A stretch of DNA of 64,000 nt, taken from positions 44,206,001 through 44,270,000 of the forward strand of contig CM114271.1 of NCBI GenBank assembly GCA_050084515.1. The letters run 5' to 3'. The notes below the pieces were generated by a model. The model was not told the origin of the DNA, searched no databases, and saw only the letters and a program-made list of their open reading frames with translations. Position numbers and translations under genes: made by a program. Positions 1 to 64,000 of this stretch are shown here, piece by piece. Origin of the DNA: Blasia pusilla. Lineage: Eukaryota. The number at the start of each line of letters is the position of its first letter. Positions within the stretch are counted from its first letter, which is position 1.

Positions 1-880
1 GAAACTTTTCAAAGGGGCTAAATGAGCCCACGGAATCATGTCTACCAAGTTTAAATTCAAGATGACATACTTGGAGAAGATGAAAATTGAAAGGACTCCA
101 TTTTCATTGGAGTTTTAAGGGCGCGCATCAAAAAATGATATGATAAATTTTGAGGTTTTTTTCACGACTCCATTGGACTTGTAACTTTTCAAGGGAGATA
201 CGTACACCTTGGGGATACTTTCAAAGGAGCTACATGCGCCCACGGAAGCATGTCTACCAAGTTTAAATTCAAGATGACATACTTGGAGAAGATGAAAAAT
301 GAAAAGACTCCTTTTTCATATGAGCTTTAAGGTCGCGAGTGAACAAATGATATGATAAATTTTGAGGTTTTGGTCAAGACTCCATTGGACGTAAAAAATT
401 GTAAGGGAGCTACATACATCCTGGGGATCATGTCCACCAAGTTTCAATTCAAGATGACTTACTTGGGCAAGATGAAAAATGAAAGGACTCCATTTTCATT
501 GGAGGTTTAAGGGCGCGAGTCAAAAAATGAGTTAATAACTTTTGAGGTTTTGGTCACAACTCCATTGGACTTGAAACTTTGCAAGGAATCTACATACACC
601 CTGCGGATCATGTCTACCAAGTTTCAATTCAAGATGACTTACTGCAAGATGAAAAATGAAAGGACTCCATTTTCATTGGAGGTTTAAGCTCGCGGGTCAA
701 AAAATGATATAATAAATTTTGAGGTTTTGGTCACAACTCCATTGGAGTTAAAACTTTGCAAGGGAGCTAAATTCACCTTGGGGATCATGTATACAAAGTT
801 TCAATTGAATATGATATACTTAGACAAGATGAAAAATGAAAGGACTCCATTTTCATTGGAGGTTTAACGACGCCGGTCAT
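1..880. repeat. Tandem satellite-like repeat, unit ~180 bp, ~5 units visible (runs off the window start)
   Basis: The motif atcatgtctaccaagtttcaattcaagatgac...gaaaggactccattttcattggag recurs near 35, 246, 428, 607 and 784. Spacing is ~177-182 bp; the first unit is ~30 bp longer through an internal duplication. Confidence 0.9.
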
Positions 881-1687
881 AAGTTCACAAGTAGCTTCTT
901 AGCGAGGGCTAACACCCTTAATAGTATGATTTTCCTTATCAAGTAGAATTAAAAAACTTTATAAAATATGTAAACTATTTTTTTATAGAATAAACATAAT
1001 AATTAAATTTATATCAAACAAACATTTCAATCGTTGTACCTTCCACCGTACCCAAGGACTTAGAACCCTAGAGAAAACTTTGATCCATCTCATCAACTCA
1101 CTTTATGGACAACATTCAAAACTGACTCATCTTCACAAGTCTCCAAAGTGAATTTTTTTGAAGTATTTCTTACAAAAAGTGAGTGGTACAGCACATTTCC
1201 ATTGCTTTGAGAGGAACCTCATACTTATGTACATTACAAAAATTTATATATGAAATCATCCTATCTAATCTGATTCATCCTCGTGGAGGGGAAACACGCA
1301 TGAATAAAGCTAGGGGAAGAGATAGAAGTGTTGGTGAGACGTATGCACCGGTGTTAGATATATCTGATGTAACTCAAGGTTGGCTTCACAATCATCTGTT
1401 TCTTGTGTTGGCTGTGTTGGAAACATCTCCCACTCCCTCTCGAAGAATCCAAAAAGTTCCTCCTGCATACAAGAGGGGTAATAGTATGTTCGAGGATATC
1501 TCCCTTCCTTCCTTAGAGGAATATCTTGTCATAAGAAAGGTGGAAATATTAATTCGAGTCTCCTCAAGAAAATATCATCCACCAATGGATTGTGGTAATT
1601 TTTGTGCACAAGTTGTCGAGCAGTGTTAAGAGCATCCCGAACTTCTTGTGCATTCAACCCTTGAGCAAAGAAGAAGTTTTTTGCCTC

Positions 1688-2277
1688 TCAATCTTGGATA
1701 TTTATGGGAGTTATGTGAATAAGCTTCCCTCGATTGTACATGTCAATGAAGGGGACTAGCCACGCTCGCATAGCCCAATCGATCCTTTGCTGACGTGGGA
1801 TTTCAGCGCAAACCACCCCATCTATGTTGGCTTCGGGGTTGTAATTTGATCGGGGGTTGTGACTTCCCAAGCTGAAAGTGAAATTATCTTGCTCTTGGGT
1901 CCGCTTGCCATGCGTTGGTGGTGCATTACTGTCGGGAGCGCAGAAAGAGATGCCAAAGAGATGATAAAGTCTTCCTGACCAAGCTTGTCTACAAGTTGGA
2001 CATTTATGAGATAGTAACATGCCCTTTTGAAGACAATATGGATGCCAATAAAAGGCTTTACATGTGTCTGTCACGTAGCAACCCTCAGTGGCAATAGGGT
2101 TGAAGCATATCATACATTTGGGCCAGTTGTTGGGCGTAAGGGCCCCTCCTTTAGCTAGTGCGATTGCCTTCATCCAATAAGGCACATCTTGATCTTGTCT
2201 GCACGGATTGAGAGTTGTTGGGGCCAACATTTGGATCCACAACATTGTTCCGTGTTGCGCGTAGGGCAGGAGGCCAC
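1688..2277 (-). pseudogene. 3' part of a RING-finger-like gene interrupted by the 12.4-kb MULE
   Basis: ORF 1688-2245 has CMIC...TCKAFYWHPYC...CPTCRQ, a RING-like Cys/His spacing. Across the TSD the frame joins ORF 14571-15242 (EQLWPP|ALRATRNN), with one frameshift before the RING. Confidence 0.65.
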
Positions 2278-3289
2278 GGGGGCTGGTATTCTGGCAGGAG
2301 AGAGTAAGAGAGGAGAGGAAGAGAGGAAGAGAGGAGAGTCTCTCTTAAAAAAAAAGGGCCAAATCCGCCTCCTCTCTTCAAAACTTTTTGACATATTTGA
2401 AATTTTTGTTTGCTTTCAAATTCAGGAAATCTTTAGAAGAGAGTATTTAGTGGTCCACATTTGGCCCTAAAAAAACCTCCTCTTTCCTGGGGGCGAGAGA
2501 AAAGGAGACATCATAAGACCACTACAAACATTTTTCCATCACTCTCCATGTGAGCCTAAGTTTCTTAACATTCCTTGTCTCGGTCAACAAAAAGCAGTGC
2601 CCTTGGTATTTTTGTTGGAGAACCACCCGGATGCCAACCTCTCTTTTTGCAGGATTGTTTGCATCATGGCCTCCCCTAAATTGCCCCATAACCAACTTTC
2701 TGTTGGTTATGAATGGTGTCTGCTCAAGACCAACTTTGTGAAATGTGAACACATCAGATCCTAAGGCTGAGAAACCGAGAGGCTGCACCCCTCCCAACCC
2801 GTAAGAAAGCTCACCATAAGAAAAGAAAGATTTTTAGAAGTGATTTTCTTCCACCCTGCACCCATGACGATCTAACAAAGTTGGGAATCCGAAATGGCAA
2901 TCCGACGGTGTAGTAGGAATCCGCACATCTTAGACAAGAAAAGAAGCCTACAACTGGTTTGACGAATGTAGGGGAACGAGCCAAAAGTTAAGAAGCTCTT
3001 TCCCTGTGAGAAGTTGGTCTCACAGGGAAAGAGTCCGATCACTCAAGCAGTCAACCTGTCGGATTCCGACAGCTTGCCTGGAAATGGTTAAAAAGTTGCA
3101 GTGGGCAAAAAGTAAAAAGTTGGAACCCGTCGGAATCATACGGGTTGCAGAATTATAATTCTAAGTAGCTAAAAGAACACAATCCACAAGTCCAAAAATA
3201 TTCCAGCAAACTTTTACAAACACCATTATGGGTTGAAAAAATCTCGTCCTTTATTACCTCCGAAGGAACCTCGGAAATGTACATTTGAC

Positions 3290-3610
3290 CTAGTCTATGA
3301 TTTCTTCAGCCTCGTCATCTACAAATTTACTCCTAACTCTCCTCGGTGACAGTACCAAAGGAATGTCCTGGGATACAAGTGGCTCCTCTGGCTGATTGTA
3401 GACGGGGATCGAAAATGTTGGCGAATTCGAGAGCCTTGACCCCTCCCTAGGTACACCATAACGGTCCCATGTAACGTGATTTGAGTCCCACCGCCTTCCT
3501 CGGCAGTATACCTTGTATGCTCTGCAATGTGACACCCATCCAGTATCAATATGTGCTCCGTCCCCGGTAATACCATTATGGCAACCGCACAGGTAGTAGG
3601 AATCCAACAC
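3290..3610 (-). CDS. Possible small third gene or extra exon of the MULE, function unknown
   Basis: 106-aa ORF with a pyrimidine tract and CAG acceptor just upstream (~3613). Homologous sequence lies at 20590-20910 and 32715-33025. No recognisable domain. Confidence 0.35.
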   Translation of the reverse strand: MLDSYYLCGCHNGITGDGAHIDTGWVSHCRAYKVYCRGRRWDSNHVTWDRYGVPREGSRLSNSPTFSIPVYNQPEEPLVSQDIPLVLSPRRVRSKFVDDEAEEIID

Positions 3611-4637
3611 GTCTGAGAGAAGAAAAGAAGCCTACGCCTGCCTTTACGAGTTGAGGGGAAGGTGCCAAGGGAAGAAGCCTGCCAGACTGCATCTTAAGTT
3701 GGACCAACAGGAAAGAGTCCGATCAGGCAACCCTGTCGGAACCGACAGTTGGCCGGAAGTGGTAAAAGGTGCAGTGGTCAAAAAGTGAAAAGTTGCAAGC
3801 AGGAGAAATCCGACGGGTTGCAAAATAGAAGTCCGCGGAGTACATAGATGATCACATTCAAAAAGACAAAAAATGTTCAGCAAACTTTTACAAGCACCAC
3901 CATCGTTCGAAAAAATCTTCTGCTTTATATCATCCGAAAAAGCTCTGAATCAGACATTTGATCTATTCTATGAAATCTTTTGCCTCATCATCAAAAACTC
4001 CCTACTCCAAACTTTGCAAATCAAGCGGGTCGTTGAGTTCTTTGAACTCACTTGTCATCGTCCGAGAGCTCTTGCAAAATTACTTTCGGCCTTGCCCTCC
4101 CGATTTTTGGAATCGTTGGAAGTGACGATGGAGTCACTACCAAGGGTGGGTATGGAACCGGAGCTCTCGGCTTCGGTGGAGAGATGTACGCCCCAACGAG
4201 CCTTTCGTATTCTGCCTTTGCCTCCTTGCAAAGGTCAAACAGTTCCTGCCTTCCCTCGAGGCACAGAATGTTCCTGCCACTCTGCCAGGCGCCTTTGATA
4301 CTTGCCCCTGAAAGTCCCACTAAGTCGAACACCAAGTCACCCGGCCTTGAGCAGAGCTCGATGAGCATTTGCATCAGGGCTGGCGACTTTTCCCTTCCTC
4401 CCAGAAGTGGGGTACTGTCTTGCATGTAAATTCCCGGGGAGGAATTGTACAAACTATCTAAGTTGTACCCATCTGAGCATGGATCCACAGGATCCTGGAT
4501 CTTGAACACCTGGAAATTGTGCTCGGGCCGGACGAAGCAGTACACATAGGAGTGGTCCATCTGTAAATAAGCACATTGGAAACAATGTCAACAACTAAAG
4601 AAGTCGGCTTGAGAACATTTTCAATTCCTAACTTTGG

Positions 4638-4957
4638 ATCAACCTGTCGGAGTCCGACGGGTTGTTTTGTCCCGGACCAACCTGTCGGGCTTTGTTGTTT
4701 TTGTCCGTGAGCAACCCGTCGGAAGGCGACAGTTCTTTGGCCTAGAGCGATCCATGCTGCCGAGAGCAACCGTCGCTATCGACGGGTTGCGCTTTTTTCG
4801 AAACACAGGGAAAAACCAAAAGCAACTGCGACCCGTCGGGTTCCGACGGGTTGCAGGTACACCACGGTTTTCCCTGTGTATGTGGGAAAGATGCAACTTG
4901 TCGGTTTCCGACGGGTTGCTCTAAGCCAGCAACCCGTCGCCTTCTGACGGGTTGCTC
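4638..4957. repeat. Palindrome cluster (GCAACCCGTCGG-n3-CCGACGGGTTGC) in intron 3 of the accessory gene
   Basis: About 7 degenerate copies, e.g. at 4640, 4711, 4766, 4828, 4893 and 4929. Confidence 0.9.
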
Positions 4958-7097
4958 ACGGACAAAAAAAATAGAGATTGACACTCATTATACTCACTCA
5001 ACGGAGATAAACACTCATTATACACATCATTAAAATATAATTGAGATTATAGTACATGAATTGAGCCCTACCCGAATCTCACTCGTCGCGGATCGGAGTG
5101 GGTACTCATTTTTTATGATCCACGATTGCGCCGTCCTCCACTTTAGCGACCTCTTGACGCAGTGGAGGTTGAAGAGCTTATCCTCGCTCCCTCCAGTCAA
5201 CACCAAGAAGCAGCCCCTATCACTCAGATAGGCGTCTGCAAAGGAGAACAATAGCGCAATTTGGTCATAAGAGAGCGCCACATTCCACTCAGGTACCTCG
5301 TCCGACGGATTCTCGCCCCAAAGTCGCAACCCCAAGGGCAGATCAGCGATCAAGAGATCCACCGCAACCTCTTCGACCACTCCATTCACCGTCCAGGCAG
5401 CGTGCCCATTTCGTTGGAGCTTCCGTCCCAGCATTGTCAATTTATTGATGGTCGGTGTCGACGCTTGAGAAGTGAAGCTCTTCAGCTCATCCAGTAAAGG
5501 AGTGAATTGAACGAGGACGCTTGTCCGGGTCGTTGTTTGTCTGTGTCTTCCCAAGGATGTTGGACTGTATTCTCCTTGGGACAACCCTGGCACCTCTCGC
5601 TTCCGCTTCTCCCGAGTCTGCGGACGGCTTGTCGGGGTCTCTATGACCTTAGACTCTGGTGGGGTTTCTTTCGCCGAGGACCTGGTCCGACCCTCTCTCC
5701 CCGCTCGCCCGGACGATTCTGCCTCTAGCCTTGAATCTTCAGCCTCTCTTTGGGAAGACTCGGCCTCTGAATTTTTCCCTCCCCTCGCCTTGCCTTTGAG
5801 ACCCGATGTGGATTTGTCTTTGGCTGTGCGGACCTTGGAAGCCAACTCAGCTGTCTTGTGGGATTGCTCTTCGGCATCTCCTCCGAAGAAGTCTTCAGGC
5901 TGCACGAAATTGGGGATGTCGTCTTGTCCAGAGGCCACTGCATCATGAAGCACTCGTAAATCCTTATCGGTGATGTCTTTAGGGTCGTTGAAGTCGAGCC
6001 AAATGGGGCAATTCTCCACCTCCCAATCGGACATGTGCTGCCCCATCTCCATGTCGTACATGGAGAATGTCTCTGCATCCGCGGCCAAGCCCACAATTTC
6101 AAGGTCGCCGGTAATTTTCCCCACGCACTGCATTCTTACACTTTGGATGAGGTACTTGAAGACCATCGGTTGGGCGCTTTTAGTCGAACAGAATCGGCCG
6201 TCGCTCTCTGTAGATCTCGCTTCTTCTTCGCTTGATCCTGTTTATTCCCTACTTCTTCGTCAAGCTCGCTGAGGGAGGACGCAAACCTTGAACATTGTCT
6301 TGAATCCTGGATTTTTGGTTGGCTTGTCGGATGTCGTCGAGCCAAACCTTGAAATCTCCGAACTTTCAAGGTTTGCTTCATCCGGATGGGCTCTAATCTT
6401 CGAGCTCGCTTGCGGAGGCCATCGCCCAAAGACGGACTTTCGATAACCAACGCGCCCCGTAACGACCATTCGCGTAGCGGTGGGAGATCATCGCTCGGAC
6501 ACACCGGAGGATGGTGTGCCGCCCTCTTTGGGCCTCTGTGCCCTCGAGAGTGATTTTCGTTAGTCGGATCCTCCTAAACTCACTTATGCCGGACAACGCA
6601 AACCGATGCACGCGATCCAGGGACACTTTCTCCCCAATCCGACCATGCGGATCTTCATCCCTTTTCCGCTGGCGCTTGATAATCGCCTTCAGCTCCTTGT
6701 AGAACTCCGGACCAAGTTCAGGGTTGAGAATGCTGATGTATCGCTGCATCTTGCTCGCCCGTGTATTCGTTCTTTGAGATCTGCAGCTTGATGAATTTCG
6801 CTGGCGCAGGCGCAAATACCTTTTCCCTCCGCTCCGGCTCGATTAACGCTCTTCTTCGCGGCCTGTATCTTCGACCAGCAAAGGATGGTTACGGCTGCAT
6901 CTTGGGAAATAAACTTATTTGCCCAAGTTTTCTTTTTTATTTGAGCACCCTTTGCAAGCATCTGATTGACAAGGGCATCGCCCAAGAACCCTCAGCACTC
7001 TCCCGGTGCGTCGTAAAGCACCTTCCTCACCCGATCGCAGATCCCGGATCCGGTGGTGGGTGACATTCCCCTCCGATACAATCTGCACATCCAAACT

Positions 7098-7766
7098 CAA
7101 CCCGTCAGAAATTACATGGGTTCCGCAACCCGTCGGACTCGGACGGTCACGACTCAAGGTCGGATTCTAGAACGAAGCTAAATGATGCAACCCGTCGAGT
7201 CCGACGGATTGCATTCAGATTTGCTAATGCTGGTTTCAACCCGTCGGACCGACGGGTTGTGCAATGAACATACTAACGTGAACATAGCAACCCGTCGAGT
7301 CCGACAGGTTGCGCAATTGTATGGAAACTTGCAATTTGACGCGAAATTTGGGGAACCAACTTCCGAATGCAACCCGTCGGACTGCGACGAGTTGATTTCG
7401 GCCAAAAACAGTTTCGAGTCAAGCAACCTGTCGGACTCCAACGGGTTGCTTTGGGCAAAAAACATACTAAACCTGCGGTCAGTCGAATAACTCGTCGGAG
7501 TCCGACGAGTTGCATTCTTCAAAAAACATCTTGAAAAGGCGGCGAGTCGAGCAACCCGTCGGACTCCGACGGTTTGCTTTGGGCCAAAAACTAATTAAAT
7601 CTGTGGTCAATCGAACAACTCGTTGGAGTTCGACGAGTTGCATTCTTAAAAAAACATCCGAAAAAGCGTCGAGTCGAGCAACCCATCGGAGTCCGACGAG
7701 TTGCTTTCGGCAAAAAAAAACCTAACCCATTCATCAATCGAGCAACTCGTCGGAGTCCGACGAGTG
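7098..7766. repeat. Palindrome array in intron 2 of the accessory gene, 64-bp period with 128-bp higher-order unit
   Basis: About 12 copies. The last six start at 7423, 7487, 7551, 7615, 7678 and 7742, and alternate spacers are homologous. Confidence 0.9.
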
Positions 7767-9297
7767 GCGTAAGTGTTAAAGCATCCCAACAACCGTCCCA
7801 ACCCAGCAAGAAGATACTCACGTGTTCATGGCATGCATTGCCATCTCCACCGTCGCCATGTGATGAGGGAATGGGTGAAGGACCACTGCCTTCACGCAAA
7901 AATGTGCCTCCAATGAGTTGGGCCGCTCCTCCGCAAACTTGGTCCACGCCATGAACCTGTGATTTCCATCCCACATGAAGAAATGCAGGTTCCTCATCCA
8001 GCTGAATTCCGTGCCCTCTACTTGCCTTCTGAAATCCTGGTCTCGCATCCTCCAGAATGTGTCGAGCTTTTCCAAGTCCTCCTCCCTAACCAGAGCTTGG
8101 GTTCCATGCTCGTCGTAAGGCTGAACATAGAAGGGAGGAAAGTTGTCAACGTAGGATGTTGTCGCCGCCGATTTTTTAAGCTTCGCGATGTCCTCGTCGG
8201 ACTGAATTTCGCGGACGTATTCTATTGCCCGCAATCAGCAGAGTGGAATCCTCGGGGTGTTGTGGCCCTCCATGAGTGCCATCTGCTTTACCACCTGTCA
8301 GAACCGGGACAAGATCAATAAGCTACACTGAATTCCCAATGAATTGCAATTCACATAATTCAAAAAACCCAGATCCTCTCTTACCCGCTCAAAAATGGGA
8401 TCGGTTTCTTGACCGGCCAACTTGTCTGAGACAGAAGTTGGCAAATCGACTGGGAACTCGTCGATCCGATAGAGGTCGATGTCCTCCGCCGGGCTTGGAG
8501 ACGAGAATGATCGCTCTCCGGCTTCTTTGGCCATGTCCACCATCTCCACGCTAGCGGTCCTCATGACCTCGTCGTCATCGATTTGAACTTCTGGCGTTTC
8601 CACTATATTGATTGTGTCCCCGGACTTCATGGGGGACATTTCCCGCATCTCAACACTTTCGGTTGGACGGGCAGGGCTATCGTCAATGGCTATCACTTTT
8701 TCCTCCTCGCTTTAGCCAGTCGCTCTCCTCACCGACGCGTCCAGACGCTTCTTTTCTCTCTTTTCGTCGGCGATCCTTTTCTTCAAGGCCTGCGACGTCT
8801 CAGCCTCTTCGTTCTGTTTATCGAGCGCCTCTTGAACACGTCTCGCAAGAAGCACCTGGTTGTGCATCTCCGCTTCCCTTTCCCGCTCCTCGATTTCCTG
8901 CTGCCTAATTTCATTCGCGAACGAGGCCAGGAGATCTTGAGGCAGAGTCCTAATGGACTTTGGAGTGAAGCTCCGGACTTGTTGGCTTGTGATTTTTTCC
9001 TCGTCATTTTTTCCGAAATGCCTCCACCTATGTCCACGATGAATCCCTTGATGATCGCCTTTGCGATGTCGACATGGGTAGCTCGAATCGCCTTGATGGG
9101 TAGCTCGAATCGTCTCGCGATCGTTCAGTCGAACCGTCTCGCTCTCGTTCGGTCGAACCGTCTCGCTCTCGTTCCCTCCTATCGACTCGCGATGTGTCGC
9201 CGTGTGAAACGCCCCTTCGTATCTGATCAGCTGTTGCGCGGGAGAGTGAGGAATGGAGATCGCAAAATGAGAAACCGGAAATGAGCGATTTCTGCCC

Positions 9298-9305
9298 TAT
9301 TTATA
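9298..9305 (-). promoter_or_regulatory. Candidate TATA box (TATAAATA) for the accessory gene
   Basis: TATAAATA on the minus strand ~290 bp upstream of the ATG at 9007. Retained in copy B (~27059). Confidence 0.45.
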
Positions 9306-9404
9306 CTTTTCTAGCCGTTGGGCTGACCGTTGGGCTGACCGTTGGGTCCCATCGTCCGTTCGACGGCGACGTGCCAGAGGTTACGGAAGTCCGGAGGTGA
9401 AAAA

Positions 9405-10022
9405 TGGCAACCCTTCGGAGTCTGACAGGTTGCGCGCCTCCGCCATCCTGGGTACGTCGCCACGTGCACGAGCAACCCGTCGGAGACCGACGGGTTGAGC
9501 GCCTCCGTCGTCTTCGGAAAAGAACGCAAGGTACCCGCGCAACCCGTCGGAGACCGACATGTTGCACGCCTCCACCGTGTTTGGGACGGGAACGGGACGT
9601 ACCCAGGCAATCCGTCGGAGACCGTTGGGTTGCAGACTTCCCTCGTCAAGGGTTAAGAACGCGGGCTTCCCGCGCAAGTCGTCAGAGTCCGACTGGCTGC
9701 ACACTTCATGTAAGCACCACAAGGCGAGGCCCTTGCGCAACCTGTTGGAGGGCGACGGGTTGCACGCCTCGCCGTCTTTGGGCAAATAGGTGAGGCACCC
9801 TCGGAACTTGTCGGGAACAGACGGTTTGCACGCCTCCGGCATCTTCGGGCAAGAAGGAGCGGTATCCGAGCAACTCGTCGGAGAGCGACGGGTTGCTTGC
9901 TTCGACAATGTTTGGCAGAAGCGTGCAACCCGTCCAAAGTCGACGGGTTGCAGGCTTCGGTTAGCTTCTGGTAATTTTTGAGTTAATAGGACTCCGACGG
10001 GTTCCAAGTGTGATTCGCAACC
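9405..10022. repeat. Palindrome array (~65-67 bp period) in the divergent promoter region
   Basis: Copies near 9407, 9472, 9539, 9607, 9672, 9737, 9802, 9870 and 9925, between the two divergent ATGs (9007 and 10248). Confidence 0.88.
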
Positions 10023-10247
10023 CTCTGCTTCCCAAATCCGGTAACACATTGCAAATGTAATTGAATGTGTTCTGGTGATCCATTGTGTCAGACAATGTCA
10101 CCCACCGAATTCATCTTGTCAGTAAAAATCTGTTCAGGAGTATTTGTTTTCCTATTCACTATGAATTAAAAATTCTCATTCTCATTCTCATTCTCATTAT
10201 GATTCTCTTTCTCATTCTCACCCTCCTCCCGTATGAAATTTCTCGGA

Positions 10248-13200
10248 ATGGATAATTATGTTAAGCTCACTTGTGGCAGTCATCTGGCGTCCCTTCCTCA
10301 ATCAGAAATCATTCGACCCCAAGCTAGTGAGTCTTTCATAGCAGTGGATGAAAATTTTCTGTCTTCGATTTCTTCTTCAATTGGAACCATCTTTGTATCC
10401 AAAGATGTTAGGTGGACGATGCACGGAAGACATAATAGGTGAGACGGTCCAGCCAGCGACCTCAGACCGTAAAGTATGGAATCTCCTACCTCTAGCAAAT
10501 GGTCAATATAGAGTTTACGGCCTGCCCCAGAATTCGTATGTTTCCCAAGTAGACGGTCTAGAATTTCCTAGTGCTCCAAGCTCTCGTTTGCAACTCCAAG
10601 CTCTGCAGATCCGGCCGACTCCAACCACACTCGTAACAATGTTGTTCTTCCCTGAAGAGATTCCGGATGTTATCAACCTCGGTGGATATGCTTCGGACAC
10701 CAATCGGGCCCTCTGTCTGCCTACTCGTTCCTCTTGCGAGTATTAGGCAATAGTTTGCTTTCGTCTCTGGCCTTGAAAATGTTCAAGCACATTCTTGTCG
10801 ACGAGCTGCCGCCCACGTACGATGGTAATTGCATTTTTGAGTTGCCTCCACTTGCTGCTCCTGCTCAAAAGAAGGATGGAGGACGCCTGAAGGGTATGGA
10901 CAGAAACTCTGATTGTCATGGATGGTGCAAGCTTCAACGGACTAGTGCTTCCATTCCAGATGGTCCTTGGATTGTCTCCCGCCGCCAATGCGTGGGAGCC
11001 TTGGAGTGTAGAAGTCGAGCATGCCCGTATCTAGAGCGCAACGGGCGAGTCAATACGTTGCAATTCCCTCCCAAGAATGCAGAAACTCCATACGAGGTCG
11101 GTGCCACCATACCGCCGGGAGGCCATCGATGTCCTCATTTTCAAGCATCGCCCTTTTGCGTTGGAGCGTGTCGTGCATACATATTTTTCATTATCCACGA
11201 CTTGGGCTCCACGTCAGAGTATACAAGGCTGGCAGTTCATGTTGGCTCCCACACTCATCCTGTGACCGATGCAATTCAAAGATACATCAAGGAGGATGTG
11301 GCGAAGAAAGTAGCCGAGGTCTACAGAAACTCTCCGGGTTCAAAGCCCGGAGTGATCAAGCTCACAACGATATCACAAATTTGTGAACAATTTCTTGGAC
11401 AGGGCGAGATCACGGTGGTTGAGGAGAAACAACTCTGGGAAAATCTCGCATTTCTCGCTGATCCTGAATGCTTCCGGAATTTGCTGCGTCGAATACGAGT
11501 TCTGGATGGAAAGACGGCCGAAATGGATGCCATCGCCAGAATCAAGGCCAACTCCAGATTTCCATTCATTCAGAGATGGCAGTTCATGGGCCATGGAGGC
11601 GAGGGATCCAGGGCCTATGTCTTCAAAATGTCAACCCCAGTCCGTCGAGTGGCCTCGATCTTATAGATCGAATGAGGGAAGGGAAGATCTTTACTGAGCC
11701 GGGTCGGCTTTGATATTTGCTACTGAGTCTTTGAACGGATGGTTGACGATGGGTGCTCACGTTTATGACCATGTGGAGAAGGGACTCAAAACTATATTTG
11801 TGTGTGAAGTAAAGCGTAAGACGTTGGCGTTTGAAGATGTGTTGGTTACTCTTATTGGAAGTGGTGAAGGAAAACAAAAGGCCACCTCCGGAAATTTATG
11901 GGTTCATCGCGGACAATGCACAACCTGGGTGGATTGCTATCGGGAAGTGTGCAGGGTGGAGAGGTTCAAACGATGAGGAAAGGTCGGATGCTTTCCATTG
12001 GCAATGATCTGTGACCGGTACACCAAATCTTGCATCAAGGAGAATAAGAGGACAGAGCATGTCACTCTACTCCAACGCCAAGGACAAAAAACTTGAAGCG
12101 GGCCATGGACCCGCCAGAAGAACTTCATGGGTGGTGGAGGAAGCATGCGATTGAGGGGAAGTACAAAGAGTTGTGCTCTTGGTTGAGTTGGTGGATCACG
12201 TATGAGACAATGGGGAAACTTCATGCGGCAGGTGAGTTCACTATTTTGTCTTGTCAAGCTCACGCAGAGAATTGTTTGTAAAGTTGTAGCTCAGGGTGAG
12301 AAGCGTGGGAATTATATGGATTTCAAACCCAAGAAACCAAGCAAGCTGTCAGATGCGACGGGTTGCCCGAGTATGCAACTCGACGGAAACCGACGGGTTG
12401 CCCGAGTGTGCAACCCGACGGAAACCGACGGGTTGCCCAAGGGTGCAACCCGACGGAAACCGACGGGTTGCATCCAGATTTTTGGTGCAACCCGAGTGTG
12501 CAACCCGTCGGGACCGGCCAGTCACGAGTCGTTCATGGGATGCCTGCCTTGCAACCCGTCGGGTTCCGGCGGGTTGCGAGGAAGGTGGGTTTAAAGTTAC
12601 AACACGCCGGGACCCGGACGGTCGCAGAGTCGTTTATGGGATGCCTCGGGGCGAACCCGTCTAGTTCCTCTGTGTCGCTTATTTCTTTGACTCCTGAGTT
12701 ATTTTCGTTCCCTTCTAACATTGCCGTCGTTGCAGGGATTGAACTTTCATGAAAATGCCCTCTGCCCCAACACAAGTGGAGCGAAAAGTGTTCATTCCTC
12801 CTGGAGGTTGTCACAAGCATGCCAACGAATTTCACTTGTGGAGGCATGCCAACAAGACCAGGCAAGAGCAATGCTACGATCAAAGCATCCCATATCTTCC
12901 TCACAAAAGGCATAACAAAAGGAAAGGGGCCGTCGATCTACAAGCTCTATGTCAGAGCGGCTGTGAGATCTGGTGATGAAAAATTGTATGTGGAAGCCTT
13001 CAACCGGTGCGTAGCTTGAACTCCACTCGAGCAAGACGTACACATTGGTGGGGATATTCGTGGGCGGGTTTCAAGACGTCCCATACAGATGGTGGTAGAG
13101 CAGTCCGAGCGAGACTCGTGGAGACCAGATAAGTATCTTGACTTGAGTGAAGGTGAAGAGGCAAAGATCGAGGAACAAATCCGGTGATTGATTTGGATGA

Positions 13201-14236
13201 GGAAATTACACCGCCAGTATTCGGGGACCCGGACCCGTCCCAAATCCGTGATGGAGTTACTTCTCCAAAATTAGTGAATGTTTTATTTCAAAAGCCCTCC
13301 GTTGCTGGAAGTTCGCAACATCCTATCACTGGGGTGGTTCAACAATATGGGATTCCGGTAATGGAGGTGGATTGCAACCTAAAACGGTGGCATATATCTC
13401 GGAGCAACCCAGGACGTGGACCCACCTGCAGGGCAGGATCTGATGGCATTAGGAGAGCATGCGACACTTTCCTAAATAAGAACTGTACAAGGACCGGACG
13501 ACCACTGCTTGGGTTTTGGGGACTCAAAACCTTTGATCGTTTCACGAGGACCGGGGATCAATTGAAGTACTTCTTCTGCCCAAATGAATCTTGCGCTTTC
13601 CGGAAGTCTTATCCGGCTGCCATTGGAGCTCTCGGGAATACCCCCTGGATTTGGCCCATCGCCGCAGGTACGAACTGCACTCAAGACGAAGTGGACAATC
13701 TTACAAGTGCCGGTTTCAGACTCGTAGACGGGGGAAGTTCGGAGCATGTTCGCATTACAGAGACCTTCGCATTTCGTATTCAACCCAAGATTGATGTCAA
13801 CATGTACCCGGAGAAGGTGGATGATCTCAATCCATTATTTTTGTTTGAGTCTAGAAATGGGGTGAAGAGAAACAGAATATGCAGGCCAACGGTGGAGAGA
13901 GCAAAGCGAATTACATCAGCTTGGGAGGCAAAAATGGAGATCATCGCCACGAAAGATGTCTTGAGTGGCAATGGAATAGGAAGGATGTATTGGGTCAGGA
14001 ACAACACTGTAAATTCAAGTGTCACAGGGGTGTATGTGGTGCACATCTGTTGCTTTCCCACATGTTCATGTGATGACTTTGTCCAAAGAGAGACAAGTGA
14101 CAAAAGGTATTTCCCTTGTAAGCACATGTACTATGTGTTGCTGGTAGTTTTAAGAGAGTCGGAGGTAGAATTAGGAATCCACCAACCAATTCTGTCCCTC
14201 AAAGAAGTTCGAAGTATTTTAAACAAACCACTTTGA
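10248..14236 (+). pseudogene. MULE-type transposase: N-terminal WRKY/GCM1-like zinc finger, DDE core, C-terminal SWIM finger (2 exons, frameshifted)
   Basis: Zn-finger residues CVGALECRSRACPY...HVGSHTHP. Core motifs pieced together across copies: VGFD, GFMADNAQPGWIAIREV, SDAFHW, WLSWW, PNTSGAESVHSSW (K replaces E in this copy). SWIM: PTCSCDDF...PCKHMYYV. GT..AG intron at 12232-12735. Confidence 0.85.
12352..12662. repeat. Palindrome cluster in the transposase intron
   Basis: GCAACCCGACGGAAACCGACGGGTTGC-type copies at ~35-bp spacing (12375, 12410, 12445) plus looser copies to ~12660. Confidence 0.88.
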
Positions 14237-14643
14237 GGATGCAAAATGAGGTTTTAGATTGTACTTTTAATTTTCCTCAACCTTCACTGTGAGCTTGAAC
14301 TCTATTCAGCCTTGGGCAAATGATAGATTTTTTCCCGACCTTGGATGGAAAAAGTGATTGGTTCCACACTTATGATTCCACTGATTTTTCAGTTTTCTAA
14401 ATTTTGTGCAATTTGCAACTCGTCAGACTCAGAGGGGTTGCCAAAATATGGAAGAGGAAAAAAAAAAAAAACGTGGGGACTGCTTAATATATGAACAAAA
14501 AAGTGCAAAAAAATTCAAACAAAAAGTTTCCTCTCTTCAACCCAACGGAAACTCTCTTAAAAAAAAGTATCTATTTCGGTTGAAGGTAGTTTCCTCTCTC
14601 CTCTCTCCTCTCTTCCTCTCTTCCTCTCCTGTTACCGCACCTC

Positions 14644-16425
14644 GGAGGCCACAACTGCTCGATAGGTTGAAATATAATCATATCCACCTCCTTAACGAGA
14701 CGACCCTCAAGTAGAGTTGTCTGAGGGGTGAGTTCCCCCCCGTTACCTCTTGCTCTCCATCGTAGCAATTCATCCATCTCTTGCTCACGTCTTTCCATGA
14801 TGGATTCATATGCCCTCCTCCACTGCTCAATGTGGTCAACCATGATAGCTCTTTGTCTTTGATGGAGTTCATCTCTGGGAATCAATTCATTCACGATCCT
14901 CTCCATCTCCTTCTTGAGTCTTTCATGCTCATCTGAAAATTGTTGATGCTCCCCATTCAACATGTTGTATTCCGCTTCCAAATCAAAAGAGCATTGGGAA
15001 TTTGTTATCAATCTCTCCAATTGTGATAGACGAGACATAACCTCACTATTATTGGGAGCACTCTCTCGAGGAGTCTCTCCACAATAGCCTGCATTGTAGA
15101 TATGGCCTACATTGTAGTCATTCCTACTATTTGGTCTATCCTCAAGATAGTACACTGCTTCCGCCCGCATCATGACTCGCCCCTTATCTTCACCTCTAGG
15201 GTTTCTTGACGATCCACCTTGCATGTATTGGCCTGGTAGCAATCATGCTCATGAAGGTTCCACTCTTGCTCATTTTGATTGAGGTTGTGGGGTGCAATCC
15301 TCTTCAACTCTTCGCCTCTTGTGTCTTCCTCGAGACCCATTCTCCATATCACCATAATGGACATCGGGGGCTGGTATTCTGGCAGGAGAGAGGAAGAGAG
15401 GAGAGTCTCTCTTAAAAAAAAAGGCACGAAAGGGAAAAAAAACTCAAACTCTCTTCAAAAAATATGAAGATTATGGATAATAAGTGAGTAATTTTTTTGG
15501 AGATTTTTTTTGAAGAGAGGAAACTGAGTGCAACCCGTCGGAATCCGACGGGTTGCAATTTTTTGGTTTTTTTTTTTTTTGGGTTAAGGAAAAATTTTCA
15601 TTTTTAAGGGATTTCTTTAACATTTGCAACCCGTCGGACTCCAACGGGTTGCTTTCTAGGCATCATGGCAACCTGTTGGACTCCGACGGGTTGCAAACGT
15701 TAAAAAAACCCCAAAAAATGAATTTTTTCCTTAACCATAAAAAAAATAAACCAAAAAAAGTTGCAACCCGTCGGATTTCTGATGGGTTGAAAAGGTAAAC
15801 AAAATTAGAAAAAAAAACACAATTTCAAAAAAAAAAATCACCACCAAATTTTTTTGGAAAAAATTTACCTTTTCAACTTGTCAAAACTTTCCTCTCTCCA
15901 ACTTGTCGGAAACTCTCTTCAAACCAAAAGAGCCCTAGGGGTTGCCAATATCTTCCTCTCTCCTCTCTCTCTTCCTCTCTTCCTCTCTCCTCTCTTCCTA
16001 TCTTCCTCTCCTCTTACCGCTCCTCAATGGACATCCATGTCCTTCATTAACTCCGCCACTTTAAGCTTGACAAATACCTTGCTCACTAACTTCTTCTTGT
16101 TGGCAATAAGACTCTCGTAGTTCGAAAGGCCATTGAACAATGCCCAATCCTTTCGCCACTCTTTCTCCTCCACTTTCCTTGCAAATTCTCCATTCGCACG
16201 CTCCGGCCACTTGATGCGCGACTTCTTCAACTCTAGGGAGAGGATTTGTGGGTCAAGGGCGCCATCCAAGTGCGCCTTCAATTCATCATCCGTGACGATC
16301 TCTCCAATTGTCTTCTTGGTTACCTTTGCATGCGTGGGCAGTTTTTCTTCCCCTCTTCCATCACCCTCTTCGTCGTGAGGACTACGGTCTTCATGAGGCG
16401 GCAATGCCATCTTATCTTTTACCAA
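14644..16425 (-). pseudogene. 5' and middle parts of the coiled-coil/RING gene, interrupted by the 660-bp element
   Basis: With the MITE removed, ORF 16024-16425 (...MKDMDVH) continues in frame as YGDMENGSRG... into ORF 14571-15242 through three TGA codons. Confidence 0.65.
15366..16025 (+). mobile_element. Non-autonomous 660-bp derivative (MITE-like) of the same MULE family
   Basis: 10-bp TSD AATGGACATC at 15356-15365 and 16026-16035. Same ends (GGGGGCTGGTATTCTGG / TTACCGCTCCTC). Four internal palindromes near 15530, 15626, 15669 and 15763. No coding remnant seen. Confidence 0.93.
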
Positions 16426-16799
16426 AATTCAAAAGGAAATAGTGGTTTAGAAATTATTCCAATAATAGTGACACGATGACATTTGGATATATCCATGGAT
16501 CAACCAAAATTAATCATTCACAAACATTTAGAGTCACAAAATTGACCTCTTTCAATGAAATATTCCATTTCTCATGAAAACAATTACAATCGGATATCGG
16601 ATCATATCATTATGGTAATTGGCCTTAATGCTGAATCTACATCGTCTACACCTAATATTTTGGAATTTTCTCTGATATATGCATTAAGATATTCTAAGCT
16701 TTTTTTATCAAAGGGATTCAGAGTTAATGCCCACTTTCAAATCCTTTCCAAGTAAGTAAATCTCACATGCGCGTGGGCATCCCCAACAGGGAGGTTGTA

Positions 16800-18055
16800 T
16801 GTCACATAATTCAGATCCCTTGGGCATAGATTTTAGTGGCTATGCTAAAAGGGAGATTCTTAGGCCCTATTGTGAACGTTGGTGCTATGTGCCAAACATG
16901 ATTTCTTTGTTCATGCTGCCACCATCTATGAGGTGACTCTAAGCACTCATCCTCCTACATAGCATTCCCCCAATCTCCAACCTTGATGTATGGGATAGAG
17001 TTAGCTCCAAAATGGATGAAAATTTTATGCGTATGAAGGTTGGTGTGAAAAACCCCACGCTTGTGGACAGTCTCCATGGTACCAAGAAGGGCAACCACTA
17101 GCTGGACAACATTAGATGCCATCGCAAGACATCTGATCTTTTCCAACTCTCCTGAATTTTCCCCGCCATTCTTCATGGTATGGCATGCTTGCAACCAATT
17201 TTCAAGGTGCCCACCATTCCAATATGGATAGATGCAACTTGGCGGATCCTCGATCAACCTTCCCACCATGCAAAAAAAGCCTTGATGTAAAATAGTCGCA
17301 AACGTATCCTCGCGCATCATCAATTTTCTTGAATATAATCGAGATGATTCCTTAAACACCTTAACAAAATAGTAAATATCTTCACTAAAGGCAAGGGTTT
17401 GGTTTATTTTACATCGGTAGACTATTCCGTGTAAACCTTATCCCACAATATCCTCTGGATCATTTCCTACTACCAAGTTCTTGTAAAAAATCCATGTAAT
17501 CCCACATGGAACTATCAATATCTGACCCACGGTAGTACTACGTCCCTTGAAAAGACATTGAGCATTATTTAACCTTTCAATGACAGTAGTCTCTACAACA
17601 TTCGGTTGCTCATTCTTGAATTCCTTGAGATCGATATACACTCTCTCGAGGTGAACACCTTGTTGGCCACAAAATTTGCTTAACCTATCGGCCTCTTTGA
17701 CATCCACTTCCCACTGAAATTTCTTTGCAAATCTCCTAGCCAATCTTAGCAATTCCAAGGTGTAGTCATGGAAACCATCCATACCCCTCGAAATATAGGA
17801 TCGTCTCTTCTCTAATGTAAGCTGGAAAAACCAATCTAACCAGGCCTTTCTTATAGCCATGTTGAATTCATTCATGGAATTCACTCTTGGCCTCTTGGCA
17901 CTATCGAGTCTATCATCGGTCTCATTTTGGTTATCTCCCACTCTTGAGGACCCAACCCCACTAGACTCTTGGCCTCTTGGCACTATTAAGTCTATCATCG
18001 GTCTCATTTCGGTTATCTCCCACTCTTGAGGACCCAACCCCACTAGACATTTCAC
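16800..18055 (-). pseudogene. Protein kinase pseudogene
   Basis: Reading through the TAA at 17438 gives VG*GLHGIVYRC (Gly-rich loop), FVKVFK, HKRGVFHTNLHTHKIFI and IKVGDWG. An ~82-bp tandem duplication (17883-18047) shifts the frame. Confidence 0.75.
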
Positions 18056-19589
18056 TCGGATGAAGAGGATAAGAAAATCTCCTTAGAAAAAAAAACCAAC
18101 AAAAAATAGTATGAGTTGAGATAAGGAAGTACCAAAAAATAAAATGATATGAGATACTAAGACAGTGGCTCGAGTAATGCTCACACACGTGAATGGAGGA
18201 ATAAGATTTTGGCTTATGTAGGTCACTCAAAAGGAATATATGCGTGTTTAGATAAGTTTCATTGACCACCTCCACATCCCAAATGTGCTCAAGGAGTCAA
18301 TGAAACGAATCTATAACTTGCGTTTGTGAATCGAAAATCTCAAAATCACCAAAAAAGTTTAGTGACACAAGAGATTTCCACACTCACAACCTTGCAGCTA
18401 ATGTGGAGTTAATTGGGGTTTGTTTAGGACACAACAAGGAGGGAAAATATCCAAGTGTGTTACAAAAAAATCCAACAACCCCCAAAAGGCCCGCAACGGA
18501 TTTCTCCAAATTCCACAACGCTTGAAGCCCTTAACTATCAAGGAACCAATGAAATTTGGAGCCTAATCCAAGAAACACTCAAAGAAATGGAAAAAAATGA
18601 GAGAAATCATGATGAGGGATAATTGGGGTTAATTAGCCCAAAACCCCATCCTTATAAGCATTTTTTTGGGCCCATTTGTGGGCCCAAAACTTATGGTTTA
18701 TCCCAAATGAGGAATGGGACACATGCCCAACTTTTTTGCGACACGAGCCTGACCGAGAATAGGCGCGGGATGTCATGCGCACTTGCAGAACAAGGGTGGA
18801 ATGCTCGGAGTGCACGGGCCTGGGTGGGGGCCGCACCCAATGCATGCTCATGGGGCCCGCACCTTGGCCCGTAAGGACATGTCCATCCTCGAGAAGGACA
18901 TATGTCGGCAGATAGGGACAAGTCCGAGGACACAGACTTTGTCCGCTTGCAACCTTGGGGAGGGGGAAGGATTAACTACTTAGGTCTTTCAGTTCCAATA
19001 TCACCACTTGATACATACTTTGTGGGTCATGATTGAGTATGGTGATTTGCTCCAAGGAGAATTCGTGCAACACTATGCTAAGGTCGTGGGGAATTTGAAG
19101 TCATTTAATAGCTACTATTGGAATCCTTGAATCCAAGAGTAGCCGTTTAATGCCTTTGTAGAAAATTTATCTACATTCATAATAAAGTGGAGCAAGAAAT
19201 ATGCATGGGTAGCAAGGATATAATCCTTTGAAATATGGCTAATTGTGGAAGCACAAATAATAAATCCAATCATAGTGACATTGAGCCTTAGACAAGTGGA
19301 TAAGTGTCATGAAAGAAGAGTACGAAATGGTTCTAAGACTTGCAAGCAAATGTGACCTTTATAATTTTGACAGATGTATGTATGGAAGAAGTCTGCTAAC
19401 CTCATAACTATTCATACTACTAAACTGAAATGAAAGCATTCATATGAAAACTTTAAATTACAAACAATTTTGCTTCACATATTGATATATCAGTAAACCC
19501 CCAAGCTAGAGACTCTTATTTGACAATGTCCACCAAATAACATCTTGAAATCGAGTAACATCTAATATCTTGAAAAGTGCCCCAGAAGA

Positions 19590-21734
19590 GGGGGCTGGTA
19601 TTTTGGCAGGAGAGAGTAAGAGAGGAGAGGAAGAGAGGAAGAGAGGAGAGTCCCTCTTAAAAAAAAGGGCCAAATCCGCCTCCTCTCTTCAAAACTTTTT
19701 AACATATTTGAAATTTTCGTTTGCTTTCAAATTCAGGAAATCTTTAGAAGAGAGTAGGTAGTGGTCCACATTTGGCCCTAAAAAAAACCTCCTCTTTCCT
19801 GGGGGCGAGAAAAAAGGAGACATCATAAGACCATCCTAAACATTTTTCCATCACTGTCCATGTGAGCCTAAGTTTCTTAACATTCCCTGTATCGGTCAAC
19901 AAAAAGCAGTGCCCTTGGTATTTTTGTTGGAGGACCACCCGGATGGGTAACTCTCTTTTTGCAGGGATTGTTGCCTGCATCATGGCCTCCCCTAAATTGC
20001 CCCATAACCAACTTTCTGTCGGTTATGAATGGTGTCTGCTCAAGATGAACTTTCTGAAATGTGAAAAAATCAGATCCTCAGGCTCAGAAACCGAGAAGCT
20101 GCACCCCTCCCAACCCGTAAGAAAGCTCACCATAAGATTTTTAGAAGTGATTTTCTTCCACCCTGCACCCACGACGATCTAATGGGTTGGGAATCCGAAA
20201 TGGCAATCCGACAGGTAGTAGGAATCTTGCACATCTTAGACATGAAAAGAAGCCTACAACTGGTTGGACGAATGAAGGGGAACGAGCCAAAAGTCAAGAA
20301 GCCCGCCACAATGCGTCAGAAGTTGGTCTCACCGGGATAGAGTCCCATCACTCAAGCAGTCAACTTGTCCGAATCCGAGAGGTTGCCTGGAAATGGTTAA
20401 AAAGTTGCAGTGGGCAAAAAGCAAAAAGTCGGAATCATACGGGTTGCGAATTGCAAGTACCGAGTAGCTAAAAGAACACAATCCACAAGTCCAAAAACAT
20501 ATTCCAGAAAACTTTTACAAACACCATTATGGGTTGAAAAATCTCGTCCTTTATTACCTCCGAAGGAACCTCGGAAATGTACATTGAACCTAGTCTATGA
20601 TTTCTTGACCTCGTCATCTACAAATTTACTCCTAACTCTCCTCGGTGACATTACCAAAGGAATGTCCTGGGATTCAAGTGGCTCCTCTGGCCGGTTGTAG
20701 ACGGGGATCGAAAATGTTGGCGAATTCGAGAGCCTTGGCCCCCCCCTAGGTACACCATAACGGTCCCATGTAACCTGTCTCGAGTCCCATCGCCTTCCTC
20801 GGCAGTATACCTTGTACGCTCTGCAATGTGACACCCATCCAAAGTATCAATATCCGCTCCGCCCCGGTAATACCACTATGGCAACCGTGACAGGTAAAAG
20901 GAATCCAACACGTCGAGAGAAGAAAAGAAGCCTCGCCGCTTTACGAGTTGAGGGAAGGTGCCAAGGAAGAAGCCCGCCGGATCGCTCGATCCGAAAGGGT
21001 CCGATCAGGCAACCTATCGGAATCAGAAAGGTTGCCTGGAGGTGGTAAAAAGGGTCCAGTGGTCAAAAAGCGAAAAGTTGCAAGGAGGATAAATCCGACG
21101 GGTTGAAGTGGTCATAAAGTGAAAATTGCAAGCAGGAGAAATCCGACGGGTTGAAAAGTAGAAGACCGTGGAGTACATAGACGATCACATTCGAAAAGAC
21201 AAAATGATCAGCAAACATTTACAAGCACCACCATCGATCGAAAAAATCTTCTGCTTTATATCATCCGAAAAAAGCTCGGAACTGTACATTTGATCTATTC
21301 TATGAAATCTTTTGCCAAATTATCAAAAACTCCCTACCCAAACGATGAGTCAATTTGGGTCGTTGAGTTCTTTGAACTCACTCATCATCGTCGAGAGCTC
21401 TTGCAAAATCACTTTCGGCCTTGCCCTCCCGATTTTGGGAATCGTTGGAAGTGACGATGGAGTCACTACCAAGGGTGGCTGGCTGGAACCGAGCTCTCGG
21501 CCGGTGGAGAGTTGTGCGCCCCAACGAGCCTTTCGATTCGCCTTTGCCTCCTTGCAAAGGTCAAACAGTTCCTGCCTTCCCTCGAGGCAGAGAATGTTCA
21601 TGCCACTCTGCCAGGCGCCTCTGATACTCGCCCCTGAAAGGCCCACTAAGTCAAACACCAAGTCACCTGGCCTTGAGTAGAGCTCGATGAGCGTTTGCAT
21701 CAGGGCTGGCGACTTTTCCCTTCCTCCCAGAAGT
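19590..21734 (+). mobile_element. Copy B left arm, same orientation as copy A, ending inside the methyltransferase exon
   Basis: Collinear with 2278-4409. Stops at CCCAGAAGT (21726-21734), abutting an inverted right end. Confidence 0.9.
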
Positions 21735-22137
21735 GAGGTGCGGTAAGAGGAGAGGAAGAGAGGAAGAGAGGAGAGAGGAGAGAGGAAACTAGGGTCAACC
21801 GAAATAGATTTTTTTTTTTGAAGAGAGTTTCCGTTGGGTTGAAGAGAGGAAAATTTTTGTTTGAATTTTTTTGCACTTTTTTGTTCATATGTTAAGCAGT
21901 CCCACAATTTTTTTTTCCTCTTCCATATTTTGGCAACCCCTCTGAGTCCGACAAGTTGCAAATTGCACAAAATTTAGAAAACTGAAAAATCAGTGGAATC
22001 ATAAGTGTGGAACCAATCACTTTTTCCATCCAAGGTCTGGAAAAAATCTGTCATTTGCCCGCGGCTGAATAGAGTTCAAGCTCAAAGTGAAGGTTGAGGA
22101 AAATTAAAAGTACAATCTAAAACCTCATTTTGCATCC

Positions 22138-25100
22138 TCAAAGTGGTTTGTTTAAAATACTTCGAACTTCTTTGAGGGACAGAATTGGTTGGTGGATTCC
22201 TACTCCTACCTCCGACTCTCTTAAAACTACCAGCAACACATAGTACATGTGCTTACAAGGGAAATACCTTTTGCCACTTGTCTCTCTTTGGACAAAGTCA
22301 TCACATGAACATGTGGGAAAGCAACAGATGTGCACCACATACACCCTGTGACACTTGAATTTCTGATGTTGTTCTGACCCAATACATCCTTCCTATTCCA
22401 TTGCCACTCAAGACATCTTTCTTGGCGATGATCTCCATTTTTGCCTCCCAGTGCTGCAATTCGTTTTGCTCTCTCCACCGTTGGCCTACACATTCTGTTT
22501 CTCTTCACCCCATTTCTAGACTCAAAGCAGAAATAATGGATTGAGATCATCCACCTTCTCCGGGTACATGTTGACATCAATCTTGGGTTGAATACTTAAA
22601 TGCGAAGGTCTCATGTAATGCGAACATGCTCCGAACTTCCCCGTCTCACGAGTCTCAAACCGACACTTGTAAGATTTTCCACCGTCTTGTGTGCGATTCG
22701 TACTGCGGCGATGGGCCAAATTGTGGGGGTATTCGGGAGCTCCAATGGCAGCGGATAAGACTTCGGAAAGCGCAAGATTCATTTGGGCGAAGAAGTCCTT
22801 CAATTGATCCGGTCCTTGTGAACGATCAAAGGTTTTGAGTCCCCAAAACCAGGCAGAGGTCGCCCAGTCCTTATGCAGTTCTTATTTAGGAAAGTGCCGC
22901 ATGCTCTCCTAATGCCATCAGATCCCGCCCCGCAGGTGGGTCCACGTCTGGGTTGCTCGAGATATATGCCACCGTTTTAGGTTGCAATCCACCTCCATTA
23001 CCGGAATCCCATATTGTTGAACCACCCTAGTGACAGGATGATCTTTGTGAACTTCCAAAGAACGGAGGGCTTTTGAAATAAAACATTCACTGATTTTGGA
23101 GAAGTAACTCCATCACGGATTTGGGACGGGTCCGGGGTCCCCGAATACACTGGCGGTGTAATTTCCTCATCCAAATCAATCATCGGATTCGTTCCTCGAT
23201 CTCGCCTCTTCACCGCTCAAGTCAAGATACTTATCTGGTCTCCACGAGTCTCGCTCGGATCGCTCTACCACCATCTGTATGGGACGTCTTGAAACCCGCC
23301 CCGAATATCCCCACCAATGTGTACGTCTTGCTCGAGTGGAGTTCCAGCTACGCACCGGTTGAAGGCTTCCACATACAATTTTTCATCACCAGATCTCACA
23401 GCCGCCTTGACATAGAGCTCGTAGATCGACGGCCCTTTTCCTTTTGTTATGCCTTTTGTGAGAAAGATATGGGATGCTGCAGACTGTAGCATTGCTCTTG
23501 CCTGGTCTTGTTGGCATGCCTCCACAAGTGAAATTCGTTGGCATGCTTGTGACGACCTCCAAGAGGAATGAACACTTTCTACTCCACTTGTGTTGGGGCA
23601 GAGGGCATTTTCATGAACGTTCAATCCCTGCAACGACGGCAATGTTAGAAGGGAATGAAAATAACCCAGGAGTCAAAGAAATAAGCGACCTGTCGGAACC
23701 AGACGGGTTGCAGGCCCGAGGCATCCCATGAACGACTTTGCAACCCGTCGGGTCCCGACGTGTTGTAACCTTAAACCCACCTACTACAACCCGTCGAAAC
23801 ATGACGGGTTGCAAGGCCGAGGCATCCCATGAACGACTCTGTGACCCGTCGGGTCCCGAATGGTTGCACACTCGGGACGACACCAAACATCTGGATGCAA
23901 CCCGTCGGTTTCGCGTCGGGTTGCACACTCGGCAACCCGTCGATCCGATGACTTGCTTGGTTTCTTGGGTTTGAAATCCATATAATTCCCATGCTTCTCA
24001 CCCTGAGCTACAACTTTACAAACAATTCTCAGCGTGAGCTTGACAAGACAAAATAGTGAACTCACCTGCCGCATGAAGTTTCCCCATTGTCTCATAAATA
24101 GTCCACCAACTCAACCAAGAGCACAACTCTTTGTACTTCCCCTCAATCGCATGCTTCCTCCACCACCCATGAAGTTCTTCGTGGCAGTCCATGGCTTGCT
24201 TCAAGGTTTTTTGTCCTTGCAGCGTTGGAGTAGAGTGACATGCTCTGTCCTCTTATTCTCCTTGATGCAAGATTTGGTGTACCGGGTCACTGATTGCCAA
24301 TGGAAAGCATCCGACCTTTCCCTCTCCGGTTGAACCTCTCCACCCAGAACACTTCTCGGATAGCAATCCACCCAGGTTGTGCATTGTCCGCCATGAACCC
24401 ATAAATTTCGGAGGTGGCCTTTTGTTTTCCTTCACCACCTCCAATAAGAGTAACCAAAGACATCTTCAAAGCGCCAACGTCTTACGCCTTTACTTCACAC
24501 ATAAATATAGTTTCGAGTCCCTTCTCCACATGGTCATAAACGTGAGCACCCATCGTCAACCATCCGTTCAAAGACTCAGAGCAAATATCAAAGCCGACAC
24601 GGCTCCGTAAAGATCTTCCCCTTCCCTCATTCGATCTATAAGATCGAGGCCACTCGACGGACTGTGGTTGACATTTTGAAGACATAGGCCCTGGATCCTC
24701 GCCTCCTTGGCCCATGAATTGCCATCTCTGAATGAATGGGAATCTCGAGTTGGCCTTGATTCGGCGATGGCATCCATTTCGCCGTCTTTCCATCTAGAAC
24801 TCGAATCGACGCAAACAAATTCGGAAGCATTCGGGATCGCGAGAAATGCGAGATTTTCCCGAGTTGTTTCTCCTCAACCGCCGTGATCTGCCCTGCCCAG
24901 GATTCCAAGCAATTGTTCACAAATTTGTGATGCCATTGTGAGCTTGATCACCCGGGCTTTGAACCGGAGAGTTTCTCAAGACCTCGGCTACTTTCTTCGC
25001 CACATCCTCCTTGATGTGTCTTTGAATTGCATCGATCCACAGGATGAGTGTGGGAGCCAACATGAATCGCCACCTTGTATACTCGGCGTGGAGCCCAAGT

Positions 25101-26039
25101 CATGGACAATGAAAATATGTATGCAGGACACGCTCCAACGCAGAAGGGCGTGCGACAATGAGGATATCGATGGCCTCCGGCGTATTGTGGCACCCACCTC
25201 GTATGGAGTTTCTGCATTCTTGGGGGGAATTGCAACGTATTGACTCGCCCGTTGCGCTCTAGATACGGGCATGCTGGACTTCTATACTCCAAGGCTCCCA
25301 CGCATTGGCGGCGGGGAGACAATCCAGGACCATCTGGAATGGAAGCACTAGTCCGTTGAAGCTTGCACCATCCATGACAATCAGAGTTTCTGTCCATACC
25401 CTTCAGGCGTCCTCCATCCTTCTTTTGAGCAGGAGCAGCAAGTGGAGGCAACTCAAAAATGCAATTACCATCGACGGGCGGTAGCTCGTCGACAAGAATA
25501 TGCTTGAACATTTTCAAGGCGAGACGAAAGCAAACTATTGCCTAATACTCGCAAGAGGAACAGTAGGCGGACAGAGGGCCCGATTGGTGTCCGACAGATC
25601 CACTGAGGTTGATAACATCCGGAATCTCTTCAGGAAGAACAACATTGTTACGAGTGTGTGAAGTTGGTGTCGAAGCCGGATCTGCAGAGCTTGGAGTTGC
25701 AAACGTAGAGCTCGGAGCACTAGGAAATTCTAGTCCGTCTACTTGGGAAACAAGACGAGGGGGGCCGTAAACTCTGTATTGACCATTTGCGACAGGTAGG
25801 AGATTCCATACTTTACGGTCTGAGGTCACTGGCTGGACCGTCTCACCTATTATGTCTTCCGAACCTTCCACCCTAACATCTTTGGATACAAAGATGGTTC
25901 CAATTTGGAGAAGAAATCGAACAGACAGAAAATTTTCATCCACTGCTACGAAAGACTCACGAGCTTGGGGTCGAATGATTTCTGATTGAGGAAGGGCTGC
26001 CAGATGACTGCCACAAGTGAGCTTAACATAATTATCCAT
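22138..26039 (-). pseudogene. MULE transposase, copy B, many frameshifts
   Basis: ORF fragments match copy A: MDNYVKLTCGSHL, VGFDICSESLNGWLTMG, GVESVHSSW and SWIM CSCDDF...CKHMYY. Confidence 0.85.
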
Positions 26040-27340
26040 TCCAAGAAGATTCCTACGGGAGGAGACTGAGAATGAGAATGAGAATGAGAATATTTAATTT
26101 ATAATGAATAGGAAACAAATACTCCTGACAGATTTTTACTGACAAGATGAATTCGGTGGGGGAGATTGTCCGACACAATGGATCCAATTCTGTAACACAT
26201 TCAATTGTGTTGCAATATGTTACCGGATTTGGGAAGCAGAGGGTTGCGCATCACTTGGAACCCATCGGAGTCCTGGTAACTCATAAATTACCCGAAGCTT
26301 ACTGAAGCCTGCAACCCGTCGGCATCGGACGGGTTGCACGCTTCTGCTAAACATTGTCGAAGCGAGCAACCCGTCGCTCTCCGACGACTTGCTGCGATAC
26401 CGCTCCTTCTTGCTCGAAGATGCCGGAGGCGCAAACCGCCTGTTCTCGGCGAGTTCGCGGGTGCCTCGCCTTTGAGCCCAAAGACGGCGAGGCGTGCAAC
26501 CCGTCGCCCTCAACGGGTTGCGCAAGGGCCTCGCTTGTGGTCTTGCCCGCAGACTCATCCGCGACTTGCACGGAAGCCATCGTTCCTAACCCATGATGAG
26601 GGAAGCGTGCAACCCAACGATCTCCGACGGATTGCTCAAAATACGCCCCGTTCCGCCCCGAACACGGCGGAGGCGCGCAACATGTCGGTCTCGGCGGCTT
26701 GCGCCGGTACCTCGCGTTGTTTTCTGAAAGACGACGGAGGCGCTCAACCCGTCGGTCTCCGGCGGGTTGCTTTGCACTGCGTGGCGGCGTTCGCAGGATG
26801 GCGAGGCGCGCAATATGTCGGTCTCCGGCGGGTTGCGCGGGTACCTCGCGTTCTTTTGAAGACGACGGAGGCGCTCAACCCGTTCGGGCTCCGGCGGGTT
26901 GCTCCGCGCGACGCGGGCGCGTTCCCAAGATGGCGGAGCCGTGCAACTGTCGGACTCGATGCGGGTTGCGATTTTTCACGTCCGGACTTCCGTAACATTC
27001 GGCACGTCGCCGTCGAAAGGACGACGGGACCCAACGGTCAGCCCAACGGCTAGAAAAGTATAAATAGGGCAGAAGTCGCTCATTTCCGGTTTCTCATTTC
27101 GTGATCTTCATTCCTCACTCCTCACTCTCCCACGCAGCAGCTGTTCAGATACGAAGGGGCATTTCACGCGGCGACACATCGCGAGTCGATAGGAGGGAAC
27201 GAGAGCGAGACGGTTCGACCGAGTGATATCAGGACGATTCGAGCTAACCACCAAGGCGAGACGAGCTCCCATCTCGACATCAGCAAGGCGAATGATCAAG
27301 GGAATCGTCGTGGACATAGGCGGAGGCATTTTCGGCAAAA

Positions 27341-30300
27341 ATGACGAGGAAAAAAACACAAGCCAACAAGTCCGGGAGCTTCACTCCGAAGTCCATTAGG
27401 ACTCCTGCGTCAGCTTCTCCTGCGCCTCGTTCGGCGAATGAAATTAGGCAGCAAGAAATCGAGGAGCGGGAAAGGGAAGCGGAGATGCACAACCAAGTGC
27501 TTCTGGCGAGACGTGTTCAAGCGGCGCTAGATAAACAGAACGAAGAGGCCGAGACGTCGCAGGCCTTGAAGAAAAGGATCGCGAATTTAAAAGAGAGAAA
27601 AGAAGCGTCTGGACGCGTCGGTGAGGAGGGCGGAATTGGCTAAAGCGAGGCGGGAAAAAGCGATAGCCATTGACGATAGCCCAGCCCGTCCAACCGCAAG
27701 TGTTGAGATGCGGGAAATGTCCCCCACAAAGTCCGGGGACACAATCAACATAGTGGAAACAACACCAGTTCAAATCGATGACGACAAGGTGATGAGGACC
27801 GCCAGCGTGGAGATGGTGGAGATGGCGGAAGAAGACGGAGAGCGGTCATTCTCGACTCCAAGCCTGGCGGAGGACATCGACCTCTATCGGATCGAGGAGT
27901 TCCCAGTCGATTTGCGGCCCTGTCTCGCACAAGTTAGTGGTCAAGAAACCGACTCCATTTTCAAGCGGGTAAGAGAGGTTCGGGTTTTTTAATTATGTGA
28001 ATTGCAATTCATTGGGATTTCAGTGTAGCTTATTCCTCTTGTCGGTTACGACGGGTGGTAAAGCGAGATGGCACTCATGGAGGGCCACAACGCCCGAGGA
28101 TTCCACTCTGCCGATTAAGGACAATGGAATACGTCCAGAAATCTGATCCGGCGAGGACATCGCAAAGCTAAAACAATCGGGCGGCGCATCCTACGTGGAC
28201 ATTTTTCCTCCCTTCTATGTTCAGCCTTACGACGAGCATGGAACCCAAGCTCTGTTACCGAGGAGGACTTGGAAAATCTTGACACATTCTCGGAGGATGC
28301 GAGACCAGGACTTGAAGGCAAGTTGAGGGCACGCAATTCATTTGGATGAGGAATCAGTATTTCTTCATCCGGGATGGAAATCAGGTTCATGGCGTGGACC
28401 AAGTTTTGGAGGGCGCCCCAACTCATTGGAGGCACATTTCTGCGTGAAGGCGGTGGTCCTTCACCCATACCCTCATCACATGGCGACGGTGGAGATGGCA
28501 ATGCATGCCATGAACACGTAAGTATCTTTAACACTTTTCGCAACTTTCGTCGGACTCGGCGAGTTGCTCGATTGATGAATGGGTTAGGTTTTTTAGGCGA
28601 AAGCAACTCGTCGGACTCGACGGGTTGCTAGATCAAGATGTTTTCGAATGTCTTTTAAGATTGACACTCGTCGGACTCCGACGAGTTGCAATCTTAAAAA
28701 CATCCGAAAAAAGCGTCGCAACCCTAGTTCAAAGAACCCGTCGAGTCCAACGAGTTGCTTACCTGGCATTAGCAAATGAGTGCAACCCGTCGGACTCCGG
28801 ACGGGTTGCATCATTTAGCTTGTTGCTAGAATCCGACCCTGAAGTGCGGACGACCGTCGAGTCCGACGGGTTGCAGGAACCCATGTAATTTCCTGACGGG
28901 TTGAGTTTGGATGTGCAGGATTGTATCGGAGGGGAATGTCACCCACCATTGGATCCAGGACTGCGATCGGGTGAGGAAGGTGCTTACGACGCACCCGGGA
29001 GAGTACAGGGGGTTCTTGGGCGATGCCCTCGTCAATCAGATGCTTGCAAAGGGTGCTCAAATTAAGAAGAAAACTTGGGCAAACAAGTTTATTTCTCAAG
29101 ATGCAGCCGTTACCATCCTTTTTGGTCGAAGATACAGCCCCAAGAAAAGCGCCTGACCGAGCCGAGCGGAGGGAGAAGGTATCTGCGTCTGAGCGCGCCA
29201 AATTCATCCAAGCTGCTGTATCTGCTGCAACGAAATACACGGCGAGCAAGATGCAGCGATACATCAGCATTCTCAACCCCGAACTTGGTCCGGAGTTCTA
29301 CAAGGAGCTCAAGGCGATTATCAAGCATCGGCGAAGAGGGATGAAGATCCGCATGGTCGGATTGGGAGAAAGTGTCATTTGGATCGCGTGCATCGTTTTG
29401 CGTTATCCGGATTAGCGAGTTCAGAGGATACGACCGATGAAAATCGATCTCGAGGGCTCGAGAGGCCCGGAAGAGGGCGCACACCATCCTCCGGTGTGTC
29501 CGATCCGATGATCTCGCATTGACACGCGCGAATGGTCGTTCTGGGACGCGTTGCGGGTAATCGGGAAGTCCGTGCTGGACGGTCTGCAAGCGGAGCTCAG
29601 AAGATTAGAGCCCATTCCGCCGGAAGCAAACCTTGAAAGTTCTGGAGATTACGAGGTTTGGCTCGACGACATCCGGGACAAGCCAACCAAGAACCCTGGA
29701 TTCAAGACCATGTTCAAGGTTTGCGTCCTCCCTCAGGCAGAGCTTGACGAAGAAGTAGAGGGTAACAAACGGGATCAAGCGAAGAAGAAGCGAGATCTAC
29801 AGGAGCAGACGGCCGATAATGTTCGACTAAAAGCTGCCCAACGGATGGTATTCAGGTACCTCGTCCAGTGTAAGAACGCAGGTACGTGGGGAAAATTACC
29901 AATAGCCTTGAAATTGTGGGCTTCGCCGCCGGATGCAGAGACATTCTCCATGTACGACGTGGAGATGGGTCTGCACATGTCGGATTGGGAGGTGGAGAAT
30001 TGCCCCATTTGGCTCAACTTCAACAACCCTGAAGACATCATGGATAAGGATTTACAAGTGCTTCATGATGCAGTGGCCTCAGGACAAGACAACATCCCCA
30101 ATTTCGTCCAGCCTGAAGACTTCTTCGGAGGAGATCTGAGAAAAGCAGGCCACGAGCAGTGAGTTGGCTTCCAAGGTCCGGACAGCCAAAGACAAATCCA
30201 CAGCGGGTCTCAAAGGCAAGGCGAGGGGAGGGAAAAATTCAGAGGCCGAGACTTCCCAAAGAGAGCCTGAAGATGAGAGGCCAGAGGCGGAATCGTCGGA

Positions 30301-31611
30301 CGAGCGAGGGAGAGAGGGTCGGACGGGTCCCGGCGAAGAAAACGCCACGAGAATCCGAGGTCATCGAAACCCGACAAGCCGTCCCCGGACTAGGGAGAAG
30401 CGGAAGCGAGAGGTGCGGGTTGTCCCAAGGAGAATAGAGCCCATCATCCTTGGGAAGACACAGACAAACAACGACCGGACAAGCGTCCTCCTTGATTCAC
30501 CTCTTTCTTGGATGAGCGAACGCCTTGATTCTCAGCGTCGACAAGCGCCATCGAAAAATTGACAACGCTGGGAAGGAAGCTCCAACGAAACGGGCACACC
30601 GCTGGGCGGTGAATGGAGTGGTGGAAGAGGTTGCGGTGGATCTCTTGATCGCCGATCGCCCTCGGGGTTTGCGACTTTGGGGCGAAAATCCGGCGGACGA
30701 GGTACGAGTGGAATCGCCGCTCACTTATGACCGATTGCACTTTTGTTCTCCTTTGCGCACGCCTATCCGAGTGATGGGGCTGCTTCTTGGTGTTGACTGG
30801 AGGGAGCGAGGACGAGCTCTTCAACCTCCAGTGCGTCAAGAGGTCGCTAAAGTGGAGGACGGCACAATCGTGGATCATCAAAAACGAGTACCCACTCCGA
30901 TCCGCGACGAGTCAAATTTGAGTAAGGCTCAATTCTTGTACAATAATTTCAATTATCTTATAATGATGTGTAGAATCAATCAATCTGGGTTTTTTTTGTC
31001 CGTGAGCAACCCGTCGGAAGGCGACGGGTTGTTGGCTTAGAGCAGCCCATGCTCGGCTGAGAGCAACCCGTCGGTCTCCGACAGGTTGCATCTTTCCCAC
31101 ATACAGAGGGAAAACCGTGGTGTACCTGCAACCCGACGGGTTGCAGTTGATTTTGGTCTTTGGATGCAACCCGTCTAATAGCGACGGGTTGCTATCAGAT
31201 GGGTTGCTCTCAGGCGAGCATGGGCTGGTCTAGGCCAGCAACCCGTCGCCTTCCGACGGGTTGCATCCGAAAACCAAAATCAACTTGGAAAACCCAAAAG
31301 CAACTCCAACCCGTCGGGTTCCGACGGGTTGGTCCGGGACAAAACAACCCGTCGGACTCTGACAGGTTGATCCAAAGTCAGTTATTGAAAATCTTCTCAA
31401 GGCGACTTTTTTAGTTTCTGACATTGTTTCGTGCTGATTTTCAGATGGACCACTCCTACGTGTACTACTTCGTTCGGCCTGAGCACAATTTCCATGTGTT
31501 CAAGATCCAGGATCCTGTGGATCCATGCTCAGATGGGTACAGCTTAGATAGTTTGTACAATTTCCCCCCGGGAATTTACATGCAAGACAGTACCCCATAC
31601 CCACTTCTGGG
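27341..31611 (+). pseudogene. ParB/methyltransferase-like accessory gene, copy B, cut by the inversion
   Basis: Runs from MTRKKTQANKSG (27341) to MDHSYVYYFVRP...MQDSTP. The rest of the last exon lies on the minus strand at ~21380-21734. Confidence 0.8.
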
Positions 31612-33442
31612 TATTCTGGTAGGAGAGAGTAAGAGAGGAGAGGAAGAGAGGAAGAGAGGAGAGTCTCTCTTCAAAAAAAAGGGCCAAATCCGCTTCCTCT
31701 CTTCAAAACTTTATGACATATTTGAAATTTTTGTTTGCTTTCAAATCCATGAAATCTTTAGAAGAGAGTAGGTAGTGGTCCACATTTGGCCCTAAAAAAA
31801 CTTACTTTTTCCTTGGGGCGAAAAAAAAGTAGACATCATAAGACCACTACAAACATTTTTCCATCACTCTCCATATGAGCCTAAGTTTCTTAACATCTCC
31901 TTATCTCGGTCAACAAAAAGTAGTGCCCTTGGTATTTTTGTTGGAGGACCACCCGGATGCCAACCCTAAGCATCTACTCCAAGGCATCTACTGCCTGAAA
32001 TTTCTACCTCATCTACTTCTGAACCTGCCCTAACTAAAGCCTCTTGAGCAACATTGATGGCATAGGCTCGACCTGTCTCTTGGACATGCTTGAAGGTGAG
32101 ATAAACCTCTATATTCTTCCCATGCTTGCTTCTTCTCAATCTGGTTCGAGCCCCGCCCTCAGTTCACACCTCCACTTAGCTCCACCTGCACAAATCTTCC
32201 AGAAATCACTCCTTGGATCCTCTCAACTCCATAGATCTCTCCCTTGGATTCTCAAGCTTTATGGCCTTCAAATGAGGTCCTCTAGGCTTCCATGAGGAAT
32301 CTTCTAGCCCACAAGAGTCCAAGCATTTGAGCTCAGCCTCCATTGACCTCTTATTAGCCCCTTATTCTTCATTTCTTGGCCCTAACAATCAGATCCACCC
32401 CCTTGGTTCAAACCCTCCTCTACAACAACAATCAAGCACTCTATCTCCTTCATTGGATACCTTGGAGACTCCCTAGTGCCTACACCATCTCCCTTGTCTC
32501 CTCTAGGCTTGAGGTCAATGGAGTGACTTGGCAGCATTATCACCTTGTACAATCTTCTTGACTTGTTCTTGGACAGCCTGCTGCTGGGCCTTTCTCTTTC
32601 ACCACCTCCACAGGTCCCAAAACATATTCCAGAAAACTTTTACAAACACCATTATGGGTTCAAAAAATCTCGTCCTTTATTACCTCCGAAGGAACCTCGG
32701 AAATGTACATTGAACCTCGTCTATGATTTCTTCAGCCTCCTAACTCTCCTCGGTGACAGTACCAAAGGAATGTCTTGGGATTCAAGTGGCTCCTCTGGCC
32801 GGTTGTAGACGGGGATGGAAAATGTTGGCGAATTCGAAAGCCTTGGCCCCCCCCCTAGGTACACCATAACGGTCCCATGTAACCTGTCTCGAGTCCCACC
32901 ACCTTCCTCGGCAAGTATACCTTATACGCTCTGCAATGTAACACCCATCCAAGTATCAATATCCGCTCCGCCCCCCCGGTAATACCACTATGGCAACCGT
33001 GACAGGTAGAAGGAATCCAACACGTCGAGAGAAGAAAAGAAGCCCTCACGCCTTTTACGAGTTGAGGGGAAGTAGCCAAGGGAAGAAGCCCGCCAGATTG
33101 CACGATCCAAAGGGTCGATCGGGCAACTGTCGAATCGAACAGTTGCCTGGAGGTGGTAAAAGGGTCCGATGGTCAAAAAGCGAAAAGTTGCAAGGAGGAG
33201 AAATCCGACGGGTTGCAAAGTAGAAGACCGTGGAGTACATAGACGATCACATTCGAAAAGACAAAATGATCAGCAAACAATTACAAGCACCACCATCGAT
33301 CGAAAAAATCTTCTGCTTTATATCATCCGAAAAAAGCTTGGAACTGTACATTTGATCTATTCTATGAAATCTTTTGCCAAATTATCAAAAAACTCCCTAC
33401 TCCAAACGGTGCAGTCAAGCTGGGTCGTTGAGTTCTTTGAAC

Positions 33443-36400
33443 TCACTCGTCATCGTCTGAGAGCTCTTGCAAAATCACTTTCGGCCTTGCCCTCCCGATT
33501 TTGGGAATCGTTGGAAGTGACGATGGAGTCACTACCAAGGGTGGCTCTGGAACCGGAGCTCTCGGCTTTGGTGGAGAGTTGTACGCCCCAATGAGCCTTT
33601 CGTATTCTGCCTTTGCCTCATTGCAAAGGTCAAACAGTTCCTGCCTTCCCTCGAGGCAGAGAATGTTCCTGCCACTCTGCCAGGCGCCTCAGATACTCGC
33701 CCTTGAAAGGCCCACTAAGTCGAACACCAAGTCACCCGTCCTTGAGCAGAGCTCGATGAGCGTTTGCATCAGGGTTGGCGACTTTTCCCTTCCTCCCAGA
33801 AGCGGGGTACTATCTTGCATGTAAATTCCCGGGGGGGAATTGTACAAACTATCTAAGTTGTACCCATCTGAGCATGGATCCACAGGATCCTGGATCTTGA
33901 ACACCTGGAAATGGTGCTCGGGCCGAACGAAACAGTACACGTAGGAGTGGTCCATCGTCAGAATCAAAGACGAAACAATGTCAGAAACTAAAGAAGTCGC
34001 CTTGAGAAGATTTTCAATAATTGACTTTGGATCAACCTGTCGGAGTCCGACGGGTTGTTTTGTCCCGGACCCACCCGTCGGAACCCGACGGGTTGCAATT
34101 GCTTTTGGGTTTCCAAGTTGATTTTGGTTTTCGGATGCAACCCGTCGGAAGGCGACGGGTTCTTCGCTCAGACCAGCCCATGCTCGCTTTGAGATAAACC
34201 GTCGATAGCAACCCGTCGCTATTAGGCGGGTTGCATCGAAACCAAAATCAAGCGCAACCCGTCGGGTTCCGGACGGGTTGCGTGTACACCATGATTTTCC
34301 CTTTGTATGTGGGAAAGATGCAACCCGTCGGAAACCGACGGGTTGCTCTCACCGAGCATGGGCTGCTCTAAGCCCCAACAACCCGTCGCCTTCCGACGGA
34401 TTGCTCTGAACAAAAAAAAACCTGATCGACTCTCATTCTACACATCATTATAAGATAATTGAAATTATTATACAGAATATAGCCTTACCCGAATCGACTC
34501 GTTGCGGATTGGAGTGGGTACTCGTTTTTGATGATCCAGGATTGTGCCCTCCTCCACTTTAGCGACCTCTTGACGACTTTGGAGGTTGAAGAGCTCGTCC
34601 TCGCTCCCTCCGAGTCAACACCAAGAAGCAGCCCCTGTCACTCAGATAGGCGTCTGCAAAGGAGAACAAAAGTGCAATCTGGTCATAAGTGAGCGGCAGA
34701 TTCCACTCAGGTACCTCGTCCGCCGGATTTTCGCCCCAAAGTCGCAACCCCGAGGGCAGATCGGCGATCAAGAGATCACCGCAACCTCTTCCACCACTCC
34801 ATTCACCGCCCGAGCGGTGTGCCCGTTTCGTTGGAGCTTCCTTCCTAGCGTTGTCAATTTTTCGATGGCGCTTGTCGACGCTTGAGAATCAAGTATTCGG
34901 CTCATCCAAGAAAGAGGTGAATCGAAGGAGGACGCTTGTCCGGTCGTTGTTTGTTGTGTCTTCCCAAGGATGATGGGTGTATTCTCCTTGGGACAACCGG
35001 GCACCTCTCGCTTCCGCTTCTCCCTAGTCTGGGGACGGCTTGTCGGGGTTTCGATGACCTCGGATTCTGGTGGCGTTTTCTTCGCCGAGGACCCGGTCCG
35101 ACCCTCTCTCCCTGCTCGTCCGGACGATTCCGCCTCTGGCCTCTCATCTTCAGGCTCTCTTTGGGAAGTCTCGGCCTCTGAATTTTTCCCTCCCCTCGCC
35201 TTGCCTTTGAGACCATTGTGGATTTGTCTTTGGTGTCCGGACCTTGGAAGCCAACTCAGCTGTCTCGTGGGCCTGCTCTTCTGCATCTCCTCCGAAGAAG
35301 TCTTCAGGCTGGACGAAATTGGGGATGTTGTCTTGTCCTGAGGCCACTGCATCATGAAGCACTCGTAAGTCCTTATCCATGATGTCTTCAGGGTTCTTGA
35401 AGTTGAGCCAAATGGGGCAATTCTCCACCTCCCAATCCGACATGTGCAGACCCGTTGGACTCCGACGGGTCGCTTTGGGGCAATAACCTTCTAAACCTGC
35501 AGTCACTCGAGCAACTCGTCGGAGTCCGACGACTTGCATTCTTAAAAAAACAACCTCACAAGGCGGCCTGTTGAGCAACCCGTCGGACTCCGACGGTTTG
35601 CTTTGGGCCAAAAACTAGTTAAATCTATGTTCCATCAAACAAGTCGTCGGAGTCCGACGAGTGTCAATCTTAAAAAAACATCCGGAAAACCGTGCAGTCT
35701 AGCAACCCGTCGGAGTCCAACGAGTTGCTTTCTGCCTAAACAAACCTAACCCATTCATCAATCGAGCAACTCGTCGGAGTCCGACGAGTTGCGAAAGTGT
35801 TAAAGATAGTTACGTGTTCATGGCATGCATTGCCATCTCCACCGTCGCCATGTGATGAGGGTATGGGTGAAGGACCACTGCCTTCACGCAGAAATGTGCC
35901 TCCAATGAGTTGGGGCGCTCCTCCGCAAACTTGGTCCACGCCATGAACCTGTGATTTCCATCCCAGATGAAGAAATACAGATTCCTCATCCAGCTGAATT
36001 GCGTGCCCTCAACTTGCCTTCTGAAGTCCTGGTCTCGCATCCTCGAATGTGTCAAGATTTTCCAAGTCCTCCTCGGTAACAGAGCTTGGGTTCCATGCTC
36101 GTCGTAAGGCTGAACATAGAAGGGAGAAAAATGTCCACGAGGGATCTTTATCGCCGCCGATTGTTTTAATTGCGATGTCCTCGTCGGATGTATTTGTGGA
36201 CGTATTCCATTGTCCTTAATGTCAGAGTGGAATCCTCGGGCGTTGTGGCCTCCATGAGTGCCATCTGCTTTACCACCTGTAAGAACCGGGACAAGAGGAA
36301 TAAGCTACACTGAAATCCCAATGAATTGCAATTCACATAATTAAAAAAACCCAGAACCTCTCTTACCCGCTTGAAAATGGAGTCGGTTTCTTGACCAGCT

Positions 36401-36996
36401 AACTTGTCTGAGACAGGGGCTGGCAAATCGATTGGGAACTCCTCGATCCGATAGAGGTCGATGTCCTCCGCCGGGCTTGGAGTCGAGAATGACCGCTCTT
36501 CGGCTTCTTCCGCCATCTCCACCATCTCCACGCTGGCGGTCCTCATCACCTCGTCGTCATCGATTTGAACTGGTGTTGTTTCCACTATGTTGATTGTGTC
36601 CCCGGACTTTGTGGGGGACATTTCCCGCATCTCAACACTTGCGGTTGGACGGGCTGGGCTATCTTCAATGGCTATCTCTTTTTCCCGCCTCGCTTTAGCC
36701 AATTTCGCCCTCCTCATCGACGCGTCCAGACGCTTCTTTTCTCTCTTTTCGTCGGCGATCCTTTTCTTCAAGGCCTGCGACGTCTCGGCCTCTTCGTTCT
36801 GTTTATCTAGCGCCGCTTGAACACGTCTTGCCAGAAGCACTTGGTTGTGCATCTCCGCTTCCCTTTCCCGCTCCTCGATTTCCTGCTGCCTAATTTCATT
36901 CGCCGAACGAGGCGCAAGAGAAGCTGACGCAGGAGTCCTAATGGACTTGGGAGTGAAGCTCCCGGACTTGTTGGCTTGTGTTTTTTTCCTCGTCAT
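33443..36996 (-). pseudogene. ParB/methyltransferase-like accessory gene, copy C, with ~1.4-kb deletion
   Basis: ORF 36166-36996 gives an unbroken N-terminus. FFIWDGNHRFMA, IADLPSG and GDLVFDLVGLSRAS are present. Confidence 0.8.
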
Positions 36997-38088
36997 TTTT
37001 TCCAGAAATGCCTCCGCCTATGTCCACGACGATTCCCTTGATCAGTCGCCTTGCTGATGTCTAGATGGGAGCTCGTCTCGCCTTGATGGTTAGCTCGAAT
37101 CGTCCCAATATTGCTCGGTCGAACCGTCTCGCTCTCGTTCCCTCCTATCGACTCGCGATGTGTCGCCGTGTGAAATGCCCCTTTCGTTTCTTATCAGCTG
37201 CTGTGCTCGAGAGTGAGGAGTGAGGAATGAAGATTGCGAAATGAGAAACCGGAAATGGGCGACTTCTGCCCTGTTTATACTTTTCTAGCCGTTGGGCTGA
37301 CCGTTGGGTCCCGTCGTCCTTTCAACGGCGACGTGCCGAATGTTACGGAAGTCCGGACGTGAAAAATCGCAACCCATCGGAGTCCGACAGGTTGCGCAGC
37401 TCCGCCATCCTGGGTACGTCGCCACGTGCGCGAGCAACCCGTCGGAGCCCAACGGGTTGAGCGCCTCCGTCGTCTTCGGAAAAGAACGCGAGGTACCTGC
37501 GCAACCCGTCGGAGACCGACATATTGCGCGCCTCTGCCATCCTGCAAACGTCGCCACGTGCGCGAGCAACCCGTCGGCGACCGACGGGTTGAGCGCCTCC
37601 GTCGTCTTCAGAAAACAACGCGAGGTACCCGCGCAAGCCGTCGGAGACCGACATGTTGCGCGCCTCCGCCGTGTTTGGGACGGGAACGGGACGTATTTTG
37701 GGCAATCCGTCGGAGACTGTTGGGTTGCACGCTTCCCTCATCAAGGGTTAGGAACGATGGCTTCCCGTGCAAGTCGTCGGAGTCTGGCCTGGTCGCACCA
37801 CAAAGCGACGCCCTTGCGCAACCCGTTGACGGCGACGGGTTGCACGCCTTGCCGTCTTTGGGCTCAAAAGCGAGGCACCGCGAACTCGGGAACAGAGGCG
37901 GTTTGCGCCTCCGGCATCTTTGAGCAAGAAGGAGCGGTATCCGGCAAGTCGTCGGAGAAGCGGACGGGTTGCTCGCCGACAATGTTTAGCGAGCGTGCAA
38001 CCCGTCCAGTATTTGTTTCCTATTCACTATAAATTAAATATTCTCATTCTCATTCTCATTCTCGTCTCCTCTGAGGAATCTTCTTGGA

Positions 38089-41000
38089 ATGGATAATTAT
38101 GTTAAGCTCACTTGTGGCGAGTCATATGGCGGCCCTTCCTCAATCAGAAATCATTCGACTCCAAGCTCGTGAGTCTTTCGTGAGTGATGGATGAAAATTT
38201 TCTGTCATTCGATTTCTTCTTCAATTGGAACCATCTTTGTATCCAAAGATGTTAGGGTGGAAGGTCGGAAGACATAATAGGTGAGACAGTCCAGCCAAAG
38301 TGACCTCAGACCGTAAAGTATGGAATCTCCTACATGCCGTAAATGGTCATCTGAGTTTACGGCCGCCCCTCGAATTCGTCCGTTTCCCAAGTAGACGGTC
38401 TAGAATTTCCTAGTGCTCCGAGCTCTCACGTTTGCAACTCCAAGCTCTGCAGATCCGGCTTCGACTCCAACTTCACACACTCGTAACAATGTTGTTCTTC
38501 CTGAAGAGATTCCGGATGTTATCAACCTCGGCGGATGGCTTCGGACATCAATCGGCCCTGTGTCCGCTTTACTCGTTCTCTTGCGAGTATCGGCAATAGT
38601 TTGCTTTCGTCTCGCTCTTGAAAATGTTCAAGCACATTCTTGTCGACATTTAGCCGCCACCCACATACGATGGTAATTGCATTTTTGAGTTGCCTCCACT
38701 TTCGCTCCTGCTCAAAAGAAGGATGGAGGGCGCTGAAGGGTATGGACAGAAAGTCGATTGTCATCGATGGTGCAAGCTTCAACGGACTAGTGCTTCCATC
38801 CCGGATGGTCCTTGGATTGTCTCCAGCCGCCAATGAGTGGGAGCCTTGGAGTATAGAAGTCCAGCATGCCCGTATCTAGAGCGCAACGGGCGAGTCAATA
38901 CGCCGTAATTCCCCCAAGAATGCAGAAACTCCATACGAGGTGGGTGCCACAATACCGCCGGAGGCCATCGATGTCCTCATTGTCGGGCATCGCCTTCGCG
39001 TTGGAGCGTGTCACGCATACATATTTTCATTGTCCATGACTTGGGCTCCACGCCGAGTATACAAAGGCTGGCGGTTCATGTTGGCTCCCACACTCATCCC
39101 GTGACCAATGCAATTCAAAGACACATCAAGGAGGATGTGGCGAAGAAAGTATCCGAGGTCTTGAAACTCTCCGGGTTCAAAGCCCGGGGTGATCAAACTC
39201 ACAACGGCATCACAAATTTGTGAACAATTGCTTGGAATCCTCGGACGAGGCGAGATCACGGCGGTTGAGGAGAAACAACTCTGGGAAAATCTCGCATTTT
39301 CGCTGATCTGAATGCTTCCGAATTTCTTTGCGTCGAATACGAGTTACGGATGGAAAGACGGCCGAAATGGATGCCATCGCGAGAATCAAGGCCAACTCCA
39401 GATTTCCATTCATTCGAGATGGCGTTCATGGGCCAAGGAGGCGAGGATCCAGGGCCTATGTCTTCAAAATGTCAACCACAGTCCGTCGAGTGGCCTTGAT
39501 CTTATAGATCGAATGAGGGAAGGGAAGATCTTTACTGGAGCTGGGTCAGCTTTGATATTTGCTCTGAGTGCTTTGAACGGATGGTTGCGATGGGTGCTCA
39601 CGTTTATGACCATGTGGAGAAGGGACTCGTAACTATATTTGTGTGTGAAGTAAAGGCGAAGAGCGTTGGCGGTTTGAAGATGTGTTGGTTACTCTTATTG
39701 GAGGTGGTGAAGGGAAAACAAAAGGCCACCTCCGGAAATTTATGGGTTCATGGCGGACAATGCACAACCTGGGTGGATTGCTATCCGGGAAGTGTTCAGG
39801 GTGGAGAGGTTCAACCGGAGAGGGAAAGGTCGGATGCTTTCCATTGGCAATGATGTGACCCGGTACACCAAATCTTGCATCAAGGAGAATAAGAGGACAG
39901 AGCATGTCACTCTACTCCAACGCTGCAAGGACAAAGCAAAACCTTGAAGCAGGCCATGGATTGCCGGGGAAGAACTTCATGGGTGGTGGAGGAAGCATGC
40001 GATTGAGGGGAAGTACAAAGAGTTGTGCTCTTGGTTGAGTTGGTGGATATGACGTATGAGACAATGGGGAAACTTCATGCGGCAGTGAGTTCACTATTTT
40101 GTCTTGTCAAGCTCACGCTGAGAATTGTTTGTAAAGTTGTAGCTCAGGGGTGAAGCGTGGGAATTATATGGATTTCAAACCCAAGAAACCAAGCAAGTCG
40201 TCGGATGCGACGGGTTGCCGAGTGTGCAACCCGACGGAAACCGACGGGTTGCATCCAGATATTTGGTGTCGTCAGTGTGCAACCATTCGGGACCCGACGG
40301 GTCACAGAGTCGTTCATGGGATGCCTCGGCCTTGCAACCCGTCATGTTCCGACGGGTTGCAGTAGGTGGGTTTAAGGTTACAACACGCCGGGACCCGGAC
40401 GGGTTGCGAGTCGTTCATGGGATGCTCGGGCCTGCAACCCGCCTGGTTCCGGCAGTCGCTTATTTCTTTGACTCTGGGTTATTTTCGTTCCCTTCTAACA
40501 TTGCCGTCGTTCGTTGCGAGGGATTGAACGTTCATGAAAATGCCCTCTGCCCCAACACAAGTGGAGCAGAAAGTGTTCATTCCTCTTGGAGGTCGTCACA
40601 AGCATGCCAACGAATTTCACTTGTTGAGGCATGCCAACAAGACCAGGCAAGAGCAATGCTACAGTCTGTAGCATCCCATATCTTCCTCACAAAAGGCATA
40701 ACAAAAGGAAAAGGGCCGTCGATCTACGAGCTCTATGTCAGGGCGGCTGTGAGATCTGGTGATGAAAAATTGTATGTCGAAGCCTTCAACCGGTGCGTAG
40801 CTGGAACTCCACTCGAGCAAGACGTACACATAGGTGGGGATATTTGTGGGCGGGTTTCAAGGCGTCCCATACTGGATGGTGGTAAGCGATCCGAACGAGA
40901 CTCGTGGAGACCAGATAAGTATCTTGACTTCAGGCAGGTGAAGAGGCAGCATCGAGGAACAAATCCGGTGATTGATTTGGATGAGAAAATTACACCGCCC

Positions 41001-42008
41001 AAGTATTCGGGGACCCCGGACCCGTCCCAAATCCGTGATGGAGTTACTTCTCCAAAATCAGTGAATGTTTTATTTCAAAAGCCCTCCGTTGCTGGAAGTT
41101 CGCAACATCCCACATCCCAGGGTGGTTCAACAATATGGGATTCCGGTAATGGAGGTGGATTGCAACCTAAAACGATGGCATATATCTTGGAGCAACCCAG
41201 GACGTGGAACCACTTGCAGGGCAGAATCTGATGGCATTAGGAGAGCATGCGGCACTTTCCTAAATAAGAACCGTACAAGGACCGGACGACCCTTTGCCTG
41301 GGTTTTGGGGACTCAAAACCTTTGATCGTTTCACGAGGACCAGGGATCAATTGAAGTACTTCTTCGCCCAAATGAGTCTTGCGCTTTCGGAAGTCTTATC
41401 CAGTGCCATTGGAGCTCAGGAATACCCCACGATTTGGCCCATTGCCGCAGCACGAATCGCACTCAAGCAAGTGGACAATCTTACAAGTTTGGTTTTGATT
41501 CAGAGCGGGGAAGTTCGGAGCATGTTAGATTCTGAGACCTTCGCATTTTGTATTCAACCCAAGATTGATGTCAACATGTACCCGGAGAAGGTGGATGATC
41601 TCAATCCATTATTTTTGTTTGAGTCTAGAAATGGGGTGAAGAGAAACAGAATGTGTAGGCCAACGGTGGAGAGAGCAAAACGAATTGCAGTAGCTCGGGA
41701 GGCAAAAATGGAGATCATCGCCAGGAAAGATGTCTTGAGTGGCAATAGAATAGGAAGGATGTATTGGGTCAGGAACAACACTGTAAATTCAAGTGTCACA
41801 GGGGTGTATGTGGTGCACATCTGTTGCTTTCCCACATGTTCATGTGATGACTTTGTCCAAAGAGAGACAAGTGGCAAAAGGTATTTCCCTTGTAAGCACA
41901 TGTATTATGTGTTCTTTGGTAGTTTTAAGAGAGTCGGAGGTAGGAGTAGGAATCCACCAACCAGTGTCCCTCAAAGAAGTTCAAAGTATTTTAAACAAAC
42001 CACTTTGA
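38089..42008 (+). pseudogene. MULE transposase, copy C, many frameshifts
   Basis: Fragments MADNAQPGWIAIREVF, ERSDAFHWQ, PNTSGAESVHSSW and the SWIM finger. Confidence 0.85.
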
Positions 42009-42445
42009 GGATGCAAAATGAAGTTTAAGATTGTACTTTTATTTTTTTCTCAACCTTCACTGTGAGCTTGAACTCTATTCAGCCCGGGGCAAATGATAGA
42101 TTTTTTCCAGACCTTGGATGGAAAAAGTGATTGGTTCCACACTTATGATTCCACTGATTTCTCAGTTTTGTAAATTTTGTGCAATTTGCAACTCGTCGGA
42201 CTCAAAGGGGTTGCCAAAATGTGGAAGAGGAAAGAAAAACTGTGGGATTGTTTAATAAATGAACAAAAAAGTGCAAAAAAATTCACACAAAAAGTTTCCT
42301 CTCTTCAACCCAACGGAAACTCTCTTCAAAAAAAAGTATCTATTTCGGTTAAAGGTAGTTTCCTCTCTCCTCTCTCCTCTCTCCTCTCTCCTCTCTTCCT
42401 CTCTTCCTCTCCTCTTACCGCACCTCCCCCAGAAGACAAACACAA

Positions 42446-42807
42446 TGTGAGAAAACAGAAAGTAACGAAATCACTGAAATCTTTACAAAACTTAGAGATA
42501 CAAAGTGGCCTAGTCCGTCCGTGCGCTCATAGAAGAGCTTCGATGGAACCTGAACATGGAGATAACTCGACATACGAGACTATTTCACTACTCGGGAAAC
42601 TAGGGTTTTTTATCTATTTTTCTTCGTTTCTATTAATAGAATTTTTTGGTTATATAATCCTAGTAACGCTACTCGAGAAATCTCCTACGTCATATTACTA
42701 TGACTCCTTCGACATCTAAGTCAGAACCATCAATCTAGGCTTCTCCTCATACAAGGGGGCCGATTAGATTAATGGTGCTCAAAGAAGTGGATGTTGAGAA
42801 TCCAACA
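42446..42807. mobile_element. Solo LTR (TG...CA), shorter copy
   Basis: TGTGAGAAAAC...AATCCAACA, homologous to 46721-47164. Flanks are CACAA on the left and CACACAA on the right (imperfect 5-bp TSD). Confidence 0.7.
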
Positions 42808-43766
42808 CACACAAATAGGTCTTGATCGATTACAAAAGGTTGAATCTTGCATCTTTCAAATAAGACCCACATTCCTTCACTAGTTTACATCATAAAGTTT
42901 TAGGGCATGTCAATCTTGGAGATCCAATCTAAGGATCACTGTCATACTATTCGAATGCATTCCTATGTCAACCAGATGTAATATTACAACCATGCCTCTT
43001 ATGAATATGCTTTTTAAGTATCGGAGAAAAAGGCTCAAGGATTTTCATGATATGAGGAATCATCCATTTACGCAGTCCATGACACTCAAGACTTTCACTG
43101 GGTATCAAGGTTCCAACTTTGGGCTTAAGGTCTTAGTGACTATTTTGGGAGACACAATTTTGGCTATGGATTGTACAAAACACTGAACATTAGAGCATTT
43201 GATATCGGGCCACTAACTCTCTATCTTTGAAATTGGGAGACCAAATCAATTTGTTCTTCCAAATGGAACTAACACACATTGATTCACTCATATCCACCAC
43301 ATCTGCAGCCCATTCTCAAACTCTAAATGTAATTAAGTCTATTTTGAGTTCTAAATCCTTTCTTCCTTGACCTCCAAAGTGCAGACTATACTCATTTAAG
43401 TAGTGCCTATTGTAGCCTTGCAACGATAGACCCCACAAAGTGCAGAAGAAAAGATAGAGTAAAGCTATGGTGAAAACCATCTAAGAATGAGTCAACATTT
43501 GAAGCCTATATGGCCTGAAAAACTATGGCATTCCTTTAGTAAGTTGTCATGCTCAACAATAGGGATAGCGTGGAAAGATCAAATCAAATCAAATTCACAG
43601 ATAGTGGAGTCACTTAGGATGATGGTGAATCCAAAACGTAGATTTTAAATCATATGAGATGATCCCGTAGAAAGATCATTGGCAAAAAAGTATCTCGGCA
43701 GATGATCTTACTACAAAGCAACTTCTACTATTTGAAATTCTAAAACAAATGTCATCTGGGATAGTC

Positions 43767-44886
43767 ATGATTACAGGACCACCTAGCTGTGGAAAGACAT
43801 TCTGCATTCACTTCATACAAAGCTATTGGGAAAACCTTCCACTTCCTTGCTTGCTAACTCCCACTACCAGAATTTTTATTGTTTGATTGCACAGTACTGC
43901 AACCACTATTCATTCAGCTTTTGGTATGCCCATAAAGGGTGACCTATCGTCTATGCATGCGGCATCCAACCAGTATTGTAAGCTAAAGGAAGCAAGAATA
44001 GTCATTATTGAGGAATGCTTGATGCTCACACCCCGTCTACTGCAGATCATTGCAATGAGATTGTACCAAGTGATGCCTTCAACTGACCTGAATCCCTTCT
44101 CAAATAAATTAGTTATATTGGTTGGAGACCTATGTCGATTATCTCCTGTATGCCGACATAAGTGTGACACCCTTTTTTTATTATGTCATATATTGTCATC
44201 ACCATTCTATGCTACTATGACAAAATATCATCTCTCTATAGGAATAAGGCATAGTGTAGGTCCTATGTTTTTACAAATTCTACATTTTATACATACAGCA
44301 ACACCAACTCAATGTGACATCAATAGAGTACTTGGTGATTGCTTTACAGATGAGAATAACGCCATTGATTTCTAAGATGACAGTACTCAAGTCATCTGCT
44401 CCCATCGTATCGATGTTCAGCTTTTTAATGTTATTATGCTTAAGAGGTTGTATGGTAGTGCAAATATAATTCCTATTTACATTTCAACAGATACACCTAC
44501 TGAAGTAGATCTACAGCCGATGATACCTTCCATCAAATTCAGTTCTTGGCATTTGGTTGTAGGATATTACTACCCTCCAATATTGATATTGTGAACGCAA
44601 CAGTTAACGGTGCATATGCTACTATACTTGAATGCATCTACGTTGCCCAGCAGTTGAAAACCATTGTTGTTAGGCTCCACTCTAACAATAAACTAATTCA
44701 GGCATCAAGGACAAATTTTGCTCGTTATGATGCACAAACAAGATATCATAAGAGCACATTCCTTATTGTTTTGGGGTATGCCATGATTGCTCATAAGAGC
44801 CAAGGTCTCATAGTGCATGGGAAATGTATGCTTGTTCTTAAGACAACATTTGCACCATGACTTATGTACGTAATGTTGTCGAGGTT
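43767..44886 (+). pseudogene. PIF1-family helicase relic (possibly Helitron-derived)
   Basis: MITGPPSCGKT (Walker A), TTIHSAF, IVIIEECLM (Walker B-like), VILVGDLCRLSPV, YAMIAHKSQG and MYVMLSR, with stops and a frameshift. Confidence 0.85.
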
Positions 44887-46720
44887 AAAAAAAAAAAAGC
44901 ATTTTTGCATTCAAGGCCCTTTACTGCCTTTTGACTTTATTGTGTTTGGGCAAAATCCTTGATTCATTTTCATGTTCATGTTGTCTAAACATTCATGTCT
45001 CATTTAGCATGGCTACAAGCAACGGTTCTGTAAGGGGTCGTGGCAGTAGATGTGCAACACCAGCCACATCACTTCTCCCAGCTGACAAAACTTCATCTGC
45101 AATTCCAACTCCGTGTGCCACAACAATTGTACTTAGCAATAGCCGTTCTCTTGAGCATCAACCTCAACCCACAACTCCAACTATTGCCATGTACAACAAT
45201 AACCATGGGACTGCCTCTAACAATCAAGTTTGTATATTTGCTCATTTTCTCCTCCAGAATCCACTCCCTATTAAGATATTTTGACAAAAATGTTCTCTAG
45301 TGCCCTGGTCGTACGTCAACTTTGCAAAGATAATATTGAATAACATTCCTGATATCTAGACCGATAGTGCGAAACAAATTGTACCGCTAACGGACACGCA
45401 AATCAAGTATGCAAAGAGCTAAGGCCTAAATCATACACACTGGCAACTCAAATATGCAAATATCTTAGGCCTAAATCATACACACTGGGGAGGAACATCA
45501 CAAGCTGGCAGATGAGTGGTTTACTTGATCAAAGGAAATCATGGGCCACTTCAGTCAGGGAATTGAAGAACAAACCACCCGCGACAGGTTTTGCTTACCA
45601 CATTTAACTATTTCAGTTTTTCATCTGCTCTTCCCTTTTTGCTGGTGTGCTCATGCATTCTACATTCCCTTTTTGTATTTTCCAAGCCTATTGCAAGATT
45701 TTTGTTCGAAGCGACATTAACAATTATCCACTCTTTCCATGACCACCTCGCAACGAGTGAATCAAGTAACAATACTCTACACAAAGTGATGTCATACGTC
45801 ATAGATGAGCATGGCTAGAACTTAGCTACGGTACTCATTCTCTAGGACCATCTTACTGATTTATACTTAGCATTGAAAGCTCTTCACCATTATTATGTTG
45901 ACGCTTATCCAACAGATGCGGAGCTCGCTGCTCATTTGTGTGATGTGACCAATTTATATCCCCATGAGTAGTTCCGATGCTTACATATTGCTGCATAGCA
46001 CATATCACTCAATTTTAAATTTCTGTGCTTGATCAATGCATTATTTTGTATCCTCTTTTCTACTGTCTACTTGTTATGTTCATTTTTGGCTCATATCTCT
46101 GTATGCTTCATTCTCAGTAGTCAATCTCAGGCAAGTCGCATTTTAGCTGGATTAGGTGGGTACTATATCAGTCAGCCATCTAAATCAGTGAACATATATT
46201 TTTGTTCACTATGCTGTTGTATTCTTGCAACAATACTTGAAAATATATTTTGCAAACAAGCTTGCATTTCTTTCATGTTTGATCAGTGATGTGTTCCATG
46301 ATATTGTACTTAGTGCTTCTCATTAGTTATAGCATGTCCTTCCAGACTTGTAACTGAAATAATTGATCATCTAAAAATTCCAATCATAGTTTAGATACTT
46401 ATAGACATTTTTTAGATATTCCAGTTGTTTCATATTAATGTTTGGGAGTGCACTAATTTATTCACTTGTCCAATAGAATGGTTTGGCTGTGCTGCCTACG
46501 CCGGTTCCACAGATCTGCTCCTGTAAGCAATTCATTTTATGTGATACACCCGTCGGTTCACAAAACTCTTGCATTAGTTCACTTTTGAAAAGCTTTATAC
46601 CATACTTTCCCATTCCTCTTAATCCATTTCCTTCCATGTATCTAACGGTTGCAACGCGCCTAGCACTGAACAATTCAAAGTTTCCGATCTCAGTTCTACG
46701 CTTTATAGAACTCAGCTATA

Positions 46721-47164
46721 TGTGAGAAAACAAAAAGTGACGAAATCACTGAAATCTTTACAAAACTTAGAGATACAAAGTGGCCTAGTCCATCCGTGTG
46801 CTCACAGAGGAGCTTCGATGAAACCTGAACATGGAGATAACTCGATATACGAGAATGCGCTACCGCTGCGGCTCCCAATTATTTGACTACTCGGGAAAAC
46901 TAGGATTTTTACCTATTTTTCTTCATTTCTATTAATAGAAAAATTTTGAAGCGCATTCTGACCCTATATTGCATCAGGGTGCCCCGCACCCTGATGCAAT
47001 ATAGGGTTAGATAAACCTAGTAACGCTACTCCTAAAACCACCTACATCATATTACTATGACTCCTTCGACGTCTAAGTCGGAACTATCAATCTAGGCTTC
47101 TCCTTATACAAGGGGGCCGATCAGATTAATGGTGCTTAGAGAAGTGGATGTTGAGAATCCAACA
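46721..47164. mobile_element. Solo LTR (444 bp, TG...CA)
   Basis: Exact 5-bp TSD CTATA at 46716-46720 and 47165-47169. Confidence 0.85.
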
Positions 47165-50100
47165 CTATAGACTATTCAAGGATGCTTATTGAAGTATTCA
47201 ATTTTTGACTGTAGGTTCTCCTCTTTAATAATCTTTCAACAGTACTCTATAACTGTGTACTAAGAATAATCTTTGAAATAAATTCTTCACACTTTATTAG
47301 TTTTCAATCCCCGGGTAATTGACAAAATATTTTACGCAAAAATTTAGAACCGCATATCAAACTTTGCACCATCTTCAGGAAACTCCATCCTCCAATTAGT
47401 GTACAAACACTCATTCTTCTCTTCACCCGATCCTACTTCATCCAAGTTTGATTCCGCCTAGGAACATAATCCGAATTAAATTAGGTTGGTTTGAAAAACA
47501 TGAAAAAAGCATAAGAACCAAGAACAACAACATACGCAGTCCATAGTTGTGCATTTAATTCGTACCATTGACAAATGACCATAGGAAAGCGCTACATTGG
47601 GAGAGCTCGACTCGAACAACATTAGGAGAATAGTGCCACCACGTACAACCCTAAATCGTTTTGAACGTACATTATCCAATGAATCCTGTTACGAACGTTG
47701 TAGTTATAGAATAGTTACCATGTAGCCGCAAACGTCATTCAAGACGGTCGCATTCACAATAATCGACCAATCAAGTTATTCATAAACAGACTGGGACGGC
47801 AATCTTGTTTACTACACTATATACATGTGGGGCACACATTGTCTTGCATGAATCGTGTTCGAAAGAAACAATATGTTATTGCTCAGATATTTAAATCCCT
47901 TTCATGGCCTCTAGTTGGAAATCACCAAAATTCAATCATCCCCGAACCGACTAAGAATGCTACTTCACTTTTTGTCCTCCAACTATGTTTGCATGTTCTT
48001 TTCAAGGCCGCAAACTTGCATGCTACGTGCATAAACTACAAAGTGGCATTAGAATTTCCTTATATGTCATAACCAAGCCCAAAAACATATGATTGTGGAT
48101 TTTGAAAAGCATTATTGAAGGTATCTTTGAACATCAAGCAAACGTAAGACCTCGAAAACATGGAATAATACATATTTTGTCATCATTTTCATTCATAGAA
48201 GTGTGTATAGGTCACGAGGGCGGAGAGTCATTTGAGATAATAGAAACACCCATATATGTTTCAATTCCAATGGATTCATGGAATAGATAGTTGATCCATA
48301 ATTGTATGGAGGATGAAAGGACAATGAGAAAAGTATGGATTAAGGGAGAGTATGATGAAAGGATGGATAGAAGAAGTATTTTGACGATTAGTCCATACTA
48401 TGAAAGTCATATGGTAGCAATGGAAATGTGACTAATTTATTCATTCACCTTTCTTTTTCTTTGATAAAAAACCATGTTGGTTGTTCCATTCCTTTGCTTG
48501 ATATCATTTGGCTTTTGTGTTTCTACAAGTAGTTAGTCATTTTTAGTTTTAGATTGTGATCTATGACTTATATGAATCGATGATTTCTTCCACTCGTTGT
48601 TCTCATGAGACCTCGGGGGGGGGGGGATGGGTGAAGACTTCAACCAACCTATGGGAAAGGCGATTGGCTCCACTTTGGTTGACAAAAAAACTCACAATAT
48701 CAAGCAACATAATGATTTTACCCTCTTTTGGCGCTTTTCCTCCAAAAGGTATGGCTTGGTGTCAATGTACTCATTTTTTTTTCCGTCTCTTCTATTAGTT
48801 GCTTAAGCTTAGCCTCTAACATGCATCCACCCTTCTCCACCTTGAAGATTCCTTTCATAATGATTTTCTTGTGGAGAGAACCTTATCTATATCTCCATCT
48901 TGGCTCGAGTCTTAGCTTCCCCAATTGGATGGGGCATAATCTTTTGCAATAGCCAAATGATTGTTATTGAATCTTCTTGTCATATTTATTATTTAGAAGT
49001 GGATGCATGAGTAAGAGATGGAGGTATTGCAGGAGAGGATTCTTACCAAGTTGGATAAAATATCATGTCCATATTCTCCGAAATGGTATGTCTCTTGCAA
49101 CCTTTTACAAGTACATGCTCCATGGATAGAAAACTCCCCATACTTCACATATTGTAACAGATCTTATCGTGAACCTTGTGCACTATCACTACCTTCCTAC
49201 ATATGAAAGTGTTTTACCAATGCATCTTTTCAAAAAAAATTTGTAGACTTATTATAACTTTTCTCTCGTAGTTTCTGATGCTTGTGCTAACATATAGACA
49301 CTTAAGTGTGGTGAAACTCTTCCAACAAGTTCTTATTTTTTGTCCTTGGGAGGTCATGAATTGAAATGACCTAAGAGAGATATTATTTGATATAGGATTT
49401 TCTCATTTGTGACGATCTTCATGATGTAAGGTGGTTATTTGGTTGTTATAAACACTCTTGTATGAGAATACATACCCATGGAAGAAAGTTCCTATTCCAT
49501 AAGAAAAAAAATTTGAAAATTTTCATTTGTTACATCATATTTGATGAGATAAGTTTCAAGCTTTCCTCTCTTTCTTTTTCCAAACAATGTTTTAGTGTTT
49601 GTAATTTCTTATAATATCTAGGTATTGTACTACATACGATCTATTGTTTCCAAGCCAGTGGATGGTTTCTCTCCAATTCTATAATCCTTCTTGCGTTTTA
49701 ATGCATCTAGGCATATGGACCTTAGAAATGCTCTCACACCAAGAGAGATTATATTCTTAAATGCCAGATCTTCAAATTCCCAAACTATAACAAAGCAATG
49801 TCGAGTCTCATTATTTTCCTTTATGGATGTCACCCTCATTTAATACATTATTTGTGTAATCATTTCAATGTTGATACTATACACTTCATTAATATTTCAT
49901 AAAGAGAGATTTATTTTTAAATGTCGAGAAGAGAGAAGAACAAAATTTACATGAATTTTCTTGAAGGATTTTAATATTTTTTTAACAATAAGGGGGAACG
50001 ATTTTTTCTACAGTCCCTAATAACTGAATTAGAACTTTCAACCAAAATCGAGCTTCTTAAGATACCATAAGGTGTGACCGACTTCACTGGACATCTCATC

Positions 50101-50313
50101 TTTTGATTGAATATCGTTACATAAGAAAATTTAAGTAAATAGATTTAGGGCTTCTCTAATCTTGTCTTTAAAAATTAAATCTCATGTGGGTGCTCCTATT
50201 TATGCGCACATACATCTTTATCATCGAACATACACATAAACACGCACGATCCTATGCTAACTCATAGCATCCAAACATCGAGACGAGAAGTACCAAAATA
50301 TCTCCAATCAAGT

Positions 50314-50432
<119 letters not shown>

Positions 50433-52382
50433 GTCAAACCAAATCCACTCTTCTAATGAGAGGCTTGGGTTACATACACAAGGCAAGGAGGATCATATGT
50501 CATGCGCCTACTCTCCTTGAACGTAAATCTTTAGAGTTGTGCAAATGTGCATTCAGTAGGACACGCTCTCAATGCTCATCTGCACCCAAACACGTACTCA
50601 CGTTAGTCGGATCTAGGTCAATCAACGCTCTAACTCTCTGAGTTCTCTCCTCGGCCTCTCATCAAGGTCAACCTTCCTAGTTTTTTGCTTTACAACACAG
50701 ACAAGTCTCTCAAGACTTGGGATAGACTTTCAGGAACCTAAAATGGCATTTGCACGCCTGGCGGTCCCAACTGTCCATTGGACCTCCAATAAGTCCCTAA
50801 CCGAGACTCACTAAAATGAGTTGTGGGTTTGAATCCAAGTGTGGCTTTTGAAATCCACTCTGTTGGATGAGATTTGGGTTTCGAGTCCCAATGCTAAACT
50901 CTCGTTCCATCCCATGCCTTTGAGCCGCCCTTTGGCTCCCAAAGTGAGGTTTGGTTCACAAGAATCCTTGGAGACACTCCCCCTTACTAGTACTTTTGGG
51001 GATCACCATCCTCTCCCTAATTTTGGGGAAAGATGTTCGGGCCCTTTATTTTGGCCCTCAACCCACCTCTCAATGCGGTCATTTTCGGCCAATATCTCAG
51101 CCTTTGCTTTGGCGTTTTCTGAGTTCTTTGGTGCGTTGTAATTTTCTTTGCATAAGATTTCTAACGCCACTTTACTTGTCCCAAACGCATCTTGGGACTA
51201 AACGTTATGGTCTGAAATACAATCAAAATCCCAAGCGCTAGTCGCGCTCAAAATCTGGTTCTCACCTCTTTGGTACCAACATTCCTAGACTCAACTCATC
51301 TTAAGTCTCGGTTCACTTTTGGTCCAAGTTTCTTGGTTGTGACCATAAACGCATGAAACGCACAAACTCTATTCAAGCGTTTCGTCTCTGAGACTTTTCC
51401 AAGAGACCTCTCCAAAGCGCAACCATCCTAGTGAGAGCCCGCTAAAGTTCTGATGTTCCACTTGGAATTTTCTTGGTGTTCGTTTGGTTATGAGGGTCGC
51501 GACACCATAGCTTCGGTGCCTCACGCCAAGAGATTCAAGAAAGAAAGAATGAGCTCTCAAGATTTCTATCCTTGAGGTATACCCCCTTCCGTATCCCAAG
51601 CTCCCTCCACACTAACCTATGCTCCCAAGTCACCTCCTTGTCTTTTGACCTGTTGTTGGAGATCAAGGATCACTTTCCAAAGTGGAAAGTCAACTATACT
51701 CAAAATGGAAACTTACCTGAAATATAAAGTTTCTATATATGGCTCCTAATGAGCCGAAACGAAGGGGAAACCTGCTTTCTCAAGTTACCAGTGGCCTCAA
51801 CAAGTCATCCTCAACCTCTTGAGGCTATCTTCCAATATCTCTGAATGCATTTTACTAGATCTCGCCCATCTATCCTAATAGACGTGACATCTATAACCAT
51901 GTGTCTCCATATGTGAAGTATAGATCTATACTCCAAAAAGAATTCCAAATTCAAAAAAATAGCTTGCGAGTGTCCATGATTCCCTTGCCAAACAAGCTCA
52001 AAACAAATGTCACGAGATAAGCTTAATGAGGAGCAATTTTTGCAATCCAAAACATCAAGCTGATAAAGAATTATCCTATCAAATTCCTCATCTTATTTAC
52101 AATTGTGGATTATATATATTTTGGTACCTACACTAAATTTAACTGCCACTTGCAAATGGCTATGACCCAATAATTATTTGGGAAAAACTATTCCTATCAC
52201 ATGTGTTCAATGTTGATTGCAATTTTTGTGAAAAAACAAGATTGCAACTTAAATCTACCACTTCCAATGTAATGTTTATATCGAGTAAAGGTCATGGTTG
52301 CATAAAAACCCACATATCTAAACATGGATTGCAGGAGGTGGGGCCCATATTTATTTCTCGTGGTAGGAGATAGGGCGGGGGC

Positions 52383-52838
52383 GGAGGAGGGAGTGGAAGC
52401 AGGAGGAGGAATCAACGAGTAAGTATAGAACATACAAACAAGTATTGTTTTGGTTGGGGGGAAGGGCAAAAAAGGGAGGGAGATCAGGCCCACGTGCATA
52501 AATCCTCCGAGGCTGCAAGAGAGGAGGGAGTGGAAGAGGGAGGAGTAAGCATAGAACATACAACAACATTTTTTTGTTGGGGAAGGGCAAAAAAGGGAGG
52601 GAGATAAAGCCCACATGCATAAATCCTTCCATGAAATGGATATGTCCGAATATACAAACTTTGATCATATACAACCTTTATAAAGAGGATTGGTTTCCTT
52701 CTCCTCTCCTTCATTGGATATATTTTCAATAGCTTCAATTCATGTTTTCCACATCCCTTGAGAGGATTGGTTTCCTTCTCCTCTCCTTCATTGGATCTAT
52801 TTTCAATAACTTAAATTCATGTTTTCCACATCCCTTGC
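52383..52838. repeat. Two local tandem duplications (diverged ~110-125 bp pair; 78-bp-period pair)
   Basis: 52383-52508 resembles 52521-52630; 52685-52760 resembles 52763-52838. Confidence 0.8.
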
Positions 52839-55656
52839 AAAAAAAATAAAAATCCTTTGATCTTCGTATTCTATTCATATATCTTCCATTCAAGAATAAG
52901 AATGAGTCATTTAATGCTACATGTTTATGTTTAGACTGTTGCCCAATTTTTTAATTTATCACAATTATGATTCCTAGACTATTTTATTGATTTTGTTCGA
53001 AGTTAATTTCAACTATGTATTTCAATTAGTTACTGGATAAACGGCAGGATTAATTCTCATCGGGATATAATAAGACCTCCTCATCTACCCTACTCATCCG
53101 TAAGTTCCTTGCAACATTCACTCATTAGATTTCGTGCATGCTAAAATACTTATTGAGATTTAGCCTTATAAATGATCCGTCCAAATTTGTACTTACAAAG
53201 GAATGTTTAGACATATTTCTATCATAATAGGTGGAGCACTCGTCCACCAGTCTAGCGAGTTCATTTCCTCAATCTATGACCCATACGATATCCAATTTAT
53301 TTTCAGTTATGTATTTTGAATGTAACAGTTCTTGAACTAATTTTGTTTCAAGAAATATTAAAATTCAAGAAGGCAAGAGAAACAAATCTTCATTTTCAAA
53401 AAAAATTGCTTTCACATATGAAAGTGGGGAAGACAGATAATATTCAGATCTCAAGGGAAGATATGGATGGCGAAGGTTGATCCAATGGTCCAACCACCTC
53501 CGTCCCTCAAGAAGACTAAGGTGAGGTGAGGTGAGGTGAGGTATGAAGGGAACTGAACAGACTGATCCATAACATCGGTTAGGTACCAATCTTTCAAATT
53601 TAGCCCCTATAGTCGTTCCAGTTACTTCGCAATTCTCCCCATCCCAGCAGTTTGCTCGATGACGAAATTTCTCCCGATATTCGCCTAATTGATCTACTAG
53701 TTCCTTTAACCAAAACAGATTCTACATCCTCTACCAGCCTTCTATGTTGCCTTTCTTTGAGTACGCTATTCAGGTCGCTCTCAAAATTTCACGAATGAGT
53801 GAAAAGCTTCCAGTGTCTCTTTCCAAAAGACCTCTCTGAGAAAGCTTCTAAAACTCAGTTTTGAGCTTTGGGTACCTCTTCAAGTACCTGGACATACCAC
53901 CCTCATGATGAGGATGGCCATGGGACACGATGAATAACTAATACTGATGAGCAGAGGGAGATATACTACTCGGCCACTAATGGTTTCCGCATCGCACCAT
54001 ACTGGCTGAGTTTATTTTAGTTTCCATTGGCTGGCTTGATTTGAGCATGACGTTCTTCAGTTATCTGGAAACTCCAAGACTCTGCAAGGAGCAAGGCATC
54101 AGATGTTGCTCCTGACTACTAACTTCTGCACCGCATTTATTTACGGTCAACAAATATAATTGGACTTCGGGAGTGGCAGCTTGTATCCAACCCAACGGTT
54201 TCAAATTTACCTTTCAATATTGTTGCTGCACAACTGTACATTGAAGTTCCTCTCGGGTCTGATATCAAAAAGTTATGACCTCAAATGTGTGGCTGTGACT
54301 ATGACACCGGCTTGCATATCTTACTACCTATTAAAAGACTCCTGCCTTCCAAGAAGACATCCAGAATTCTTACTTATGAGGGCTGCACATCCTTCCTACC
54401 TTATCAAGGATTATTGCCTCACAGCAAGTCTTTGATATTCCTTCCCTGTGGAAATGATATTACTGCACCTCCTAAACAATCCTTACCAATGAAAGCATAT
54501 TGCTTTCACGTGGCTACCAAGATTGCTCTACTCAGCCTATCAGTCTATTCCGCCATTTACAGAGACAACTCATAGCCAGCCATGTGGGAGTGTCACATAC
54601 CGAATCAACAAACATATCTTGCTAGACTATTAGTGATCCAGGAGGATTGCTGGAACGACAATCCTGAGAGACTACAGCACATGTCCTCCTTCAGTCCACT
54701 GCAGAGTACCTTACAGATGCAGTGGCTGGATAACCCTCCACTGTCCTGCTTCGCGCAATGAATCCTTACCACAAACTCATTCCTTGTGTTTAAGCTTCCA
54801 TACGCAAATGAGTTTGTGCCTCCTTTCTTTAGAGGAAATCCTTTGACTGCAGAGGTTATTACCCTTTCGTGTATGTCCACAACCTTCAAATCCCAGAGAA
54901 GAGTGGACTGACCAACTTGTTCCCCAAAACAGATCCAACCTTTTTAGAGGGATGTTCCTCCCAGCAATGAAGGGAAGAACTGACTGCCGATGTGCGATGT
55001 ATCCTGCATTTCAATCCCAAGATGGTCAGAAACGTACCTCGTCTCAATGCATTGAATTCATTACACTTTCCCCTGGGAAAAAACTCCTTGTCACAGTATG
55101 GCCCACCATGTCAGGCTTGAGAGGGACATCATCCAGTGCATAAGTACACTGGGCCCTGAAAAGAACATGTAGGAATCTTCATCAAAGCCCCAGATGCAGC
55201 TGCAGTACATCAACCAACCATGTTGACCTCTGAGTACATGTGACCGGTAAAATATGATAGGATTCACAAAAGGGCTGATTGAAAGCTCAGTACTCACTTC
55301 CCAAATTATCTGACAATTGATGGGTCCGCTGTACTGTAACCTCTTGAAGTCTATCGCTGTTGATTCACAGGGTCCACCCAAGCCTACAGCCGCATTCCAA
55401 CTCCCACTCGAACAATCTCCATGATGATTGCAACAGGTGCTGAAGATAGCCTATGTATTAACCATTCCACTAATCATTATACTTCTGACGACCCTTGCCA
55501 GTAAGGGTACTGAAAGTACCTCCGGAGACTGAAGAAATACAGACGTATCTGGAAGATTACAGTGGCTCTCATGAGAATAAGGACCTTTTGGGCAGACCAC
55601 ACATTTGGTCGACACCAGAGTTTAGGAACCGTTTCAATTACTCATTAATCTTCTGA

Positions 55657-58600
55657 TCATTGCTGTCGCTGTTTTTGAATTGAAAGCAAAATCTCTGCTG
55701 CTGATTCTGCTGTGGCCACCATTGCGTATGGAACGGCCTTGATGACTCCTGCATATGATTGATTAGACAACTTCTCCTTCTCATTACTGTTGGATACAGG
55801 TATCAAAGGAAATAGGGGCAGCGCATCTCTTTTCCCTGGAGTCTGTCGATCTCTGTACCTAGGACTCCGAACGCCTACACCTCCATCCCTCAGTCTCTTA
55901 GGCACCCTTGATTCTGGTGCATCGGTAGATTTAGATTGTGCTCCTGCAGGTGCATCCCCTTCCTTTTCCTCAGGATACTGCCTTCCAGAGCCATCCCAGA
56001 CCTTCTCCCATCCATCATCCACTTGTTCTGATCCAGAAGGCCCTGAATCTTGACCTGATGTGCATGCTGCGCGAGTTTGCAGCTCAGCCTCTGATGTCTG
56101 ACAGCTAACCGCAGGTAAGGGCCACTGCACCGGTGATCTGACATCATCTACTTCTCGCACCCCTTCTTGAGTTGTTGCAGCATCAGCACGCTGAGGATTC
56201 TCCATATATGCTGTGGTTTGAGATGGAGGAATAATCGGTGCACTACTGGGATTTGCAGTTCTGTGAAAAACAGGGTGACCAGGTGGATGTGAACCTCCCA
56301 TCTCATTATACCATCCTGGGGAATTCTTCTGAGTGGGCTCCACATAGGTCATAGGTGGGACAATGTACCAGGAAGCAGCAGGGGGACAAAACATAGCAGG
56401 CTGCCACTGGGGTTGCATTGCATTGTAGCTATACATGTTTTGCATAAAATCAGGCCGCTGATCATAGCCGGGCATGCCGTAGGAAGCCATGGTCGGTAAG
56501 TCCATTGGGGAAGGGCCACACATAACAGGCTGACAGGCACCATTGTAACCATTCATTTGAGGTTGACGACACACACCAGGATAGGGTTGGTACATGAATC
56601 CATTGTTGAGAGCAGGCAAAGCTCCAAACCAATGATTCCCGCCAGATTTCATGATGGGTGGGCAACCCCAAGCGCTTGGCCCAGGGATACCACTACTGGG
56701 AGGTAGGGGGTCTTGCCCAGCATTCTCTACATTCTGTGGCATATCCAGCATGGAGGGCTGATGATGGGCTCGGCTGGAGGAAGAAGACTGACAGGTGCTG
56801 TGAAGCTGCTTCCCTGTCTTACGTTTACTTGTATCCTGCTCCCCATCATGACAATGGTTATATAGCTGTTTCCCCAAAGCACCGTTCTTTTTTCCTTGCT
56901 CACTGCCCCTTGAGGCTTGATTCTCTACAACTGTCTTCTTTCCCTTCACTTTCTCAGGTATAACATCTTGTGTAGGTTGAGAAACATCGTGATGCGTGAC
57001 ACCACAAAGTGTATTCTCTGATGCGGCCAAGATCTGCTGCACCTGTTCCCAATAGATAAACATGATGACAAACAGCCAGATAGAATTAATAAAATTTTTT
57101 GTACTAGAACCAAAAGAAAACAACTGGATATATGTAGTTGTGTAGTGGGGGGGAACGCCTTGAAATACATATCAGATCAGACACACCTTGATTAGGCGGT
57201 GCAGCTCAAAAACTTGTGACGAGAATATTGTCTGGTGTCTGCAAAAATTAAAGGAAACTCATCAGAAGCCCGTCTACAGAAGAGTGTGGCGTGACATACC
57301 ATCCTGAGGTATGATCAAGTCCACACCATACTGGCAATCATGCTTTTCAAACACCTGCCATTCCATCATCGCATGGTACAAACCTCACAACCAAATCATG
57401 ATTTCTTCCAATCAAAAGCAATAGTTGTCCAACTTCCTCAGTTCACAACTCAGGTTGGTCCCTCGGTTTTACAAGTTCAAGACAATCACATCTGACATCA
57501 AGTCTTAGTGACACTCATGCAGGGGCCATTGAAGGCATCAACCTCCAACAGTGTACATACTAGTCATCAAATTCCACCTACACAAGGACTGCACTCACTG
57601 GTATTGTGAAAGTCAGAGGCACTTTTTGAAAATTGCCTTCAATTTTCAAGGCAAGACCACCCACATTACAAGACACACAGACCCTCAGTTGGGCAGGCAA
57701 TAACTACACTTGCGGTAATAGAGTTAACCCCATTAGGACCTAACAGCCATACCTGGAGAGAACTACACTAAGCAACTGTAAACGGAACTCACAAAAGACA
57801 ACTTGCAACAAGCCTACACCTACTGGTATTGTACTAATTGTAGGCACCGTGTCAGAAGTGCCTTACATTTTCAAGGACTGACCATCACCATGATAATAAC
57901 TCATTATCGTACAGAACTTGGTATGGTAGATAATAACTTTGGGTAACTCAGCACGTCCACATCTCAATAAACACTTTTCAATGAATTAACCAATACCAAC
58001 TACTCAAATCTTACTCTGTGCACCTGAAACCAACACCAAAACACCGAGGTACTTGACGGCTAAAATCCCTACTCCAGGATCTCCACCCTGATAATGGGAG
58101 GAAACGAAATGTAAAATCTCACCTTCTTGAAAAGTAGAGAGACAAAGAGGTTGAGCTCCACAACTCATGTAGAATTGTAAAATTTCTGAAGTTCCTACTT
58201 ATGACATTAACCACACTGGTAAATACCGTTTTTGCATTGAGAAACATCCTGGCTTCTCCTTACAAGCATGTAGATACAAAAACCAAGGTCTGGCCTAAAC
58301 GGGTTCTGGTGTGATCCTAATCACACAAGGAAACTGCAAGGAGCTACAGGTCATAGGTGTAAGATAAACGGAAAAAGTGAGGTTGACAGGTAGACACTTA
58401 CACAAGCTTTCATTAAAGCACACCCAGCATGCAGTGGGCAACAGTACATAGTAATCAGAAATGCTTGGTTGCCCGAAGCTAGAGTTTCAGTGCGACAAAC
58501 TACCTCTGGTTGTGTAGTAAAAGGGCCTCAATCCATGGCGGGTAATGTTTGGTCAGCAAGTTGTTTCCAAAAATCACCTTTGAGTCAGAGAATACTATGA

Positions 58601-61600
58601 CTTCTGGGGGCCTTCGACACCAAATAATGGAGAAAAAGACTCGTACAGATTTTGCAACCACAAAATTCAGTTGTTATCATGTGAAGGCTATAACATGGCG
58701 TTTACACCACTTAAAACCGAAAATATTAGGAGCTAGGCTTGATTTCCCTACAATTCTTAACAACAGCTGGAGGACAACATAAAGCATCCTATAAATAAGA
58801 CAAGTGAATTATCACAATCTCCCTACCATATGATGGAGGTCTTTGTGTTTTTTCCTTATTGATTTCCAGGTAGGTGATAAGTGGAAGACTGAGGCACAAT
58901 ATTAAAATTATGGCAGTATTCCAAGAAGAGAAGGCAAATATTTCAATCACGAAGGCCAACCGCAAAGTTGTTCAATCTAAGTTAGATTGCAACCAGGGTT
59001 GGTGGAAGATAATATCTAGTCCTATTTGCAGTTGAGATAGTAACTCTTCCAAGATAGTCATTCTTTTAAGAGAAGGAAGAAACATCCATGCAACAAATTT
59101 TCATAGGAATCAATTTATGTCAACAAAAGATGGCATGCAAAAGTAGGAAAGAACAGTCAGTGAAATAACCTCTGCAGAAGCTTCCGCGCCTTCCAAAATT
59201 CTTGCTGGCCGACACTGTCAATGACATCCTTGGGTGTGATCTTAATCACTGGTGCAGATTCAATCATTGATCCGTCAGATTCCTCGCTGTCACTCCAAGA
59301 CACAGGCTGCTTATGCTCTGAGCTTTCATCATTTCTGGAGTTCTCCAATTCCTTATTACTACTGTAAGGTGTGTTGGCCGTACATCCCCCTGAAAGAGGT
59401 TGTTTTCTTGACTTCTCTACTCCTAGACTTTGCTGTTTCTTCTCATTCCCATGACTACCTGATTGAGTATGGTCAGGAGGTAAATCAATCACAACCACCT
59501 CTTTCGATATGTTTCTTTTGGAGTTCCTCTTGTCCTGCTGAGTCCCACGTTCAGCAATATCTTCTAAAACGCTCACACAGTCACCGTTACCAGTTCCAGA
59601 GCTTCTCACACATTCACCATCCAAAGTATCTTCACAACAGTGGCCTGCCTTTTGGCATGTCTTCCGATGAATATTACATTCTGTGTCAATAGCTTGCACG
59701 CCAGAGTTCTCTGAGTACCATCTCCGTAAGTGCACTACCTGCTTCTCCTTATGAGTTCCCACAGGCATGCTCTCATGCATCTCAGATGACTCTGCAACTT
59801 GATTGCCATGAACAGTCTTCCCTGATACTAGTGGGTCTATGCTTCTATCAACCCCTTTCATCCGTGCCACCAAATCTGCTCTGCTCTCAACTCTTTGAGT
59901 TATGGCGCCTGCTGACTCTCCTTGATAGTTGTACGAAGCATCCAGTGCTTGATACGCCCTTGATATATGTACACCGTCCGGCTGCTGCCACGGCTCTCTG
60001 GTGACCAACTCTGAAGCTTCTGAATACACTTTTCGGAAAGCACTTGTGGTCTCAGGAACATTGTAAATGGGAACAGTGCCATCATCATTACTCCGAGCTT
60101 TCTTACTAGAAACACTCCTCAGATTTGTATGCGTGGAAACTCGGCCACGGGCCTGGACAGGCCCATTTAAAGAATGTCCTGCACTATCGGTAGTAGGGCC
60201 ACTGGGTGCTCGTTGTAATTCACTATCACCATCAATAATCATACTGCTATCAGTACCATTCAAAGATGGTTGAACTCCCCCATGAGAGACGTTCATTGCC
60301 ATGTATGGCAACCCCACATTCCCATAACCCAGTGGCGGACAGTAGTACCTGGAAATGTCATAAGGAGACCCCTGCAAATCATACAGAAACTCAGAAATGC
60401 ATCCTCGAAGCTGTGGAAAATCCGATATCTCTGGAAGTACATGATACTTGAAACGGAAAAACTCACGATGTCGCTCTTACACAAAACAAAACGGCCGTAT
60501 TTAAAAGTCTAGTAGGACTTTTTTCCAACGACCCACATTTCGACAGTTAGGTTGTGTATGAAAAAAAAAAGACTACATGACGGTGGAGGTAGCTGAAGAG
60601 AACAACCAGTCCCATGGAATCGGGACAAAAACTCCTGCCAATGAAGAATCGCATTCGCAGGGAACAGATCCCATTTGAGGCGTGACGAAACTGGGGAATG
60701 ACCAGAGTTTAATACAGGTGACTACCCATGTATCCAACCAGCCATGGAGTGATCGTCTAAACAAAGGGAGATTGATAAAAGAATCCAAGACTCAATGGAT
60801 GTCGTGGGTCTATTCCGAAATCGAAAGATAAATAACAATAATCCTCACGTTGACTTGGTAGGAGAATACTATGGACGACCGGAGTGTGCACTCGTTCCTA
60901 CGCTAGATAGACAAACGAAAACTAGGAAATCTTGTTCAAGGGCGTCTAAAATGGACCACGTAATGCTAAGGCTAGCCTAAGAACTTTGCCGGCCAAGGAT
61001 CCCTCAAACTCGGATGGGGGCCAAACACTAGAAATCCGACTCAGCAAGACGAACGTTCACGGTTTTCAAGCCGAGCCGCCAACCCAAAGATGGCTCCGTT
61101 CCCAAAGCGTCAGAAACAAAGAAAGTGGCAACCGTGACAGAGGAGGAACAGAACGCCTGTCGACACAACACGCTCCCTACCAATTTGGGCGTCCGAATTG
61201 AGGATGAAATACATGACGCGTGACCTCAAGCTAGACGATGAACTCTATAGACAACCTGAGAGAAGCTAGGTGAGAACTCCGCTTGCACAGCCATACCAGC
61301 CAACCTCCTCTACAAAAAACAACTAGTCTCGTGGCGGGCCGTGAGGCTTTTGAACGCTGCATAGCACAGCAGCGAGTCTACACTAGATATCGACTTCACC
61401 CTACGTGCAGTGTACTTCCAACGGTAGTCAAGAATTCCTCACTAGTAGAGAGTCGGATACCCATTGATCGCTTCAGGCTGTACGTTACGAGGCAAGTAGT
61501 GAAGTTTCAAACGGTATCACGAAATCCCGGTTACATCTGTGACTGCACATGATGAAAAAGTTCAAGCACAACAGAGTTCGCATACCAACAGTCCATGGAT

Positions 61601-62021
61601 GACCTTCCCATTCATCAAACCGAGGATAATATCCAGGATACCCAACTACCTGAGGCATCAAAGATGATCCAGAAGGATGTCCCGAAGACTGAAGTGATAT
61701 CGAAGATGCCCCAAATCGATGCGACGGAAAAGTGAACGTCTCACTTGGTGCCGTCTTACTGCCAGCTACGAGAGCATTAGGAGAAGATCCAGCGGGACGT
61801 CCGGAAGATAGCTGCGACATCAAAGGGGGTACAAATCGGTTCGATGGAAATGTGAACTGCTCATATAAGGCCATCTTATTCCTGGGAGGAGCTCTCGGTC
61901 CTACTCTCTTGGTCTCCTTCACGTGCAAACGAGGGAACAAAGGGCCAGTCTCGACAACATTAGTCCCGGGAGCACTTCGCTGGTTGCTCCCATCCCCTCT
62001 GTTATCCTTACTGTCCTTCAT
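55657..62021 (-). CDS. ELF3: EARLY FLOWERING 3 homolog (circadian evening-complex scaffold), 1003 aa; exons 62021-61650, 60371-59170, 57238-57187, 57042-55657
   Basis: Conserved blocks [88 protein letters not shown] and VIKAVP...[16 protein letters not shown]. All introns are GT..AG, and the exons sum to 3012 nt in frame, including a 52-nt micro-exon absent from the ORF track. Confidence 0.95.
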
Positions 62022-64000
62022 ACTTCCGAACTCCTTCGCCTCCCGCTTCGGCGCCAGTATCTGATCCCACTCCCAAAGAAAGCCCGGTTTCAGTACTCTT
62101 CCACGTGCTATACCCTTCTTGTCACAGATCCGCCAACTATCCTTCTTCGCTCACCACCTCTCAACACTGCTCCCGATTCTCCCACGTCCATGATCCTTCC
62201 TATCACCAACCATCATCCTCGGTATCGTTCCCCATCTGAAATCTTCTTCTCCAGCGTCGTCGTTGTCCGCGCCCATCACCCCATGGCGACGACACACCCG
62301 CCCCAGCGAGGGAAAAAGCGCAAGCGCAACCACGCACCTACGCACCGAAGCGAGCAAGTAAGGAAACGCGAGTACACACACACGCGCACACTCTCTCACT
62401 CTCTTCTCTCTCTTTCTCTTGGAGTTCCAGTCCCTATGCTTTACTCGAATCGCCTTGCCGCCTCGCCTGGAAGTGTGTTTGTCCTCTCGGTAGCACCAGA
62501 ATAGTCTCGGCTGCGCTTTGTTTTGCTCCGTACCATTGCGGGCATTGATAGGAACGAAATGCTCGTCGTTCGTTCAGTGGATTAACTCTAGTGCCGAGGT
62601 TTGGTTGGAAACTTGTTCGATCGCCCGCTATGGTCCCGGACTCCGGAGTCCAGCGAGACACTTAAATCACACGTGGCGGGACGGAATTGGTCCTTGTAGG
62701 AGACCAGTAACGAAAACTGGCCAATGGGCTTCTCGGTAAAGTGGTGAAATTTCACGGGGCACTTCACTCTCCTTCGCATCAAAATCTATATTATTACTGG
62801 AGGCGGCTTTTTCATTTCCAAACCCTTTGTACTATACACGTGAAAACCAGCAGCAAGGAAAAAATTTATATTTTACGGGGAAAAAATAGAAAATTAATTT
62901 ATGTGACATGGATAATCCCTTCACTCCCGTGCTGCACACTACCTTTACCGATGATTCTCTCAGCGTATGAGCGCTTCGTATTATATCCCCTGGCATTCTG
63001 ACTGAATGCGCCAAATCTTCCAAATATCTGCTAAGCAAGCGATGCAAGAGCTCCGTCTTCGATTGGCCCATCGGTGCTGCCTTCGCGAAATCAGGGTTCG
63101 GTAACTTCGGTACCTACTTGGCTTACCCAAATAATATCTAGCTAGACTGACAACTACGATCTAGTCAACTGGTGGGCCCCACTTATCAGACATGTTCCTG
63201 TCCCCAAATAGCAATCCAAGAGCTTATATGATTGGTGCGAATCGCACCAATCAAAGTCTTCCATATTTCCCATCAACCCACCAATCACATGGCGGAGGCT
63301 GAAACGGCCTTTGGATGATGAGGTCATCTCTAGGACTTGCACGTCTGCGATTGGATCGGCTCTGAAGATGGTCCGAAGGTACCCACGCGACCGGAGGCAT
63401 CTGCCTTATCATGACAAGGAGGCCTGACACACCAAAGGTTCGCCACCTTCGCCTTCACTGGATGGTCCGGGAAAATACCTACATCTGGGGCAGCTACGAT
63501 TGCAATTGGTGGGATGAAAGCCCTGGCCCCGGGACGCCCACTGGCGGACGCTCCGGAACAACGTCCGGGGAGAACCGGCAAATAGTGTAAAGCTGGCCGG
63601 TTAGAATCTGGAATTGACGACATCCGAGAAATTTAGGCGGCTGAGATCCCGACGGCTTCATGGGACATTCCGGGAAATGGATGGCCGGGATTTCTTGAGC
63701 CGGAAATGTGCCGCTTGCCGGGAGGAATTAGCCGGAATATTTCTGCTGCCGGTCACTTCACCCGGATTCTTGCCGGGTTGCGTTTTACAGAGGTCGGATT
63801 TTTGCTGGACCACTTTCAGGTGGTCGGAATACCGGATAGGTGGCAAGAACCGTCAGATTCTCATCACGAAATCTTGGCCGTAGGTAGGGCAGCTGCAACA
63901 TTAGGGTTGGAAGTTGAATCGGGGATTCGGGGCGAGTTAGGACCCAGGAGCCTTAGCCCCAGGCCCGAGGGGAACAAGCCACCGAGGGCTGCGAGGCGGA

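Follow-up and report, generated by a model that had tools for sequence, protein, structure and literature searches.

What does a gene that resembles bacterial DNA amino-methyltransferases, and that is split by a predicted intron, do in the genome of Blasia pusilla? The window analyzed here is a stretch of 64,000 nucleotides of contig CM114271.1 (assembly GCA_050084515.1, positions 44,206,001–44,270,000), and all coordinates below are counted from its first nucleotide. The minus strand encodes two domain halves, the N half at 5072–5416 and the C half at 4051–4560, within a gene that consists of the following parts:

4048–4560, minus strand: last exon of the methyltransferase-like gene (exon 2), 170 codons and a stop.
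4561–5071, minus strand: predicted spliceosomal intron, 511 nt, GT..AG, phase 0.
5072–6241, minus strand: large exon ORF, a charged low-complexity linker followed by the catalytic-side N-terminal half of the domain (5072–5416).
6396–6749, minus strand: tentative N-terminal region of the gene, with an ATG at 6749, lying in another frame than the large exon in this copy (copy 1).

The minus-strand ORF at 5030–6241 contains ...VDLLIADLPLG..., and that at 4048–4587 contains ...PGDLVFDLVGLSGAS.... In the last exon, the strand that follows the intron and a short region for target recognition precede the REKS helix, motif I, the β2 Glu, and the C-terminal ...LSDDDK tail. On the minus strand, the donor reads CGG/GTAGGG after 5072 and the acceptor ...TTATTTACAG/ATG before 4560, the 3' end of the intron being pyrimidine-rich. 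Removal of 4561–5071 restores a reading frame that is collinear with the proteins P0009 and P0010 and with CcrM.

Full-length relatives comprise three proteins of the moss Ceratodon purpureus together with moss-like metagenome contigs. The three Ceratodon paralogues, whose locus tags lie on chromosomes 1, 6, and 9, are annotated as full-length ORFs of 758–803 aa that encode hypothetical proteins. The window gene is approximately 30–42% identical to the Ceratodon and metagenome members and has the C-terminal tail in common with them. Its tentative N-terminal region gives weak collinear matches to the N-terminus of the Ceratodon protein P0009, which are not significant (E 0.26 and 1.3). The codon position of the intron and its phase 0 are common to the window and to three metagenome loci, where the introns, all GT..AG, measure 114 nt (L005), 119 nt (L004), and ~98 nt (L001). 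Because the same position and phase occur in these four loci, the intron can be called old. The initial annotation had argued that the intron implies a long residence in eukaryotes, and this is borne out by the conserved position and phase and by a spliced product that is collinear with the Ceratodon proteins.

Class-β methyltransferases are described as having the chain order motif IV, target recognition region, motif I (PMC7544214). A profile of the spliced family aligned collinearly with 78 CcrM-type ORFs over 240 columns (hhalign, probability 97.6%, E 4.4e-12). Each half also matched CcrM alone, the N half on the DPPY...NPMPNF part (E 1.2e-6) and the C half on the motif X–I region (E 1.9e-8); in the control for the N half, the best of 20 column shuffles gave E 0.03 and the reversed half E 0.4. 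The spliced protein of the window matched the CcrM HMM with E 6.1e-6 in a single comparison, and the family HMM matched 78 of the 78 CcrM ORFs (best E 2.8e-11). The match of exon 2 to Pfam PF01555 covers the last quarter of the model only (positions 165–220 of 221; E 1.2e-4), and its 22.5 bits lie below the cut-off of 26.7, as do the 26.5 bits of the best relative. Indeed, all five family members that match score under the gathering cut-off, and a sixth, P0007, has no match. Further matches of exon 2 were obtained with PHROG DNA-methyltransferase families (E 7.3e-6 and 1e-5) and with M.RsrI (E 0.011). A phmmer search of 1.84 billion proteins returned eight matches, i.e., one of low complexity, five from the family, and two bacterial PF01555 fragments, and protein-atlas features placed PF01555 in 20 of the 30 nearest clusters (score 0.94). 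The NCBIfam search gave weak matches only. The N half alone, compared with the PDB by HMM, retrieved no methyltransferase, its best match being the ribosomal protein uS2 (E 0.021); word-based protein searches, made at near lengths for exon 1 and at longer lengths for exon 2, retrieved no full-length relative, and a scan of viral contigs with the C half of the family gave no relative at all.

An AlphaFold2 model of Ceratodon P0009 has a mean pLDDT of 44, with 55–83 in the N half of the domain, and its strand-helix order fits. It was folded from alignment A3, in which some fragment heads are misplaced; the misaligned MAFFT alignments A4–A6 were left out. With this poor model, the top matches in Foldseek are all class-β, at TM values of 0.36–0.41 and rmsd values of 11–13 Å. 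The top list contains M1.HpyAVI (E 1.1e-5), CcrM, M.BceJIV, TTHA0409, N4CMT (8s9o, E 2.5e-3), and M.PvuII, so that N4CMT is one of many β-class fold matches. The class-β order and the homology to bacterial and phage PF01555 enzymes, as originally proposed, are thus upheld by the hhalign, Pfam, PHROG, PDB, and Foldseek matches, and the observation of a class-β domain split by a predicted intron is confirmed as real, beyond chance. The source of the domain was probably a small bacterial or phage class-β (PF01555, N6_N4) DNA amino-methyltransferase.

The catalytic motifs of this domain are altered, again as first proposed, and the alterations can be read directly in the window sequence and its copies:

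5333–5344, minus strand: motif IV position, D-L-P-L followed by G-L, aligned to DPPY of CcrM.
4300–4326, minus strand: motif I position, DLVGLSGAS, aligned to DPFxGSGTT of RsrI, DpnA, and CcrM.

D-x-P-x-G replaces (D/N/S)PP(Y/F/W) in all ten family sequences compared, namely three from the window (DLPL in copy 1, DLPS in copy 3, and DRPR in the inverted copy 2), three from Ceratodon (DAPE), and four from the metagenomes (DIPE). The Phe of FxGxG in motif I is present in none of 17 sequences, and GxG is kept in two, the lineages L001 and P0005. The Asp of motif IV is invariant among the aligned family members, as are the P, G, and L around it, and the β2 Glu is at least 90% conserved, with Lys in one decayed metagenome copy. 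In M1.HpyAVI, the substitutions D29A and E216A abolish AdoMet binding (PMC5173035). Since the two residues essential for this binding are kept, the seven-strand methyltransferase fold is probably still adopted and AdoMet may still be held. Motif IV has lost its aromatic and its second Pro, and motif I its Phe, and therefore canonical methylation of a flipped adenine or cytosine would not be expected; the roles of the stacking aromatic and of the Phe are described in PMC7544214. Comparisons between the window copies, each resting on 24–35 substitutions, yielded dN/dS values of 0.28 and 0.38 in exon 2 and of 0.25 and 0.20 in the N half of the domain. These values show purifying selection between the copies.

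The copies belong to a repeated element, of which the window holds three examples (87–92% identical). The inverted ends of copy 1 have a 28-nt perfect core within a 43-nt match, and RNA reads from other copies stop matching exactly at its left limit, position 2278:

2278–14643, plus strand: transposon copy 1, 12,366 bp, self-BLAST limits, GA-rich imperfect terminal inverted repeats.
2269–2277, no strand: left 9-bp target-site duplication GGAGGCCAC, read beside copy 1.
14644–14652, no strand: right 9-bp target-site duplication GGAGGCCAC, read beside copy 1.
19590–42426, plus strand: composite of copies 2 and 3, from self-BLAST, flanked by CCCAGAAGA at 19581–19589 and 42428–42436.
21392–21739, minus strand: 3' part of exon 2 of copy 2, separated by inversion from the 5' part (31445–31612, plus strand).
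30516–30918, plus strand: N half of the domain in the inverted copy 2 (DRPR), with frameshifts and stops.
33446–33955, minus strand: exon 2 of copy 3, protein 93% identical to copy 1, one in-frame stop.
34497–34813, minus strand: N half of the domain in copy 3 (DLPS), with frameshifts.

Within the composite, segment 21735–31596 is inverted, with breakpoints inside exon 2, and exon 2 of copy 3 has ACG in place of CAG at its acceptor. The N-terminal regions of copy 1 and the inverted copy 2 differ by 32 indels of 1–3 nt in 1.7 kb, copy 1 being out of frame with copy 2. All three copies in the window are probably decayed relics rather than working genes. The suggestion that transposons could be a vehicle for such enzymes holds for this locus, in that the gene sits within an element that has inverted ends and is flanked by a target duplication of 9 bp, a linkage known from this window alone. 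Here the gene belongs to the transposon and not to the host. Target-site duplications of MULEs measure 9–11 bp; the one found here has 9 bp and, together with the inverted ends and a SWIM match under the threshold, suggests a Mutator-like element.

Two further genes and an array of palindromes are carried by copy 1:

10656–14236, plus strand: ORFs of a candidate transposase gene, divergently transcribed, with a C-terminal SWIM-like zinc finger.
7821–8234, minus strand: conserved exon with WDGNHRF in a separate gene, which lies upstream of the methyltransferase-like gene and shares its strand.
4640–4954, no strand: palindrome array inside the intron, CAACCCGTCGG + 3-nt spacer + CCGACGGGTTG.

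The SWIM matches of the candidate transposase (E 0.023 and 0.16) lie under the cut-off, and no DDE, MULE, or other transposase domain was found in any scanned ORF. Plus-strand RNA reads cover this gene and include a GT..AG joint 12227>12732. An RNA joint 7082/7821 runs on to a stop at 6915, which suggests that the WDGNHRF exon belongs to a gene of its own. At first sight, this exon resembled the DGxHR motif of ParB/Srx, and a captured ParB-methylase module was therefore considered; it was dropped, as the exon had no match in Pfam, PHROGs, NCBIfam, or the PDB and its fold model reached a pLDDT of 42. The host ORFs at 52–62 kb matched no Pfam family. Palindrome arrays occupy most of the intron 4561–5071, and similar ones lie at 7098–7753, 9408–10004, and 12355–12576, all placed in introns of the element and in the divergent promoter region. 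The palindrome is CG-rich, 25 nt long, and set in tandem units of 64–68 nt, with 128 matches observed against 0.68 expected. It was found in none of 88 loci of other lineages, only seven of which are family loci, and short ones, and L001, L002, and L005 showed no hairpins of a comparable kind.

RNA was represented by three runs of the same species label at low depth. The reads show that the methyltransferase-like family is transcribed on the expected strand. They are mostly 90–95% identical to the window and therefore derive from further copies of the element. RNA depth falls across 4561–5071, which fits intron removal with the splice joint itself unseen at a depth of ~1–4; no 5072/4560 joint is listed among the reads at this depth around the borders.

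Taken as a whole, we assign a probability of roughly 0.6 to the reading that this is the C-terminal domain of an accessory gene in a bryophyte Mutator-like transposon family, that it came from a bacterial-type methyltransferase, and that it is now no canonical base methylase. As the catalytic signature is eroded, the gene probably serves the transposon otherwise than by ordinary base methylation, and by analogy with METTL14, MTA9, and the inactive DIRS1 domain, the protein may act for the element as a DNA-binding or partner module. A tentative alternative is that the protein, its motif IV non-canonical (D-x-P-E/L) and its motif I a variant, is active as an amino-methyltransferase of DNA or RNA, which the transposon would use to mark its own DNA (e.g., the palindromes) or that of the host. 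The retained Asp, third-position Pro, Gly-Leu, and β2 Glu would fit an unusual active site, the Asp and the Glu being essential for AdoMet binding in M1.HpyAVI, and the GxG of L001 and P0005 and the dN/dS values of 0.20–0.38 agree with such an enzyme. However, the stacking aromatic is missing in 10 of 10 sequences, where E, L, S, or R takes its position and even the three copies of the window differ, and the Phe that contacts the adenine of AdoMet is missing in 17 of 17. Moreover, an eroded motif IV is typical of the non-catalytic METTL14 (EPPL) and MTA9 (NALW), as described in PMC7544214.

The state of the window copies raises the question of whether the gene is a captured fragment drifting in the transposon, Pack-MULE style, with residual frames that serve neither the element nor the host. 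Such drift would account for the domain exons of copies 2 and 3, which contain stops and frameshifts, the mutated acceptor of copy 3, the N-terminal region of copy 1 that is out of frame relative to copy 2, and the failure of word-based searches to find a full-length relative. Yet dN/dS far below 1, the full-length ORFs annotated in Ceratodon, the transcription of the family, and the persistence of domain, intron position, and C-terminal tail across lineages that are just 30–42% identical make it improbable. A domesticated host gene like MpDN4MT1 or N4CMT, situated by chance among repeats, is hardly credible: the Ceratodon copies do carry an ordinary hypothetical-protein annotation, but the window gene is part of an element that has inverted ends and a target duplication and occurs in three copies, rearranged, its RNA comes mainly from other copies that are 5–10% divergent, and its catalytic motif is non-canonical.

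The preferred reading, an accessory-gene domain of a transposon family, can be set against known systems. In sequence as well as in fold, the closest PDB entries are the PF01555 enzymes M1.HpyAVI/DpnA, CcrM, and M.RsrI, which have the same order of motif IV, short recognition region, X, and I and the same strand-helix pattern. The aligned blocks are hydrophobic-D-hydrophobic-AD, L-x-D-G-hydrophobic, W...N-x-P, x-E/Q-K-x...PGD-hydrophobic-D, and R-x-hydrophobic-E. In the family, however, motif IV is D-x-P-x-G, motif I lacks the Phe and usually the first Gly, and 'HPTQKP' becomes G-x-REKS. The family domain is also part of a eukaryotic protein of 750–800 aa in which the N-terminal region is helical, the linker charged, and the tail acidic; its gene contains introns and is carried by a transposon. 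To our knowledge, PF01555 enzymes occur very rarely in eukaryotes.

The precedents named in the initial annotation, rotifer N4CMT and Marchantia MpDN4MT1, exist as stated and are likewise described as bacterial-type class-β, resident in eukaryotes, and interrupted by introns (PMC8885841; bioRxiv 10.1101/2021.02.12.428880). They are host genes that make 4mC, whereas the window gene is transposon cargo with an eroded motif, the comparison with MpDN4MT1 being made by description. METTL14 and MTA9 also combine a class-β fold with an eroded motif IV and are described as having a structural or substrate-binding role beside an active partner (PMC7544214); they are host genes of the MT-A70 clade, whereas the window family has no known active partner. 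Mobile elements with a methyltransferase domain are reported for DIRS1 retrotransposons, in which every copy of the domain was judged inactive by its substitutions (PMC4738411), and for the retrotransposon DNMTs of dinoflagellates and charophytes (PMC5890265). Those carriers are retrotransposons with M.TaqI/PCIF1-type or C5 domains, whereas here a separate gene with a PF01555 class-β domain is carried by a cut-and-paste DNA transposon. Full-text literature searches found no description of such a family, and none was found in the passages that term searches retrieved from a 2015 survey of eukaryotic adenine methyltransferases, whose supporting information may bear on the point.

Each of the two characterized eukaryotic PF01555 cases, N4CMT and Marchantia DN4MT1, opened a new epigenetic mark. 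The window family would represent a third, separate eukaryotic lineage of this fold, with an intron common to divergent members, a cut-and-paste transposon as carrier, and a signature systematically eroded yet under selection. It would provide a concrete route for bacterial-type methyltransferases to spread in plant genomes and a candidate transposon-encoded regulator of DNA modification.

The Mutator-like VANDAL elements of Arabidopsis are described as carrying accessory genes beside the transposase, including those of the VANC anti-silencing proteins (PMC5735166). As a more speculative possibility, which we consider rather unlikely, the product of the window family may be a counter-defence factor of the transposon, i.e., either a VANC-like binder that shields the element's own 25-nt palindromes from host silencing or a decoy that dimerizes with a DN4MT1-type class-β methyltransferase of the host and so diverts this enzyme or blocks it. 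VANC itself, as far as we know, is not a methyltransferase fold. A binder would imply sequence-specific binding of the CG-rich palindromes, which is conjecture, and would amount to a VANC-like system based on the fold of a bacterial methyltransferase. In VANDAL elements, a short motif specific to the element is reported to be amplified as tandem repeats, both within accessory-gene introns and upstream of the transposase (PMC5735166). The palindrome arrays of the window share this arrangement, a likeness of layout only, the motif here being a palindrome of 25 nt.

Self-comparison of the window revealed that a unit of ~12.4 kb occurs three times, with 87–92% identity between copies. Copy 1 lies between perfect 9-bp direct repeats, and the match of RNA reads from other copies ends exactly at 2278. 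Copies 2 and 3 are joined in a single composite, in which a ~10-kb segment equivalent to 4413–14643 is inverted. The two inversion breakpoints share a 9-bp site of exon 2, present in inverted orientation (CCCAGAAGT, ACTTCTGGG), and an aberrant or intramolecular transposition targeting the element itself would be expected to leave such a trace. The methyltransferase-like gene lies within this element, with its inverted ends and 9-bp duplication, in agreement with the initial annotation, which had proposed transposons as a vehicle for such enzymes. The element contains three transcription units.

Features of the element and of its methyltransferase-like gene (window coordinates)
2278–14643: copy 1, with GA-rich, imperfect inverted ends
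2269–2277 and 14644–14652: perfect 9-bp direct repeat of copy 1, GGAGGCCAC
19590–42426: copies 2 and 3, one composite, with CCCAGAAGA at both sides
about 6749 to 4051, minus strand: methyltransferase-like gene
5030–6241, minus strand: upstream frame, its end reading ...VDLLIADLPLGLRLWGENPSDEVPEWN...SEIR, then GTAGGG
to the stop at 4048–4050, minus strand: downstream frame, preceded by ...TTATTTACAG, beginning MDHSYVYCFVRP... and containing ...GGREKSPALMQMLIELCSRPGDLVFDLVGLSGASIKGAWQSGRNILCLEG...
5333–5344, minus strand: motif IV, DLPL
4300–4326, minus strand: motif I, DLVGLSGA(S)
7821–8234 (copy at 35813–36304), minus strand: strongly conserved exon of the upstream gene, …FYVQPYDEHGTQAL…WDGNHRFMAWTKF…
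10656–14236, plus strand: divergent gene, candidate transposase
4640–4954, 7098–7753, 9408–10004, 12355–12576, and 15531–15774: palindrome clusters within 3052–15774

Judged by their sequences, none of the three copies looks functional. Frameshifts, stops, the inversion, and a mutated acceptor are found across copies 2 and 3; in copy 1, both domain exons are intact, and the N-terminal region is out of frame relative to copy 2. Positions 5400–7100 of copy 1 and 28900–30620 of copy 2 are 86% identical, with 32 indels of 1–3 nt in 1.7 kb, a density that could reflect either decay or long-read assembly errors in repeats.

The two minus-strand open frames at 4048–5400 are separated by a gap of 511 nt. 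On the sequence reading, both gap borders are codon boundaries, so that excision of 4561–5071 fuses the frames in phase 0. A homologous frame break, four codons ahead of the conserved strand ...VR(P/S), is present in three metagenome contigs (L005, L004, and L001), in each case in phase 0 and bordered by GT..AG, with intron lengths of 114, 119, and ~98 nt, respectively. Since the site is common to lineages whose proteins share only ~30–40% identity, this comparison places the origin of the window intron before their split, in line with the long residence of the gene in eukaryotes that the initial annotation had read from the intron. The large size of the window intron is due to later insertion of palindrome arrays. 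A second, phase-1 intron within motif I (…TG|G-[AS]S…) occurs in L001–L006, and the window gene is devoid of it. Three RNA runs labeled as the same species, aligned at 90% likeness, gave 274–422 reads, which are mostly 90–95% identical to the window and therefore originate from other copies. Their strand is that expected for the minus-strand gene over 3000–8900 and for the plus-strand gene over 10300–14400. Depth peaks at ~8 in the 3′ portion of exon 2 and drops across the intron, and no 5072|4560 joint reached the reporting threshold in these runs. Support for the predicted splice from 5072 to 4560 thus comes from comparison rather than from RNA. Other-copy reads (10–23 per run) also skip 475 nt at 3563–4039, with non-canonical ends; this region is an internal duplication (2894–3319 versus 3578–3992, 74% identical), so one repeat unit of the 3′ UTR is probably missing from the copies that are expressed.

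Full-length relatives of named origin are limited to three hypothetical proteins from the moss Ceratodon purpureus (758–803 aa, locus tags on chromosomes 9, 1, and 6), which are 89–92% identical to one another. Window exon 1 aligns with Ceratodon residues 465–564 (31%, E 5e-8) and exon 2 with residues 615–676 (42%, E 8e-11); the two matches are collinear, with the spacing that the splice model predicts, and a ...LSDD C-terminal tail is common to the window and Ceratodon proteins. A metagenome scan added seven contigs (L001–L007) with the same gene and AT-rich introns, as well as one bacterial CcrM-type contig (L008). Exon 2 matches positions 165–220 of the 221 in Pfam PF01555 with E 1.2e-4 and 22.5 bits, below the cut-off of 26.7, phage DNA-methyltransferase PHROGs with E 7.3e-6, 1e-5, and 2.5e-4, and M.RsrI with E 0.011. 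When 1.84 billion representative proteins were searched exhaustively with exon 2 by phmmer (E up to 1e-3), only eight matches were returned: one low-complexity artefact, five eukaryote-like relatives, and two fragments of bacterial origin with unambiguous PF01555 membership (Pfam E 4e-19 and 4e-17). The N half alone, encoded by exon 1, matches nothing in Pfam, PHROGs, or NCBIfam, and its profile finds no methyltransferase in the PDB (best match uS2, E 0.021).

The decisive test of class-beta homology, at the level of sequence, is the comparison of profile with profile. A seven-row family profile (the spliced window gene, three metagenome relatives spliced from coordinates, and three Ceratodon domain parts) was aligned by hhalign with 78 full-length CcrM-type ORFs out of 80 bacterial loci. 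Local mode gave a 240-column alignment with Prob 97.6% and E 4.4e-12; global mode gave 98.5% and E 1.5e-14. When the profile was cut at the intron, the N half fell on the DPPY-to-NPMPNF segment of CcrM (Prob 90.8%, E 1.2e-6; controls, E 0.03 to 0.84 in 20 column shuffles and 0.4 when reversed), and the C half gave E 1.9e-8. The family HMM matched 78/78 CcrM ORFs, and the window's own spliced protein matched the CcrM HMM with E 6.1e-6 in a single comparison. The halves fall in order on CcrM, and therefore the catalytic side comes first and the AdoMet side last, as first proposed; this order defines class beta (PMC7544214). Weaker lines agree with the assignment. Language-model features of the Ceratodon domain place bacterial and phage PF01555 clusters of 215–236 residues in 20/30 matches (score 0.94). 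The AlphaFold2 model of the Ceratodon protein P0009 is of low confidence (mean pLDDT 44; 55–83 in the domain's N half), and its listed Foldseek matches at E up to 1e-3 are all class-beta (M1.HpyAVI 1.1e-5, CcrM 9.6e-5), followed by M.BceJIV, TTHA0409, N4CMT (2.5e-3), M.PvuII (7e-3), and then METTL3-14. These matches, at TM-scores of only 0.36–0.41 and rmsd of 11–13 Å, do not contradict the Rossmann methyltransferase fold anticipated in the initial annotation.

Both unusual motifs are present as originally described, with DLPL in copy 1 and DLPS and DRPR in the other two window copies. Motif IV reads D-x-P-x-G-L in 10/10 family sequences, with D, P, G, and L invariant (DAPE in the three Ceratodon proteins, DIPE in four metagenome relatives), and the stacking-aromatic position is E, L, S, or R, varying even between the window copies. 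Motif I has the consensus D-[LWC]-x-x-x-[TSC]-G-[AS]-S; the Phe of FxGxG is found in 0/17 sequences, and GxG is kept by only two (L001 and the relative P0005). The final residue of motif IV stacks against the target base, the Phe of motif I touches the AdoMet adenine, and the non-catalytic METTL14 and MTA9 carry the eroded motifs EPPL and NALW (PMC7544214). Two acidic residues are retained, the Asp of motif IV and the Glu that ends β2; in M1.HpyAVI, Ala at either abolished AdoMet binding (PMC5173035). Compared between window copies, exon 2 has dN/dS ratios of 0.28 and 0.38, and the N half has ratios of 0.25 and 0.20, at dS of 0.11–0.27, on small counts of 24–35 substitutions per comparison; the uncorrected difference is 0.23 in the intron and 0.14 in the 3′ UTR. 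From the motif changes, the retained acidic residues, and these ratios, we conclude that selection maintained the protein in the element's active lineage, as far as sequences can tell, and that a canonical base-flipping amino-methyltransferase is unlikely. The family protein may still bind AdoMet.

The domain is PF01555 by descent and architecture, with two defining motifs failed, and is therefore filed as a degenerate derivative rather than a methyltransferase. Our best reading, with a probability of about 0.6, is that a bryophyte DNA-transposon family carries an accessory protein whose class-beta methyltransferase domain was captured from bacteria or phages; this protein would now serve as a DNA-binding or partner module and no longer catalyze in the canonical way. 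The retained Asp and Glu would also suit an enzyme that still transfers methyl groups through an unusual active site; given the variable stacking position and the missing motif I Phe, this main rival appears considerably less probable. A captured fragment that is simply drifting would fit the decayed copies, and the low dN/dS ratios make it improbable. Least credible is a domesticated host gene, as the gene resides in an element that is present three times. N4CMT and MpDN4MT1 are host enzymes shown to make 4mC, and the window gene is a separate case. Regarding the accessory protein, inactive methyltransferase domains on mobile elements are known from DIRS1 retrotransposons (PMC4738411), as are DNMT-bearing retrotransposons (PMC5890265). 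No PF01555-type gene on a land-plant cut-and-paste transposon was found in literature searches or in passages of the 2015 survey of eukaryotic adenine methyltransferases, supplements aside.

The palindrome specific to the element is perfect and 25 nt long, consisting of CAACCCGTCGG, a 3-nt spacer, and CCGACGGGTTG. Its arm motif has 128 matches versus 0.68 expected, all within or beside element copies. Tandem units of 64–68 nt are restricted within the element to introns and intergenic parts, namely, introns of all three genes and the intergenic region between the divergent genes; the cluster at 15531–15774 sits just beyond copy 1. The layout is the same as that of the VANC target motifs of Arabidopsis VANDAL elements in passages of PMC5735166. 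Family contigs from other lineages, which are short, showed no instance of the motif, and therefore a link between the palindrome and the methyltransferase-like protein is only conjectural.

Searches of Pfam, PHROGs, NCBIfam, and the PDB gave no family match for the upstream gene's exon at 7821–8234, and the fold model of this exon is unusable; its DGNHR looks ParB-like, a resemblance only. The candidate transposase has a Cys/His-rich N-terminal part and a C-terminal SWIM-like finger (E 0.023, cut-off not reached). Its GT..AG intron at 12228–12731 is backed by RNA, which also shows a non-canonical skip from 12341 to 13557. Domain searches of the element's ORFs detected no DDE or MULE domain, and the label "Mutator-like" is used because of the 9-bp duplication, the inverted ends, and the weak SWIM match.

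Among the neighbors, a PIF1-like helicase fragment just past the composite element (43887–44375, plus strand, Pfam E 6e-9) may have been left by a Helitron. Between copies 1 and 2, the 5-kb spacer holds an ORF pair (16955–18082, minus strand) with a protein-kinase match (PF07714, E 1.5e-6). A minus-strand ORF at 1688–2344 with a RING finger (E 7.4e-5, cut-off not reached) borders copy 1 at its left end, with a slight overlap, and RNA reads lie on both strands over 2057–2970.
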